This document shows, piece after piece, positions 1 through 64,000 of a stretch of 64,000 nucleotides of DNA (the first letter of the stretch is position 1; each line of letters opens with the position of its first letter). The position numbers were made by a program, and so were the translations under genes. Origin of the DNA: Acidobacteriota bacterium (GTDB taxonomy: Bacteria; Acidobacteriota; Thermoanaerobaculia; Multivoradales; UBA5704); NCBI GenBank assembly GCA_040005235.1, contig JBDTZG010000001.1, forward strand, positions 96,001-160,000, in the 5' to 3' direction. The notes under the pieces were generated by a model. The model saw nothing but the letters and a program-made list of their open reading frames with translations. It searched no databases and was not told where the DNA came from.

Positions 1-145
1 GCTATCGCGGCGGGCTTTCGGCTCGTTCTTCGAGCGCTCGCTTTGCTGTGCCGGCGAAAGAGTCGTTCGGGCTCGCAGCGAGCTTCTTCAGCTCGGAGAG
101 CACGTTTCGTCGAGGCTTGGCGCGTCGTGCCGTAGGATGCGCGGC

Positions 146-721
146 ATGTCAACGACTTTCCCCTCGCGCGCAAGGATCATCCTCATCGCGTGCGGCGTGG
201 TTCTTCTCGCCCTTCCGCTTGCCGCCCAAGATGTCTCGGGCGGCGACCCCCACCGCCTGACCGCCCCTACCTCCAAGACCTGCGAGCTGCGCGTCGAACG
301 CAAGGATCCCCTCGATCCGTCCGAATCGTGCTGGTCGCTCGCGTGCCAGGGAAAACGAACGACGAAGATCGGCTGCGGCGTCACCGCGCTCAGCGAGGTG
401 GGGGAGATCAGCGTCTCGCCCGATCGTAAATGGCTCGCCGTCGTCTCCGTCGGCGAAGGGCACCCGATGCTCGAAGTCGTCGATCTTCTGCGCTTCACCG
501 AAGTTCACGTCTACGAACCCCTGACGACGGTCAATCCCTACCCGGGAACGATCAACCTCGCCGGCTGGGAGACTCACACCCTCTTGGTGTCGAGCGAGAT
601 GCCGCTCGATCTCCTGCCGCTCGCCAAGGGCGAGGTCGAATCCGCGATGCTCGAAGAGCCGCTGGTCTACCGGATCGCGGTTCCCGGCTGGAAGATCACG
701 GCCTCCCCGGCCAGGCATTGA
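146..721 (+). CDS. Secreted hypothetical protein
   Basis: Signal-peptide-like N-terminus (IILIACGVVLLALPLAA). One WD40/TolB-like blade motif (ISVSPDRKWLAVVS). ATG 146 lies 7 nt after a TAGGAT -10-like hexamer (133-138). Confidence 0.7.
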   Translation: MSTTFPSRARIILIACGVVLLALPLAAQDVSGGDPHRLTAPTSKTCELRVERKDPLDPSESCWSLACQGKRTTKIGCGVTALSEVGEISVSPDRKWLAVVSVGEGHPMLEVVDLLRFTEVHVYEPLTTVNPYPGTINLAGWETHTLLVSSEMPLDLLPLAKGEVESAMLEEPLVYRIAVPGWKITASPARH

Positions 722-788
722 AGCCGTCGGGTGGCCAATTCCTGCGATAGGCCAATCTCCTCAAGTTCTGCTACGTTACCACCCCGGG

Positions 789-1358
789 ATGAACGTCATA
801 CTCGAAACGACGCGGCTCTCTCTACGGGAGCTGGTTCCCGACGATCTCGACTTCGTCGCCGAGATGCTCGCCGACCCGGAGGTCATGCGGTACTACCCGA
901 AGACCTATAGCCGTTGCGAGGCGCAGGGCTGCATGGCGGCGCAAATCGAGAAATACCGGAGCGACGGCTACGGCCTCTGGCGGGTCTCTCTGCTGGGTTC
1001 GCCCGCGCCGATCGGCCTGGTCGGTTTGGTGCGCCAAGAGGTCGACGGCGAGACGTTCCACGAGATCGGCTACCTGATCCACCGGCCTTACTGGCGGCGC
1101 GGCTATGCCACCGAGGCGGCCCTCGGCGTGCGCCGTTTCGCCTTCGAGGTCTGCGGGTTGCCCCACGTCGTCTCGCTAGTCCGCCCCGAAAACGTCCCTT
1201 CGGTGGCGGTCGCCAAGAGGCTGGGCATGGCTCCCGAACGCGAGATCCGGTTTGGGGGGTTCCAGCACCTGGTCTACGGCCTATCGAGCGTGACCTACCT
1301 TGCTTCAACCGCGCCGATAGACCTCCGCCCCGGATGCGTCGCGGAGGGCTGCGCGTAA
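789..1358 (+). CDS. GNAT family N-acetyltransferase (RimJ/RimL type)
   Basis: ILETTRLSLR start, EIGY...YWRRGYATEAA acetyl-CoA motif, and PENVPSVAVAKRLGM. Confidence 0.9.
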   Translation: MNVILETTRLSLRELVPDDLDFVAEMLADPEVMRYYPKTYSRCEAQGCMAAQIEKYRSDGYGLWRVSLLGSPAPIGLVGLVRQEVDGETFHEIGYLIHRPYWRRGYATEAALGVRRFAFEVCGLPHVVSLVRPENVPSVAVAKRLGMAPEREIRFGGFQHLVYGLSSVTYLASTAPIDLRPGCVAEGCA

Positions 1359-3164
1359 GGCTCTTGTTTCCAGATCGAGCGCCATCACGAACGCCTCGCC
1401 GGGGAGAAGCTCGCCGAGGGCATTGATGATTCGCTGGGCGTATTGGGTGTAATAGGCACGGCTCTTCAAGTTGACGCTCAAGCGGATGCCGAGAATCAGA
1501 AGCGGCCGGTCGGGCAGGTCGTTGTCCACCTTGCGCACCAGGTAGGCCGTTTTCAGCTCGGGAAACTGCGCGAGCGCAACACGGAGAGCCTCGACCGCCG
1601 CGGCGTCGAGGCCGTTGGGCCGGAAGGAGTCGCCCGGCGCGATCCGGTTGCGCCGTCGTTCGGCCTCGGTCAGACGTTCGACCTGTTCGCTGAGCTGGAG
1701 ACCCGCGAGGGCGGCGCCCTTCGCGTCACCCTTACTCTGGAAAAGCAGGGAGAGGAACGCCAGGCCGGCGATCTCGTACTTCCGGTCGAGCGAGATCGCT
1801 TTTTCAAGGTGTGCTTGGGCTACTTTGTCGCCGCGGCCCGCGAGGATGCGGCCGAGCGCGAAATGCGCTCCGGCCAGCTGATCGGAGAGGGCGAGCGCCG
1901 CCTGGTACAGCGGCAGCGCCGCCGCTTCGCCGTCGAGCGATTCAGTCAGCTCGGCGCGCCGGAGGGTCTGCTCCGGCGTAGGGTCGCCGCGGCCGGCCAG
2001 CTCCACCAGCTCGGCGCGCTCGCGCGTCGCTTCGCCGTGACGCTCGCGCCAAGCGGGTGAGCCCGCGGCGAGCAGGGTCGATTCAAGCTCCTCGGCGAGT
2101 CCCGGAAGCGCCGCTCCCAGGTAATGCTCGGCGGCGTTTACTTCCGGCACGCCGGGAACGCGCGGGGCGACGTGGAGGGCGCTCAAGCGTTGGGCGAGGC
2201 TCGGATGCGTGTCTTCAAGGCCGGTCGCTTCGGCGAGCGCTTCGTCGAGCCGGGTTGCCGCCTCGCCCGAGACCGCTTCCCTGCCGGTCGTACGCCAGAG
2301 GTCGATCAATCCGTGGCGGGGCGGTTCGGGCAGGTGCTCAGCCTGGCGCCAGAACGCCGGCAGCAGCTCACGGCCGAGGGCAGCATCTCCGAGCCGCAGG
2401 CGGACCAGCGCGTCGCCGAGGGCCTCGGCGCCTGCGATCTCCGCGGCATGGCGGTCGGCCTCGTACTCCTGCTGGCGGGAGAGCACGAAGGCACGCGACG
2501 AGAAGCGGGGGAGGAACCAGGCGAAAAAACTGCGAAACAGGAAGGTCGACTTCGAGTTGCTTTTCGCCAGCTGCTCGCCGAGTTGGTCCCAGGTGGTACG
2601 GGCCCGGTAGAGCCAGGTGCCGGTCCGGCCGTGCGCGCGCGAAAGGTGGCCCAGCTCGTGGGCGAGCACGGCGCGAATCTCGTCGGGAGAGAGGGCGTAG
2701 AGCAGCGGCAGGCCCAGGATCAGGTGATTGCGCTGCCACCCGAGGAGGCCGAGCCGCGGCACCTGGGCGATCGCGGCATTGAAGTCCGGCACGAGCAGCA
2801 CCCGGTGGATGTCCGGCGTGCGCAGCTTTTTGCGCAGCGCGTCGAGCCCTGAGAACAACTCCGGGACGCGGGCGCGATCGAGAGGTAGCCCCTGGGGCGG
2901 CTCTATCCGCACCCAGAGCGAACGGAGCACCATGGCGGCGAAAGCCAGGAGAAGAATCTCCAGCTTGATCAGTCCGGCATTGAAATGGACCCGAATCATC
3001 CCGACCAGGAGCCCGACCGCCAGGGCGAGCGCGCCGAGACCGATCGTCAAGACGTAGCCGTAGCCGAGCGCGGCGAGCGCCACCACCTTCCGGCGGTAGC
3101 CGGCGGGATGGCGCGCCGCTTCGGCGGCGAGCCTGGCGAAGTCTTCGGGGGAGATCGAATTCAT
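1305..3164 (-). CDS. M48 family (HtpX-like) membrane Zn-metalloprotease with C-terminal TPR region
   Basis: N-terminal TM helices, AVLAHELGH (HExxH), SRQQEYEADR, DTHPSLAQRL, and TPR-like AHFALGRILAGRG. Confidence 0.85.
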   Translation of the reverse strand: MNSISPEDFARLAAEAARHPAGYRRKVVALAALGYGYVLTIGLGALALAVGLLVGMIRVHFNAGLIKLEILLLAFAAMVLRSLWVRIEPPQGLPLDRARVPELFSGLDALRKKLRTPDIHRVLLVPDFNAAIAQVPRLGLLGWQRNHLILGLPLLYALSPDEIRAVLAHELGHLSRAHGRTGTWLYRARTTWDQLGEQLAKSNSKSTFLFRSFFAWFLPRFSSRAFVLSRQQEYEADRHAAEIAGAEALGDALVRLRLGDAALGRELLPAFWRQAEHLPEPPRHGLIDLWRTTGREAVSGEAATRLDEALAEATGLEDTHPSLAQRLSALHVAPRVPGVPEVNAAEHYLGAALPGLAEELESTLLAAGSPAWRERHGEATRERAELVELAGRGDPTPEQTLRRAELTESLDGEAAALPLYQAALALSDQLAGAHFALGRILAGRGDKVAQAHLEKAISLDRKYEIAGLAFLSLLFQSKGDAKGAALAGLQLSEQVERLTEAERRRNRIAPGDSFRPNGLDAAAVEALRVALAQFPELKTAYLVRKVDNDLPDRPLLILGIRLSVNLKSRAYYTQYAQRIINALGELLPGEAFVMALDLETRALRAALRDASGAEVYRRG

Positions 3165-3197
3165 TTTCGCACCACCGACGCACCGCCGGGCGGGCCG

Positions 3198-4001
3198 TTA
3201 CTCCACCACCACCCCCGACAGATCCTCGTCCGGCTGAGGGTCCTGGATCTTCATCGCTTCGAGCGCTTCCACCAGGGCGGTCGCGACCACCAGGTTGCGG
3301 AACCATTTGCGGTTCGCGGGCACCACGTACCAGGGCGCCCAGGGGGTGGTGGTCTTCTCCAGCGCATCCTCGTAGGCGGCCTGATAGTCGTCCCAGAGGG
3401 CCCGGTCTTCGAGGTCGCCGGTGCGGAACTTCCAGCTCTTGAGCGGGTCGGCGAGCCGCGCCTCCAGCCGTTCTTTCTGTTCGTCGCGGTCGATGTGGAG
3501 GAAGAATTTGAGGATCGTCGTACCGTTGTCGGCGCAGAGCTTCTCGAACTGGTTGATCTGCTCGTAGCGCGCCTTCCAGATTTTCTTGGGCGCCAGGCTG
3601 CGCACGCGGACCACCAGCACGTCCTCGTAGTGGCTGCGGTTGAAGATCACCATCTCGCCCTTGGCCGGCATCTTCGGGTGGACGCGCCAGAGAAAGTCGT
3701 GGGCGCGCTCCTCTTCGGTCGGCGCCTTGAACGAGGCGACGCGCACGCCCATCGGGTTCACGCCGTCGAAGACATGGCGGATCGTGCCGTCCTTGCCGCT
3801 CGTGTCCATCCCTTGAAGGACGATCAGCACGCCGCGCTCCCCTTCGGCCCAGAGCTTCTCTTGCAGGACCTCCAACCGGTCGTTGAGCTGGTCGAGCACG
3901 GGCTGGACCTTCTCCTTGCCCCCTTTGAACCCCGCGGTCAATCCGGCGTCCCAGCGGGAGAGGTCGACCGGCTTGCCCGGTTCCAGGCGATAGCGCTTCA
4001 T
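3198..4001 (-). CDS. ppk2: Polyphosphate kinase 2 family (class III-like polyP:nucleotide phosphotransferase)
   Basis: Walker A LQGMDTSGKDG, FNRSHYEDVL, and APWYVVPANRKWFRN. Confidence 0.92.
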   Translation of the reverse strand: MKRYRLEPGKPVDLSRWDAGLTAGFKGGKEKVQPVLDQLNDRLEVLQEKLWAEGERGVLIVLQGMDTSGKDGTIRHVFDGVNPMGVRVASFKAPTEEERAHDFLWRVHPKMPAKGEMVIFNRSHYEDVLVVRVRSLAPKKIWKARYEQINQFEKLCADNGTTILKFFLHIDRDEQKERLEARLADPLKSWKFRTGDLEDRALWDDYQAAYEDALEKTTTPWAPWYVVPANRKWFRNLVVATALVEALEAMKIQDPQPDEDLSGVVVE

Positions 4002-4116
4002 CGTGCGTCCTCCGTAAACGGTGCGTTGGAGAGCTTATCGCCTTTCTTCTCTCACACCTTTTGCTTCCTTCGCGGTCTATGATTCCACCACCGTTTTTGC
4101 GAAAGGTAGGAACCCG

Positions 4117-6648
4117 ATGCGTCCCATTCGCGTACTCCTCGCCGTGCCCGTGTTGGCGGCCTCGCTGCTGTTCGGCTTTGCCGGAATCGCATGGCCTGAG
4201 TCCGGCGCACCGTCCGAGGGGCCGAAAGATCCCGTCTACGCGGCGCTCCGCGCGGCCAAGCCCGACGGCCGGACGCTGGCCGTCACTAACCTGGTGCTCG
4301 AACGCGACGTGTTCCGATTCGAATTCGCGAGCGGCACGTTTCATTTTCTCGCCCCGGTAGAGGGCCGGACGATCGGCGCGGTCTTCCTCGGCCAGGGGAC
4401 GTTCCGGCTGACCCCCGCCACTCCCGGCGAGCGGCGCCGGCTGGCTCTCGACTCGGGCGGCGATCCGAAGACGTTCGAGACGCTCACCGACAGCTTCACC
4501 CGGCTGGTCCTGCTGTTCGGCGACGACACCGCGGCGGAGCTGCAGTTGGCGGCGCCGATCCAAACCGGCACCCCCAACCGCGAGGCGCTCGACGCGTGGG
4601 AAGCGCACATGAAGCGGGAGAGGAAGGACTACCACGTCAATTTCCACCTGCGCATCCTCGCCGACCTGCTCGACGTCCCCGGCCTGACCAGCGGTGCGTT
4701 CCTGGCATTTTTGGAGGGGCAGAAGATCGGCCCGGCACTCGCCGCGGTCGATCCCCGCGGGGCGGAAGCGCTCGGGGTGGGCGCGGGCGGCAAGGAAGAC
4801 GCGATGCTCTACGTCGTCGACGAGACCAAGGGGGGCTCCTGGTACGAATCGGAGAGCGCCGCCGAGATCAAGGGCGGACGGCGAACCTCGCTCTGGCGCT
4901 CGACCGACGCCACCCACTACGACGTGGAAACGGCGGTCGCCCGGGACGAGGACGTCGCCGGCACCACGACGATTCATTTTCAGGTGACCACGGCGAAGCT
5001 CCGCGTGCTGCCGGTCAACCTTCAGCCGGAGCTGCGCCTCCGCTCGGCGCGCTTTGCGCCCGAAGGGGAGGAGCGCTGGACCGCCCTACCGTTCGTCCAG
5101 GAAACCGAGAAGGAAGACGCCAATAGCGCCGTGATCTTCCCGCGCACGCTCTCCAAGGGAGAAAAGATCCGGCTGGAGCTGGCCTACGCCGGAGACAAAG
5201 TGCTGATCGACATGGGCGAGAAGAACTACGCCGTCCTCTCGCGGGTCGGCTGGTACCCGAACCTCGGCTTCTTCACCGATCCGGCGACTTTCACGCTCAC
5301 CTACCGGGTGCCGGTAGGCAACGAGATCATCTCGGTGGGCAACCCGGTCGAGACGCGGACGGAAGGTAAGCAGACGGTCTCGATCTGGAAGGCGGAGACG
5401 CCGATCCAGGTTGCCGGCTTCAACTACGGCAAATTCAAGAAGCACTCGAAGAAGGACGAGATCTCCGGCATCGAGGTCGAGGTCTGGACCAACCCGGGCA
5501 CGCCGGACGTGGTGCGCTCGATCAACAACGCGCTCGACAGAATCTCGGACGGCGAGAACGACGAGATCGATCCGGATGGACTGCTCGGCCCCGGCACCCG
5601 ATTCGGCGAGGGGATCGGCAATGTCAACACCGAGAAACTGGCCGATTCGGCGCTCGCCGACGGATTGAACTCCGCCCGGCTGTTCACCACCTATTTCGGG
5701 CCGATCCCGGCGACCCGGGTGGCGATCACGCAGCAATCCCAGTGGACGTTCGGCCAATCCTGGCCGGCGCTGATCTACATGCCGTACATGAGTTTTCTCA
5801 ACGGCACCCAGCGCCAGCGCGTGGGGCTGGGCGGCGCCAAGGATTTCGTCGCGTCGGTCGGCTATCACGAGTTCGCCCACCAGTGGTGGGGCCACCTGCT
5901 CGGCTGGGAGAGCTACCGCGACCAGTGGCTGTCGGAAGGCTTCGCCGAATTCTCCGCGGCCCTGGCCCTCCAGCACACGGCCGGCTGGGGCGCCTACGAC
6001 AAGTTCTGGCGCGAATCGAGGAAGCGGATCCTGGAGAAGACCCCCGGCAACGCCTTCGCGCCGTGGGAGGCCGGTGCGATCATCGACGGCTACCGCTCGG
6101 GCTCCTCGCGGGCGCCTTCGGCTCCTTTCTCCTTGATCTACGAGAAGGGAGGCTACGTCCTCCACATGCTACGCATGGCGATGTACGACGGTCGCTCGAA
6201 AGACCCAGACGCTCAGTTCATCGCAATGATGAAAGATTTCACCTCGACCTACGCGGGCAAGAACCCCTCGACCGCCGACTTCGCTGCGATCGTCGAAAAA
6301 CATCTGACACCCTCGTTGAACGCCACCCAGGACGGCAAGATCGCCTGGTTCTTCAACCAATGGCTCTACGGCAACGAGATGCCGAAGCTCACCTCCGACC
6401 TGAAGATCGAAGGCGCCGCCGACGGCGGTTGGCGCATCCACGGCACGATTACCCAGGCCGAAGTGGGGCCGGACTTCCGCACCCTCGTGCCGATCTATCT
6501 GGAGCTGGACAAAGGCCAGAACGTCCAAGCCGGCCTGCTCGCCATGGTCGGCTCGGCGACCAAGCCGGTCGACGTGGTGCTCAAACCGCCGAAGAAACCC
6601 CGCCGCGCGTTCGTCAACGCGCGCGGCGAGGTGTTGGCTCGGGATTGA
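4117..6648 (+). CDS. Secreted M1 family Zn-aminopeptidase
   Basis: Signal peptide, HEFAHQWWG plus WLSEGFAE zinc ligands, YEKGGYVLHMLR. GQSWP stands in place of GAMEN. ATG 4117 follows an AGGA RBS. Confidence 0.85.
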   Translation: MRPIRVLLAVPVLAASLLFGFAGIAWPESGAPSEGPKDPVYAALRAAKPDGRTLAVTNLVLERDVFRFEFASGTFHFLAPVEGRTIGAVFLGQGTFRLTPATPGERRRLALDSGGDPKTFETLTDSFTRLVLLFGDDTAAELQLAAPIQTGTPNREALDAWEAHMKRERKDYHVNFHLRILADLLDVPGLTSGAFLAFLEGQKIGPALAAVDPRGAEALGVGAGGKEDAMLYVVDETKGGSWYESESAAEIKGGRRTSLWRSTDATHYDVETAVARDEDVAGTTTIHFQVTTAKLRVLPVNLQPELRLRSARFAPEGEERWTALPFVQETEKEDANSAVIFPRTLSKGEKIRLELAYAGDKVLIDMGEKNYAVLSRVGWYPNLGFFTDPATFTLTYRVPVGNEIISVGNPVETRTEGKQTVSIWKAETPIQVAGFNYGKFKKHSKKDEISGIEVEVWTNPGTPDVVRSINNALDRISDGENDEIDPDGLLGPGTRFGEGIGNVNTEKLADSALADGLNSARLFTTYFGPIPATRVAITQQSQWTFGQSWPALIYMPYMSFLNGTQRQRVGLGGAKDFVASVGYHEFAHQWWGHLLGWESYRDQWLSEGFAEFSAALALQHTAGWGAYDKFWRESRKRILEKTPGNAFAPWEAGAIIDGYRSGSSRAPSAPFSLIYEKGGYVLHMLRMAMYDGRSKDPDAQFIAMMKDFTSTYAGKNPSTADFAAIVEKHLTPSLNATQDGKIAWFFNQWLYGNEMPKLTSDLKIEGAADGGWRIHGTITQAEVGPDFRTLVPIYLELDKGQNVQAGLLAMVGSATKPVDVVLKPPKKPRRAFVNARGEVLARD

Positions 6649-6658
6649 TCACTCTCCC

Positions 6659-7693
6659 TTACGGGACGATGTAGGCTTCGAAGATCGCGTCCCAGTTGAG
6701 CGAGGAGCTGCCCGGCTTGGCCGAGTTGAACGAGTAGGCATAGACCTGCCAGTCGTTATCGGGGTCGGGGATGTTCCAGATCGAGACCCAACCCGAGTCG
6801 GGGGTGCCGGTGATGTCGATCAGGTTCACCACGTGGTCGAAGCGGAAGGTCAGGTCGGCCACGAGAGTTCCGTCCTCGCGGTAGCGCTTGTACGGATAGG
6901 TTTGGTCGCAGGTGCCGAGCGCCTGGCAGCGGGCCGACGGCCCTCCGGTCTGGTGGGTGTTCCAAGTGAAGATGACCATGCGGCTCTTGCCCGCGAGCGG
7001 CGTCGATCCGAACTGGCGCAGCTGAATGCGGTCGATCAGGGCGTTGGAATCGCCCGTGCATGGAGTGGTGCCCTTGACCAGCTGGTCGGCGCACTGGCGC
7101 GCCGAGGCGTCGATCTCCTCGCGTCGGCCAAAGCTGTAGAAGTCCCGCAGGAGCGGGTCGAGGGTCGCCGGCACCACTTCGAGCGGCACCATGGCGATGC
7201 CGTTGGCCGAGCCTTCGGACAGCCGGGTGTAGTAGATGTAGCCTTCGAGAAAGTTGACGAAAAGAAACGGGAAGGCAGCCTGCTCCGGATTGAGGCTGGT
7301 CGCCGCCGAGACGCCGTCGATGGTGACGAAGCCGTGGTAGAAGGCGCCGTCCGTGAGCTGGGTCTTGGTAGCCGTGGAGGCCAGGGAGATCAGGTCGCGC
7401 ATCGCGGCGCTCCAGGTCTGCGTCGGACTCAGCGTGACATTGCCTTGGAGTGTGGTGGCGACCCCGTCGATGTCCCAGACGTGGTAGTGGATCACTCGCG
7501 CCGTGTTGCTCTGGTTGTTCACCGCGAGCAGCGTGTCGTGCGGATTCACCCCAGAGTCGATGCCGGTCTCAAAAAACGGCACGATCAGCGAGGCGGAGGG
7601 CACGTGATCGGGAGTCCCGGGAATCGCCAGAAGCGCCGCGGGAATGGCGAGGACGGAGAGGAAGAGCGTAAGCAGAAGGGGAAGCTTGCGCAT
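6659..7693 (-). CDS. Secreted hypothetical protein
   Basis: Strong AAGGAG RBS, signal peptide, DHVPSASLIVPFFE N-terminal motif and paired cysteines. No recognised catalytic motif. Confidence 0.75.
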   Translation of the reverse strand: MRKLPLLLTLFLSVLAIPAALLAIPGTPDHVPSASLIVPFFETGIDSGVNPHDTLLAVNNQSNTARVIHYHVWDIDGVATTLQGNVTLSPTQTWSAAMRDLISLASTATKTQLTDGAFYHGFVTIDGVSAATSLNPEQAAFPFLFVNFLEGYIYYTRLSEGSANGIAMVPLEVVPATLDPLLRDFYSFGRREEIDASARQCADQLVKGTTPCTGDSNALIDRIQLRQFGSTPLAGKSRMVIFTWNTHQTGGPSARCQALGTCDQTYPYKRYREDGTLVADLTFRFDHVVNLIDITGTPDSGWVSIWNIPDPDNDWQVYAYSFNSAKPGSSSLNWDAIFEAYIVP

Positions 7694-7824
7694 GAAGTCG
7701 TTTCTCCTTTCAGGGAGGTCGTTCAGGTTAGCCGGGCAACGGCGCTGCCGCCACCGGAAACTTTTGCCGGAGAAACCGGGCCGGAGGCGTGCCCTGGCTT
7801 ACCGGAGCAAGCGCGATGCCCGGC

Positions 7825-8499
7825 TTATCGAATCTGCCGGTACAACCGGACCAGCCGCTCGGGCGACACCCCGAAGGCGAACAGCAGCCAGATCAGCCAG
7901 TTGGTGGCGATCGTCTTGGTGATTCCGCCCTCGACGAAGCGGCGAGCGGCGGTGACCGCCGGGCCGGGGAGCAGCGCCAGGCCATGAGCGCGGTTTAAGC
8001 GACCCGCGAAATCTAGGTCTTCGAGGATCGGCCAGTCGCGATAGCCGCCAAGCTGCTCGAACACATCGCGGCGGACGAACTGCGCCTGATCGCCGAGCGG
8101 GCGCTTGGTGATCCGGGTACGCAGGTTGACAATCCGGTTTCCCAACCTGAATAGCGGCCGGTCGGCGTCGAAGCGGACGAAGAACGCCCCGCCCGCGGCA
8201 CCGGCTTCGATCGCCCGTCTAATGGCGCCGCCGCTCCCTGGCGGAAGCACCGTGTCGGCATGAAGAAAGAGCAGAATGTCGGCGTTGGGGGCCGCCGCCG
8301 CGCCGCGGTTGAGCTGCACCCCTCGACCAGGAGATCCGATCACGACCGTCGCCCCCATTTCGCGCGCGATGTCGAGCGTAGCGTCGGTGCTGCCGCCGTC
8401 CGAGACGATCAGTTGATCGGCCTCGGCGCGCGCCCGGGCGAGGTAGGCGCGAACCGCGCGTTCCTCGTTCAAGGTCGGGACGACGATCGCGAGACGCAT
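7825..8499 (-). CDS. GT2 glycosyltransferase, TIGR04283-like
   Basis: IVVPTLNEE, VSDGGSTDAT, GRGVQLNRGA, LFLHADT, GDQAQFVRR, PILEDL and TAARRF motifs. Confidence 0.85.
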   Translation of the reverse strand: MRLAIVVPTLNEERAVRAYLARARAEADQLIVSDGGSTDATLDIAREMGATVVIGSPGRGVQLNRGAAAAPNADILLFLHADTVLPPGSGGAIRRAIEAGAAGGAFFVRFDADRPLFRLGNRIVNLRTRITKRPLGDQAQFVRRDVFEQLGGYRDWPILEDLDFAGRLNRAHGLALLPGPAVTAARRFVEGGITKTIATNWLIWLLFAFGVSPERLVRLYRQIR

Positions 8500-8604
8500 A
8501 GGGTTCAGGATGCCGAGGAATGTTAGCATGCGCCGCGCGCTCTCCTGGCGCGCAACTCCTTGATCCTACGCACGATGTCTCAACCTGGATGCGGAGACTC
8601 CCCG

Positions 8605-9096
8605 ATGGGATCGACCCCGTTTTCACATCTCGACGGCGACGGCGCGGCGCGCATGGTGGACGTCTCCGGCAAAGAGATCACCCGCCGCGTGGCCGAAGCC
8701 TCCTGCCGAGTGATCCTCTCGCCCGACACCGTGCGCGAGCTCTCCCGCCTGCCCAAGGGCGATGCCCTGGCAGTCGCCCGGCTCGCCGGCATCCAAGCCG
8801 CGAAGCGGACGGCCGAGCTGATCCCGCTCGCGCACCCGCTGCCGCTCGACCAGGTGGAGGTCGAGATCCGTTCGATCGAAACCGGAGTCGAGATCACGAG
8901 CCGCGTCGTCACGACCGCACGCACCGGCGCCGAAATGGAGGCGCTCACCGCCTGCGCGGTCGCGGCACTCGCGCTTTACGACATGGTGAAATCGGTAGAG
9001 AAGGGGGCCGTGGTCACCGACCTCCGCCTGGAGGCGAAAAGCGGCGGCAAGAGCGGCGACTTCGTTCGGGACGAATCCCGGCGAGAGGAAACGTAA
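8605..9096 (+). CDS. moaC: Cyclic pyranopterin monophosphate synthase MoaC
   Basis: SHLDGDGAARMVDVSGK, KGDALAVARLAGIQAAKRT, LIPLAHP, TGAEMEALT, YDMVK and KSGGKSG. Confidence 0.95.
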   Translation: MGSTPFSHLDGDGAARMVDVSGKEITRRVAEASCRVILSPDTVRELSRLPKGDALAVARLAGIQAAKRTAELIPLAHPLPLDQVEVEIRSIETGVEITSRVVTTARTGAEMEALTACAVAALALYDMVKSVEKGAVVTDLRLEAKSGGKSGDFVRDESRREET

Positions 9097-10271
9097 TGAG
9101 CAAAGTCCTCAGCGGCCTCGACCGGCTGCTCGCCGATCCCGCGCGCCTCGCCGGCCGGCGCTTCGGCGTCCTCGCCCACGGCGCCTCGATCGACGCGCAC
9201 GCCCGGCCGATTCACCTGGCGCTCGCCGCCGCGGGCCATCCGGCGGCCAAGCTGTTCGGCCCGGAGCACGGCTTCTACGGTATCGAGCAGGACATGGTGG
9301 CCTCCGCCGGAGGGCTCGACCCGTGGACCGGTGCGCCGCTCGAATCGCTCTACGGAGATTCGGAGAGCACGCTCCGCCCAGACCCCTCGGCGTTCGCCGG
9401 CCTCGACCTGCTGATCGTCGACGTCCAAGACATCGGCTCGCGCTACTACACCTATGCCGCGACAGGAATCTGGGCCGCGGAAGCCGCGCGCAAAGCGGGC
9501 TGCGAAGTCTGGGTGCTCGATCGGCCGAACCCGCTCGGCGGAGAAGTCGTCGAAGGCAACCTCCTCGCCCCAGGTTTCGAATCGTTCGTCGGCGCGTTCC
9601 ATCTGCCGGTGCGCCACGGCCTCACGCTCGGCGAGCTGTTCCGGCTGCGGGCGCAAAGGGAGGGCGGGGAGCCGCAGGCGCAAGTCTGGACGATGGACGG
9701 CTGGCGCCGCGACATGGCCTGGGGCGAGACCGGTCTCCCCTGGATCGCCCCGTCGCCCAACATGCCGACTCCGGCCACCGCGATCGTCTACCCCGGCGGC
9801 TGCCTGATCGAAGCGACGGAGCTGTCCGAAGGGCGCGGCACCACGCGGCCGTTTCATCTGACCGGAGCCCCCGGCCTCGACCCGCTCGCGTTCGCCAGCG
9901 AGTTGGAGAAACGCGACCTGCCAGGAGTCCGTTTCGTGCCCACCTGGTTCAAGCCGCAGTTCCAGAAGCACCGGGGAGAGATCTGCGGCGGAATCGAAAT
10001 GGTGGTCGAAGACCCCGCGGCGTTTCGCTCCTACCGCACGGGCATCGAGATGCTCGACGTCGTCGCGAGATTGGGAGCGCTCACCTGGCGGACGGCGCCC
10101 TACGAATTCGTCGAGGACATCCCGGCGGTCGATCTGCTCACCGGCGGAACAGAGTGCCGGAAGGCGATCGAGCGCGGGGAGGGCCTCGACGAATGGATGG
10201 GCACGTTCGCAGCGGAGGAAGAGGCTTTTCGGGTGGAGCGGCGGGAGATCCTTCTCTACCCGGAGGGGTGA
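9096..10271 (+). CDS. namZ: Exo-beta-N-acetylmuramidase NamZ (DUF1343)
   Basis: LFGPEHG, DVQDIGSRYYTY, LDRPNPLGG, RHGLTLGEL, PSPNMPT and SEGRGTTRPF. The start overlaps the moaC stop (TAATG). Confidence 0.9.
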   Translation: MSKVLSGLDRLLADPARLAGRRFGVLAHGASIDAHARPIHLALAAAGHPAAKLFGPEHGFYGIEQDMVASAGGLDPWTGAPLESLYGDSESTLRPDPSAFAGLDLLIVDVQDIGSRYYTYAATGIWAAEAARKAGCEVWVLDRPNPLGGEVVEGNLLAPGFESFVGAFHLPVRHGLTLGELFRLRAQREGGEPQAQVWTMDGWRRDMAWGETGLPWIAPSPNMPTPATAIVYPGGCLIEATELSEGRGTTRPFHLTGAPGLDPLAFASELEKRDLPGVRFVPTWFKPQFQKHRGEICGGIEMVVEDPAAFRSYRTGIEMLDVVARLGALTWRTAPYEFVEDIPAVDLLTGGTECRKAIERGEGLDEWMGTFAAEEEAFRVERREILLYPEG

Positions 10272-10329
10272 TTTCGTCGGGGCGGTTCCTCCGGCCCAAA
10301 AATCTCGCCAACCTCGGCCGGGCTCATTT

Positions 10330-10356
10330 CCTGGGACCGCCGCCGTCTCGGCGGCG
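10330..10356. repeat. REP-like palindrome, family CCTGGGACC-GCCG...CGGC (copy 1)
   Basis: cctgggaccgccgccgtctcggcggcg. Near-identical to 29915-29941, with compensatory stem changes. Confidence 0.7.
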
Positions 10357-10375
10357 CGGGCGCCGAACGGTCTGT

Positions 10376-12583
10376 CACGGCACGTTCTTGCCGCACTCGC
10401 AGATCGGCGCGCTGCTGTTCGAGAAGGAGGACGACGGCTCTGGCGCTTCGGCCCAGGATCTCGTCCCTGCCGACCGGCTCGGCAATCTCCTCGCGAGCTA
10501 CCGCATCCCGCTCGTCTTGTTTGAAGCTTGCCGTAGCGCCACGGTGGGCAAAGCTGCCGTTTTCCGGTCGGTGGCACCGCGTCTGATCAAAGCGGGGGTG
10601 GGCAGCGTCCTGTCGATGAGCTACGCGGTCCACGTCGAAGCTGCGCGCCTGCTGCTCGACCGCTTCTATCGCGAGCAGGCGCGGGGAACCACGATTGGTC
10701 ACGCCGTCGCCGAGGCGAGGAAAGCGCTCTTATTGACTCGCGCTCGATGGATCGAGACAGGTCCGAACGGACGCCGGATCGATTTGCGCGATTGGTTCCT
10801 GCCTCACCTCTATCAGCGCGCGAACGACGACTCGCTCGTTCCTCCCGATGCGGCGGCGAAGAGGCCACTGCGGTTGTTCGATGTCTTCCTCTCTCACCAG
10901 TACAATGACCTGGCGCGAGTCGAAACGCTCGCCCGGGCGCTGATGGAGAAGCACGGCCTGCGGGTCTGGCTGGACAAGTGGCAGGTTGCCCCAGGAACGC
11001 TGCGGGACCTGTGCGAGGAAGGAATCCGCGCCAGCCGCTTCACGGTGGTCGCGGTCTCGGAAGATGCGCTCGGCTCCAACTGGGTGAAGTGGGAGGCGGC
11101 GAAGCACGCCGAGATCTACCCGCAGGGCGACCGGATGATCCCGATCAAGCTCGAGCCGCTCAACATGCCGCCGGAGTGGAACTCTCTCCTCTGGGTCGAT
11201 TTCACCGATCCGGCGAAAGATGTCGAACAGGCCGCCTATCTCGCCTCGCTGATCCGCACCGCCGACGCCGAAGACGCCCGCCGCCATCGCGGCTTTCGAA
11301 GCCCTCCGGGCCGCGGCGAGCCGGGGGCGTTCCCCCCGCCGCCCGCGTTCGGCTTCCAGGGTCGGGCGCTCGAGCTGTACGACCTCGAACGCTGCTTACG
11401 CACTTCGCGCGGCATCGTGCTCCACGCGATGGGCGGAATGGGAAAGACCGCGCTCGCAGCCGAGGCGGCCGACTGGTGGACACGTAGCGGCCTGTTTCGC
11501 GACGGTGCCTGCTTTCTCTCTTTCGAGCAGTTCGCGAGCGCCGACCGGGCGGTCCAGCTCTTCGGTTCGTATCTCGAAGGCCCGCGCTTCGAACAGCTCC
11601 CAGCCACCGAGCAACGCCGCCGGGCGATCGAGTTGCTGCGAGACAAGGAAGTGCTCTTCGTTTGGGACAACTTTGAGAGCGCGCTCCCACAGTTCGCGGA
11701 GGAAGTGGCCGGAGCGGCAAGCCCGTACACGGACGAGGAGCGCCTCCGCCTCGCCGAGTTGTTCCGAGATCTCACCGCCGGCCCAGGGAAGGGCCGCATT
11801 CTCGTCACCTGCCGCCCCGGAGAGACCGGATTACCCAACGCCGAGCGCTTCGAACTCTTCGGCCTCGCCCGCGCCGACAGCCTCTGGCTCCTTGCGAGCA
11901 TCGTTCAACGCGATGGCTTGACACTCGCCGATCCGCGCTTCGCCCGCGCGCGGCTCGATCCGCTGCTGGCCGATCTCGCCGACCATCCTCTCTCGCTGGA
12001 GCTGGTCGGCCCGCACCTCCGCACGCTTACTCCGGAAGCGATCCGGGCGGATTTCGGGACGCTGCTGGTTGAGGCCCGGCAAAAAGCTCACGAAGGGAGG
12101 AACGAGTCGCTCCTCGCGTCGCTGGAGTTCTCCAAGAAGCATTTGAGCCCGGCGGCCCGTGAAGCATTGCCCTGGCTAGGACTGCTCCACGGCGGGGTGT
12201 TCGAGCAACGGTTGCTCGACGTGAGCCAGCTCACCCCGGTAGAGTGGAAGCCGATCCGCCGCAAGCTTGAAGGGATCGCGCTTCTACGGGTGGTGGATGG
12301 CATCCAGGTCGCGGCGCGGAAGCGCGACGAGTTGCTCGAAGAGCTGAAGCGTCGCGCCGGAGGGAGCAGCACCAGCCTGCCACCCGCGACGCTGCGCGCC
12401 TTACAGGCCCTCACGATCGCCTGCGCTCAGGCGGGCAACGGGGAGGGTGCTCTCGGCCCTGCCGAGGAAGAGTCTCTGGCCCAGCTGGAGCAGGCCCCCG
12501 CGCCGAATCCTGCCTTCGCCGGGTTTCTTCGCGATGTCGCCGCGGGGCGGGTGCTGCGCGAGGAGCTGCACGGCGGCGCGTAA
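10376..12583 (+). pseudogene. CHAT (caspase-like)-TIR-STAND/NB-ARC NLR-like gene, 5'-truncated and lacking TPR array (frame still open)
   Basis: CHAT catalytic HG (10376) and EAC (10523). TIR FDVFLSH...WVKWE (~10878-11215). Walker A AMGGMGKT (~11427) and Walker B LFVWDNFE. Sequence upstream of HG is not CHAT-like and contains a REP. Confidence 0.7.
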
Positions 12584-12654
12584 CTTCCCCCGGCGCCAAC
12601 TGCCGCCGCCCTCCACGAGGGGAAGGACCTGCGCTCGACGTCGGTGCTTGCTGA

Positions 12655-12678
12655 AACGGGGGCGTCGCCGCCCCCGTT
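12655..12678 (-). terminator. Hairpin/terminator between convergent genes
   Basis: Perfect 10-bp stem aacgggggcg/cgcccccgtt. The loop reads GCGA on the minus strand and is followed by a short T run. Confidence 0.55.
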
Positions 12679-12709
12679 CTCCAATCCGATCAGAAAAGAA
12701 GGTTTCGCC

Positions 12710-13372
12710 TCAGTGGCCGACGGTGATGATGTCTGCCGGGAAGCGCGGATCGATCTCGTAGTGGGTGTCGAACTGGCTGCTGAAGCCGGAAATCGAGACG
12801 AGCTGGTTGAGGGAGAGGGCGAACGCGTCGATCCCGGTCTGGGTATTGATGAAGATCTGCACCTCCCCCGAGCCGTCGTCGACCGCGAGCTTGTAGCCGT
12901 ACGGCAGATCGCTCGACGGCGCCTGGCTGACCCGGCCGATGACGCGGACGAGCCGCCCTTCGGTCGCTTCGCTGACCGCGGCGGTCTGCACCCAGACGGG
13001 GTGCACTGGCAAGGTGAGCCCAAGCAGGTGGACGTCGCTCGGATTGGCGGGCACGAGAATCAGCAGTCCGAAGCTGTCGGCGAGGACGCCGGTCACCCGG
13101 GCCCGGCGCAGGATGCCGACGTGAAGGTCGGTTTGCAGGCTGATGAAGATGCCAGCGTTGCCCTGCTGGAGGCCGAAGCCCTTGTCGAAGAAGCTCGACT
13201 CGAAAGCGTCCGAGGGGGTGCTGATCGTCCCCTCGACGGTGACGACGGTGCCGAGCGGTAGAGTTCGAGCGTGGGCGATCGTCGTCGTCACCGCGGCGGC
13301 CGGAGCCGCGACGGACAGGAGGGCGAAGAGGGCGAGGACGGACAACAGCACCGGTCGGGTGGCTCGGATCAT
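12710..13372 (-). CDS. Secreted tandem OB-fold (nucleic-acid-binding-like) protein
   Basis: Signal peptide and two OB-like repeats (TIAHARTLPLGTVVTVEG; EGRLVRVIGRV...VDDGSGEVQIFI). Confidence 0.7.
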   Translation of the reverse strand: MIRATRPVLLSVLALFALLSVAAPAAAVTTTIAHARTLPLGTVVTVEGTISTPSDAFESSFFDKGFGLQQGNAGIFISLQTDLHVGILRRARVTGVLADSFGLLILVPANPSDVHLLGLTLPVHPVWVQTAAVSEATEGRLVRVIGRVSQAPSSDLPYGYKLAVDDGSGEVQIFINTQTGIDAFALSLNQLVSISGFSSQFDTHYEIDPRFPADIITVGH

Positions 13373-13545
13373 CGGGTTTGAACCTCTCTAGGAAAGTGGG
13401 GCGAGAAAAGAGATGCCCCCCGGCGCGTGTCGCCGGGCGGGTCGTGTGTACTGCGTTGCTATAAGAGTGGGTGCGAAAAGGTGGGGAAAGCGCGACAATT
13501 GGAAAGGCACCCATTCGCCCGTCGAGGCCGTGCTCGATCCGGCCG

Positions 13546-16089
13546 CTAGGGCGGGGGAGCGGCAGGCGGCGGTGGCTCCGGAGCAGGTTCGGCGGGCGGC
13601 GGCGGGGCGACCGACGGCGGGGCCTCTTCCGCGGTTCCTTCCTGGCCCGGCGGTGCCGCGACCGCTCCCGGCTCTGGGGGGCGCTGGGTCATCTCTTCGC
13701 CCTCTTTCGGCACGTAGAACGACTTCTGCTGGAACCAGGGGAGCGTCATCACGGTCGACCATTTCGGATCGTATTCCTTGAGCGGCTCGGTGCCGTTGAC
13801 AAACGCCTCATCCACCGTCCGGCTGCTCCCTTCGCTCGGACGGAGGCCCGAGTAGTACTCGACGGGCCGCTGGGAGACCCCCGCCGGCACCGCGAACGTC
13901 TCGCCTTTCTGCACCCAGCCGTCGGCCAACCCCGACTTGACGATCGAAATCCAGGTCGGCAGCGAAGCGATCGCGCCGCTCATCCCCGAACCGAGCGAGC
14001 GCTTGGCGTCGTAACCGGTCCAGGTGAGGATCGTGTAGTTCGGCGTGAAGCCGACGAACCAGGCGTCGGAGTAGTCGTCGGTGGTGCCGGTCTTGCCCGC
14101 GAGATCGAGCGGCAGGTCGTGCGCTTCGTAGGCGGTGCCGTGGTCGATCACCCCTTCGAGCATGTGGGTGAGCACGAAAGCGACCGCCGGGGCCATCGCG
14201 GTCTGGGCATTCGGCACGTGGCTTTCGAGCGTCTGTCCTTCGCGGCTGGCGATCTTCTCGATCAGGTAGGGTTCGACGTGAGTGCCGAGGTTCGCCACCG
14301 TCGCGTAGGCGGTCGCCAGCTCCATCGGGGTCAAATCCGCCGAGCCGAGCGCGAGGCTGGGGTAAGGCGGGAGCGGCGACTGGACGCCACAGCGGCGTGT
14401 GAAGTCGATCACCCTTTGCACGCCCACCAGGTCCATCAGCTTCACCGTCGCCACGTTCACCGACTGCTCCAGCGCGCGGCGGAGCGTGATGATGCCGTAA
14501 TACTTCTTGTAATAGTTGTGCGGTGTATAGCTCAATTTGCCGTCGGCGCCCTTGAAGGCGGTCGGCACGTCGAGCAGGGTGTCGGCCGGGGTCCAGCCGT
14601 TCTCGATCGCGGACCCGTAGACGAACGGTTTGAACGCCGAGCCGACCTGGCGCCGGGCCTGGGTGATGCGGTTGAACTTGTTGCGGTCGAAGTCCCAGCC
14701 GCCGACCAGGGCGCGGATCGCGCCGGTGCGCGATTCGATCACCACGGCGGCCGATTCCATCCGCGGTTCCTGTTCGAGCATCAGGATCGGCTCGGCGACC
14801 TCCTCCGGCTTGTCCTTGGCGGCTTTGCCAGGCACCAGACGGAACCAGGCGACGGCGCCTTTCGGCAGCACGGTGGACGCGAGAGTGCGGCCGGTCCATT
14901 CGAAACCCTTCTTGCCGAGGGTGTAGACCTTTTCGCCGATCTTCACCCGCGCCTGGACCTTGTCGCTGTCGAGCACGATGCCCTGATACCAGCGGCCGAT
15001 CTGCGGATCGCCCTGGCCCCAGGTCGGCCGCGTCTGATCTTCCAGGTGCTCGACGTCGAGCTGGGCGAGCGGCCCGCGCCAGCCGCGCCGGTGATCGATC
15101 CGGCGCAACCCCTCGTCCACCGCCTTTTCGGCCGCCAACTGGATTTGCGGATCGAGCGTGGTGGTGACTTCCAGACCCTGCTCGTAGAGCGCGGTGGCGC
15201 CGTACTTGGTTTCTAGATACTTCCTCACCTCTTCGGTGAAGTAGGGGGCGGCCTGCTCTTCCGTCCGGCGCGGGGCGACGCGTAAAGGTTCGGCGTTCGC
15301 ATGGTCGAACTGCGCCTGGGTGATGAAGTTCTCTTCGAGCATGCCGCGCAGCACCCGATTGCGCTGCGAGAGCACCTTGTCGGGCGTGCGGTACGGGCTG
15401 TAGCGGCTGGGCGCGGGGATGATCCCGATGAGGGTCGCCGCCTCGGCGAGGGTCACATCCTTGGCTGACTTTTCAAAGTAGTAGCGCGACGCGGCCTCGA
15501 CCCCGTAATTGCCGTGACCCAGGTTCACCAGGTTCAGATAAAGCGTCAGCAACTGCTGCTTGCTGTACTTTTTCTCCAGCTCGACCGAGATCAGCGCCTC
15601 TTCGACCTTCCGGCGCCAGGTTTTCTCGCGCGACAGGAACAGCGTCCGGGCGAGTTGCATGGTGATCGTCGAAGCGCCTTCGACGATGTGGCCGGAGCGA
15701 AGGTTCTTCACCTCGGCGCGCAGAATGCCTTGCAGGTCGATACCGCCGTGGGAAAAGAAGTTGCGGTCCTCCGAGGCGATCACCGCCCGGCGCAGCACCT
15801 CGGGAATCTCCGCCTGCGAGAGCATCATCCGGCGCTCGCGGGCGAAGGTCGCAAACTGCGCGCCCTTCCGATCGAACAGCTCGGTCACCAGCCGCGGCGT
15901 ATAGGAGGAGACCTCTTCCACCTGCGGCCGGCGGATCACCGCGGCGATGCCGACCCCCCCCGCCGCGCCGAGCACGGCGGCGATGCAAAGCGGGGCAAGC
16001 CAGCGCAGCAGGCGCTTGCCCGGGCGGGAGCGCATAGGGGTGCCTAACGAGGGGCCGATCGTGCGCGGGGGGAGCGGGTCGTAGTCCAC
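13546..16089 (-). CDS. mrcA: Penicillin-binding protein 1A (bifunctional transglycosylase/transpeptidase)
   Basis: GT51 motifs EDRNFFSHGG, GASTITMQL and RKVEE. Transpeptidase motifs SAFK (SxxK), SVN and KTG. Confidence 0.93.
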   Translation of the reverse strand: MDYDPLPPRTIGPSLGTPMRSRPGKRLLRWLAPLCIAAVLGAAGGVGIAAVIRRPQVEEVSSYTPRLVTELFDRKGAQFATFARERRMMLSQAEIPEVLRRAVIASEDRNFFSHGGIDLQGILRAEVKNLRSGHIVEGASTITMQLARTLFLSREKTWRRKVEEALISVELEKKYSKQQLLTLYLNLVNLGHGNYGVEAASRYYFEKSAKDVTLAEAATLIGIIPAPSRYSPYRTPDKVLSQRNRVLRGMLEENFITQAQFDHANAEPLRVAPRRTEEQAAPYFTEEVRKYLETKYGATALYEQGLEVTTTLDPQIQLAAEKAVDEGLRRIDHRRGWRGPLAQLDVEHLEDQTRPTWGQGDPQIGRWYQGIVLDSDKVQARVKIGEKVYTLGKKGFEWTGRTLASTVLPKGAVAWFRLVPGKAAKDKPEEVAEPILMLEQEPRMESAAVVIESRTGAIRALVGGWDFDRNKFNRITQARRQVGSAFKPFVYGSAIENGWTPADTLLDVPTAFKGADGKLSYTPHNYYKKYYGIITLRRALEQSVNVATVKLMDLVGVQRVIDFTRRCGVQSPLPPYPSLALGSADLTPMELATAYATVANLGTHVEPYLIEKIASREGQTLESHVPNAQTAMAPAVAFVLTHMLEGVIDHGTAYEAHDLPLDLAGKTGTTDDYSDAWFVGFTPNYTILTWTGYDAKRSLGSGMSGAIASLPTWISIVKSGLADGWVQKGETFAVPAGVSQRPVEYYSGLRPSEGSSRTVDEAFVNGTEPLKEYDPKWSTVMTLPWFQQKSFYVPKEGEEMTQRPPEPGAVAAPPGQEGTAEEAPPSVAPPPPAEPAPEPPPPAAPPP

Positions 16090-16223
16090 GGGGTAAGTTT
16101 ACGTTACCTGGCACTCCTGGCCTACCCTGGCCCCGCGCGTCTCCGCTTGCCGCGTGTCTTGGCGGGTGATACAAACCCGGCGCACCCTGCACCTGTCTTT
16201 CGGATCGCCGCGGAGGGGTCGAC

Positions 16224-16751
16224 ATGTCGGAACCTTTGGAATTTCCACCGCCGCCGTTCACTCCCGCGCCGCTGGAGCCGTCCGAGCGCTCGGGATGCCG
16301 CAAGGCGCTGCTGTTCGGCTGCGGCGGGGTATTCCTGATCCTCGCGCTCTGCTTGGTCGGGATGGTCGTCAAGGCGCCGGAGATCATGCGCGCGATGCTC
16401 GGCTATCTCGAAGACGATTACACGGGCAAGCTCGCGCCGAACATTCCGGCGGCGGACCGCGAGCGGCTCCATCGCGCGTTTCAAGGCGCGCGGTCCGATC
16501 CGACGAAGTTGATGCAGGATCGAGCGGCGCTGGAAGCGTTTCAAGCCCAGGTCATGGACCTGGGGGCGAAGCCCCAGCTTTCGCGAGAGGACGTGGTCGG
16601 GCTTGCCGGGGTGCTCGAAAGGTTGAGCGGAACGGCCGCCCCGCCCGCTCCCGGCCCGTCGGCTCCGGTTCCCGCGCCTTCGCCCTCCCCCCCGTCGGAT
16701 GCGGCGCCCGCGCATTCGAGGGCCGGTGGAGCGCTTCCGCCGACGACCTAG
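16224..16751 (+). CDS. Hypothetical single-TM membrane protein with Pro-rich tail
   Basis: GGAGG RBS, KALLFGCGGVFLILALCLV TM segment, and GC3-biased frame. Confidence 0.7.
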   Translation: MSEPLEFPPPPFTPAPLEPSERSGCRKALLFGCGGVFLILALCLVGMVVKAPEIMRAMLGYLEDDYTGKLAPNIPAADRERLHRAFQGARSDPTKLMQDRAALEAFQAQVMDLGAKPQLSREDVVGLAGVLERLSGTAAPPAPGPSAPVPAPSPSPPSDAAPAHSRAGGALPPTT

Positions 16752-16754
16752 CCT

Positions 16755-17669
16755 CTACCCGAGCCCCGCAACCCGTGGTGCCACCGCGAGGAGCGCGCGG
16801 GGGAGCGCTCCGGCTCCCGCGAAGTGAAACCAAGCCTGCCGGTGGGGCAGGGGGACGAGCAGCCAACAGCCGTCGGGTCCGGGGTAGGAGGCGACGTGCG
16901 AGGAGAGGCCGCGCGCGAGGAGCTGGGGTGGGGGAAAATTCCTGAGGATATCGACCTGGCTCGCGAGGTCGGAGAGCCGTTCCAGCGCCGACGAATCCGG
17001 CGCGGTTCGCCATACGGTGGGATAAAGGGTCCCGTCGGTCTCCCGCTCGAGGATCAGGGCCTGGTCGCATTGCCCGGCGAGGTGCTCGAACAACGAAGTG
17101 GCTAGATCCGGCGCGGAGATGTCGAGCGTACGCACCGCCCGCAAATACACCTCCAAGGGGGAAAAGCTCATGTCGGGGTCGAAGACGCCGGTATAGCGCG
17201 CCGTGCAGCGCAGCTCGATCGAAGTGCCGGCGGCTGCCCAGGCGAGGCCCAGAATCCCCTTGACGGTATGGGCGAGCAGGAACTCGCGAACCTGCTCGAA
17301 CGACGCTTCGGGGCTCGCGCGGACAAGCGAGGAAAAGGTGGCGAAGCGCCCGTGGGCCGCCCGGGTGAGGCGGCCGATGAGTGCCAGCATGTCCGGGTCC
17401 TCTTGCGAGAGCAGCGCGGTCGCCTCGGCGCCGACGCGAGATCGTTCGACGTAACAGATCTTGCCGTTCTGCACGAGGAGGGCGGAAAGCTCGCGGCCAT
17501 CGGGGTGGACGAGCGCCATCCGCGCTGCGCCGCGCAAGCTCTCGATCGGCGTGAGCAACCGCATCAAGAAGGCCGGCAGCGGCTCGGGGAGCAGAGGCCG
17601 ATCCGGGGCTGCCGCATTCGACCGCGGGTCTACTGGCAGCAGATACGACGGAAACGACACCGAAGGCAT
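16755..17669 (-). CDS. Hypothetical protein, possible PATAN/DUF4388-like N-terminal region
   Basis: Long ORF with protein-like composition. ALLVQNGKICYV resembles the DUF4388/PATAN strand motif. Start is uncertain. Confidence 0.55.
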   Translation of the reverse strand: MPSVSFPSYLLPVDPRSNAAAPDRPLLPEPLPAFLMRLLTPIESLRGAARMALVHPDGRELSALLVQNGKICYVERSRVGAEATALLSQEDPDMLALIGRLTRAAHGRFATFSSLVRASPEASFEQVREFLLAHTVKGILGLAWAAAGTSIELRCTARYTGVFDPDMSFSPLEVYLRAVRTLDISAPDLATSLFEHLAGQCDQALILERETDGTLYPTVWRTAPDSSALERLSDLASQVDILRNFPPPQLLARGLSSHVASYPGPDGCWLLVPLPHRQAWFHFAGAGALPRALLAVAPRVAGLG

Positions 17670-17875
17670 GAACACAAGACCCCGCGCTAAAGCTGCTCTA
17701 GGTAAGTATCGCTTATTTTCGGTAGGTGGCAATAGGTCAATGTGGCGGGGCGGGGGTCCCGGTTTGGGAGGGTTGCGGTGGTTTGATGCGGGTTGGCGTA
17801 GAGATGCCGGCTCAATATAGTCACGAAGCAACGCCCAGGCTAGCGCACCGCCGCTCCGAGTGAAGGGAGATACCT

Positions 17876-19243
17876 ATGGGCCAATCCAAAGCTGGGCGCA
17901 ACGACCCTTGCCCCTGCGGAAGCGGCAGGAAATACAAGCACTGCTGCCTGGCGGATCAGCGCCCGCGGCCGAGCCAGCTGCCTTCATCCGGCGCCGGCAT
18001 CGCGATCGATTGGCTTTGGGAGAACCACCCGAGCGCCGTAGGCGCGGCGATCGACAGGGGTTTCTTCGGCGTGTTTGGTCCGCAACAAATCGAGGAGCTG
18101 TTCGGGTCGATTCCTGCCGACCTTACCGAGGTGATCGAGCACACCATGAACGAGTGGCTGCTGGCCGAAGCGGTGCTGGAGCTGGAAGCGGGCCGGATTC
18201 GCACGGCGGATCTCTTCCTCGGTCCGGGTGGCCCGCGGCTCGACGTGGCTCAGCGGGAGTGGCTACTAACTCTCGCCTCCTGGCCGCTCACGGTGTACGA
18301 AGTGGTCGAAAGCCGGCCCGGCGAGGGGATGGTGCTCAAGAGCGCCCTTTCGGCCCGTTCGCCTCGGCTCGAAGTGCGTGAACGCTTGGCCTCAGAGCAG
18401 CTCGTTCGCGGATCGGTCTTTGGCGGACGTCTGCTCCCGATCGGGGACGAAAGGTGGGAGCTCAGCGGCATCGTCTATCCGCTGGAGCATCTCGACCTCG
18501 ACATCCTCCGTCGTGCGGTTCGGAGGAAGCGCCCGACCGCCGTGTCCGAGACGATTCGCGATCTCTGGCTCCAGCGGGTTGCCCAGCCCTTTTCGCCGCC
18601 CAACCTCGTGAGCGCCGCCACCGGCGAACCGATGCTGATGGTCACTGACCTGTACCGAATCACCGATTGGCCCGGTCTGGTTCGAGCGCTCGCTAAAGAG
18701 CCCGATGTCGAAGGCGATCGCGACGACGGCTGGATTCGGTTTATTGATCCCGAGGCGGAGATCCTGCGTCCGCGGGTCGCGCTAAACCCGGGGGCTGAAC
18801 CGGATCAGCTGGAGCTGTTCGCCCACACGCTGGGACTCGCCGACGAATCCCGCGATTGGTTCCGGAAGGTGGCCGGAGTTCGCGCCCGATTCCTCGACCG
18901 GCGGATCGTCGATCCGGTGAGCGAATTCTTAAGCCAACGGGAAGGCTCCCAAGCCGATCACCCGGCTCGCCCCGTTTCACCGCCTCTCGAAGTAAGCCAG
19001 GAGTTCCTTCAGAAAGCGATCGAGGCGCATTACCATCATTGGGCCGACCAGGATGTACCCGCCCTCGACGGCTTGACGCCGCGCGAGGCACTCGCAACTC
19101 GAACGATGCGCCAAAGAGTGATCGACCTGCTCAAGATGTACGAGCACAAGGAACTCGAAGCCGCCCACCGAGAGGGGCGCGAATCCGCGAGCTACGAGTT
19201 TCTCTGGAAATCGGTCGGCCTGAGCCGTGGGCGGTATATCTAG
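17876..19243 (+). CDS. SEC-C motif protein with C-terminal MbcA/ParS/Xre-antitoxin-like segment
   Basis: [18 protein letters not shown] at the N-terminus, [18 protein letters not shown] near the C-terminus, and a GGGAG RBS. Confidence 0.8.
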
Positions 19244-19356
19244 TTCCAGGCACTCCCGGGGCGCTGTGCAAGTCGAATTCTATCCGCCGTGGGGAGGCAG
19301 TCTCTAGCAGAGTCTCGGAGCACGGCTGCACCCCCGAACCGCTACAATCTCCGGTC

Positions 19357-21348
19357 ATGGACCACTTCCAAGTCGTGTCTCGTTTCGAGCCCCAGGGCGA
19401 CCAGCCGGAGGCGATCCGACAGCTCTCCGAGGGCATCCTCGCGGGGGAAAAAGAACAGGTGCTGCTGGGCGTCACCGGATCGGGCAAGACCTTTTCGATC
19501 GCCAAGGTGGTCGAGCGGGTGAACCGGCCGACGCTCGTGCTGTCGCACAACAAGATCCTCGCCGCGCAGCTGTTCCAGGAGTTCCGGAGCTTTTTCCCCA
19601 ACAACGCGGTCGAGTACTTCGTCTCCTATTACGACTACTACCAGCCGGAGGCGTACGTCCCTCAGTCCGACACCTACATCGAGAAAGAGACCAACATCAA
19701 CGAGGAGATCGAGCGCCTGCGCCTGCGCGCGACCAAGGCGCTGTTCGAGCGGCGCGACGTGCTGATCGTCTCCTCGGTCTCGTGCATCTACGGCCTCGGC
19801 TCGCCGGAGTCGTTCTTCGGCATGCTCCATTTCTTCGAAAAAGGGAGCGAAGAGGGGATGGACCTGGTTCTTCGCCGGCTGGTCGACATGCAGTACCAGC
19901 GCACCCAGATGGACCTCTACCCCGGCACCTTCAGGGTGCGCGGCGACGTGCTGGAGATCTTCCCCTCCTACGACGAGATCGGCTTGCGGATCGAATACTT
20001 CGGCGACGAGATCGAGCGGATCACCCGCTTCGACCTGCTGCGCGGCGAGGCGTTCGAGGAGGTGGAACGGATCGCGGTCTTCCCGAAGACCCACTACGTG
20101 ACGCCCAAGGACCGGATGATCCGGGCGATCGAGACGATCAAGGTGGAGCTGCAGGAGCGGCTCGCCGAGCTGGAGGTGCAGGGCAAGCTCCTGGAGCGGC
20201 AGCGGTTGGAGCAGCGGACGATGTTCGACCTCGAAATGCTTCAAGAGATCGGCTCCTGCCACGGGATCGAGAACTACTCGCGCCACCTCTCCGGCCGCGC
20301 CGCGGGCGAGGCGCCGCCGACGCTGCTCGACTATTTCCCCGACGATTTCCTCCTGGTGGTCGACGAAAGCCACCAGACGATTCCCCAGGTGCGCGGCATG
20401 TACCACGGCGACCGGTCGAGGAAGCAGACGCTGGTCGATTACGGCTTCCGGCTGCCTTCGGCACTCGACAATCGGCCGCTCCAGTTCCCGGAGTTCGACG
20501 CCCGCGTCGGCCAGCGGATCTACGTCTCGGCCACCCCGGCTCCCTGGGAGCTGGAACGTACCCACGGCGTGATCGCCGAGCAGTTGATCCGCCCGACCGG
20601 GCTGATCGATCCGGTGATCGACGTCCGCCCGGCCAAGGGCCAGGTGGACGACCTGGTGGGGGAGATCCGGAAGACCATCGAGCGAGGCGAGCGCGTACTG
20701 GTGACCACCCTCACCAAGCGGATGTCGGAAGAGCTGTCCCAATATTTGAAAGAGATCGGGATCAAGGTTCGCTATCTGCACAGCGACATCGAGACGCTCG
20801 AACGGGTGGAGATCATCACCGGACTGCGGCGCGGCGAGTTCGACGTCCTGGTCGGCATCAACCTCCTGCGCGAAGGGCTCGATCTGCCGGAGGTCTCGCT
20901 GGTGGCGATCCTCGACGCGGACAAAGAGGGATTCCTGCGCTCCGAGACCTCGCTGATCCAGACCTCGGGCCGCGCCGCGCGAAACTTGAACGGCCGGGTG
21001 ATCTTCTACGCCGACGCAATGACCAACTCGATGCAGCGCGCCCTCTCCGAGACCGCCCGCCGCCGGATCAAGCAGGAGGCCCACAACGTCGAGCACGGCA
21101 TCGAGCCGCAATCGATCTTGAAGGACATCCACAGCCCGCTCGTCCAGATGGCGAACCTCGACCTCTACTCGACCGGCGTCGGCCGCCTCTCCGAGCTGGC
21201 CGACCGTTCCGACCTGCCGCTCTCCGAGCAGATCGCCCTGGTCGAAAAGCAGATGCGCGCCGCCGCCAAGCGCCTGGAATTCGAAGAGGCCGCGATGCTC
21301 CGCGACAAGCTGAAGGAGCTGCGGGACGTTCAGGTGTTCGCGGGGTAG
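19357..21348 (+). CDS. uvrB: Excinuclease ABC subunit B
   Basis: [49 protein letters not shown], and a C-terminal UVR domain ([11 protein letters not shown]). Confidence 0.98.
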
Positions 21349-21368
21349 GGGAGGGCTGGCCGAACCCG

Positions 21369-21481
21369 ACCCAGGCCTTCAGCCTGGGCTAACGTGACAC
21401 GGCCCTTCAGGCCGAAATCATCGATCGGAGCGCGGCGGCCCAACGGGCCGCGTCACGTTAGCCCAGGGCAACGCCCTGGGT
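21369..21481. repeat. Inverted doublet of 46-bp double-hairpin REP-like units (REPIN/BIME-like)
   Basis: Unit 21369-21414 and the reverse complement of unit 21436-21481 align end to end. Each unit holds cccagg..cctggg and ggcc..ggcc hairpins. Confidence 0.8.
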
Positions 21482-21518
21482 TGCGGGGATCGCGGGGTCG
21501 GGTGGCCGGAGGTACGCC

Positions 21519-22358
21519 TCAAGCCAATCGCGGATCGGGCAAAATCTGCCGCAGGTAAGGCTCGATTCCTTGGCTCTCGTCCCAGTTCTGGGGGTAGCCG
21601 AGCGACACCTCTTCGAAGCGCACGCCGTCGCGGAAGTGGGTGGCGCGGATGTGCAGATGGCCGAAGATCACGCACTGGGCCTTGAAACGGATGTGCCAAT
21701 CCTCCGTCCGCCGGGTGCCGCACCAGACCGAGAAGCGGGGCACTCGCGGCAGGATCGCGAGATCCCGCTTGAGCGGCCAGTGGTTGATCAGGATCGTCGG
21801 CCCGCGCTCGGCCGCCGCGGTCAGACGGCGCTCGGCGTCGAGGCAGCGAGCGGCGCACCAGGCCGAGCGGCTGGGGTAGGGATCGGGGTGGAGCAGCACC
21901 TCGTCCGAGCAGAGGATGTCCTCTTCGGCGGCCCATTGGACCGCTTCCTCTACGGGGATGTGATCGGGGCGGAAGGAGTAGTCGTAGAGCAGGAAGAGCG
22001 GTGCGAGCACAGGTGCCGGGCCGTCCGCCGCAGAGCCTCCCGTCCAGGTGATGTAGGGATCTTCCGGGGTCAGCACGCCGAATGAGCGGCAAATTTCGAC
22101 CATCCGCCGGTATTTCCGTTCCCCGCGCGGCTCATCCGGATGGGATGGGATGGTCCATAGGTCGTGGTTGCCGGGGACCCAGAGCAGGCGAGCGAACCGG
22201 CGTGACAGAACGGTGAGCGCGAAGCGCAGATGCTCGTCCGTTTCGCCCACGTCGCCGGCCACGATCAGCCAGTCCTCCGGATGCGGCGCGAGATTCAGCA
22301 GCGCCTTGCGGTTGGATTCGTGGCGGAGATGGAGATCGCCGAGCGCGTAGAGCTTCAA
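21519..22358 (-). CDS. Metallophosphoesterase resembling phosphopantetheinyl-carrier hydrolase PptH (Rv2795c) family
   Basis: GDLH, AGDVGE, PGNHDLW and FGHLH calcineurin-like motifs, plus LTPEDPY, PLFLLYDYSFRP, WCGT and FEEVSLGYP. The TTG start overlaps the upstream TGA. Confidence 0.8.
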   Translation of the reverse strand: MKLYALGDLHLRHESNRKALLNLAPHPEDWLIVAGDVGETDEHLRFALTVLSRRFARLLWVPGNHDLWTIPSHPDEPRGERKYRRMVEICRSFGVLTPEDPYITWTGGSAADGPAPVLAPLFLLYDYSFRPDHIPVEEAVQWAAEEDILCSDEVLLHPDPYPSRSAWCAARCLDAERRLTAAAERGPTILINHWPLKRDLAILPRVPRFSVWCGTRRTEDWHIRFKAQCVIFGHLHIRATHFRDGVRFEEVSLGYPQNWDESQGIEPYLRQILPDPRLA

Positions 22359-23152
22359 TGGATCGACTCTAGGGGAGGCGTGCCTAAATCGGCGCCCTCG
22401 ATCTCGCGAAGGTAGTCCGGCCGCTCCGGCGGCGTTTGCGGGTCGACCGGACCCTCGCCCGGCAGCAGGAGGGTCTGGACCAACTTGCCCTCGGGGCCGA
22501 CGTAGACCTCGGTTGCCGGATGGCGGATCGGCTCCAGCGAATAATCGGGGTGGTAGACCAGACCGCCGCCGGTCGGGATGCCGATCCCCTTGACGTGCTC
22601 GCCCGCCCGCGGCACGACGCGATGGAGCATCGGCCAATCGGGCTCGGCATGCGCGTCGATCACGAACGGCACGACCCGGAAGGTGTCGAACAGCCGATCG
22701 CTCCCTTCGTCCAGACCTTTGAGCCCGAGCTGGATCGCGCCGGCCGAGATGCCGACCAGGAGCGCCCCGGCGTAATAGCGGGCAAAGATCTTCGCGCCGA
22801 GGTCGTTGGCGTCGAACGCATCCCAACCGCGGCGGACGTCGCCGCCGGCAAACAACAGCAGGTCGGCCTGCTCGATGAACGCGAGATCGTCGGAGCCCAA
22901 GCGCGCCGGGATGTGGCGGCAATTCCGGATGCCGATGCCGTCCATCGCCGCGAGGAACAGCTCGTAGAACTCCGGTGCGTCGCCGTTGGAAGCGCCGAAA
23001 TAGGCGGCCGACAAAGGCCGCGAAGACCCTTCCGCGGGGTCGAGATCCTCGATCAGAAGGTCGCGCAAGCGCTCTAGAAACAGACGCTCGCCGTCGCGCC
23101 AGAACAGCATCTGGGAGTCGGAGAAGAGGTAGACCGGTTTGATCGTAGCCAT
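22355..23152 (-). CDS. Peptidase S51 / class I glutamine amidotransferase-like protein (peptidase E/cyanophycinase superfamily)
   Basis: ADLLLFAGGD, nucleophile elbow LVGISAGAI, IDAH and GIGIP. Confidence 0.8.
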   Translation of the reverse strand: MATIKPVYLFSDSQMLFWRDGERLFLERLRDLLIEDLDPAEGSSRPLSAAYFGASNGDAPEFYELFLAAMDGIGIRNCRHIPARLGSDDLAFIEQADLLLFAGGDVRRGWDAFDANDLGAKIFARYYAGALLVGISAGAIQLGLKGLDEGSDRLFDTFRVVPFVIDAHAEPDWPMLHRVVPRAGEHVKGIGIPTGGGLVYHPDYSLEPIRHPATEVYVGPEGKLVQTLLLPGEGPVDPQTPPERPDYLREIEGADLGTPPLESIH

Positions 23153-23180
23153 GGCGTGGCGCCAAGGATATCAGGCCCGT

Positions 23181-23915
23181 TCAGGGTGTCTCCGTCTCCG
23201 CCCGCCGATAGACCCAGCGCACGGAGACCGGCGGCAGCGGGCCGTAGCCTTCGAGCGAGACGACGACGATCAGCTCGGGCTTGCCGTCGATGCCGGCGGC
23301 CACGCGGTAGAGCTCGCTCCGCTCCGGGCCGCGGGTGGGGCTCTCGTAGATCGTCAGCTCGCCGTCCTTCCAGGTCGCCCAGCTTTTGATCGCCGTGCCG
23401 TCGGGGCGCTCGCGCTTGGTCTTCTTGGCGTTGGGCGCGATCGAAAGCGGGGGAGCGTGGAGCAGCGGATCGGACGCCTCCGGCTCGGTCGAGATCGTAA
23501 AGGTGCCGTTCGCGAAGGCGATTTTCTGTTCGAGCGGCGCCTCCATCCGTCCGGAGAGCTTGGCCATGTCCGGCGCTTCGACCGGCGGCCGGAAGCCGCT
23601 GTTGCCGGTCCCCGGAGGGCCGCCGCCGGGCCGCCCGCCTCCGCCGCCGCCTGGCCCGGAAAAACCACCGTCCCGCGCATGGCTGTGCGCCTCGCGCATC
23701 GCGCTCCGGAAATCTTGGCTGCGATCCGAGTCGAGCTGCCAGCTGCCGAGCAAGGGCTGGACCGCCGCCTCCGTCGGAGGAGGCGCCGCCGCTCCGACGG
23801 GACCCGCGGTCAACGCCAGCATGAGTCCCAGCTCGAGGCCTAGGCCCGATCCGAGAATTCGCCGCCGAAATCCTTGCCGTCCCTGCGGTCCATTGGGTGC
23901 TTTCAGTTCGCTCAT
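23181..23915 (-). CDS. Exported hypothetical protein with Gly/Pro-rich insert
   Basis: Signal-like N-terminus, LGSWQLDSDRS lipocalin-like first strand, and C-terminal VRWVYRR. Confidence 0.65.
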   Translation of the reverse strand: MSELKAPNGPQGRQGFRRRILGSGLGLELGLMLALTAGPVGAAAPPPTEAAVQPLLGSWQLDSDRSQDFRSAMREAHSHARDGGFSGPGGGGGGRPGGGPPGTGNSGFRPPVEAPDMAKLSGRMEAPLEQKIAFANGTFTISTEPEASDPLLHAPPLSIAPNAKKTKRERPDGTAIKSWATWKDGELTIYESPTRGPERSELYRVAAGIDGKPELIVVVSLEGYGPLPPVSVRWVYRRAETETP

Positions 23916-23921
23916 GCGTTC

Positions 23922-23965
23922 AGTTTACCCCGGCCCCCCGCCGAAGAACTTGTAAGCGATGTAAG
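23922..23965 (-). promoter_or_regulatory. Promoter with -10 TAAACT and direct-repeat OmpR/CpxR-type box
   Basis: Minus-strand CTTAC-ATCG-CTTAC (23965-23952) lies 25 nt upstream of TAAACT (23927-23922), which is 6 nt before ATG 23915. Confidence 0.55.
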
Positions 23966-24018
23966 AAACTGCCGCCTCCCGCCGTCGCCCGAAGCGCCCC
24001 TTGCTAAGCTCTCCTGCG

Positions 24019-25965
24019 ATGTCGAAACCCGCCCGATCGAAGCCCGGCACCGGCGCCGCCGCAGCGAGCGCCCGCTCGTCGCGCCTGGCGGTAGCCGCGC
24101 TGGTGGGGCTGCTCGCCCTGCTCGGCGTGCTCCAGTGGCGCTGGATCGGCGAAGTGAGCCGGCTTGAAAGGGAACGCACGCGACGCTCGCTCTCCGAAGC
24201 GGGGGAGGGGCTGGTCGCCGATCTCGATCGCGAGCTGCTACGGGTGTTCTTCTATTTTCAGCTCGGCCCTCACGCGTTGCGGATGCACCTCGATCCGCAG
24301 CTGAATCTGCCGGTCCCGCCGCCTTCGGGAGCCGGTGCCCGCGCGACCGATCCGGCCGATCTCGACACGAGGGTGGCGAGCCAGCTGGCGCTCTGGCGCC
24401 AGAATGCTTTCTATCCGCGCCTGGTGCGCGCCGTGTATCGGGCGAGCGGCCGCCCGGCGGAGCTGTCGCTCTGTTCGACCGTTCCGCCGGTCTGCCGGCC
24501 GGTCCTTTGGCCGCCCGATCTCGCCGCGGCGCGACAGCGGATCGACGCCGGGCTCACCGGGCCGGAGGTCGAGCCGCGCGCGCCGGCCCTTCTGCTGCCC
24601 CTTTCTCTGGCTCCCCATGGCGGACCGCTCGGACCGTTTCCCGGGATGGCGGAGCCTTCGCCCGGCGCGCCGCCCGGAACTCGCCCCGGCGGCACGCCGG
24701 GAACGATCCTGGTAGTGCAGTTCGATGCGAATCTGATGGCTCACGAGATCCTGCCGCAGCTGGCGGAGCGCTATTTTCACCTGACGAAACGGCCGGAGGT
24801 GCGTCTCGCCGTGGTCGGGCCGAACGGGGTCCTCTATCGGTCCGATCCGGGGTTTACGCCGAAATTCGATTCCGGCGACGATCTCTGGCTGCCGATGCTC
24901 GAATTGCGCGGGCCGGTCGAGTTCCACCGCCTGTTGCCCGAGCTGCTGCATGGCGCAAAATTCGAGCTGCCGGTGCCGGGGCACGGGTCGGAGCGTGGGC
25001 CGCAGCACGGCCGAGCTCACCGAGAGCTGCGGCAGGCGTTCCTGTTTCGCAGTCCGGATCCGCCGTCCGGCGCGGCCGGCACCTGGGCGCTCGCGATCTC
25101 CGACCGCGCGGGCTCGCTCGAAGCGGCGGTGGGCCACGTGCGCGCACGCAATATGGGAGTGAGCCTCGCGATCCTCGCTCTGCTCGGGGCGAGCCTGTTC
25201 GTCCTCGCCCGCTCGGCCGCCCGGGCGCACCGGCTCGCCGAGCAGCGGCTCGAATTCGTCGCCGGGGTGACCCACGAGCTGCATACGCCGATCGCGGCGA
25301 TCCGCGCCGCGGCGCAGAACTTGGCCGACGGCGTAGTCGCCGAGCCGGCCAAGGTGCGCGAGTATGGCGGCCTGGTCGATCGCGAAGGGGCCCGGCTGTC
25401 GTCTCTGGTCGCCCAGGCGCTGGAGCTGGCGGGGATCGAGTCGGGCACCCGGGCGTTTGCCCCGGAGGCGCTCGCGGTGGCAGAGGCGATCGATCGCGCG
25501 CTCGAAGACGCCGGCCCGGCGCTCGCCCGCGTGGGACCCCCGGGCATCACCGTGGAGCGCGACGCCGACGCGGAGCGCGCGATCCCTTCGGCGTTCGCCG
25601 ACCGGGCCGCCCTCCGGCTCGCCCTGCGCAACCTGATCGAAAACGCGGCGAAATACGCCGCCTCCGGTGGCTGGGTGGGTATTCGCACCGCCGCCTCGTC
25701 CGGCGCGATCACGATCCGGGTGGAAGATCGCGGCCCCGGGGTGGCGGCCGAGGATCGGCCCCACCTGTTCGAGCCGTTCGTCCGCGGTCGCGCCGCGTCG
25801 AGCGCGGTCGGCTCGGTTTCGGGCGCGGGCCTCGGCCTTACGCTCGCCCGACGGGCGCTCGAAGCGACGGGCGGAACCGTCGAGTTGCGCGAAGGACCGG
25901 GTGGCGTCGGCAGCGCGTTCGAAATCCGGCTGCCGGTGGCCGTTAGGGGAGACCACGAACGATGA
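24019..25965 (+). CDS. Membrane sensor histidine kinase (HisKA/HATPase)
   Basis: Two TM segments, H-box VTHELHTP, N-box NLIENAAKY, G1 VEDRGPG, F-box LFEPF and G2 GAGLGL. Confidence 0.93.
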   Translation: MSKPARSKPGTGAAAASARSSRLAVAALVGLLALLGVLQWRWIGEVSRLERERTRRSLSEAGEGLVADLDRELLRVFFYFQLGPHALRMHLDPQLNLPVPPPSGAGARATDPADLDTRVASQLALWRQNAFYPRLVRAVYRASGRPAELSLCSTVPPVCRPVLWPPDLAAARQRIDAGLTGPEVEPRAPALLLPLSLAPHGGPLGPFPGMAEPSPGAPPGTRPGGTPGTILVVQFDANLMAHEILPQLAERYFHLTKRPEVRLAVVGPNGVLYRSDPGFTPKFDSGDDLWLPMLELRGPVEFHRLLPELLHGAKFELPVPGHGSERGPQHGRAHRELRQAFLFRSPDPPSGAAGTWALAISDRAGSLEAAVGHVRARNMGVSLAILALLGASLFVLARSAARAHRLAEQRLEFVAGVTHELHTPIAAIRAAAQNLADGVVAEPAKVREYGGLVDREGARLSSLVAQALELAGIESGTRAFAPEALAVAEAIDRALEDAGPALARVGPPGITVERDADAERAIPSAFADRAALRLALRNLIENAAKYAASGGWVGIRTAASSGAITIRVEDRGPGVAAEDRPHLFEPFVRGRAASSAVGSVSGAGLGLTLARRALEATGGTVELREGPGGVGSAFEIRLPVAVRGDHER

Positions 25966-26666
25966 GCGGCGAGCGCATCCTCCTGGTCGAAGACGAGCCG
26001 AGCCTGCAGCTCACGCTCTCCGATCGACTGAAGAGCGAGGGCTATCGGGTCGAACCGGCGATCACCGGCGACGCCGGAGAGGCGCGAGCTCTCGCCGAAT
26101 CGTTCGACCTGATCATCCTCGACGTCATGCTGCCGGGGAAAAACGGCTTCGACGTCTGCCGAGACCTGCGCCAGCGCGGCCTCGACGTGCCGATCCTGAT
26201 GCTTACCGCCCGCACCCAGGTGGTCGACCGGGTGGTGGGCCTGAAGCTCGGCGCCGACGACTATCTGAGCAAGCCGTTCGAGGCGATCGAGCTGCTCGCG
26301 CGAATCGAGGCGCTGCTCCGGCGGGCGCGGCCGAAAAATGCCTACGGCAACGGCGGGCCGCCCCCGGACACGTTCCGTTTCGGCGACGTCGAGATCGATT
26401 GGAAACGCGCCGAGGTCCGGCGCGAAGGCGTGCCGGTCTCGCTCTCCGCTCTGGAGCTGAAACTACTGCGATATCTGATCGAGCGCCACGGCGAAGTGAT
26501 CGGACGCGACGAGCTGCTCGACCGGGTCTGGGGCTACGACGCCACGGCCCAGACCCGCACGGTCGACGTCCATATCGCGTCGCTGCGCCAGAAGCTCGAA
26601 CCGGTCCCGGCCCATCCGCGTTTTCTCGTCACCGTCCACCGTCTCGGTTACAAGTTCGTGGAGTAG
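25962..26666 (+). CDS. OmpR-family response regulator
   Basis: ILLVEDE, LDVMLP phospho-Asp, GADDYLSKPF and winged helix RTVDVHIASLRQKL. ATGA overlap with the kinase. Confidence 0.95.
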   Translation: MSGERILLVEDEPSLQLTLSDRLKSEGYRVEPAITGDAGEARALAESFDLIILDVMLPGKNGFDVCRDLRQRGLDVPILMLTARTQVVDRVVGLKLGADDYLSKPFEAIELLARIEALLRRARPKNAYGNGGPPPDTFRFGDVEIDWKRAEVRREGVPVSLSALELKLLRYLIERHGEVIGRDELLDRVWGYDATAQTRTVDVHIASLRQKLEPVPAHPRFLVTVHRLGYKFVE

Positions 26667-26681
26667 CCTGAAGAATCTCGC

Positions 26682-26745
26682 TTTACATCCTTGACGTTAC
26701 CTTTGCGTCCGCTTGAAGACTTGGGGGAGGAGCGCGACCTATCCT
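26682..26745 (+). promoter_or_regulatory. Putative response-regulator boxes and -10 upstream of the Spy-like gene
   Basis: TTTAC-ATCC-TTGAC (26682-26695), a degenerate second copy (~26702-26716), and TATCCT (26740-26745). Confidence 0.45.
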
Positions 26746-26804
26746 GCCCTCACCGTCGGCGCTAACCCGGCCGGCCGCAACGAACTTTCCGAGGAGACTA
26801 AGCC

Positions 26805-27341
26805 ATGAAGCGTTGGATTTTCCTGATCGCCCTCGCCGCTTTGCTCAACCCGATCGCTACGGCCTCCGCCGCCACCCCGGCCGACAAGCCGGTGGTGGAA
26901 AAGAACGTCGTGTTCATCGGCCGCCCCGGCATGGATGGCCACGGCATGCACCGAATGATGTGGAAAGGCGACGGCCCGCCGCCGATCGTCGACATGTTGA
27001 AGACCCAGCTCGACTTGACCGCCGACCAGGAAAGCGCCGCCCGCGACCTCGAAACCACGTTGCGCGAAACGATGAAGCCGCTTCACGATCAGCTCGCTGG
27101 GCTCCAGGCAGACCTCGACAGAGCCCTCGATTCCGGGGCCGATGCCGCGACCGTCGGCAATGCCGCGATCGCCGTCCACAAAATCACGAAGCAGATGGAA
27201 ACCGCCCACCAGGAGTTCCATCAGAGCTTCTCGGACCTGTTGACCGCCGATCAGAAAACGAAATTCGAAGCGTTCCACCAGAGGTTCAAGTTCCGGGTCG
27301 GCGGCCCGGGAATGCTTCCCCCGCCAGGCGACGAGAACTGA
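26805..27341 (+). CDS. Periplasmic Spy/CpxP/ZraP-family protein
   Basis: GAGGAG RBS, signal peptide, two LTxxQ motifs (LDLTADQ, LLTADQK) and a Met/His/Gly-rich linker. Confidence 0.8.
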   Translation: MKRWIFLIALAALLNPIATASAATPADKPVVEKNVVFIGRPGMDGHGMHRMMWKGDGPPPIVDMLKTQLDLTADQESAARDLETTLRETMKPLHDQLAGLQADLDRALDSGADAATVGNAAIAVHKITKQMETAHQEFHQSFSDLLTADQKTKFEAFHQRFKFRVGGPGMLPPPGDEN

Positions 27342-27423
27342 TCCCGCCTTGCTCCTGTGACCCAGGAGCGTGAACCCCATAGAGCGCGCCGTCCGGAGCG
27401 AACCCAGGCGGCGCGCTTTCCAC

Positions 27424-29193
27424 TTATGTCTTGGCCGAGATCCGCACGAGCGCCTCCGTCCGATCCGAATGCACCAGTAGGATCAGAAGATCCCCCGCCT
27501 CCGCGATCGCGAGCGCCAAATCCACCCCCGCAAGCTCCGTCCCGCTCGGCCAAATCTCCATCACGCCCAACCGGCGCAGCTCCCCCGCGAGAATCGCCGG
27601 AACCTCGCCCGGTGGCCGGCCGCGGAGCATCGAAGGCATGTCTTTTACGATTACCAGATCCGGCGCGAATTGCACGGCCGCCGCCGCGAGGTCGCGGAGC
27701 GCCTCGTCGTCGCGGTCTCCGGCCTGGCCCAATAGAAGGATGCGGCGCTTCGCGGGGAGGCTAAGGACGAGGGGGCGCAGCGCTTCGAGACCGTGGGGGT
27801 TGTGGGCGTAGTCGAGCAGGACGGTGGCGCCGTTCCCGAGCGGGATCAGGTTTGCCCGGCCGGGGTTGTCGGCGGGGGAGGTGCCGATCGCGGCCAGACC
27901 CTCGCGCAGGGCGGCGGGGGAGATGCCTAAAGAATCGCCAAGCAGGATCGCGGCGAGGGCGTTCGAGAGGTTGTGCCGCGCGGCGCCGCCGTAGGCGAGG
28001 GGAAAATCCGCGATCCGGATGATCTCGATTCGCTCGGCGGGTTCGGCAAGTTCGGAGCCATGCGCGAGGATGAGCGCGTCGCCTTCGAGGTAGGCGGCGG
28101 TTCCGCCCGAGGTGACGTGCGCGGCGAGCGGCTCGGTCCTTGATTCGAGCGAGAACCAGCCGAGCGTCAACTGGAAGCGCTCCGCGACCGCCCGGCCGCG
28201 GGCCGCCAGCTCGGGATCGTCCCCGTTCAAGACCAGCCGGCTGCCGGGGGTGAGCGTGTGGGCGACCGAGAGCTTCGCCTCCGCGAGGCTCGCCACGTCG
28301 AAGACGCCGTATTCGCCGAGGTGGTCGGCGGCCACGTTGGTCACCGCCGCGGCGGTCGCTCGCGAAAGCGGCACGCCCCGCCGTAGCAGGCCGCCGCGCG
28401 CCAGCTCCAGAACGCCCAGCTCGACCCGGGGATCGCGCAACGCTTTTCGTGTTCCTTCCGGTCCCGAATAGTCGCCGCTCGCGACCTTCTCGCCGCCGAC
28501 CACCACGCCGTCGGTGGAGGAAAGGCCGACCACGAACCCTGCCGCCCGGCCGATGCTCGCGAGCAGACGCACGGTCGTCGTCTTGCCGTTCGTGCCGGTG
28601 ACTACGGCGTGCGGGATGTCGTGGATCTGGGTCCAGTCGACCGGCGGATAGGAAATGGGCTTCCCAACCCTCACCCCCAGCCCCTCTCCTAAGGGGGGTG
28701 AGGACTCCGGTCGCTCGAACGTCCGGCTACCCGTCCCCAACCCGACCGTCACCGCCTTGTCGTCGATCAGAAACGTCACGCCGTGGGCGAGCGCTCCGTC
28801 GCGCAGGGCCACGAGCTGCGGATCGCGCTCGGCGTCAATCGCCTGGCGGAGCGCCTCCCGAATCGGTGCCGGATCCTGTTCCGCCTCTCCCGCCCGCGCC
28901 GTGACCGCCGTGATCGCCGCCACCGCCGCCGTCCAGGCCGCCTCCGCGACGTCGCAGGCGGCGAACAGAGCATCGAACGGCGCGGTGATCGCGAGACTCG
29001 CCCCGCCCGAGAAAGGTCGGACCGAGATCGTTTCATCGGCCCAGCCCAGCGAGTCGAGCAGTCGGCGGACGCGCTCCCGCCAGAGCTTGACGACGTTCTC
29101 TTGCCATGGATCGAAGGACACGTCGATCACCGCTCCCTCGCGGTCGAGCAGGAGACCGGGTCCCGTCAGGCGGCGCGAATCGATAAGCTCCAT
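27424..29193 (-). CDS. Cyanophycin-synthetase-like Mur ligase lacking the ATP-grasp domain
   Basis: N-terminal DSRRLTGP, then VTGTNGKTTT, ELARGGLLRRG, TNVAADHLG, NPGRAN, LDYAHNPHG and GQAGDRDD. Only 589 aa. Confidence 0.8.
   Translation of the reverse strand: MELIDSRRLTGPGLLLDREGAVIDVSFDPWQENVVKLWRERVRRLLDSLGWADETISVRPFSGGASLAITAPFDALFAACDVAEAAWTAAVAAITAVTARAGEAEQDPAPIREALRQAIDAERDPQLVALRDGALAHGVTFLIDDKAVTVGLGTGSRTFERPESSPPLGEGLGVRVGKPISYPPVDWTQIHDIPHAVVTGTNGKTTTVRLLASIGRAAGFVVGLSSTDGVVVGGEKVASGDYSGPEGTRKALRDPRVELGVLELARGGLLRRGVPLSRATAAAVTNVAADHLGEYGVFDVASLAEAKLSVAHTLTPGSRLVLNGDDPELAARGRAVAERFQLTLGWFSLESRTEPLAAHVTSGGTAAYLEGDALILAHGSELAEPAERIEIIRIADFPLAYGGAARHNLSNALAAILLGDSLGISPAALREGLAAIGTSPADNPGRANLIPLGNGATVLLDYAHNPHGLEALRPLVLSLPAKRRILLLGQAGDRDDEALRDLAAAAVQFAPDLVIVKDMPSMLRGRPPGEVPAILAGELRRLGVMEIWPSGTELAGVDLALAIAEAGDLLILLVHSDRTEALVRISAKT
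28667..28704. repeat. CCCTCACCCC..CCCTCTCC-type palindromic element inserted in frame in the Mur ligase gene
   Basis: accctcacccccagcccctctcctaaggggggtgagga, with a 10-bp stem 28669-28678/28694-28703. Encodes SPPLGEGLGVRV on the minus strand. Confidence 0.65.
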
Positions 29194-29338
29194 CGGAGCG
29201 CGCAGAGTATCCCGCCGAGGCGCAATCGATCCAGGATCTCGATCGCGGGATTTTTCGGGCACCAAATCGGCGTTGGAAGTGTCTAAGAGGTCATCGTGTG
29301 GAGGGGTGAGGCTCGCCCGCTCGAAGCGAGGAGGTTCG

Positions 29339-29842
29339 ATGATCGACCCGGGAGTTTCCGCGTCGCTGTTCGCCCGCATCCTGCCCATGTCGGCAGGGTC
29401 GGCGCCGGCCGTGCCGACCGGGCCCGACGTAGGCCAGATCTCGGTGGTCGCGACACTCTGCGCGCTGTTTTCGATCGCCCTGATCGTCCGGCCGCGAGAG
29501 GCGACGGTCGACCTCTTCGCCCCCGCCTCCTCGCCGCCGCGCGCCGCCACCTGGGCGGTCACTCTCGGAGTCGCCGTCTCCGCCCTCCACCTATTAGGAG
29601 CCGCGCTGCTCGTCTGCGGCGTCCTCGGAGCCGGAGGCTCCAGCGGAATGCGCGCCGCCGGCTGGCTGATCGTCCCCGGCCTCGCCGGAATGCTCGCCTT
29701 CACCATGCCCTTCGCCAACGCCATCGCCTGGCGCCGAGGCTGGTGGAGCCCCGAATTCCGCCTCTGGTACGCCCTGCTCTCTTTTGCGGCGGTGGTCTTC
29801 GTCGGCTGGCTGGTGCCCTGGTCGATGGCCGGCTTGCGGTAA
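29339..29842 (+). CDS. Hypothetical integral membrane protein
   Basis: GGAGG RBS and about four hydrophobic helices. Confidence 0.65.
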   Translation: MIDPGVSASLFARILPMSAGSAPAVPTGPDVGQISVVATLCALFSIALIVRPREATVDLFAPASSPPRAATWAVTLGVAVSALHLLGAALLVCGVLGAGGSSGMRAAGWLIVPGLAGMLAFTMPFANAIAWRRGWWSPEFRLWYALLSFAAVVFVGWLVPWSMAGLR

Positions 29843-29914
29843 GCCGTCGGGGTGCCTGCCGCCGCGGTCAGCTGTACCCGTTGGTTTGAGGAACGCCCCC
29901 TCGGTCGCGCTCCC

Positions 29915-29941
29915 CCTGGGACCGCCGGCGTCTCGCCGGCG
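29915..29941. repeat. REP-like palindrome, family CCTGGGACC-GCCG...CGGC (copy 2)
   Basis: cctgggaccgccggcgtctcgccggcg followed by TTTTT, between convergent genes. Confidence 0.7.
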
Positions 29942-29946
29942 TTTTT

Positions 29947-30366
29947 CTACTCCGGATTCGTCTCCTGCGTCGGCACCCCGCCTTCGATGCCGCTCGTCAT
30001 ACCCGGGTTCCCGCCGGTCAGCTCACGCAGTGCCTGGTCCAGCTGCTTCTGCTGCGGTGCGGAGATCTGAGGAACCTGAGGAGCGTTGCCGGAACCGGGA
30101 AACATATTCGCGACCGCGCCATGGAGAAGGTAGAAAGCGAAGCCCGCTCCGAGGCAGAGAACGGCGGTGACGAAGAGCGGGCCGAGGAGCGAACGCTCGG
30201 CAGCCGTAGGGCCGGTGGGTGGCAACAGCGGCCCGCCGGCTTCGGCCTGGGCTTCGCGGCGGCAGAGCACGCAGCCGGTCATTTTCGCCGGGTCGTAGTG
30301 GAGCCCGTGCTTCTCGCACTTGGCGAGGGGCGCGCGTTCTCGGGTGTCGGTCGTGGGTTCGGTCAT
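29947..30366 (-). CDS. Hypothetical membrane protein with N-terminal CxxH...CxxC Zn-binding motif
   Basis: KCEKHGLHYDPAKMTGCVLCRRE followed by one TM helix. Confidence 0.65.
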   Translation of the reverse strand: MTEPTTDTRERAPLAKCEKHGLHYDPAKMTGCVLCRREAQAEAGGPLLPPTGPTAAERSLLGPLFVTAVLCLGAGFAFYLLHGAVANMFPGSGNAPQVPQISAPQQKQLDQALRELTGGNPGMTSGIEGGVPTQETNPE

Positions 30367-30380
30367 GGCCCGCGGGTCGC

Positions 30381-31664
30381 CTACTGAAAATACCCCACGA
30401 CGTCCAACACCAGATGCACCGTGCCGGAGGACTGCACCGCGCGCAGCGAGAGGGAGCCGGCGGCGAGGGGCAGGATGGCGTTGTTGGTGCGGGTCTGATT
30501 GGTGGAGTAGCTGATCGCGGTGGCGACGGGTAAGGGCGTACCGGTCGGCCAGGCGCGCAGCTCGCCGCTTCGGGTGGGGGAAACGACGCTCAGGTTGAAC
30601 GCGACGGACTCGGCGTCGGCCGGCACGCCGCAGAGGCCGGCGATTTGGAATCCCCGGTTGACGTTCGCGGCGAGCGCCGGGCCTCCGGCGGGGCCGTTGG
30701 CGTTCCGGGTATCGATCGCGCGGCAGGGGGTGACGGCGTGGAAGCGCGAGGCCGAGCGGTGGCAGACGCCGGAGCCCGAGTCGGTGAAGGTGCCGCCAGG
30801 GACCTTGACGAAGCGCCAGTCGTAGCCCGTGCGCCGAAGGGTTAACTCCAACAGGCCGAAGTCGGTCGATTGCGCGGCCTCGCGGTTGGCGTGCGTAGGC
30901 TGGAGCGTGTAGAGGATCTTGCCGCCCGTGCCGACCACGAATTCGCGCAGGCCGTTTGCCGGATCGGCGACTCCCGACGGCCCCTGCGGTGCGAAGCGCT
31001 CGTAGATGTGGTCGTGGCCGTTCAAGATCACGTCGGCATGCGCGTCTTGAAGTGCCTGCCAGAGGGGTTGAGTCATCGCATCGTCGCCGTGCGGCCCGGA
31101 GGAGAATCGGGGGTGGTGCCAGGCGGCGAGCGTGCAGACGCCGGGGTTGGCCGCGAGGTCGGCGCGCAGCCATTGCTCCTGCGGCGAGCCGGCGCCGCAG
31201 CCGCCGATCAGGGCGCAGTTCGAATTGAGCACGATCAGGTGCCAGCTGCCGAGGTCGAAGCTGTACCAGCCCTTGGCCGGATCGCCTGCGGCGGCGCCGA
31301 AGTATTGGTAATAGCCGGCGGCGTTCGGGGTCACGTATTCGTGGTTGCCGGGGACCGGATGGGTGACCGACTTCACCCGCCCCCAGGTCGGATCGTACGA
31401 AGCTTGGAAGTTGGCGAACGAGCCGTCTTCGTACTGCACGTCGCCGAGCGGCAGCACCGCTTCGTAGTGCCCCGCGACCGCGAGGTCCGAAGTCGCCTTC
31501 ATCCGGCAGGCGGCGGCGGTGCCGAGACCGTTGTTGAAGTTCGGGTCGGAGGGGGCGCAAGCGATGTCGCCGACCGCGGCGATCGTCGCGGCGCCCGCCG
31601 AAACGGGTGCAAGGGCGAGCAGCGCGGCGCCAAAGAGCGGGCGAAGGCGCGTTCGCAGGCTCAT
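30381..31664 (-). CDS. Secreted metallophosphoesterase (acid/alkaline phosphatase-like) with C-terminal beta-sandwich
   Basis: AVGDIA, LGDVQY, PGNHEY, WHHP and NGHDHIYER. C-terminal FHAVTPCRAIDTR...HLVLDVVGYF module. Confidence 0.88.
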   Translation of the reverse strand: MSLRTRLRPLFGAALLALAPVSAGAATIAAVGDIACAPSDPNFNNGLGTAAACRMKATSDLAVAGHYEAVLPLGDVQYEDGSFANFQASYDPTWGRVKSVTHPVPGNHEYVTPNAAGYYQYFGAAAGDPAKGWYSFDLGSWHLIVLNSNCALIGGCGAGSPQEQWLRADLAANPGVCTLAAWHHPRFSSGPHGDDAMTQPLWQALQDAHADVILNGHDHIYERFAPQGPSGVADPANGLREFVVGTGGKILYTLQPTHANREAAQSTDFGLLELTLRRTGYDWRFVKVPGGTFTDSGSGVCHRSASRFHAVTPCRAIDTRNANGPAGGPALAANVNRGFQIAGLCGVPADAESVAFNLSVVSPTRSGELRAWPTGTPLPVATAISYSTNQTRTNNAILPLAAGSLSLRAVQSSGTVHLVLDVVGYFQ

Positions 31665-31993
31665 GGCGCGGGCGCGAGAATCGCGAGCACCACTAGGTTC
31701 TCGCCGCCGTCGTTGCGGATGCCGTGTGGCGCGTCCGAAGGGGCGATCAACATGTCGCCCGCGACCATCGGCCGCTCGCCGTCGGCGAGCAAGAACAGCC
31801 CCGACCCGGCGAGCACGTGGTACACCTTGTCCATCCCGGCGTGGGCATGCAGCCGGTGCTCCTGCCCGGGCTGGAACGTGTTCAGGCCGACGAGCAACCG
31901 ATCGGATTGATACAGGGTCGCCTTGCCCATGCGATCGGCCGAAAACTTGGCGTGATCGAGAGGACGGAACACCTCAGGGGGCAAGGGGGCCAT
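31661..31993 (-). CDS. Cupin domain protein
   Basis: HRLHAHAGMDK and APSDAPHGIRN cupin motifs. Confidence 0.85.
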   Translation of the reverse strand: MAPLPPEVFRPLDHAKFSADRMGKATLYQSDRLLVGLNTFQPGQEHRLHAHAGMDKVYHVLAGSGLFLLADGERPMVAGDMLIAPSDAPHGIRNDGGENLVVLAILAPAP

Positions 31994-32085
31994 GGTTCCG
32001 CATCATACTCTTATTGCTCTACCTCCAAAGAAAGCGCCAACTCTCGCTCCCTTCGCCGAACCGACTCCGGCCGCTCGGTTGGCGG

Positions 32086-32195
32086 TTAGACGTGCTGATC
32101 GACCAGGACCGGGTTTCCGTCAGGGTCGAGGGCCATGAAATACGCCGGCCCCTTCGTCGTCTCGTCGGCCTCGGCCACCAGTGTTCCTCCTTTGG
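32086..32195 (-). pseudogene. 3' fragment of VOC/glyoxalase-family gene
   Basis: EADETTKGPAYFMALDPDGNPVLVDQHV* is a typical VOC C-terminus. No matching 5' part is visible. Confidence 0.6.
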
Positions 32196-32252
32196 GATAG
32201 AAGGCTGCCGAGCCCGACGCGATGTCGCGCTTGAATCTCTGCCTTCCTGATC

Positions 32253-32546
32253 TTACGCCGCCAACTTCACCGCGACCGAGACGCCGGCTTTCGCACAGAG
32301 TCCCACCAAATAGTCGAGCGAGAACTTCTCGACCTTGTTGCGAGCGATCTCGGAAATCCGAGGCTGCGCCACTCCCAGGTGCTCGGCGGCCTGTTTCTGG
32401 GTCAGTCCTTCGCTGTCCATCCACCGGCGCAGAGCCTCGGCCAGCTCGCAACGAAGCAGAAGGATCGCCGCCTCATGTGGAGGAAATCCTAGGTCGAGAA
32501 ATACATTGCCGCTCCCCGCGGTGACTCGTGTTTCAGTACTCTTCAT
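32253..32546 (-). CDS. XRE-family HigA-like antitoxin (HTH_37 type)
   Basis: SGNVFLDLGF, LTQKQAAEHLGVAQPRISEI and KFSLDYL. GGAGG RBS. Confidence 0.85.
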   Translation of the reverse strand: MKSTETRVTAGSGNVFLDLGFPPHEAAILLLRCELAEALRRWMDSEGLTQKQAAEHLGVAQPRISEIARNKVEKFSLDYLVGLCAKAGVSVAVKLAA

Positions 32547-32751
32547 GGCGGTCCTCCGATCGGAACGCACCGGATTCGTCCCGTATTCGGATTTCGAAGG
32601 CCTCGGCACCGACGCTCGGCATCGGCTTGAAATCCGCCGGTTCGCGTCCCGCCGGCACCATGAACAGCTCCTGCCCGGCGCTTCGACGAGCCGACGCAGG
32701 GAACGCTGCCAAATCCTTGCGGGAGGTACCCACGAAGCGCACTTCCTTCAC
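32533..32751 (-). pseudogene. HigB/RelE (Gp49-like) toxin, C-terminal half deleted
   Basis: VRFVGTSRKDLAAFP...DFKPMPSVGAEAFEIRIRDESGAFR, then runs directly into the antitoxin RBS. The usual YVLHAFQKK segment is absent. Confidence 0.75.
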
Positions 32752-32799
32752 GGCCTGAGAATACGACTATCTGTAACTCGCCACGAATCGCATTTGGGT

Positions 32800-33179
32800 C
32801 GCGGCCGGTCCAGAGCCGGGCTCCGCCCGTTTCGTGATCCAGGATCAACCGAGCCGGTCGAAGCTTCTGGTGACTGACGGGATTGCCGGCAGTACCCACG
32901 AAATCTTCCGGATCGACGACCCGTTTGCCCGCACGTTCGTCGACGAGCCGACCGCCGCGGGCGCTCTTCTTATTTCTTCGCCGCCGATTCGGCGACCGGC
33001 CAAGAGCTCTGGGCCACCGACGGCACGACGGCCGGGCCCGGACATCCGTCATGCCCGGCCGGTTGTCTTCGACCCCCCAGGACTTCGCGGTGTACGGCGA
33101 CGATCTCTACTTCAGCGCCGGCCGGCCGGACGTCGGCTACGAGCTTTGGAAGCTGCCGCTTTCGGTGCTAGAGCCGTGA
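32800..33179 (+). pseudogene. ELWxxDGT-repeat protein 3' remnant (frameshifted)
   Basis: LLVTDG, then GQELWATDGT in another frame, then LYFSAGRPDVGYELWKL* in a third frame. Confidence 0.65.
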
Positions 33180-33389
33180 AGCGGTCGACATCCGACTCCT
33201 TCGAATTGAAAGAGAGGGCGGTCAACTTGATGGAGTTGGCGAAGCCGTCTGTGGGGATCTGCGTGCGGCTCCAGGTTGGCACGGCCGTTGCTTGCTGTAT
33301 CCTTTGATCGCAGCAATGCTCGCATACGTTAATTTGGAATGTTTGAATCAAGGCGTTCTGGGACGGAGAATCCAATCATGAGACTCGCG

Positions 33390-33593
33390 GATAGGGTAAC
33401 CACCCCGATGTTTCTCAGCAACGAGCTCTCGGGCCGACCGAAGCCGAAGCCGCTCCTCGCACGCGATCTCAAGCTGAGCGACATTTCTGAGGCCTACGAC
33501 ATCGTCGGAGAGGCGGCTAAAGAGAAAGCGCTCAACGTCATCCTCCGCACCGCAGGAGCCAAACGAGTCTCGCCAAAGAACAGCCGAGCTTGA
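33390..33593 (+). pseudogene. 3' remnant of Zn-dependent alcohol dehydrogenase
   Basis: TTPM...LKLSDISEAYDIVGEAAKEKALNVIL matches the MDR ADH C-terminus. Remainder absent. Confidence 0.5.
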
Positions 33594-33838
33594 GGGACGA
33601 GTAGCCACCAGACGTGCGCTTAAAACGCGATCTTGTGGGTGCCAAGAGGATCTCCCTTGCCGGTGCATAGGGGGAAGTCTCCGACGTTAGAGATCACCGG
33701 CATCGCAATGCTGCGTAAGCGCGGCGTCGCTTGACCAGGCGGGCAAACCGCTGAGCTAATCAGCGTCAACCGCGAGCACCAGCTTTGGGCCGGGGCGACG
33801 TTGCAATCTATCTCGAACAGCCAGCCGGAGGAGTCTCA

Positions 33839-34717
33839 ATGAGCACCGCACTCGATCTCGTCACCCTTGCCGCCGCTCTTCGCGAGGTGGAATCGTTTTC
33901 CGGGGAGACCGGTTGGCGGGCACGCAACGCCGAGCAGAAGGCGCTCCTGGCGCGTCTCGAGACGCTGTCAGGCGATGCCGCCCGCGTGCCCGAGGTCGCC
34001 GCCTGGGCGCGCCGCACGGCCGAGGAGATCAACGAGATCCTCGCCGCGCGTGAATTCTCGATCCGCCTTAACCCTTGGCCCGACAACGGGGAGAGCTTCG
34101 GCGTCGTTGCGATCGCCGACGTGACGGTTGCCTGGCTTCTGGAGGGTAAGACGAAGGACGGCCGCGGCAAAGCGTTTGAAATTCACGGCCACCGGGCCTT
34201 CCGACTCGATGTGAGCCAAGCGGGGGTCAGCTTCCGCAGGGTGCCGGGAACGGATCACCCGCTGATTTGTGTTTCGACCCAATCGGGCGATGAGGTCTGG
34301 ATGATCCGGCTCGAGCAGCCCTCCGAGGGGCTCGCGCTTTTCGAGACCTGGGAACGCCTGCAGCAGGAGGCGGCCGCGGCCCCCCTCGCCGGGTTCGACG
34401 GCCTGATCGCGCCGATGATCCATCTGGACACGTCGCCCGACATCTCCTGGCTTCTGGGTTTCGAGGTCGGAACGACGCCGTGGGGCCTTGTGCAGGCTCT
34501 GGCGCAGATTCGGCTGGGAATGAACCAGAAGGGGGCGCGGGTCATTTCGGCCGTCGCGGTTGAAATGTCACGTGGTCTTCCCGAGCCGCCGATCGATTAT
34601 GTCCTTGAGGGTCCGTTCCTTTTCGCGTTGGTCCGTCCGGGTCTCACGCACCCGCTGGCCGTCGCCTACCTCGACGAGTCGTGCTGGCAGGATCCTGGAG
34701 ATCTTGGAACGATTTAG
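33839..34717 (+). CDS. Divergent serpin-like protein (292 aa, no signal peptide)
   Basis: GGAGG RBS. C-terminal QALAQIRLGMNQKGARVISAVAVEMSRGLPEPPIDYVLEGPFLFALVR...PLAVAYL aligns with serpin s5A-hinge-RCL-s1C-s4B-s5B. Confidence 0.65.
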   Translation: MSTALDLVTLAAALREVESFSGETGWRARNAEQKALLARLETLSGDAARVPEVAAWARRTAEEINEILAAREFSIRLNPWPDNGESFGVVAIADVTVAWLLEGKTKDGRGKAFEIHGHRAFRLDVSQAGVSFRRVPGTDHPLICVSTQSGDEVWMIRLEQPSEGLALFETWERLQQEAAAAPLAGFDGLIAPMIHLDTSPDISWLLGFEVGTTPWGLVQALAQIRLGMNQKGARVISAVAVEMSRGLPEPPIDYVLEGPFLFALVRPGLTHPLAVAYLDESCWQDPGDLGTI

Positions 34718-34848
34718 TCGCTGGGTCCGGTGCTGTTGGCGCCGACGGCGATAGGCTGCGATCTCAGGGCGACGCCGCCCCCGTGATACCGTTTTGGATC
34801 TACCTCCAAAGCATCCTCCAGACCCTCGATCCCTTGAGGAACACCGAC

Positions 34849-35292
34849 ATGAAAGACGACCAAACCGTCCTGGCCGAGCTGGTCGAGCGCCACCCTGGCA
34901 TCCACGTTCTGCGCGGTGGCGGAGAGCATGGCCGGAGCTGGAACGGGATTCAGTACCAGCAGGGGATTTCGGGCCGGAACGTGGGTGCCAAGAACCTGTC
35001 GATCAATGTCGCGACGGTGCCGCCTGGGGCGATCGCTTATGCCCACATTCACGATGGGTTCGAGGTGATGCTCTACATCGTCCAGGGGCGGGTGCGCCAC
35101 GACTTCGGTGCGAATTTGGAGAACTCGGTGGAGAACGAGGCGGGCGATTTCATCTTCATCGAGCCGGGGGTGCCGCACGAGGTGTTCAATATCGGCGACG
35201 GGCCGCTCACCGCGTTCGTCGCCCGTTCGACCGCGGACGAGTGGGACAAGATCATCGATGTGCCGAGCCGCTATCGGCCGGAGGTGCTTTGA
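34849..35292 (+). CDS. Cupin domain protein
   Basis: AHIHDGFE and IEPGVPHEV motifs. GAGGA RBS. Confidence 0.85.
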
Positions 35293-35294
35293 CC

Positions 35295-36581
35295 GTGCGC
35301 GGAAAGGCGATCCTGCTTGGAGCCTGTCTCCTGTCGTTGCTTCCCCCGGCCCTTCGCGCCGCCACCCCCTGGACGCCGCCCGACCCGGCGCTGGTCGAGC
35401 GGGCGCGAAAGCTTTTGGACGGAACACCCTTGATCGACGGCCATAACGATCTTCCTTGGGAATACCGCAAGCGGGTCGACCGCCGGATCGGCGAGATCGA
35501 CATCGCGAAGGACCAGACGAAGCTCGACCCTCCTCTCCACACCGATCTGCCGCGGCTGCGCAAGGGGGGCGTGGGTGCGCAGTTCTGGTCGGTCTATGTG
35601 CCGGTCGAGATGACGGCCGGCGAGGCGACGCGCGCGGTGTTCGAGCAGATGGACGTCGTCCGCCGGCTGGCCGAGCGGTACCCGAACGATCTGGAGTTGG
35701 CGTTTACGGCCGACGACGTGGTGCGCATTCACAAGGCGGGAAAGATCGCGTCGCTGATCGGGATGGAGGGGGGGCACGCGATCGACTCGTCGCTGCCGCT
35801 GCTACGCGCGTTCTACGCCGCGGGCGCTCGCTACATGACGATCACCCACACCAAGAACACCCCGTGGGCCGATTCAGCGACCGACGCGCCGAAGGCGAAC
35901 GGCTTGACCAAGTTCGGCGAAGAGGTGATTCGCGAGATGAACCGGCTGGGGATGCTGGTCGACCTCTCGCATGTTTCGCCCGACACGATGAAGGACGCGA
36001 TCGCGGTGGCGCAGGCGCCGGTGATCTTTTCCCATTCCTCCGCGCGCGCGCTCTGTGACCATCCGCGGAACGTCCCGGACGACGTGCTCGCGCTGCTGCC
36101 GAAGAACGGCGGGGTGGCGATGGTGACCTTCGTGCCCTCGTTCTTGACCGAGGCGCGGCGGCAGTGGGGCGCGGCGATCGACGGCGAGGAGAAGCGGCTG
36201 CAAGGTCTCCATCCCGAGAATGCCGAGCGGGTGAAGAGCGATCTGGCCGCCTGGAAGGTCGACCACCCCGAGCCGCAGCCATCGGTCGGAGACATCGCCG
36301 ACCATATCGAGCACGTCAAGAAGATCGCGGGGATCGACCACGTCGGGATCGGCTCGGATTTCGACGGCATCACCTCGACGCCGATCGGCGCGCGCGGCGT
36401 CGACGCGTTCCCGGTCGTGCTCGCCGAGCTGCTCCGCCGCGGCTGGAGCGACGCCGAGATCAAGAAGCTCGCGGGCGAAAACCTGCTGCGCGTCCTCCGA
36501 GAGGCCGAGACGGTGGCGAAGCGCCTGCAGAAGGAACGCCCGGCTTCCGAGGCGACGATCGAGGTGTTGGATAAAATGTAG
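35295..36581 (+). CDS. Secreted M19 family (membrane/renal-type) dipeptidase
   Basis: [41 protein letters not shown] and GIGSDFDG. Confidence 0.92.
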
Positions 36582-36608
36582 GGGCGAGGCACCATGCCTG
36601 GCCCCTAC
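36578..36608. repeat. GTAG-family REP palindrome supplying both convergent stop codons
   Basis: GTAGGGGCGAGGCACCATGCCTGGCCCCTAC. TAG 36579-81 ends the dipeptidase; CTA 36605-07 ends the opposite gene. Confidence 0.75.
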
Positions 36609-37186
36609 GGCGGTTCGGTCTCCGAGTCCTCGGTTTCCTCAACCACAGAGAGGATCAAACCGCATTCGGGGCATTCCGCCGCGCCGGGCGGGAGGTTCGT
36701 GCCACAGGCGGGGCAGGCTCCCTCCCGCATTTCCGGAATCTCCTCGCGCAGGCCGGAAAGGTAGACCTCGCGGTCGACCGCGACAGCGGCCTCGGCATCT
36801 TCGACGCGGACGAACAGGCCGTATTGTTCGCCGGTGGCGCTCTTCTGGATCCGCACCGGGATCTCCCGCTGTTCGAGGGCTTCGGCGAGATCGAGAATCC
36901 AGTCGTAAGCGGCGGCGCGCACGATCACGACTTCGGCATCCGGCGGGATCGCGGGCTCGGGTTCCTTGGGTCCCTCGTCGTACTCTTCCTCGTCATCGTC
37001 TTCGTCCCGGTCTTCCTCCCGGTCTTCCTCCGCCGTCGGGGCCTGCCGGCGGGGCGCCAGATCGGCCTCCGGGTATTCGAACGGGACCTCGTCGTCGCGC
37101 ACGTCGGTCGGGCCGCCGCAGTCGAGGCACTCCAACACCTGCATTTGAAACTCCGACCGGCAGCGCGCGCAGTAGCGGATGAGCAT
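36605..37186 (-). CDS. Hypothetical protein with two Zn-ribbons, acidic linker and DUF2007-like core
   Basis: CARC...CLDC at the N-terminus, CPAC...CPEC at the C-terminus, and LAEALEQREIPV...LFVRVEDAEAA. Confidence 0.75.
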   Translation of the reverse strand: MLIRYCARCRSEFQMQVLECLDCGGPTDVRDDEVPFEYPEADLAPRRQAPTAEEDREEDRDEDDDEEEYDEGPKEPEPAIPPDAEVVIVRAAAYDWILDLAEALEQREIPVRIQKSATGEQYGLFVRVEDAEAAVAVDREVYLSGLREEIPEMREGACPACGTNLPPGAAECPECGLILSVVEETEDSETEPP

Positions 37187-37289
37187 CGGGGATCTCCGTG
37201 GAAGAGGGTACCGAGAGCGCGAATATAGAACGGCGGAGGCGTCGATTCGCGCGGCGGCACGGGTTTGAAACTAGAATGCATGACCAGCT

Positions 37290-38246
37290 ATGAATCCCAG
37301 AGTCTACGGCCTCGGCCTGCTGACGCTTTGTCTCGCGGCGCCCCGGGCGGCTGCGGCCGGCGAGCTGAGCGCCGCGGAGATCGCGTGCGACGCCCTCCGC
37401 CTTTCCGGCCTGCTCGAACGGAGCGCCGTTTCGGCGCCACAGTCAACGAAGACAACCAACCTCGCCCTGTCGTTGACCGCGAGCGGAGATTTCTTCGGGA
37501 TCGAAACCGGCGGCGGCGCGGCGGGCAGCCCGGATGCCGCGCTCGCGTTTTCGACCAACCCGGAAGAGACGACGCTGCTGCGCAACCCCGCTCGGCCGCA
37601 GCTCTTCTCGGTGAGCTTGACGCGCAACGATTTGAATTCCGACCGGGTGGTACCGGGCGACGCCCGCGAGCTGCACCTTTCGGTCAACCCGACGCTCGAT
37701 TTGGCGAATCCGCCGGCCGGAAACCTCTTGGCGATCGACAATCTCCTCGCGGGCGGCAAATCGACCGATGCCAAGCCGGGGCGCGGCCTCGGTTCGCTGA
37801 TCGTCCCGTGCCACGACGATTTCTCCGCCCGCGACGTCCACGTGTTTCGCGTCCTGTCTCGGATCGCCCGGATTGAGGCGGTCGGCGCCCGCAGCGTCGA
37901 GCTGGCGATCTATCGCGGCCCGCTCGCCGATTCCTACCGGTTCGATGCCTACGTCTACGATTCCGTGGGCGCCAGCCTCGGCCGCCTGTCGGGCGCGCTG
38001 TCGATTCCCTCGCAGCCCTCCGGCGAGCTGGGGGTCGCTTCGATGGAGGTCTTTCCCCCCTGCCAGGCGGGGACCGCCACCGAGTGCAGCAGCCTCGCGG
38101 GCGACGGCGCGATCGCGCTGTTCAAACCGGTGGTCTCCGGCCTGCCGCCGCCCACGCCGTACCGCGCCTCGACCGCCGGTCCGCACCAGACCGACGTCGA
38201 TTTCGCCGACCTGCTCGCCGGCACCTCTTGGAGGCGACCGCTGTGA
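37290..38246 (+). CDS. Secreted protein, single copy of an unrecognised ~290-aa domain
   Basis: Signal peptide. Paralogous over its whole length to the C-terminal domain of 38243-40285. Confidence 0.8.
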   Translation: MNPRVYGLGLLTLCLAAPRAAAAGELSAAEIACDALRLSGLLERSAVSAPQSTKTTNLALSLTASGDFFGIETGGGAAGSPDAALAFSTNPEETTLLRNPARPQLFSVSLTRNDLNSDRVVPGDARELHLSVNPTLDLANPPAGNLLAIDNLLAGGKSTDAKPGRGLGSLIVPCHDDFSARDVHVFRVLSRIARIEAVGARSVELAIYRGPLADSYRFDAYVYDSVGASLGRLSGALSIPSQPSGELGVASMEVFPPCQAGTATECSSLAGDGAIALFKPVVSGLPPPTPYRASTAGPHQTDVDFADLLAGTSWRRPL

Positions 38247-40285
38247 GCCGCGCCGCCGGTACAGTGCGAGGATTGCTGCTCGGTCTGCTTCTGGCGCCGG
38301 CCGGAGCCGGCGCCGAGACGTTTACCGTCCGCTCTTTGTCGAACGACACGTTCGTCCCCTCGAACCTGACGATCCAGGTCGGCGACTCGGTCCAATTTCT
38401 AAACCAGGGGAGCGGCTTTCACAACGTGATCGAGGACGGCGGAGCGTTCCGCTGCGCCGAAGGGTGCGACGGCCAAGGGGGGAGCGGCGATCCGTCGTCG
38501 GCCGGTTGGAGCTTCACCCTGACGTTCGATACCGCCGGCACGATCGGCTACTACTGCGATGTCCACGGCTCGCCGGGCGTCGGCATGATCGGCAAGATCC
38601 AGGTGATCGCCCCCGACTCGCCGGGCCGGCTCGAATTTTCCGCCGAGAGCTATTCCGCGGCAGAGGCGAGCGGCGGCACCTCGATCGTCGTCCGGCGCAC
38701 CGCCGGCACCACTGGCGCGGTTTCGGTCCATTACGCCGCGAGCCCAGGGACGGCCTCTGCGGCGGACTTCACGCCGACCTCCGGCACTCTCCTCTGGGCC
38801 GACGGCGAGGTCTCGGTGAAGACCTTCTCGGTTCCGATCGCGAACGACACCCTGGTCGAGGGCAACGAAACCGTGCGGCTCGCGCTCTCTCAACCGACCG
38901 GCGGCGCCTCACTCGGGCGGTCGAGCGCGGTGCTCACCCTGGTGGACGACGACGCGTTGAATTCTCCCGGCCGGCTGCGCTTCCGGGTGCCGACCTTTGT
39001 TGGCGCCGAAGGGAGCGCGGCGCAGATCGGCGTGGTGCGCGAGGCGGGCGCCGTCGGCGCGGTGTCGGCCGGCTACGCCACGAGCGACGGCACGGCCGCC
39101 GCCGGCTCGGCTGGCTCTGATTACCCCTCGACCTCCGGCACGGTCTCGTTCGCCGCCGGGGAATCGGGAGAAAAGACGATCTCGATTCCGCTGGCCGCAG
39201 ACGAGGACGTGGCGGCCGAGGCGTTCCAGATCGCGCTGTCGAACCCGATCGGCGGCGCGGTCCTCGCCTATCCGTCGCGCGCCACGGTGGTCATCCTGCC
39301 CTCTTCGGCAGCGGTGGGCGCGCTCACCGCCGACGAGGTCGCCTGCGACGCGGAGCGCCTCTCCGGCCTGCTCGCCCGCGGCCGGGCGCTCGCGCCGCGA
39401 TCGAGCCGGCCGACGTTTCTCGCGGCTTCGTTCACCGGCACGGGCGATTTCGCCGGCCTGGCCACCACCGGTCTCGGCGGGGCGGGCGGCGGCGGGGGAG
39501 AGGCGGCGCTCGCGTTTTCGACCAATCCGGAAGAGACGACGCTGCTCGCCAACCCCTCCCGACCGCAGCTCTTCTCGGTCAGCCTGGCGCGGAACGAGCT
39601 GAATTCCGACCTGGTGGCCCCGGGCTCCGCCGACGAGCTGCGGTTGACGATCAACCCGACGCTCGATGAGAACCCTCCGGCGGGCAACCTGCTGGCGATC
39701 GACAACCTCGCGGCAGCCTCGGGCCATCCCGCGGACGCCAAGCCGGGCCGCGGCATCGCGCCGCTGCTCGCCTCCTGCCATGGCGATTTCGGCGCCGGGG
39801 ACGTCCAGCTCTTCCGGGTTCTGCCCAAGCTCGCGCGCGGCGAGACGGCGGGGCCGGCGGAGGCCTCGGGATTCGAGCTGGCGATCTACCGCGGTCCCGA
39901 GCCCGACGCCTATCGGCTCGACCTTTTCCCCTTGGGCGCGAACGGTACGGCGAGCGGCCGGCTCTCGGTCCCGCTCGACGTCGTTCGCTCTGCCGGCGGC
40001 GACCTCGCGAGCGGCACCCTCCGTCGACTTGGGCCTTGCGCTCCGGGGCAGGCGAGCGGTTGCTCGGACCTCTCCGGCCTAGGGGGCAACGCTGCGCTGG
40101 CCCTGTGGAAGCCGGTGCTTTCCGGTACGCCCCCGGCGACGCCCTACCGGATTTCGGCCTCCGGCCCCGCGGAGGTCGCGGTGGATTTCGCCGATCTGCT
40201 GGCCGGCACGGCGTGGCGCCGGCCTTTGGAAGGATTGGAGCCGGGCGACGTTCGGCTCGGCTTCAACCTGATCCGCGATTTCTAG
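38243..40285 (+). CDS. Secreted cupredoxin + 2x Calx-beta + unrecognised domain protein
   Basis: GTGA overlap. Type-1 Cu ligands HNV...YYCDVH...GMIG. Calx-beta motifs (DFTPTSGTLLWADGE, DYPSTSGTVSFAAGE). C-terminal paralog of the upstream gene. Confidence 0.85.
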   Translation: MSRAAGTVRGLLLGLLLAPAGAGAETFTVRSLSNDTFVPSNLTIQVGDSVQFLNQGSGFHNVIEDGGAFRCAEGCDGQGGSGDPSSAGWSFTLTFDTAGTIGYYCDVHGSPGVGMIGKIQVIAPDSPGRLEFSAESYSAAEASGGTSIVVRRTAGTTGAVSVHYAASPGTASAADFTPTSGTLLWADGEVSVKTFSVPIANDTLVEGNETVRLALSQPTGGASLGRSSAVLTLVDDDALNSPGRLRFRVPTFVGAEGSAAQIGVVREAGAVGAVSAGYATSDGTAAAGSAGSDYPSTSGTVSFAAGESGEKTISIPLAADEDVAAEAFQIALSNPIGGAVLAYPSRATVVILPSSAAVGALTADEVACDAERLSGLLARGRALAPRSSRPTFLAASFTGTGDFAGLATTGLGGAGGGGGEAALAFSTNPEETTLLANPSRPQLFSVSLARNELNSDLVAPGSADELRLTINPTLDENPPAGNLLAIDNLAAASGHPADAKPGRGIAPLLASCHGDFGAGDVQLFRVLPKLARGETAGPAEASGFELAIYRGPEPDAYRLDLFPLGANGTASGRLSVPLDVVRSAGGDLASGTLRRLGPCAPGQASGCSDLSGLGGNAALALWKPVLSGTPPATPYRISASGPAEVAVDFADLLAGTAWRRPLEGLEPGDVRLGFNLIRDF

Positions 40286-40372
40286 GTATCCTTCCCGGCA
40301 GACTTCGATTCTAAACCCGCTCATTCGGAAGAGCCCGCGCCACCCGGCGCTTAAAGCCCCAAGGAGGCTTCC

Positions 40373-41089
40373 ATGCACGCGAACGCCCGCCGTAGCGCCA
40401 CCGCCGTCGGTCTCGTCGTCCTCTTGTCCGCGGCGCTCGCCGCACCCTCCCCGGGTCGCGCGGCCGGCGCGCCTCTCGGGGCGGAAACCCCCGAAAAACT
40501 GGTCGAACGGATGCGCAAGTCGGCGGAGAAGAAGGACTTCCGCGAGCTGGCGGCGTGTCTCGCGCCCGCGCCCAGGAAAGAGCTGGCGCAGATGATCTGG
40601 ATGGGCGCCACCATGATGATCGGCATGGCGGCCAGCATGGGCACGATGGCGCAGGGAATGGGCGAAGCGATGGCCGGGGAGGCCAAGGAAGGCGAAGCGA
40701 AAGCCGACCAGGCGCCGGCGGCTCCGGTGGCCCCGAAGGTCGATCCGAAGCTCGAAGCGCTCGCCCAGCGCTATGACGCCGTGGCGCACAAGCACGGCCT
40801 GCCGGGTCTGAAGGACGAAAAGGAGCCGACAGGCGATCCGGCGGCGCTGTTCGACATGGTTGACGCGGTCGAAGTAGTCGGCGATTTCGGCGCCCTGCTC
40901 GACGGCATCGGCGAGGCGACCGGCGAGTCCGCCCCCGCGCCGCCGGTCCCCGCGGGCAAGCTCGAAGGGCTGAAGATCGATGGCGACAAGGCGACCGGCA
41001 AGCTCGACGGCGAGCCGGTCACGTTCGAGAAGATCGACGGCCGCTGGTTCATCTCCGAGTTGCCGAAGAAGCCTGAAGCCGCGGAGTAA
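40373..41089 (+). CDS. Secreted hypothetical protein
   Basis: AAGGAGG RBS, signal peptide, and KIDGDKATG...FEKIDGRWFI NTF2/DUF4878-like ending. Confidence 0.75.
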   Translation: MHANARRSATAVGLVVLLSAALAAPSPGRAAGAPLGAETPEKLVERMRKSAEKKDFRELAACLAPAPRKELAQMIWMGATMMIGMAASMGTMAQGMGEAMAGEAKEGEAKADQAPAAPVAPKVDPKLEALAQRYDAVAHKHGLPGLKDEKEPTGDPAALFDMVDAVEVVGDFGALLDGIGEATGESAPAPPVPAGKLEGLKIDGDKATGKLDGEPVTFEKIDGRWFISELPKKPEAAE

Positions 41090-41174
41090 AGTTGACGAGC
41101 GGGCCGCGAAGTGGTATTCCCCCGGACAACTTCGTCGTACTCCATTCCGGCAGGTTGACCCCGAGGATCGCCCG

Positions 41175-44100
41175 ATGCCCAATTGCCGCTTCGCGCTCCG
41201 CTTAGGCCTGGTTTTCGCCCTGGTCGCTCTCACCTCGGGAGCGCTTTTCGCGGTCGCCGTCCGGCCGATCGTCGGCCATGCGGCGGCTTTTGGCGTTTCC
41301 CGGCCCGCGAGCGAGCTCGCCCGCCTGCCGGTGAACGTCCTGCGGGTTAACAAGGACGGCGAGGCGCGCGGGGAAGAAGAAGAGATCAACGAGCAGAACG
41401 GCGAGGACGTGAAGCGAGGCATTCCAGGCCGGGGCGCCGGGGCGCTCTCGCAGTTCCTCGACCCGACCGTGGCGGCGTCCAAGGCCAACGCGTTCCTGCG
41501 CGTGATCCCGGCGCCGTCTCTCACGTTCGACGGCATCAACAGCACGAGCGGCATCCTGCCGCCGGACACGAACGGCGACGTCGGCCTCAGCCAATACGTC
41601 CAGACCACCAACTCGTCGACCAGCGCGATCACCGCGGTCGGCGTCTTCGACAAGACCTCCGGCGCCCTCTTGGCTCCCGCCTTCTCGATGGCGACGCTGT
41701 TCGCGTCGCTCGGCGGCTCGGACCCGTGCGCCGCCAACGACGACGGCGACCCGATCGTGATCTACGACTCGTTCGCCGACCGTTGGCTGATCTCGCAGTT
41801 CGTGATCGGCACGGAGCCCACCCGCCAGTGCATCGCGATCTCCCAGACCGGGAACCCCTTGGGCGCCTATTTCGCCTACGACTTCATCATGCCGACGGAC
41901 GGCGACGGCAAGCTCAACGACTACCCCCACTTCGGCGTCTGGCACAACGCGTATTACATGACCGACAACCAGTTCAACACGGCGGGCACCGCGTTTGAGG
42001 GCGGCGGCATCTTCGCGTTCGACCGCAACAAGATGGTCGCGGGCGACCCGACGGCCACCTATATCTACTTCGACATCTTCGGCATTGACCCGAACGCCGG
42101 CGGCTTCCTGCCGACCGACGCCGACGGCGTGGTGCCGCCGCCGCCCGGCCTGAACCAGTTGGTGATGGAGTACCGCGCCGACGAATTCGGCGATCCGCTC
42201 GACGCCCTGCGCATCTACGAGGTCGTGCCGAACTTCGCGACCCCGATGTCCTCGACCGTCACCGTCCGGCCCGATCTCGCTCTGGCCGCGTTTGACGCCA
42301 ACCAACCCGCCGGCCGCGGCGATATCGAGCAGTCCGGGGGCGCCAACCTCGATTCGCTCTCCGACCGCCTGCTGCACCGGCTGCAGTATCGCAACGTCGG
42401 CACCTTGGTCGCGCCGCTGAACCGGTGGACCGGCAACTTTGGCGTCAACGTCAGCGGCGTGACTCCGACCACGGCGGGCACCTACCAGATCGCCCCGCGG
42501 TGGTTCATCCTGCAGAGCGCGGGCACGGCGTTGCCCACCGTGCTCGATCAGGGCACCCATTCGCCCGATGCGGGCAACGGCGCCACCGGCAACAACCGCT
42601 GGATGGCCTCGGCCGCGCTCGACAACCAGGGCAACCTGGCGGTCGGCTTCTCGCGCTCCAGCACCACCCTGCGCGCCGACATCATGATCGCCGGCCGGCT
42701 CGCCGGCGACGCCCCCGGCTCGCTGGTGCAGGGCGAGACGGTGATGTTCGCCGCCGCCGGTTCGCAGACCTCGACGTCGAACCGCTGGGGCGACTACAGC
42801 GCGATGACTGTCGACCCGATCGACGACTGCACCTTTTGGTACACCCAGGAGTATTACTCCACGACCTCGGGCGCCAACTGGCGCACGCGGATCGGCAAGT
42901 TCATCTACCCCAGTTGCATCGCCCCGCAAAAAGGCACGGTTGCGGTCAACGTCACCAACTGCGCCTCGGGCGCCCCGATTCAAGGTGCGACCGTCGCGAT
43001 GACCGGCGGCTTCGTCAACTCGACGAACGCCGGGGGCGCGATCGTCAGCAACTTCATGGCCGGCCCGGGTTCCTACACGGTCACCTCGAACAAGACCGGC
43101 TACCTCTCGGGACCAGGGTCGACCGCTCCTGCGGTAGTCACGAACGGCGGCACGACGACGGTCAACGTCTGCCTGACCGGCGTTCCCGCGGTCTCGGCGG
43201 GCGCCAACGCGATCGCCGCAGAATCGTGCACCCCCGCCAACTCGGTGCTCGACCCGGGCGAAACGGTCACGTTGAGCCTCTGCGTCACGAATAGCGGCAC
43301 GGCCGACACGACGGCCGCGACGACCGGCACCCTCCAGGCGACCGGCGGCGTCCTCACCCCCAGCGCCCCGCAGGTCTACGGCGTGCTCGTCTCCGGCGGC
43401 CCCGCGGTCTGCCGCAACTACACCTTCACGGTCGATCCGGCGCTCTCCTGCGGCGGCACGGTCACGGCGACGCTCCAGATCCAGGACGGCGCCACCAACC
43501 TGGGCAACGTCACCTACGACCTGATCACCGGCGCGCTCACCGGCCCGGTCGTCACCAACACCTTCAGCTACACCGGCCCGGCGGTCGCCATCCCCGACAA
43601 CGCGCCGGGAATCACCGTCAACTTGCCGGTCTCCGGCATCGCGGCGGGCAGCCAGGTCACCGACGTCAACTTCCGCTTCGACACCGGCGGCGCCTGCACC
43701 AACACGATCGGCGACCCCAACGCGGGCCTGGATCACACGTGGGTCGGCGATCTAGTGGTCACGATCACGGCGCCCACGGCGCAGAGCGTTTCGGTCATCG
43801 ATCGGATCGGCGTACCGGCCTCGGGCTTCGGCTTGAATGCCGAGAACTTCTGCGCCGTGACGATCGACGACGAGGGCGGCTTCCCGCCGATTGAAAACAC
43901 GGTCTTGAATCCGGTCACCGGCAACTTCTCGCCGAACAACCCGCTCTCCGGTTTCGACACCGTCACCGCGCCGAACGGCAACTGGATGCTCTCGGTCACC
44001 GACGGAGCCGGCGGCGACTCCGGCAGCTTGCGCCGCTTCTCGCTGGTCATCGAGACCACCGGCCGAGTCTGCTCGACCTCCTGCATCCTGGGCTGCAGCC

Positions 44101-44654
44101 TCACCTGCCCGGCGAACCAGTCGTTCAACAACGACGCCGGGGTCTGCAACGCCGTGGTCAACTACCCGGCTCCGACGAGCGTCGGCGCCTGCGGCACGGT
44201 CAGCTGCACGCCCGCCTCCGGCACGATCTTCAACGTCGGGACCCAGAACGTCACCTGCACCGATTCAGGAAGTGCCGCCTCCTGCGGCTTCACGGTGACG
44301 GTCAACGACACCGAGCCGCCGGTCGTCAACGCGGGCACCTGCCCGGCCATCAACATCTCCGGCCCGGGCGGCACTCCCGTCAACTACACCCCGCCCAGCG
44401 CTTCGGACAACTGCGGCCCGGTGGCCGGCAACTGCACTCCCCCCCCGGGCGCGATCTTCCCGAGCGGCACGACCAACGTCACCTGCACCTTCGCCAACGG
44501 CACCCAGCAGCCGTTGACCTGCACCTTCCCGCTGACGATCAACGGCTCGATCGTCGACATCCCGACCCTCTCCGGCCTCGGCTTCGGAGGTCTGGCCGCC
44601 CTCCTAGCCGCCGCGGCGATGATCGTCATGATGCGTCGTCGGCGAACGGTGTAA
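41175..44654 (+). CDS. Large surface protein: propeller-like N-domain, carboxypeptidase-regulatory-like, P-domain, HYR repeats, IPTL-CTERM anchor
   Basis: Signal peptide, PPDTNGDVG and RWGDYS, HTWVGDLVV...NGNWMLSVTD (P-domain), two HYR-like repeats, and IPTLSGLG + TM + RRRR. Confidence 0.85.
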   Translation: MPNCRFALRLGLVFALVALTSGALFAVAVRPIVGHAAAFGVSRPASELARLPVNVLRVNKDGEARGEEEEINEQNGEDVKRGIPGRGAGALSQFLDPTVAASKANAFLRVIPAPSLTFDGINSTSGILPPDTNGDVGLSQYVQTTNSSTSAITAVGVFDKTSGALLAPAFSMATLFASLGGSDPCAANDDGDPIVIYDSFADRWLISQFVIGTEPTRQCIAISQTGNPLGAYFAYDFIMPTDGDGKLNDYPHFGVWHNAYYMTDNQFNTAGTAFEGGGIFAFDRNKMVAGDPTATYIYFDIFGIDPNAGGFLPTDADGVVPPPPGLNQLVMEYRADEFGDPLDALRIYEVVPNFATPMSSTVTVRPDLALAAFDANQPAGRGDIEQSGGANLDSLSDRLLHRLQYRNVGTLVAPLNRWTGNFGVNVSGVTPTTAGTYQIAPRWFILQSAGTALPTVLDQGTHSPDAGNGATGNNRWMASAALDNQGNLAVGFSRSSTTLRADIMIAGRLAGDAPGSLVQGETVMFAAAGSQTSTSNRWGDYSAMTVDPIDDCTFWYTQEYYSTTSGANWRTRIGKFIYPSCIAPQKGTVAVNVTNCASGAPIQGATVAMTGGFVNSTNAGGAIVSNFMAGPGSYTVTSNKTGYLSGPGSTAPAVVTNGGTTTVNVCLTGVPAVSAGANAIAAESCTPANSVLDPGETVTLSLCVTNSGTADTTAATTGTLQATGGVLTPSAPQVYGVLVSGGPAVCRNYTFTVDPALSCGGTVTATLQIQDGATNLGNVTYDLITGALTGPVVTNTFSYTGPAVAIPDNAPGITVNLPVSGIAAGSQVTDVNFRFDTGGACTNTIGDPNAGLDHTWVGDLVVTITAPTAQSVSVIDRIGVPASGFGLNAENFCAVTIDDEGGFPPIENTVLNPVTGNFSPNNPLSGFDTVTAPNGNWMLSVTDGAGGDSGSLRRFSLVIETTGRVCSTSCILGCSLTCPANQSFNNDAGVCNAVVNYPAPTSVGACGTVSCTPASGTIFNVGTQNVTCTDSGSAASCGFTVTVNDTEPPVVNAGTCPAINISGPGGTPVNYTPPSASDNCGPVAGNCTPPPGAIFPSGTTNVTCTFANGTQQPLTCTFPLTINGSIVDIPTLSGLGFGGLAALLAAAAMIVMMRRRRTV

Positions 44655-44705
44655 CCCGGAGAAACGAGCCGCGTAAACCTCGCGGCTCGTTCGAGTGAAA
44701 CAAAG

Positions 44706-44730
44706 AGAGGCCCCTTCGGGGGCCTCTTTT
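44706..44730 (+). terminator. Intrinsic terminator (probably bidirectional)
   Basis: agaggcccc-TTCG-ggggcctct followed by TTTT, with an A-rich run upstream. Confidence 0.8.
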
Positions 44731-44766
44731 CGTTGGGAGAACGATTCGGAATGCCGTGACCCGCTC

Positions 44767-45483
44767 TTACTTTTTCCACACCTCCGCACCCAACGGAAGC
44801 TCATTCAGCTCGGCCCGAGCTTCCCGCCAGGTTGGATAGTGCTGATCCATTAGCGCCATGAATCGCTCGCTGTGGGTTGGGGCAATCAGGTGCGCCATCT
44901 CGTGGACGACGACGTATTCGAGGAGGTCCTTCGGTTTCTTCACCAGCTCGGTGTTTAGACGGATGTTTCGTGCCTGGTGGTTGCAGCTTCCCCATTTGGT
45001 CTTCATGCGCTGGAGGAAATAGCCGGCCACTTCGACGCCGAGCTTCTGCTCCCACTTCCGAATCAGGTCAGGGATTGTGCGGTGGAGGAGGGACTTGTGC
45101 CACTCGTGAATGACCTCCTCGCGTTTTGCCTTGTCGCTGCCCGGCCGGACGGTGAGGGTGATGCTGCGGTGGCTGAGTTTGACGCTGGGCTTACCATCTT
45201 CTTCTCGAACGGTGAGCAGAAAGCGCCGTCCCCAGAGGTAATGGCTCTCGCGCTCCACGAACTGGCGGCGTGGTTCCCGCGCCTGGGCACGCAGTTTTTC
45301 CTGCTGGTCGCGGATCCAACCCAGCTTGGATGCAGCGTAGGCGCGGGCCACCTCGGGGCGTGTGGTCTTCGGAGCGACCAGCGTCACGCGCCCATGGGGA
45401 GGGTGGACGGAAAGGTGGACATGCTTGATGTCCTTGCGCGTCACGGCGATCGAGACCTCGCCGAGTTGGATCGTCTCTTCCAT
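44767..45483 (-). CDS. YgjP/DUF45 (SprT/M48-like) metal-dependent hydrolase, type I R-M associated
   Basis: MKTKWGSC and YVVVHEMAHL...HSERF. One-nt overlap with the hsdR stop. Confidence 0.88.
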   Translation of the reverse strand: MEETIQLGEVSIAVTRKDIKHVHLSVHPPHGRVTLVAPKTTRPEVARAYAASKLGWIRDQQEKLRAQAREPRRQFVERESHYLWGRRFLLTVREEDGKPSVKLSHRSITLTVRPGSDKAKREEVIHEWHKSLLHRTIPDLIRKWEQKLGVEVAGYFLQRMKTKWGSCNHQARNIRLNTELVKKPKDLLEYVVVHEMAHLIAPTHSERFMALMDQHYPTWREARAELNELPLGAEVWKK

Positions 45484-48400
45484 CAGTAGCCCGGCTGGTT
45501 CTTGATCAGGTCGAACAAGGCGCGGGTCGCTTCGCGGTCGCGGTCTAGCAGCGGGAACAGCGCATTGAGGACCTGCTTCTCGCGGGTTTCGTCCCCTTTC
45601 CAACCCGCCGGAGCCTGCTCGCGCATCACAAGATCGATTTCAAGCGCCAACTCCAGGCGCTCATCCCCGTATTCGGCCCGGGGCTCCGCGACGATTCCGG
45701 CCCTGGCGCTGCCCGCCGCGAAGATCCGCGGCAGGTTGTTGTAGATCAGGGTCGCCTCGCGCTTGCCGTGCAGCTCTGCGGGCAGCCCCAAGTCGGTCTG
45801 CCTCGCCGCCAACCGCTTGGCCAGAGCCTCCTGGCCACGGAGGAACTCTTCATAGCTGATGGCGCCGGTCCTGAGCTGCTGGATCAGGTCTTCGAGCAGC
45901 TTCGACATCTCCTCGTAGAACCGGGGATCGGTCAACTGCTCGCGGAGGATGGTCTTTCTGACGTTGTTGATGATCCCCTCGGCGATCGCATTCTTCGACA
46001 GCTTGCCTTTCTCGTTGAGCTGTTGGGCGATTGCGTTGTGGATCCCGGTCTCGACGATCAGCTCGGTCAGCGACATCTCGCCCAGCTTCCCCAATCCCAC
46101 CGCGGGTTCGGCGTGGATGTAGGTGTTGAGGAGGTGGCGCATGTCCGCCTCGAAGGGCTTGGTGTCGAGCTCCTCGCCCGAGTGCTTTTTGATCGCGGAG
46201 CGAATTTCGCCGTAGCGCTCGACCTCCCTCTTGGCCGCAGCCGCCTCGGCGTCGGAATACCCGGCATCCTCAAGGTTCTGTGCGATGGCGACGTAGGCGC
46301 GCGCCAAGACCGCGACGGCTTTGTAGAACGAGACTCGCAAGGCTTCGGTCTCGTTGAGCGCTTCGGGGTTGGCGGCGTCGCCGCAAAAGTAGTGGAGGAA
46401 CTGTTCTACCTCCCGCGGCGGCGGCACCGGCTCGCACAGGTAGCGCAGCGCCTCCAGCGCCGCTTCGAGGTTCTTCCTGCCTTCCTTCAGCCAATCTTTC
46501 AAATGGACGTTGTTGTCGCCGCCATCGCCCAGATCGGTATCCAGCTCGTCCGAGTTATAGACGGCGATCGCTTCCTGCACTTTGCCGAACAGCTCCTTGA
46601 AGTCGACGATATGGCCGTAGTCCTTGTCGACTCCATCGAGGCGATTGGTCCGGCAGATGGCCTGGAACAGGTTGTGGTCGCGCAGCTCATGGTCGAGATA
46701 GATGTAGGAGCAACTCGGCGCGTCGAAGCCGGTCAGCAGCTTGGAGACGACGATCAGCAGCTTCAGGTTCGCCGGCTCTTCGATAAAGCGGCGCTTGGTC
46801 TCGTCTTCGTACTGCTTGGTGGTCTGATCGCGCCCGAGGACGTAGTTTGTGTAGGTGTCGAACTTGTAGCGCTCGTCGCTTTGGCTGGGCTCGCGCGAAA
46901 TCGCATTGTGGTTCGGCTCATACGAGGTGATGATTCCGCAATACCGGCCGAAACTGGTGTTCATAAACAGACGGTAGTAGTGGCAGGCGTCGTAGATCGA
47001 GGCGGCGACCAGGAGGGCGGTGCCGTGGTTGTCGTTGAGCCGGGACTCATTGGTGAAATCCTCGATGATGCTGGCGATGATTCGCTGTTTGCGTTCGCCG
47101 GAGCTCATCAGCTCTTCCATGGTGGCCCAGCGCTTGCGCAGCACCGCCTTCTGAAAATTGTTGAGGCGCTTGGTCTTCTGCTCGAACCACCGGTCGATGG
47201 CGGCCTGCGAGGTGAGCCGCTGCGGCACGTCGCGGGCCTCGTACTTGAGATCCAGGATCACGCCGTCGGCGACACCCTCGTGGAACTTGTAGGTGTGGAT
47301 GTAGGTGCCGAAGACGTCCTGCGTCATCCGCTTGTCTTTGCGCAGGAGCGGCGTGCCGGTGAAGCCGATGAAGATCGCGCCCGCGAGCCAGCGCTTCATC
47401 TGCTTGTTCATGTCGCCGCCCTGGGTCCGGTGGCACTCGTCCACGAAGACGTAGAAGCGTCCGCTGACGCGGGGCGGTTCGCCCTTCAAGTCGGACGCGT
47501 CGAACTTGTGGATCAGCGCGCACAGAAGGCGCTGTGTAGGGCTGCCCAGCTTTTCCACGAACGCCGCCCGCGAGGCGATACGCGGCGGGGGAGAATCGGC
47601 GCCAATGACCCCGGCGTTTTTCATCACGCCTTCGATCTGCTTGTCCAATTCGTCGCGATCGGTGACGATGAGAATGCGCGCTTCGGGGTCGTGCTCCAGG
47701 ACCCATTTCGCCAGGAGCACCATTACGATGCTCTTGCCGCTCCCCTGGGTGTGCCAGATGACGCCGCCCTCGCGCTTTGCGATGCGCTCTTGCGCTGCCT
47801 TCACGCCGAAGAACTGATGCGGTCGCGGCACCTTCTTCTGGCCGGCGTCGAAGAGGACAAAATTTCGGATCAGGTCGAGCAGCCGGGTCTTGCTACACAT
47901 CTGGGCGAGCGGGCGGTCGAGCAGCGCGCCCGCAACCGGTGCAGCACCGGTGGGCGCCTCGTCCTTCCATTCGACGAAGAACTGCTCCGGTGTGCCAGCC
48001 GTTCCGTAGCGGAGGCCTTGCGAGTCGCTGCCGGCGAAGAGGAGCTGGGCGGTGCTGAAAAACGCTTGATTGAAGATCTCTTCCTGGTTCGTAATGAGTT
48101 GCCGTACGCCGTCGCCGATATCGATCGAGCTGCGCTTGAGCTCGATCACCACCACGGCGAGGCCATTCAAATAGAGGACGATGTCCGGACGGCGCTCGTA
48201 GCCGCCTTTGAGCGTCACCTCCTCGGCGAGCGCGAAGTCGTTTCGTTCCGGGCGCTCCCAGTCGATCAAATGCACCGTTTCATTCACCCGGCCCGCTGCG
48301 ATCTGCACCGACACTCCGTATCGCAGGAGCTGGTAGGTGCGCAGGTTGGCCTGGTAGAGCGTGATGCCGGTCGAGTCGGCGGCTCTTTCGAGCTTCTGGA

Positions 48401-48602
48401 GAGCCGCGGAGATGTGGGCCGCCGAGTAGCCGCGGGTCACGAGGTTGTCGCGCAGGATCGTCGCTTCTATGCGGCGATTGTTCTCGCGCTTTTTCCACTC
48501 GCCGAGGTAGCGATACCCGAGGGCGTCGGGACGCGCCGAGTCGGTGAACAGGGCGACGATGCGGTTCTGCGTGGTGCGCTCGGAGCGGAGCGGTTCGTTC
48601 AT
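45483..48602 (-). CDS. hsdR: Type I restriction endonuclease subunit R
   Basis: [10 protein letters not shown]...IELK nuclease motif, [26 protein letters not shown] and QAICRTNR. Confidence 0.95.
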
Positions 48603-50002
48603 GGTAGAACCTCCCAATGGCCACCCTTGGCTGGGCCGACACGTCGCAATCGACCCGTGGCCTTGAGTTGGCGGATCTGCTTTTCCACCGCCCGTGGAGT
48701 TAAGTCCAGAGCTGATGCCATTTGCTGTGCGGAAAGACCCGGCTCCTTCTTCACCATGGCGAGAATTCGATCCTCGGTTTTCGCCGGCGTTTCTACCGGC
48801 GTTTCTACCGGCGTTTTCTCCGAACTTTTCTCCGAACTTTTCTCCGAACTTTTTCCGGCCGGATCGCCTTCGCCCTTTGGTCTCACGGCGTGGAGGTACT
48901 CAGACGAGAAGGCGAAATCCAGCCAAAGGTCGTGGCCGGCCAGCCGAATCTTCGGCTTCGGTGTTCCGGCGTCGCGGCAATCCTGGAAGATGCGCTGGAT
49001 GCCGCGTCCCCAGGCTTCGATTTCCCCGGCGCGGAAGAAGGCGTTGGCGATATTCGGGTTGTAGGGAAGCGAAGCGTGCTCGTACAGCAGGTCGCTCAGG
49101 TCCCAGCCCTCGGGCAGTACGGCGGGATTCCAGATGCTCAGCCGGTCCTCATAGACGCGGATCTGCACCGGAGCGGCCACGGCATAGTCGCGGTGGATCA
49201 ATGAATTGAGCAGGGCCTCGCGCAGCGCGGCATCGGGCACGGGGAAGGATTCGATGCGCTGAATGCCCTCATAGCGGATGGCGGCCTTGAGGTACTTGGT
49301 GCGCAACATTTCGAGGGTCGCCGCCACTTGGGTGAACAGGTCTCCGTGGACCTCATCGTGGTAAGCCAGATCGGATTCGGAGCGGAAGAAGCCGATCTTC
49401 ACGAAGGCGCCGCTCACGAAGGCCTCCGGGTCCTTGTGGAACAGCAACAGCGCAGCCCGTTTGAGGTGGGCGCCTTCGCGGAGTCTGAGCTTGTCGATGA
49501 GGTCCATGTAAGAGCCCTGCAGAGAGCCGGGTTGGACCCGCCCGCTGTGTCGCGCCAAGGCGCGGAAATTCCTGAGCGCGGGCCCCGATAGATTCTTGAT
49601 CGTCACGCCAGGAACGGGAACGCCGTCCCAAGTGCGGCCCTGCCTGCGTAGGAGAAAGCGATCCAGCGCGGCACCCTTCAATTCTTGGAGGGTGCTGCCG
49701 CTGCGCTGGTAGTAGTGGCCGCGATAGCTGATCGGCGAGGGGTAGGCCGACGTCACCACTTCGAGGAATTCTCGATCGCCTTCGCCGCGGAGGTTGACTT
49801 CGACGACGATGCCCAGCAGATCGCGGATCTTGTTCGGCAGCTCTTCCAACAGCCGCGCGGCGTCGGGGATGCCGACCACCCGCCCCTCGTCATCGCGCCC
49901 GATGACCAGCACGCCACCTTCTGCATTGGCGAAGCCGCACACCCAGCGCAGGTGATCGTCGCGCCACGATTCCTTCCATTCCGTGCGCTGGGATTCCTTC
50001 AT
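48599..50002 (-). CDS. Schlafen/AlbA_2 domain + HATPase_c_4 (RecG-C-like) + HTH protein
   Basis: [51 protein letters not shown] and C-terminal [14 protein letters not shown]. Confidence 0.85.
48784..48853. repeat. Coding 12-bp tandem repeats (SSEK x3, TPVE x2)
   Basis: ttctccgaactt x3 adjacent to ccggcgtttcta x2 plus a degenerate copy. Confidence 0.85.
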
Positions 50003-51249
50003 AACAGCCGCGTTCTCCCGGTAAAGAGCTCCTGCATCATCGCCTGCTTGAGGTCGCGGGTTTTGTTGCGGCGGGCTTCGAGGGCGGACAGTTCGGCGTC
50101 CATGTCGGAGAGGACGGTGCCGATGGCGGTTTGCTCGGCGTAGGACGGAAGTGGCACTTCGATACTGGACAGCGCCGCCGCACTGATATGTACCACGGCG
50201 TCACCCTGACCCTTGCTCGCCTTCTGTGCGTTGACTGGCGCGGTGTTGCAGTAGTAGCCCATGAACATAGGTTGCACGCCGGCAAGTCGAAGGATAACGA
50301 TGTCGCCACCTGCGAATGCATCGCAGTCATAGGTGAAGGCGACGCATTTCCCAATTTCCTCCTTGGTTTCACCCGATCCGGCAAACAACAGGTCTCCTAG
50401 CTTCAGCCTGGTCGCTGTAGCCGCAACCTCCGGAGAGATCCAAGAGTTGAACGACCTGATGTAGTCAGTGTGGTGCGTGTAGATCTCACCGTATCGGACG
50501 CAGGGCAGATCGCCGCTCTTGGCTTCATCCTTTTTGACGCCACGACCCTTCAGAAATATTCCGAGATCCCCCAACCGCTTCACCTCCCACTCGCCGCGGA
50601 AGCCGGGAAGGCGCGTCTGTCCGGTCAGAATCTGCTGCATGGCGGCATGTTTGAGATCGCGCTTCTTGCCGATGAGCCGATCCAGTCCAGCCAGCAGCGC
50701 ATCGACGTCGTTCAAGGCCGTCGTGATAGCCAGTTGTTCGGATAGGCTCGTCGGAAACGGGACTGCGACCCGTTTCACGTCACGAATGTTGATGCCCTTT
50801 ACTGCCTGTCCGATAGTATGAAGTGAGATCTGATGTTGAGCACTTGAAGCTTGAAGAGCGTGGTAGAGAAAATCCTGTGACACCGAAGGGCCGACTCTGA
50901 CTCTAGCTGTGTCTTGCGTGATGTTTGCACCGGTCAGCGAGGAAGGCACAAGAGCAACTCGGCCGGTTGTCCCGCGAATAGTGATTAAAACGTCGCCCAC
51001 AGCCAGGCGCGATCGCTTATAGGCGGCGTCGATCGTAGGATGGGTGAGCAGGAGGTCAGCCTCACTGATCCGACCTGCCATGACATCTTTCACTTTTATC
51101 ACTGGGACCCCGCCGGAGCAGTGCTGCCCGGGCATTAAGATTCCGTAGCAGATTGGCGAATCTCGTCGAACGCATTCTTCAAGGGAACAGATGTACCAAT
51201 CATCGGGAATTTCCCCTGTGACCTGGCTATGTCGGGCCGTCACTTCCAT
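49999..51249 (-). CDS. hsdS: Type I R-M specificity subunit S
   Basis: Two TRDs separated by conserved helices (EQLAITTALNDVD...KHAAMQQILTG; EQTAIGTVLSDMD...KQAMMQELFTG). Confidence 0.93.
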   Translation of the reverse strand: MEVTARHSQVTGEIPDDWYICSLEECVRRDSPICYGILMPGQHCSGGVPVIKVKDVMAGRISEADLLLTHPTIDAAYKRSRLAVGDVLITIRGTTGRVALVPSSLTGANITQDTARVRVGPSVSQDFLYHALQASSAQHQISLHTIGQAVKGINIRDVKRVAVPFPTSLSEQLAITTALNDVDALLAGLDRLIGKKRDLKHAAMQQILTGQTRLPGFRGEWEVKRLGDLGIFLKGRGVKKDEAKSGDLPCVRYGEIYTHHTDYIRSFNSWISPEVAATATRLKLGDLLFAGSGETKEEIGKCVAFTYDCDAFAGGDIVILRLAGVQPMFMGYYCNTAPVNAQKASKGQGDAVVHISAAALSSIEVPLPSYAEQTAIGTVLSDMDAELSALEARRNKTRDLKQAMMQELFTGRTRLL

Positions 51250-53663
51250 TCCGCTCCCATCTTTTCCAGATGCTTCTCGACACGAGTAGTGAGTGCCGCC
51301 ATTTCGTTGATGAGCTTCGGCAGCGGCGTGGCATACCTCTCGGCCAGCTCGCGGATGCGGCCGGTGAGGGTCTGAGAAACGCGGTCCAGCTCGCCCCGCA
51401 CGTTGGCCTCAAGCCGCGCCATCCACTTGTCGTCCACCACCAGCGTCTTGATCTCGGCCGCGGTGAGCTTCGAGTATTTCTCATAGGCCAGCGCATCGAG
51501 CGCGGCCTCCTGCTCCTTCACCGTGCGTTTGAGCACCGTTTCGCTCTCGGCCAGCTCCAGCCAGCGTTTGAGCACCGCCGCCTCGGCTTTGGCATCCTTG
51601 TCGCCTTTGATCTCCTTGAGCCGGGCGGTGACGTCGGCCTTGGCGATCCTGTCGAGCGCTCCCAGATAGCCCTCCTCGCCGCCGTGCTCCTCTTCCAGCT
51701 CGGCGAGACCGGCGGTGGCGGCTTCGAGGTGGGTCTGCTTCGCCTCGATCCGAGCTTCCTCCTTGGCGAAATAGCAGGCGACGATCAGCGGCTTGGGGAT
51801 CAGATCGCAGACCCAGCCCTTATCCTTTTGCTTACCCTTCTTGTCGGTCTCGACGATGCGGGACGGCACAGCGACCCAGCCGTCGGCGGCGATTAGGTAG
51901 GCGTCGTCCTGCATGGTCTCGGCCCAATAGTCCATCAGGTGCTGGTAGACGTCATAGGCATCGAGCAATGGCGCCTGGCGAAACGCCGCGAGAAGATCCT
52001 CGGCAAGGGACTCGATCAGCGCCTTGGGGTGGCCGTCTTTCCCGAAGCCCGTAAGGCGCGGCGTCATGGCCTTGCGCCAAGTGGCGAAACTCTTCGTCGC
52101 CTTCTTCTGGAACGCGGCGAACTCGGCGTGGCCGAGGATGCCGGATTTCACCTCGGCTATCGGTAGCTTGAGGCGCGCGTAACCGCGCCGACCCGCAGAT
52201 TTGAATAGATCGGCGCGCACGCCGGGAAGAACCTGCCAGTACGCAACGAGCGCGTCGAGATCACGCTCCGGAATGCCGCCGCGCAGGTGGCCGTCGATGT
52301 CCTGAAGATCCTCGGGCTCCGTGCTGTCGATGTAGCGCGGCAGATTGAGGTTGAAGTCGTTCTTCGGATCGGCGATCTCGTCCCGCGGCACCATCCGGGC
52401 GTAGCGTGGAGCGTCCACCTGTTTGGTGAAGACGTCGACGATGCGGTGGATGTCCTGCTCGCGCAGACGGTTCTTCGGGCCGTCCTTGAGGAAGCCCTTC
52501 GAGGCGTCGATCATGAACACGCCCTTGCGGCCCGCGGCGTTCTCCTTGTCGAGCACCACGATGCAGGCGGGGATGCCGGTGCCGAAGAAGAGGTTCGCGG
52601 GCAGCCCGATGATCCCCTTGAGAACGCCCGAGAGAACGAGCTGCCGGCGGATCGTCGCCTCCGCATTTCCGCGGAACAAAACACCATGGGGGAGAATGCA
52701 GGCGCCTTTGCCCGTGCCTTTCATCGAGCGAATGATGTGCAGCAGATAGGCATAGTCGCCCTGCTTGGCGGGCGGCTCGCCCCAGGCGAAGCGCTCGTAC
52801 GGGTCGTTCGAAGGCGTGAGGCCGGTCGACCAGGTCTTGTCGGAGAACGGCGGATTGGCGACGACGTAGTCGTAGGTACGGAGCTTCTTCTCGCCGTCCT
52901 TGAACTTCGGCGCGGCCAGCGTGTCTCCCGGGAGGATGTTGGCCGTCGGGAAGTCGTGCAGGATCATGTTCATGCGCGCCAGGCCCGCGGTGGTCACGTC
53001 CTTCTCTTGGCCTTCCAACGTGATGCGCTTGCCGGCCTGGGCCGCTACTTTGAGCAGCAGCGAGCCCGAGCCGCAGGTCGGGTCGTAAGCGGTGGTGGAG
53101 GCCTTTGCCTTCGCCGGCGAGATCCCGATCACTTGGGCGATCACGCGGCTCACCTCGGCGGGGGTGTAGAACTGTCCCTTGCTCTTGCCGCTTTCGGTGG
53201 CGAAGTGCCGCATCAGGTACTCGTAGGCGTCGCCGAGGATGTCGTCGTGATCGGCGCGATTCTGCGAGAAGTCGAGCTGGGGGCTGGCAAAGATATTGAT
53301 CAGGCCGGTGAGGCGCTCGACCTTCGCCGGCCCCTCGCCGAGTTTGTTCGAGTCGTTGAAATCGGGGAAGTCGCTGCGGGCCAGCCGGGCATTGGCCTCT
53401 ACGAGCGGCGCGATGACCTTCGTGTTGATCTTGTCGCCGATGTCGTCCTTGCCCCGAAGCTTGAGCATGTCTTCGAAGCTGGCACCTTTGGGGATCGTGA
53501 CCGGGGGGGCGAAGTCGGCGCTGTTGCCGTATTTGTCCGTGATGTACTTGATGAACAGGAGGAACAGAACGTAGTCCTTGTACTGACTGGCGTCCATGCC
53601 GCCGCGGAGCAAATCGCACGAGGCCCAGATGGAGGAGTAGAGATCGGATTTCTTGATCGGCAT
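51240..53663 (-). CDS. hsdM: Type I R-M methyltransferase subunit M (m6A)
   Basis: LRGGMDASQYKDY, GQFYTP, YDPTCGSG, VANPPF and PHGVLFRG. Confidence 0.96.
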   Translation of the reverse strand: MPIKKSDLYSSIWASCDLLRGGMDASQYKDYVLFLLFIKYITDKYGNSADFAPPVTIPKGASFEDMLKLRGKDDIGDKINTKVIAPLVEANARLARSDFPDFNDSNKLGEGPAKVERLTGLINIFASPQLDFSQNRADHDDILGDAYEYLMRHFATESGKSKGQFYTPAEVSRVIAQVIGISPAKAKASTTAYDPTCGSGSLLLKVAAQAGKRITLEGQEKDVTTAGLARMNMILHDFPTANILPGDTLAAPKFKDGEKKLRTYDYVVANPPFSDKTWSTGLTPSNDPYERFAWGEPPAKQGDYAYLLHIIRSMKGTGKGACILPHGVLFRGNAEATIRRQLVLSGVLKGIIGLPANLFFGTGIPACIVVLDKENAAGRKGVFMIDASKGFLKDGPKNRLREQDIHRIVDVFTKQVDAPRYARMVPRDEIADPKNDFNLNLPRYIDSTEPEDLQDIDGHLRGGIPERDLDALVAYWQVLPGVRADLFKSAGRRGYARLKLPIAEVKSGILGHAEFAAFQKKATKSFATWRKAMTPRLTGFGKDGHPKALIESLAEDLLAAFRQAPLLDAYDVYQHLMDYWAETMQDDAYLIAADGWVAVPSRIVETDKKGKQKDKGWVCDLIPKPLIVACYFAKEEARIEAKQTHLEAATAGLAELEEEHGGEEGYLGALDRIAKADVTARLKEIKGDKDAKAEAAVLKRWLELAESETVLKRTVKEQEAALDALAYEKYSKLTAAEIKTLVVDDKWMARLEANVRGELDRVSQTLTGRIRELAERYATPLPKLINEMAALTTRVEKHLEKMGAEWK

Positions 53664-53718
53664 GGGGGCCGAAAGTATGTCCCACATTCCTCTCCGACGG
53701 TTTGCGAGCCCTTCCGAT

Positions 53719-54990
53719 TTAGGGTGCCCCGACCCGCCACCAGGCAAACCCATACCGCTCCGCCCCCGGATTCTGAATCGGGCTCACCACAGCCAGCCCC
53801 CCGCCTTTCAGGAACGTCAACGCCAGGTACTCGCCTCCGGGGTCGCGGGGGAGGGGCTGGCCTCCTTTCTGCGGGGTGCGGCTCCAGGTGTCGGGCTGGA
53901 AGGGTGGCGCTTCGAGGGTTCGGGGCGGCGCGTTGCCGGGGGCGAGTTGGAAGCGGGCCACGTGGGCTTGCATCGTGGCGGCCGGGCCGGAGAACCAGGT
54001 GGCCGCCAGCTCTCCGGCGCCTTGGGCGACGAGGTAGGGGAAGTACATGAGGTCTTGGCTTTGGACGACGTGCCAGGTCGACCAGGTGGCGCCTTGGTCG
54101 GCGGAGCGGGCGAGCCAGAGGCCTTCTTCGTTGGACCCTAGGGAATAGATATGGCCTTGGGCGTCCCAGGCGATCGGCTCGACCCAGCGGGGCAATGGGT
54201 CGTCGTCGGGGAAGGGGAAGGGCCATGCGCGGTGGCCGGGGGCCGGGTGCTTGCTCCAGGTTCTGCCGCCGTTGGTGCTGACCGCAATGAGATCGACGCC
54301 CGGGTGGTTCTTGTTGCCCGAGGCCGAGTAGGGCGTCACGCGCACGGCGATTTCGCCGCGGGGTCCGACCGCGAGGTGGCTCGATCCGCCCTGGGGGGTG
54401 ATCCGGTCCTGTTCGACCCAGGTGCGGCCGTCGTCCGGGCTGGTCGCGTGGCAGACGCCCTCGCCGTCGTTCCAAATCACGTGCGGGACTCCGTCCGACG
54501 CCACCTCGACCCAGGGCCGGTCGTCGAACCGGGTCTTCGACAGCAGCGTCCAGGTCCAGGTGGCCCCGGCGTCGCGGCTGACGCCGATGCTGATCTGGAC
54601 CCCTTCCGACGTCTGCCGATCGAAGAGCATGGACACGAAATAGAGGGTGCCGTTCGGGGCGACCGCGAGATCCACGTCCGAATTGCCGATCGCGCCTTGG
54701 GCCTCCGTTCCGACGTTCACGCGGTCCCAGGTGGCGCCCTCATCCCGGCTGGCCCAGAGCGTCGGCGTGCTCTCGCCATAGCCGGCGACGAACAGCGTCC
54801 CGCTGGGATGCTCGACGACCATCGGCTCCCGGGTGCGCTGGCCGAGGTGCTCGACGGGCGGGGCCAGGATCAGCGCGGTAGCCTCCGGCGCCCGGGGGAG
54901 GCGCGCGGCGTCAGGGGCGAGAGAGCAGCCGGCCGCGAGCGCCAGAAGGCTTGAGCACAGGAACGTCGTTGGAATTCGTTCGAACATCAT
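53719..54990 (-). CDS. BNR/Asp-box repeat (sialidase-like) lipoprotein
   Basis: Lipobox LAAGC, and repeated SxDxGxTW (SRDEGATW, SRDAGATW, SPDDGRTW, STNGGRTW, SADQGATW). Confidence 0.85.
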   Translation of the reverse strand: MMFERIPTTFLCSSLLALAAGCSLAPDAARLPRAPEATALILAPPVEHLGQRTREPMVVEHPSGTLFVAGYGESTPTLWASRDEGATWDRVNVGTEAQGAIGNSDVDLAVAPNGTLYFVSMLFDRQTSEGVQISIGVSRDAGATWTWTLLSKTRFDDRPWVEVASDGVPHVIWNDGEGVCHATSPDDGRTWVEQDRITPQGGSSHLAVGPRGEIAVRVTPYSASGNKNHPGVDLIAVSTNGGRTWSKHPAPGHRAWPFPFPDDDPLPRWVEPIAWDAQGHIYSLGSNEEGLWLARSADQGATWSTWHVVQSQDLMYFPYLVAQGAGELAATWFSGPAATMQAHVARFQLAPGNAPPRTLEAPPFQPDTWSRTPQKGGQPLPRDPGGEYLALTFLKGGGLAVVSPIQNPGAERYGFAWWRVGAP

Positions 54991-55037
54991 CGGAAGCCTC
55001 AGCGCGGAGCGTAACACCGCGGAATCTTGGAGCCTTT

Positions 55038-55109
55038 CCTGGGACCGCCGAGCACCAGCTCGGCACCGAGGCGGCGCAGATGTCAAAAACAGCCGAGCTG
55101 GTGCTCGGC
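55038..55109. repeat. REP-like inverted doublet (CCTGGGACC family copy 3)
   Basis: cctgggacc-gccgagcaccagctcggc (55038-55064) and the exact reverse complement of its 18-bp core, gccgagctggtgctcggc (55092-55109). Confidence 0.7.
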
Positions 55110-55569
55110 AGCGTGCGCCGGCCGCGAACGGCGCCGTAAAGCCGCTATCGGCTGTCGACGGCGGCTCAGCGGTCTTCGAGAGCGGCTATCCGGCTCTGGA
55201 TTCCGCCATCGCCCGTGGAACCCCGCTATCGAGAACGGGATAGCTGGCATCGCTCCTCGAAAGCCGCTATCGCTCGCGAAGAGCGACGTTGCGGCTGCTG
55301 CGAGCGGCCGTCGGTCTCGGATAGCCGTTCTACGTCAAGGAATTGCTCGTTTTTCCTTCTGCATCCCGCTCTCCGCGCCGGACGCCCGAATCCAGCGGCG
55401 GAAAGCCGCTTTCGACGGCCGCGCCGCCGTGGCGGCGGCCGCATTCGCCCAGCGGGACTCGCTGAGCGATAGCGCCGCCCACAGATCGGCTGCCATCACG
55501 CCATTGGCTCCGCCGAGGCGGATCGGCTGGGAGATGCCGAGACCGCGAGTGGTCTGCCTTACGTGGCGC

Positions 55570-56010
55570 TTACTGAGGTGCCTGAACGGGGTTGTAAGTG
55601 GCGAGGCGTTCCGAATTGGCTGCAGCCAGGAGGAGGCGGTCGGAGCAGGCAAAGGTGACGTCCAGACCGTTCTCCTGAAGCAGGAGGGCGCTTGCGAGGT
55701 GGAGGGCGTCGGCGCCTCGAAGCGGGTGGTTCTCGCAAAGCCCAGGTACGAGAGCCAGGACTTCGGCTCCGATCGGCACCTGCGTGAACCCCTGCCAGTC
55801 CTCCGCCCAACGGACGACGAGCTCTTCAAACTCGTCGGGATGCAAGAGACCTTCGCGCCGACGACGGGCGAAGGTGGCGTGCATCTCGGCAAATGCCAGA
55901 TGAGAGGCGGCCATCGGTTCTCCCGGGGCCGTCAGTGCGCGCATCTGCTCGGAACCGCGTTCCTCGACATAGAGTTTGACCAGAACGCTCGTGTCGACAA
56001 AGACAATCAA
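55570..56010 (-). CDS. vapC: VapC-family PIN domain toxin
   Basis: VFVDTSVLVK, AEMHA, LRGADALHLASA and FACSDRLL acidic tetrad. TTGA overlap with the antitoxin. Confidence 0.88.
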   Translation of the reverse strand: MIVFVDTSVLVKLYVEERGSEQMRALTAPGEPMAASHLAFAEMHATFARRRREGLLHPDEFEELVVRWAEDWQGFTQVPIGAEVLALVPGLCENHPLRGADALHLASALLLQENGLDVTFACSDRLLLAAANSERLATYNPVQAPQ

Positions 56011-56291
56011 CGCCGATCCTCAAGGACCATCTCGGAGGCCAGCTTGCTTCGATTTGGAACCGCCGGCCGTTGGAACGCGGTTCGTAACGCGCGTTTTGGC
56101 AGTTCCACCAGACCGCGGGCTCCCAGCTCGGCCAGGAGCGCCTCTTGGTCCAAGCTCCGAACCTGAGCCATGGGTACCAGCGCAGCCACCGGTTGGCCCC
56201 CTCGGAGCACGACGATTTGTTCGCCGGCTTCAGCCCGCTGCAGGTAGCTGGAGAGTTGATCCTTCAGGACGCGAGTGCTCACGGTAGACAT
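56007..56291 (-). CDS. Phd/YefM-family antitoxin
   Basis: VSTRVLKDQLSSYLQRAEAGEQIVVLRGGQPVAALVP. GGAGG RBS. Confidence 0.88.
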   Translation of the reverse strand: MSTVSTRVLKDQLSSYLQRAEAGEQIVVLRGGQPVAALVPMAQVRSLDQEALLAELGARGLVELPKRALRTAFQRPAVPNRSKLASEMVLEDRR

Positions 56292-56300
56292 GGCGGCCCT

Positions 56301-56323
56301 CCTGCGGCCATTGTAGCCGCAGG
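56301..56323 (-). promoter_or_regulatory. TA operator palindrome overlapping -10
   Basis: Minus strand CCTGCGGC-TACAATG-GCCGCAGG: 8-bp inverted repeats flanking TACAAT, just upstream of the antitoxin. Confidence 0.7.
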
Positions 56324-56354
56324 CCGCTCCGTCAAACAATTCCTCCAGAAACCT

Positions 56355-56822
56355 TCAGGGTTGGTAGGGCCCTTTGACCTCGCCCCACCCCCAATGGGGC
56401 ATGGGGGCGTAGGGATCGACTTCGGCCCCGGGCTGAGAGTTGATCACGGCCAGGCGCGAGCCCCATTCGAGGTAGCCGACCAGCGCGGAGCGAAATTCCG
56501 GATCGTCGGGCAGGCCGAGCTGATCGGCGGTATCCAAGAGCAGCGCGACCCAGGTGCGCCGCTGCTCTTGGGTCAGATGCCGGTTCAAATGCTGGCGAAT
56601 CATGTGCGGGTGCCCGCCGTGCTCCGCCGAATAGGTGGCGGGTCCGCCGAGAACCTCGGCGAGGAAGGCTGCGACGTGGCGCGGGTGGTCCGCTCCCATG
56701 TGGGCGAAAATAGAGGCCAGCACCGGCTCGTCGGGGACCCGGTCGTAGAACCGCGTGATCAGACGCTCCAGCGCCGGCAGGCCGCCGATCCATTCGTAAA
56801 GGCTTGGGATGTTTCCTGACAT
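56355..56822 (-). CDS. Group II truncated hemoglobin
   Basis: SLYEWIGG, FYDRV, FLAEVLGGPATY, HPHMIRQH, RRTWV and YLEWGS. Confidence 0.9.
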   Translation of the reverse strand: MSGNIPSLYEWIGGLPALERLITRFYDRVPDEPVLASIFAHMGADHPRHVAAFLAEVLGGPATYSAEHGGHPHMIRQHLNRHLTQEQRRTWVALLLDTADQLGLPDDPEFRSALVGYLEWGSRLAVINSQPGAEVDPYAPMPHWGWGEVKGPYQP

Positions 56823-57340
56823 CGTCTACTCCTGTGGCTCGTATGCTACCGCCGCACGCACCGAAACCAGGCGCCTTTCCCGGGAAAGAAGCGAAAGAAG
56901 TAAAAGACGCTGGCCCAGTCCTCGTTCCACCAACAAGCCCAAGCGCCCCCATACATCCGATTCGCCAAGCTCAGCCGTACTGAATCTCAAGCGGGCCAGA
57001 TGTAGGGGCCGGCTGCGGCTTCGGCGTCCCCGTTAAGAGGGCTTAGGCCCTGTAAATTCAGCTCGTTGCGCGATGCCTCGCACAGTCGTAGACAGCCTTC
57101 CCAACGTCCCGGTTCGGCTTGCCGATCGCACTATCCATCGGGTGGACTTTCGTGCCGTTCGAAGGGAGCTGCCGCGCATGGCTCCCTTCGCTTCCCAGCC
57201 AACGACAACATAAGGATGGCGCCTGGACCCCTGGCGGGTCGGCGGCACATCTTAAAAAGCGCCGCGGTACGGGTAGCGGCGTTTGCGCTGCGTACGACTT
57301 TTCAAGTTTGACGTAGCCCGCAGGAGAAGGAGAGGACCGG

Positions 57341-60300
57341 ATGAGCAGCATCGACGATCTGGGCAGCGCCGCCGGGCTTTCGGAGCAGGACCGGGAGCTG
57401 CTGGCCCTGTTGCTTGCCGAAGAGGGGGTCGAGCTGTCGGAGAGCGCGGCGATTCCGAAGCGTGCGATGGAGCTTCGGGGCGAGGCGCCTCTTTCCTGGT
57501 CGCAGGAGCGGCTGTGGGTGATCGACCGGATGGCGCCGGGCACCTCGACGCTCGACATCCCGGTCTCCGTGCGCCTGCTCGGCCGGCTCGACCGCGACGT
57601 GTTGGCGCGCTGCTTCGCCGAGATCGCCCGCCGGCACGAGTCGCTGCGCACCCGTTTCGTCGAGCGCGGCGGCGTGCCGCGCCAGGTGATCGATCCTCCC
57701 GTGGCGGACACCGCCGGGCACCTCGCGCTCGCCCAGCCCTTGGTCGATCTGGTGGGCCTTTCCGCCGGGCGTTGGGATGTCGAGATGCACCGCCTCGCCG
57801 CCGAGGACACCCGCCGCTCGTTCGACCTCGCGCGCGGCCCGTTGTTTTCGACCGTCTTGATCCGCCGGAGCCCCGACGAGCACGCGCTGCTGCTCAACAT
57901 TCATCACATCGTGACCGATGGCTGGTCGATGGGCGTGCTGATCGGCGAGCTGTCGGCGCTGTACCCCAAGGTCGCGGCGGCGGCCGCCGCCGGTCCGGCG
58001 GGGACGTTCGTGCCGCTGCCCGAGCTGCCGGTGCAGTACGCCGACTTCGCGGTCTGGCAGCGCGAGCGGTTGGGGGCCGACCAGGGGTTTGCCGAGCAGC
58101 TCAAATACTGGCGCGACCGCCTGACCGGCGTGCCGGCGCTGGAGCTGCCGACCGATCTGGCGCGGCCGGCGATCCAGAGCTTCCGCGGCGGCAGCGAGGT
58201 CCGCGTTTTGCCGCCGCCGCTCGCGGCGGGGCTGGCCGAGATGGCGCGGATGACCAGCGCCTCCCCCTACATGGTGCTGCTCGCGGTCTTCTCGCTGGTG
58301 CTCGGCCGCCTGTCGGGACAGGAGGACTTTGCGATCGGCAGCCCGATCGCCGGCCGCGGCCGGCCGGAGCTGGAAGGGCTGATCGGGTTCTTCCTGAACT
58401 CGCTCGCTCTGCGCGCCGACCTGTCGGGCAATCCGACCTTCCGCGAGCTGGTCGGCCGCGCGCGCGACACGGCGCTCGGCGCCTACGCCAACCAGGACGT
58501 GCCGTTCGAGCGGCTGCTCGGCGAGCTGGATGTCGAGCGCGATCTTTCGCGGACGCCGATCTTCCAGGTGCTGCTCAACATGCTGAACCTGCCGCGCGCC
58601 GAAGCGCGGTTCGAGGGCCTCGCGATCGAGCCGATCTCGGTGCCCGAGGTCGAATCGAAATTCGACCTCACCATCTACGCCTCCGAGTCGGCGGATGGGC
58701 TGATGCTGCGCCTGGTCTACAACGCCGACCTGTTCACCGCGGAGCGGATGCGCGAGCTGCTCGCCCAGCTCGAAGGCGCGCTGGTCCAGGCGTTTGCGGC
58801 GCCCGATCGGCCGATCTCGCAGATCCGCCTGCGGACCGCGGCGGCGGATGCCGGTTTGCCCGATCCGAAGGCGCCGCTCGACGCCACCTGGCGCGGCTCG
58901 GTGGTCGATCTGTTCCGGGACCAGGCGGCGCGCCGGCCGGAGCGCTTGGCGGTGACCGATCGCGCCGGCTCCTGGAGCTACGGCGAGCTGGCGGAAGCCT
59001 CGACGCGGATCGCCGCGCGGCTGCGCCGTCCGGGGGAAGGTTGGGCAGGCTTGGCGCGCGGCGAGCGGGTGGCGATCTGGACCCATCGGAGCGCGGCTCT
59101 CCCGGCCGCGGTGCTCGGCGCGCTCGAAGCGGGCGGCGTGTTTGCGATGCTCGATCCGGCTTATCCGGCGGAGCGGATTGTCGCGATGCTCGATCTCGCC
59201 GAGCCGCGGGCGTTCGTCCGTCTCGAAGCCGCGGGGCCGCTGCCGCCGGAAGTCGACGAATGGCTCGCGCGCGCCGGGGCGATCCGGGTGGACCTTCCCG
59301 CGGGCGGCGCGGCGGCGGTGCTGGAATCTTTGCCGGTTGCCGAAGAAAGCGCCGAAAGCCCCGGAAGCGAGACGATCGAGATCGGCCCGGACGATCCGGC
59401 GCTCGTCGCGTTCACTTCCGGCTCGACCGGCCAGCCGAAGGGAATCGTCGGCCGGCACGGGCCGCTCTCGCATTTCCTGCCTTGGCAGTGCGCGGAAATG
59501 GCGCTCTCGGAAAGTGACGTGTTCAGCCTGCTCTCCGGCCTCGCGCACGATCCGTTGCAGCGCGATCTGTTCACGCCGCTCAGCTTGGGCGCCGCGATCG
59601 CCGTGCCCGATCCGAGCGACATTGCGACCCCCGGCCGGCTCGCCGCCTGGATGGCCGAGCGGGGAGTCTCGGTCGCCCACTTGACCCCGGCGATGGGCCA
59701 GCTGATCGCGGAATCCGCCGAGCTGTCGGCGTCGCGCGGCGTGCCGGTGGCGGTGCCGTCGCTGCGTCGTGCTCTGCTGGTGGGCGATGCACTCACCCGG
59801 CTCGACGTAGCGAGGCTCGAACGGATCGCGCCGAACCTCACCTGCATCAACCTCTACGGCTCGACCGAGACCCAGCGCGCGGTGGCGTATCACGTGGTCG
59901 AACGGACGCCGGCGCGGGGCGAGATTGGGTCCGTCCCGCAGCTACTGGCTGCTGCCGAAGGCGCCCGAAGGAGCGAGGAGGCGGACCCAACCTCGCCCTC
60001 GGCCGCCACGCAGCGCGAAATCCTGCCCCTTGGCCGCGGCATGCAGGACGTGCAGCTTCTGGTGCTCGATGCGGAAGGCCGGCCGGCGGGCTTCGGCGAG
60101 GTGGGCGAGATCGCGGTGCGCAGCCCTCATCTGGCGGCCGGCTATCTGGGCGATCCGGAGATGACCCGGGCGCGCTTCGTGATCTCGCAAGAGGCCGCGG
60201 CCGATCCGGCCGATCGGATGTACAAGACCGGCGACCTCGGCCGCTACCGGCTGGATGGCGAGGTCGAGTTCGTGGCGCGCGCCGATGCGCAGGTGAAGAT

Positions 60301-60973
60301 CCGCGGCTTCCGAATCGAGCCGGGGGAGATCGAGGCGGCGCTTTCGCGCCACGGCGGAGTGCGCGAGGCGGTGGTCGTCGCGCGGACGGACGACAACGGC
60401 GCCAAGCGGCTGGTGGCCTATTACGTCGTCGCCCCCGGCGCGCCCACGCCTTCGGCCGAAGAGCTGGGCGAGTTTCTACGCGCGCGGCTGCCGGAGTACA
60501 TGGTGCCGGCGCTCTGGCTGGCGCTCGAACGGTTGCCGCTCACGCCGAACGGCAAGATCGACCGCCGGGCGCTGCCCGCGCCGCGCGCGGCTTCGACCGC
60601 CTCGGCCGAATACGTGGCGCCCAAAACCGACACCGAGCGGGCGATCGCCGAGGTCTGGCGCGAGGTGCTGGGGCTCGACCGGGTCGGCCGTCACGACAAG
60701 TTTTTCGCCCTCGGCGGCCACTCGCTGCTGCTGGTGCGCGCGCATGGACGATTGGCCGAGAAACTGGGCCGCGAGATCGCGGTGATCGACCTGTTCCGCC
60801 ACCCTGACGTGGCGTCGCTCGGCCGATTCTTGGACGGCGGCGCCACGTCGGACGTCGCCGCGGTCGAGGCGCGCGCGGAGGTGATCGAAGCGGGCAAGGA
60901 CCGCCGCCGGATGCGGCTCGAACGAAGGCAGGGGGCCGGTCCATCCGGCGTTACGTATGGGGACGAGCGATGA
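57341..60973 (+). CDS. Non-ribosomal peptide synthetase, one module C-A-PCP (Lys2-like A domain)
   Basis: C domain: HHIVTDGWS. A domain: FTSGSTGQPKG, AHDPLQRD, YGSTE, YKTGDL, QVKIRGFRIE, NGKIDR. PCP: FFALGGHSL. Confidence 0.95.
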   Translation: MSSIDDLGSAAGLSEQDRELLALLLAEEGVELSESAAIPKRAMELRGEAPLSWSQERLWVIDRMAPGTSTLDIPVSVRLLGRLDRDVLARCFAEIARRHESLRTRFVERGGVPRQVIDPPVADTAGHLALAQPLVDLVGLSAGRWDVEMHRLAAEDTRRSFDLARGPLFSTVLIRRSPDEHALLLNIHHIVTDGWSMGVLIGELSALYPKVAAAAAAGPAGTFVPLPELPVQYADFAVWQRERLGADQGFAEQLKYWRDRLTGVPALELPTDLARPAIQSFRGGSEVRVLPPPLAAGLAEMARMTSASPYMVLLAVFSLVLGRLSGQEDFAIGSPIAGRGRPELEGLIGFFLNSLALRADLSGNPTFRELVGRARDTALGAYANQDVPFERLLGELDVERDLSRTPIFQVLLNMLNLPRAEARFEGLAIEPISVPEVESKFDLTIYASESADGLMLRLVYNADLFTAERMRELLAQLEGALVQAFAAPDRPISQIRLRTAAADAGLPDPKAPLDATWRGSVVDLFRDQAARRPERLAVTDRAGSWSYGELAEASTRIAARLRRPGEGWAGLARGERVAIWTHRSAALPAAVLGALEAGGVFAMLDPAYPAERIVAMLDLAEPRAFVRLEAAGPLPPEVDEWLARAGAIRVDLPAGGAAAVLESLPVAEESAESPGSETIEIGPDDPALVAFTSGSTGQPKGIVGRHGPLSHFLPWQCAEMALSESDVFSLLSGLAHDPLQRDLFTPLSLGAAIAVPDPSDIATPGRLAAWMAERGVSVAHLTPAMGQLIAESAELSASRGVPVAVPSLRRALLVGDALTRLDVARLERIAPNLTCINLYGSTETQRAVAYHVVERTPARGEIGSVPQLLAAAEGARRSEEADPTSPSAATQREILPLGRGMQDVQLLVLDAEGRPAGFGEVGEIAVRSPHLAAGYLGDPEMTRARFVISQEAAADPADRMYKTGDLGRYRLDGEVEFVARADAQVKIRGFRIEPGEIEAALSRHGGVREAVVVARTDDNGAKRLVAYYVVAPGAPTPSAEELGEFLRARLPEYMVPALWLALERLPLTPNGKIDRRALPAPRAASTASAEYVAPKTDTERAIAEVWREVLGLDRVGRHDKFFALGGHSLLLVRAHGRLAEKLGREIAVIDLFRHPDVASLGRFLDGGATSDVAAVEARAEVIEAGKDRRRMRLERRQGAGPSGVTYGDER

Positions 60974-63900
60974 GCGACGAAGGGAGTAGAACCGGCCTCG
61001 AGGTGGCGATCGTCGGCCTGGCCGGGCGTTTCCCCGGCGCGGACGACGTCCAGGGCTTCTGGCGGAACCTGATCGCGGGCGTCTCGTCGGTGGTCGACCT
61101 CTCCCCCGAGGAGCTGATCGCCCGCGGCGCCGATCCGGCTCAGGTGGCCGATCCGGCTTGGGTCAAGTCGGCCGCCGAGGTCTCCGGGGCCGAGCTGTTC
61201 GATGCCCGGTTCTTTGACGTCTCGCCGCGCGAGGCCGAGGTGCTCGATCCCCAGCACCGGCTGTTCCTCGAAGCCTGTTGGGCGGCGCTCGAAGACGCCG
61301 GGATCGACCCGGCGCGCGACCGCCGGCCGATCGGCGTGTTCGCCGGCTCGTCGATCTCGACCTATTTCTTGCGCAACGTCCTGCCGAGCGGCGTCGACAT
61401 CGGGGCGCTCGGCGGCCTGCTCGGCGCGGACAAGGACCATCTGCCGACGCTGGTGTCGTGGAAGCTCGATCTTATCGGGCCGAGCTTTGCAATCCAGAGC
61501 GCCTGCTCGACTTCGCTGGTGGCGGTTCACGTGGCGGCGCAGAGCCTGTTGAACGGCGAGTGCGACGCGGCTCTGGCGGGCGGCGTGTCGATTGTCTTTC
61601 CGCAGAACGAGGGGTACGAGTGGAGCGAGGGCGGAATCTTCTCGCGCGACGGCCGCTGCCGGTCGTTCGACGAGCAGGGGGCGGGGACGATCTTCGGCAG
61701 CGGCTTGGGCGTCGTCGTGCTCAAGCGCCTGGACGACGCGATCCGCGACGGCGACCGGATTCGCGCGGTGATCAAAGGCTCGGCGGTGACCAACGACGGC
61801 GGCGCGCGCTTGGGCTACACGGCGCCGAGCGCGGCGGGCCAGGCGAGGACCATCCGCGCCGCGCAGCTGCTCGCCGAGGTCGAACCGGAAACGATCGGCT
61901 TCGTCGAAGGGCACGGCACGGCGACCCAGCTCGGCGATCCTATCGAGGTGGCTGCGTTGGCCGAGACGTTCGGCCACGCGCGCCCGGGCACCACGGCGCT
62001 CGGCTCGGTCAAGAGCAACATCGGCCATCTGAACGCGGCGGCGGGCATCGCCGGATTGATCAAAGCGGTGCTGGCGGTCGAGCACGGCGAGGTGCCGGCG
62101 ACGCTCCATTTCGCACGGCCGAACCCGCAGATAAATCTCGCGAGCGGGCCATTCTTCGTCAACACCGAGGCGACGCCGTTTCCGGTTCGAGAGGGCGCGC
62201 CGCGCCGCGCAGCGGTCTCCTCGTTCGGCATGGGCGGCACGAACGCCCACGCGATCCTCGAACAGGCGCCCGCCGCGCCGGTCTCCGGCCCATCGCGCGA
62301 ATTTTCGATCGTCGTCCTGTCGGCCAAAAGCGCCGTCGCCCTCGACGCCGCGACCGACCGGCTCGCGGCGCACCTGGCCGCGCGCCCTGAGATCTCGCTC
62401 TCGGACGCGGCCTACACCTTGGCTCTCGGCCGCAAGGTGTTCGCCCACCGCCGGGCCGTGGCGGTCGATGGCGCGACCGGTTTTGCCGCGGCGCGTACGG
62501 GCGCCGGCAGCTTCACCGCGCCGTCCGCTCTCAATGCCGAGCGGCCGGTGTACTTTCTCTTTCCCGGCCAGGGTGCGCAATACCTCGGCATGGGCGAAGA
62601 GCTGTATGCCGCCGAGCCGGAGTTTCGCGCCGAGATCGATCGCGCCGCCGAAGCGCTGGGAACGGTCTCTGGCCTCGATCTGCGCGACGTGCTGTTCGTC
62701 CGCGGCAGGTCGGGCGAGGAGCGCGCGGCGGCCGAGGCGCAGCTCTCCCGCACCGAGTGGACTCAAAGTGCGCTGTTCGCGGTCGAGTCGGCTCTCGCGC
62801 GGCTCTGGCTCTCCTGGGGTGTCGAGCCTTCGGGCATGATCGGCCACAGCGTCGGCGAGTACGTGGCGGCCCACCTGGCGGGCGTGTTCTCGTTCGAGGA
62901 CGCCGTGCGGCTGGTGGCGCTGCGCGGCCGGCTGATGCAGTCGATGCCCGAAGGCGCGATGCTCGCCGTGCCGCAAACGGAGACCTGGGTGGGGGAGCGC
63001 CTCGCGGCGGATTTCCCGGCGCTTGAAATCGCCGCGAAAAACGCACGGGAGAGCGTGGTGGTGGCTGGACCCGCGGCGGAGATCGAGCGTTTCGCCGCCG
63101 CGGTCGCCGCCGAGCTGCCCGACGGCCTTGAAGCGCGGCGGCTTCACACTTCACACGCGTTTCACACCTCGGTGATGGAGCCGATTCTCGCCGAGTTCGA
63201 GCGCGCGGTGGCGGCGGCCAGCCCCAAGGCGCCCGAGCGCCGGTTCATCTCGAATCGCACCGGCGGCTGGATCGGAGCGGCGGAGGCGACCGATCCGGCC
63301 TATTGGGCCGGCCACCTGCGCCACGCCGTCCGGTTCGGCGAGGGGCTCGCGACGCTGGGAGTGGAAGGGACCGCGATCTACCTCGAAGTGGGTCCCGGCA
63401 ATTCGCTCGGGACGCTCGCGCGGCGCCAGCCGTCGGCACCGGGCGCCGTGCTCGCGAGCCTGCGCCATCCGAAAGAGGAGATCCGCGACGTCGAGCGACT
63501 GGCGCGCGCCGCGGCCGAGCTTTGGGCGCGCGGCGGCGAAATCGATTGGCGGCGCTATTTCGGCACGGAGAAACGGCGCAAGGTCGAGCTGCCGACCTAT
63601 CCGTTCGAACGTCAGCGCTTCTTCCTCGAAGCGCGGCCGGGCCAACTCGATATTTCCCGGACCCGCCCAAGCCTTGCGGCGTCGGTTCCCGGATCGACGG
63701 CTGCGGCTGCTGCGAGGGCGGCGGCGTCGGCGCAGGTCGCGACCCATCCGCGGCCGGCCTTGAGCACCGCGTATGTGGCGCCGCGCTCCGACAGCGAGCG
63801 CCGGATCGCGGCGATCTGGAGCGACCTGTTCGGGGTCGCCGAGGTGGGCGTCCACGACAACTTCTTCGATCTCGGCGGCCATTCGCTGCTCGCGACCCGG

Positions 63901-64000
63901 GTCCTCTCGCGCGTTCGCGAAGCGTGCGGCGTCGACCTGCCGTTGGACACTCTGTTCGCCACGCCGACCATCGAGGTGATCGCCCAGGTGGTGGACGAAC
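60970..64000 (+). CDS. Type I PKS module KS-AT-carrier (runs off the window; absent from ORF track because there is no stop)
   Basis: Translated by hand from ATG 60970 (ATGA overlap). KS: VAIVGLAGRFPGA, DPQHR, QSACSTS, EGHGTAT, KSNIGHL, SSFGMGGTNAH. AT: FPGQG, GHSVG, HAFH. Carrier: DNFFDLGGHSLL (~63856-63890). No KR or DH. Confidence 0.93.
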   Translation, partial: MSDEGSRTGLEVAIVGLAGRFPGADDVQGFWRNLIAGVSSVVDLSPEELIARGADPAQVADPAWVKSAAEVSGAELFDARFFDVSPREAEVLDPQHRLFLEACWAALEDAGIDPARDRRPIGVFAGSSISTYFLRNVLPSGVDIGALGGLLGADKDHLPTLVSWKLDLIGPSFAIQSACSTSLVAVHVAAQSLLNGECDAALAGGVSIVFPQNEGYEWSEGGIFSRDGRCRSFDEQGAGTIFGSGLGVVVLKRLDDAIRDGDRIRAVIKGSAVTNDGGARLGYTAPSAAGQARTIRAAQLLAEVEPETIGFVEGHGTATQLGDPIEVAALAETFGHARPGTTALGSVKSNIGHLNAAAGIAGLIKAVLAVEHGEVPATLHFARPNPQINLASGPFFVNTEATPFPVREGAPRRAAVSSFGMGGTNAHAILEQAPAAPVSGPSREFSIVVLSAKSAVALDAATDRLAAHLAARPEISLSDAAYTLALGRKVFAHRRAVAVDGATGFAAARTGAGSFTAPSALNAERPVYFLFPGQGAQYLGMGEELYAAEPEFRAEIDRAAEALGTVSGLDLRDVLFVRGRSGEERAAAEAQLSRTEWTQSALFAVESALARLWLSWGVEPSGMIGHSVGEYVAAHLAGVFSFEDAVRLVALRGRLMQSMPEGAMLAVPQTETWVGERLAADFPALEIAAKNARESVVVAGPAAEIERFAAAVAAELPDGLEARRLHTSHAFHTSVMEPILAEFERAVAAASPKAPERRFISNRTGGWIGAAEATDPAYWAGHLRHAVRFGEGLATLGVEGTAIYLEVGPGNSLGTLARRQPSAPGAVLASLRHPKEEIRDVERLARAAAELWARGGEIDWRRYFGTEKRRKVELPTYPFERQRFFLEARPGQLDISRTRPSLAASVPGSTAAAAARAAASAQVATHPRPALSTAYVAPRSDSERRIAAIWSDLFGVAEVGVHDNFFDLGGHSLLATRVLSRVREACGVDLPLDTLFATPTIEVIAQVVDE

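Follow-up and report, generated by a model that had tools for sequence, protein, structure and literature searches.

A Lys2-like C-A-T module preceding a ketosynthase in an Acidobacteriota NRPS-PKS cluster: possible side-chain activation of an acidic amino acid

Distal-carboxyl activation in described enzymes

The δ-carboxyl of aminoadipate is the target both of the fungal lysine enzyme Lys2, which has the domain order ADA-A-T-R, and of the first module of ACV synthetase (PMC7884236). The ADA of Lys2 is a truncated condensation (C) domain that is needed for adenylation, and the first module of ACV synthetase also begins with a truncated C-like domain, which is required for its function (PMC7884236). 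That the α-aminoadipate reductases (AAR) have bacterial relatives was on record by 2010 (PMC2823734). Side-chain carboxyl groups are also activated by the VinN/BolO-type enzymes, which adenylate the β-carboxyl of Asp or methyl-Asp and in which, for the VinN type, an Arg at about position 331 binds the distal α-carboxylate (PMC7756342). In the zeamine pathway of Serratia plymuthica the adenylation (A) domain Zmn16-A1 carries the code DPRHLALLAK (PMC3547906), and as the first A domain of the prezeamine peptide line it stands at the head of a peptide that starts with a side-chain-linked Asp (PMC5811116).

Architecture of the locus and its likeness to Lys2

The module described here lies in a window of 64,000 nucleotides, the whole stretch of DNA that was analysed, which corresponds to positions 96,001 to 160,000 of the forward strand of contig JBDTZG010000001.1 in the Acidobacteriota bacterium assembly GCA_040005235.1. 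The remainder of the cluster, whose retrieval had been suggested in a preliminary description of this DNA, has been recovered and brings the total to four genes over 53 kb, which together encode 13 amino-acid modules and a single malonyl module as well as an in-line sulfotransferase and a thioesterase (TE). ORF1 (57341..60973, plus strand, as for all features below; 1210 aa) is the first gene and encodes a C*-A*-T module, composed of a condensation domain C* (aa 47-502; 57479..58846), a Lys2-like adenylation domain A* whose core motifs are all intact (aa 521-1085; 58901..60595) and a peptidyl carrier domain with its GGHS serine (aa 1096-1168; 60626..60844). The corresponding Pfam assignments are Condensation at 47-502, AMP-binding at 525-936, AMP-binding_C at 996-1072 and PP-binding at 1101-1164. 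A further 42 aa follow the carrier domain, and a ketosynthase (KS) then opens ORF2 (60970..64000 in the window, its first 1010 aa), which overlaps ORF1 by 4 bases and reaches a full length of 6840 aa, ending 17.5 kb past the window at contig position C118:177492. The preliminary description had placed the module at 58890-64000 with a coupled KS after the carrier domain; the domains and their order are as it gave them, but the module opens at 57341 with the C domain and is divided between two overlapping ORFs.

The start of ORF2 is a minimal hybrid PKS extension module, KS-AT-carrier, with its catalytic motifs intact by motif check and Pfam. The KS (aa 9-435; 60994..62274) has its Cys in QSACSTS and its two His in EGHGTAT and NIGHL, the acyltransferase (AT; aa 526-820; 62545..63429) has GHSVG and HAFH, and the carrier domain (aa 940-1010; 63787..63999) has GGHSL and is separated from the AT by about 120 aa. 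From the HAFH motif we take the AT to be malonyl-type. Pfam found only KS, AT and PP-binding in the in-window part of ORF2, where KR, DH, ER and MT domains are absent, and a C domain follows the first carrier just past the window. These results, together with the ADKDH motif of the KS and the lack of a reductase after A*, bear out the domain content first reported.

The seven A-domain motifs quoted in the preliminary description are all present in ORF1: KGIVGRH at aa 700, LSGLAHDPLQRDLFTPL at 731, TPGRLAAWM at 763, AHLTPAMGQL at 779, LVGDALT at 813, NLYGSTETQRAV at 837 and GRGMQDVQLLV at 898. The second of these (59531..59581) is a clade-specific substitute for the FDxS core and supplies the D, P and R of code positions 235, 236 and 239, and the sixth (59849..59884) is the A5 region with positions 322, 330 and 331 (L, R and A). 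A core of the FDxS type (SFDASV, SFDIAG, AFDFSV and similar) is present in all 13 remaining A domains of this cluster, and AHDPLQ occurs only in ORF1. The pocket code of A*, with D, P, R and H at 235, 236, 239 and 278, is DPRHLVLRAK, in agreement with the earlier manual extraction, and since the same columns in module 8 return DFWNIGMVHK, the threonine code of Table 2 in PMC3547906, the code columns are correctly placed.

Against the Lys2 profile TIGR03443, ORF1 scores 597.8 bits (E 3.9e-179; aa 257-855 aligned to profile positions 2-578), compared with 217.8 bits, over profile positions 417-732 only, for one of the cluster's ordinary modules; the genome's second A* module reaches 651.1 bits, and the ORF1 score lies below the curated cut-off of 1030.1 bits. 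The match extends back into the C-terminal half of C*, where aa 257 meets the N-terminal ADA part of the profile, such that a Lys2-type ADA plus A-core signature is present in ORF1. When the 74 A-domain stretches of the genome were compared with the A core of ORF1, three scored 801, 318 and 225 bits and the rest at most 94. The Lys2 likeness of A* is not due to chance, and by its sequence the domain is a member of the Lys2-like (α-aminoadipate reductase-like) clade, tied to characterised enzymes through the profile score and the ten-residue code. A PDB search with ORF1 yielded LgrA as the best match, with only about 60 bits for its N-terminal core, and not a single Lys2-type A domain; the VinN/BolO relatives 7dq5 and 6m01 match in the C-terminal subdomain only, at about 134-138 bits.

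How, then, does this module compare with those already described? ORF1 shares the HDPxQRD and TETQRAV signatures with Lys2 and is identical at eight of ten positions to the Lys2 code, DPRHFVMRAK, but it lacks a reductase domain, its C domain is complete and catalytic where Lys2 has the truncated ADA, and it forms part of a multi-modular line in which a KS comes next. The closest published code is that of Zmn16-A1, also identical at eight of ten positions. Both belong to bacterial NRPS-PKS lines, but position 330 is Leu in Zmn16-A1 and Arg in ORF1, and in zeamine further amino-acid modules follow the Asp, with a PKS module coming only after six residues and containing a KR. The first module of ACV synthetase is followed by C domains rather than a KS, is not reported to be Lys2-like in sequence, and has a pocket code, EPRNIVEFVK, unlike that of ORF1. 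The McyE/NdaA module of the microcystin and nodularin synthetases may offer a further parallel: its order is C-A-T, its code is of the DPRH type, and it introduces a γ-linked D-Glu in a PKS-NRPS hybrid, although there the PKS part lies before the module and not after it. The codes DPRHFVMRAK and DPRHSGVVGK had no match in the literature searched.

Two other groups differ more in architecture. The bacterial A*-T-acyltransferase_3 proteins, of which one from a Pseudomonas sp. is an example, have a Lys2-like A domain with the motif SGLGHDPVYRD, and a protein of this kind is sister to the fungal AAR in the analysis of Bushley and Turgeon (PMC2823734). The Pseudomonas protein is a single A-T unit of the TETPQA subtype fused to a membrane acyltransferase, with neither a C domain nor a PKS, and its gene adjoins polysaccharide export genes. 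The VinN/BolO-type enzymes are of another lineage and stand alone, feeding PKS starter units; in the light of the Arg near 331 of the VinN type, the Arg residues of ORF1 at code positions 239 and 330 speak for use of the distal carboxyl.

Spread and context of the module among relatives

The C*-A* unit is widespread in uncultured bacteria, mostly at ordinary peptide-elongation positions, and this type of domain cannot be counted as rare. A broad sample was formed by the top 148 sequences of a representative-library search, in which the count of 9402 proteins at E <=1e-30 sums several A domains per protein and is not a measure of family size. In this sample 96 A*-T units were followed by a C domain in 55 cases, the end of the protein in 29, a TE in six and a KS in one, and a C domain preceded A* in 94 of the 96. 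Within this bacterial family, a KS follows A*-T in nine of the 11 loci read, loci that are kin and do not count as independent cases. The scarcity of KS in the broad sample indicates that the link to a KS is local to this lineage. Some proteins have two consecutive A* modules.

Positions 235, 236 and 239 hardly vary across the clade alignment: they read D/N-P/A-R, and 37 of the 40 aligned members start DPR. There are two main pocket-code types, TETQRA and TETPQA. A contig scan on generic A-domain patterns found A* at only two of 80 loci, and tblastn against plasmids gave 12 distant records; among the plasmid matches, one from B. gladioli was rejected as the bolagladin cluster, as bolagladin uses a VinN-type enzyme. 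A scan of a cyanobacterial-phylum set found matches in 14 of 401 genomes, with 15 matching open frames; the McyE-type architecture was not seen in the two longest of these frames, both of which are plain (C-A-T)x3. A Nostoc locus with an intermediate motif was set aside as an ordinary C-A-T-C-A-T-TE protein. Nothing specific was found in the literature on biosynthetic gene clusters of Thermoanaerobaculia.

Proposed chemistry, its alternatives and its meaning

The best reading, at roughly even chances, is that A* activates the distal carboxyl of Asp, Glu or aminoadipate, as suggested by a code that is equally near to that of Zmn16-A1 and to that of Lys2. The side-chain activation put forward in the preliminary description may thus be regarded as reasonable, Lys2 also using the distal carboxyl; its preference for aminoadipate or Glu over Asp is not sustained, for the code would suit Asp and aminoadipate alike. 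Neither lysW nor, above the cut-off, a lysine 6-transaminase was found in this 100%-complete genome, so that, with respect to these two genes, no dedicated aminoadipate supply is seen. In the proposed scheme A* would select an acidic α-amino acid (aminoadipate, Glu or Asp) and adenylate its side-chain carboxyl, by which the residue would be tethered to the carrier with its α-carboxylate free, and C* would acylate the α-amine, provided that a donor exists. The KS-AT-carrier of the translationally coupled ORF2 would add one malonyl unit without reduction, prior to the next C domain linking the β-keto acyl chain to a Gly-type module. Twelve further amino-acid modules would take part, with the in-line sulfotransferase on one Tyr-type module, and the TE would release the product.

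It is unlikely that A* activates the α-carboxyl in the ordinary manner, of an acidic or other amino acid, with D-P-R serving as a clade scaffold and the KS leading to a γ-amino-β-keto (statone-like) unit whose side chain is free. The near-invariant D-P-R does sit within a conserved HDPLQRD motif and may be structural, the elongation positions counted above are those of ordinary modules, and consecutive A* pairs would mean runs of iso-peptide links if the distal carboxyl were used. Yet Zmn16-A1 by its code and Lys2, the enzyme behind TIGR03443, by its function point to the distal carboxyl, the existence of just two main code types is more in keeping with one or two conserved special substrates than with a lineage of general use, and the co-inherited special C* suggests an unusual acceptor geometry. 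Less probable still is the loading of an ω-amino acid that has no α-carboxylate, such as β-alanine or GABA, from which the KS would generate an amino-oxo-alkanoyl unit; here the two pocket Arg residues, as in the Lys2 code, suit an anionic group, and the nearest published code is from the Asp-installing Zmn16-A1. ACSF4-U26 and Ebony are probably animal enzymes of the broader Lys2-like group. In favour of such a substrate, ACSF4-U26 is described as activating and Ebony as conjugating β-alanine (PMC10531068), the wide spread of A* would suit a universal metabolite such as β-alanine, and the two aminoadipate supply genes were not found.

With distal-carboxyl activation by A* as the preferred reading, there is still the role of C* to be considered. 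Its HHIVTDG motif is intact, and ORF1 has an N-terminal extension of about 45 aa in common with ORF3 and ORF4, both of them recipients of a chain. The upstream neighbour of ORF1 is a type I restriction-modification system, and no NRPS, acyl ligase or ACP was found upstream. A FastTree calculated from 57 C domains, used for topology only, puts C* in a clade made up solely of C domains that precede A*; a separate long-branch clade is formed by the C domains that come first in C34, C79, C86 and the NRPS upstream in the congener G002, and on this tree a dedicated starter-C role was rejected. As C* sorts with C domains of the elongation type and no adjacent donor is present in the genome, N-acylation is uncertain, and the N-acylated residue first proposed is not supported. 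It is somewhat unlikely, with these points on either side, that C* has no donor within the cluster and merely supports A*, as the ADA does in Lys2, so leaving the residue as a free-amine starter, or that a donor acts in trans from a four-module NRPS split over contigs C79 and C83. Directly upstream of the ORF1 ortholog in G002 there is an NRPS of four modules whose first C domain is starter-like; its C79/C83 counterpart, 80-81% identical, is located elsewhere in the present genome and has a carrier domain, with no TE, at its end. However, the G002 ortholog is not followed by ORF2-like genes, such that the arrangement may reflect a different pathway or an assembly artefact.

The suggestion that the domain is a bacterial relative of the Lys2 ancestor fits the sequence data, given the alignment of the Lys2 N-terminal domain to the second half of the bacterial C domain. 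The combined proposal is tentative and, taken as a whole, falls some way short of even chances: that C*-A* tethers aminoadipate, Glu or Asp by its distal carboxyl and passes it to the KS to give a β-keto amino-diacid link with a free α-carboxylate in a sulfated 13-residue peptide, and that full-length bacterial C*-A*-T modules are the stock of fungal Lys2, with C* cut down to ADA and a reductase acquired. A building block with such a link is not described in the literature searched. The presence of a complete condensation domain in C*-A*-T modules, compared with the stump in Lys2, provides a testable model for the origin of the fungal lysine enzyme, and would also provide one for why the N-terminal domain of Lys2 is needed for adenylation. 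If the distal-carboxyl reading is right, acidic amino acids are installed via their side chains by a large branch of bacterial NRPS modules that has hardly been studied, and in this lineage the side-chain-linked residues go to a polyketide step, with linkages that the standard tools of prediction would depict incorrectly. In practical terms, the products of the many NRPS clusters in uncultured bacteria, Acidobacteriota-like and others, could then be predicted better in their structure.

The ORF1-ORF2 module and its assembly line

ORF1 (window 57341-60973; 1210 aa), the first gene of the NRPS-PKS cluster, contains the Pfam domains Condensation, AMP-binding, AMP-binding_C and PP-binding. ORF2 starts at 60970, with a 4-base overlap, and its first 1010 aa contain KS, AT and PP-binding domains, with no KR, DH, ER or MT detected there by Pfam. 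The KS keeps its Cys and both His residues, the AT has GHSVG and HAFH, and GGHS is present in the carriers of ORF1 and of the start of ORF2. All the motifs quoted in the preliminary description are at their expected places in the sequence, confirming the observation, and the claim of a KS-AT-carrier unit without KR or DH is borne out by Pfam and by the kept catalytic motifs. The module starts further upstream than was described, however, with a C domain, and the A-T and the KS that comes after it are parts of two separate, translationally coupled proteins rather than of one.

Mapping with Pfam and phmmer, the latter with the ORF1 and ORF2 domains as queries, gives a cluster of four co-directional genes: ORF1 (C-A-T); ORF2 (6840 aa, extending far past the window end), with KS-AT-T followed by five C-A-T modules; ORF3 (2238 aa), with two modules; and ORF4 (7272 aa), with six modules, one E domain and a TE. 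Counting ORF1 as module 1, the ten-residue specificity codes are DILQ-GMVWK in modules 2, 3, 13 and 14, which we take to be Gly-like; DASTVAAVCK in module 4 and DASTIAAVCK in module 12, both presumably Tyr-like; DAWQFGLIDK in module 5; DAATVAAVCK in modules 6 and 9; DVWHISLVDK in module 7; DVLSVGRISK in module 10; and the Thr codes DFWNIGMVHK and DFWNVGMVHK in modules 8 and 11. An in-line sulfotransferase (ORF2 aa 4339-4607, G000:C118:169984-170790, L009:13015-13821, beyond the window; PF13469 97 bits, also PF00685) follows the third C-A-T module of ORF2, between the carrier of module 4 and the next C domain, a position that suggests on-line O-sulfation of tyrosine. The C domains at ORF3 aa 1155-1580 and ORF4 aa 2725-3170, also beyond the window, both precede Thr-code A domains and pair on a long branch apart from every other C domain; one comes after an E domain and the other, which does not, may be a dual E/C or modifying C domain.

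Upstream of the cluster, on the - strand, is a type I restriction-modification system (window 45486-53753) consisting of hsdR (45486-48899), hsdS (49999-51249) and hsdM (51240-53753), with a Schlafen/AlbA_2, HATPase_c_4 and HTH gene (48599-50002), also on the - strand, between hsdR and hsdS. Downstream are a PLD-like gene, a di-haem oxidoreductase and a glycosyltransferase, and no further NRPS genes were found on the 325-kb contig C118.

The adenylation domain and its predicted substrate

The proposal that the A domain of ORF1 (type A*) is Lys2-like is upheld by the NCBIfam Lys2 profile TIGR03443, which gives 597.8 bits, below its cut-off of 1030.1 bits; the best stretch covers aa 257-855 (profile 2-578), its start lying midway through the C domain. 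The control, module 7 of this cluster, reaches 217.8 bits, confined to profile 417-732. A second A* module of the host genome, on contig C132, reaches 651.1 bits (profile 2-751), and distant relatives from Scytonema (P0072) and Binatia (P0017) reach 957.1 and 983.3 bits, totals that are still below the cut-off and also count a second, ordinary module; both proteins are without a reductase. When the 74 A-domain stretches of the host genome are compared with the ORF1 A core, the three highest scores are 801 (self), 318 and 225 bits, and no other exceeds 94. No A*-type chain was found in the PDB, where the best match is LgrA, in the N-terminal core only, at ~60 bits. The host's two further Lys2-like A domains lie at C132:44970-56000 (L025) and C84:381-2723 (L026), the latter of the TETPQA sub-type and cut by the contig end.

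The pocket code of ORF1 is DPRHLVLRAK, which differs at positions 299 and 322 from what we take to be the Lys2 code, DPRHFVMRAK. The extraction is sound because the same alignment columns give, for module 8, the Thr code printed in PMC3547906. The closest published code is that of Zmn16-A1, DPRHLALLAK, software-predicted to accept 2-aminoadipate (PMC3547906 Table 2), against which ORF1 has V for A at 301 and R for L at 330. In the assembly line for the prezeamine peptide, Zmn16-A1 is described as the A domain that comes first, and NMR showed the peptide to begin with 'gamma-aspartate', i.e. side-chain-linked Asp (PMC5811116); Lys2 is likewise reported to use the distal carboxyl (PMC7884236). 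Among characterised enzymes, those to which ORF1 can be tied (Zmn16-A1 through its code, Lys2 through TIGR03443 and function) are distal-carboxyl users. In VinN-type enzymes, which are unrelated to A*, an Arg near position 331 is reported to hold the distal alpha-carboxylate (PMC7756342). Judged by sequence, the ORF1 domain is somewhat likely to activate the distal carboxyl of an acidic amino acid. Within this reading aminoadipate, Glu and Asp are not firmly ranked, and the code does not discriminate between chain lengths, matching the Zmn16-A1 code and the presumed Lys2 code alike at eight of ten positions.

Several points temper this assignment. By analogy with animal enzymes that are presumably Lys2-like, A* could load beta-alanine, which we consider improbable; loading of beta-alanine by such animal enzymes is described in PMC10531068. 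The DPR triplet may be a scaffold of the clade: in the 40 of 121 sequences that passed a single-stretch filter the code starts with DPR in 37, NPR in 2 and DAR in 1, and is exactly DPRHLVLRAK in 11. Neither lysW nor a lysine 6-transaminase above cut-off turned up in searches of the host genome, which makes the acidic distal-carboxyl reading less certain. The suggested parallel with McyE, whose code is presumably of DPRH type, was not supported, and the two longest matching frames from 401 cyanobacterial-phylum genomes have no McyE-like architecture. The chemistry proposed for ORF1-ORF2 is plausible as a prediction; the literature excerpts searched contain no account of a side-chain-tethered amino diacid passed to a KS, which does not prove its absence.

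The preceding condensation domain and its possible donor

A FastTree phylogeny was built from 57 C domains, of which 14 belong to the cluster, 7 to relatives and 4 to an NRPS upstream of the orthologue in congener G002; the rest come from seven other host ORFs, from which only those >380 aa were taken, and one sequence was entered twice. In this tree, printed without branch support, all the C domains preceding A* (those of ORF1, of three orthologues and three relatives, and of the host's C132 and C84) fall into a single clade nested among elongation C domains. A separate long-branch clade, starter-type in appearance, unites the C domains that open four other assembly lines. The ORF1 C domain (C*) has an intact HHxxxDG and a docking-like N-terminus resembling those of ORF3 and ORF4, and the Lys2 profile extends into its back half. 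The ADA domain of Lys2 has been proposed to be a C domain in truncated form, with an elongation module as the possible ancestor of Lys2 (PMC7884236); the C* clade, together with the reach of the profile into C*, fits such an origin.

The residue had been proposed to be N-acylated, yet the 3 to 16 kb read upstream in the host (G000), G001, G005 and G006 contain no adjacent donor. The ORF1 orthologue of G002, by contrast, is immediately preceded by an NRPS of four modules (L109, C23:5270-18676), whose first C domain is starter-like and which has no TE. Its host counterpart, 80-81% identical, occupies C79:50145-60914 (contig end) and the start of C83; it is split by the assembly gap and ends in a carrier without a TE, followed by unrelated genes. 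Docking of this C79/C83 NRPS with ORF1 in trans is speculation.

Conservation and spread of the domain type

ORF1 orthologues occur in six congeners at 73-95% identity. In G003, G006, G001, G005 and G007 the domain next after A*-T is a KS; the same holds for the more distantly related modules of G008, G012 and G034, in which A* is internal, and for C132 of the host, where A* ends its protein and the next has KS-AT, ~460 unassigned aa, a carrier and C. Within a 2059-aa KS-AT-...-C open frame on C132 there is a weak aminotransferase-like match (G000:C132:84101-84364), which may be a PKS-embedded aminotransferase. The exceptions are a Pyrinomonadaceae contig, where a C domain follows, and G002, which has neither NRPS nor PKS for 20 kb after the orthologue and whose best ORF2 relative is 59% identical. 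The arrangement is thus found in 9 of 11 loci, which are kin and not independent events.

The domain type is common in uncultured bacteria. A word-index search returned at least 120 proteins at >=609 bits, with Thermoanaerobaculia, Acidobacteriota, Longimicrobium, Herpetosiphonaceae, Binatia, Pyrinomonadaceae, Scytonema, Brasilonema and Nostocales named among the matches listed; these names also point to a Thermoanaerobaculia-like acidobacterium as the probable host. Two sub-types are prominent, TETQRA (ORF1) and TETPQA, the latter found in cyanobacteria, Pseudomonas, a B. gladioli plasmid and contig C84. The best 150 matches in a representative library included 148 new proteins, 86 of which have A*, with 96 such domains in total; a C domain precedes 94 of these, and A*-T is followed by C (55), the protein end (29), TE (6), KS (1) or unassigned sequence (2), T not being found in 3. 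Matches at E <=1e-30 occur in 14 of 401 cyanobacterial-phylum genomes sampled.

Bushley and Turgeon describe bacterial A domains sister to fungal AAR, of a type combining A with the acyltransferase PF01757 (PMC2823734). This type was met in Pseudomonas sp. NFX15 (L028, contig 5467-8274) as a 935-aa protein with a Lys2-like A, a carrier and a membrane acyltransferase (PF01757), which may aminoacylate polysaccharide, since Wza- and Wzz-type polysaccharide export genes adjoin it. On the Burkholderia gladioli BSR3 plasmid bgla_1p (L113, NC_015382.1 108419-115876), an annotated NRPS, WP_013699871.1, has a Lys2-like A domain (SGLGHDPLFRD, TETPQV); a type I PKS gene precedes its gene, which two phytanoyl-CoA dioxygenase genes and one MbtH gene follow, and identification as the bolagladin cluster was rejected. 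In the literature excerpts searched, full bacterial C*-A*-T modules described as Lys2 relatives were not found, which is no proof of their absence.

The ORF1/ORF2 module is real, intact, well conserved and of a known general kind, the hybrid NRPS-PKS. The domain type A* is not rare, and by sequence comparison the A domain of ORF1 falls in a large bacterial branch that is related to Lys2 and uncharacterised.
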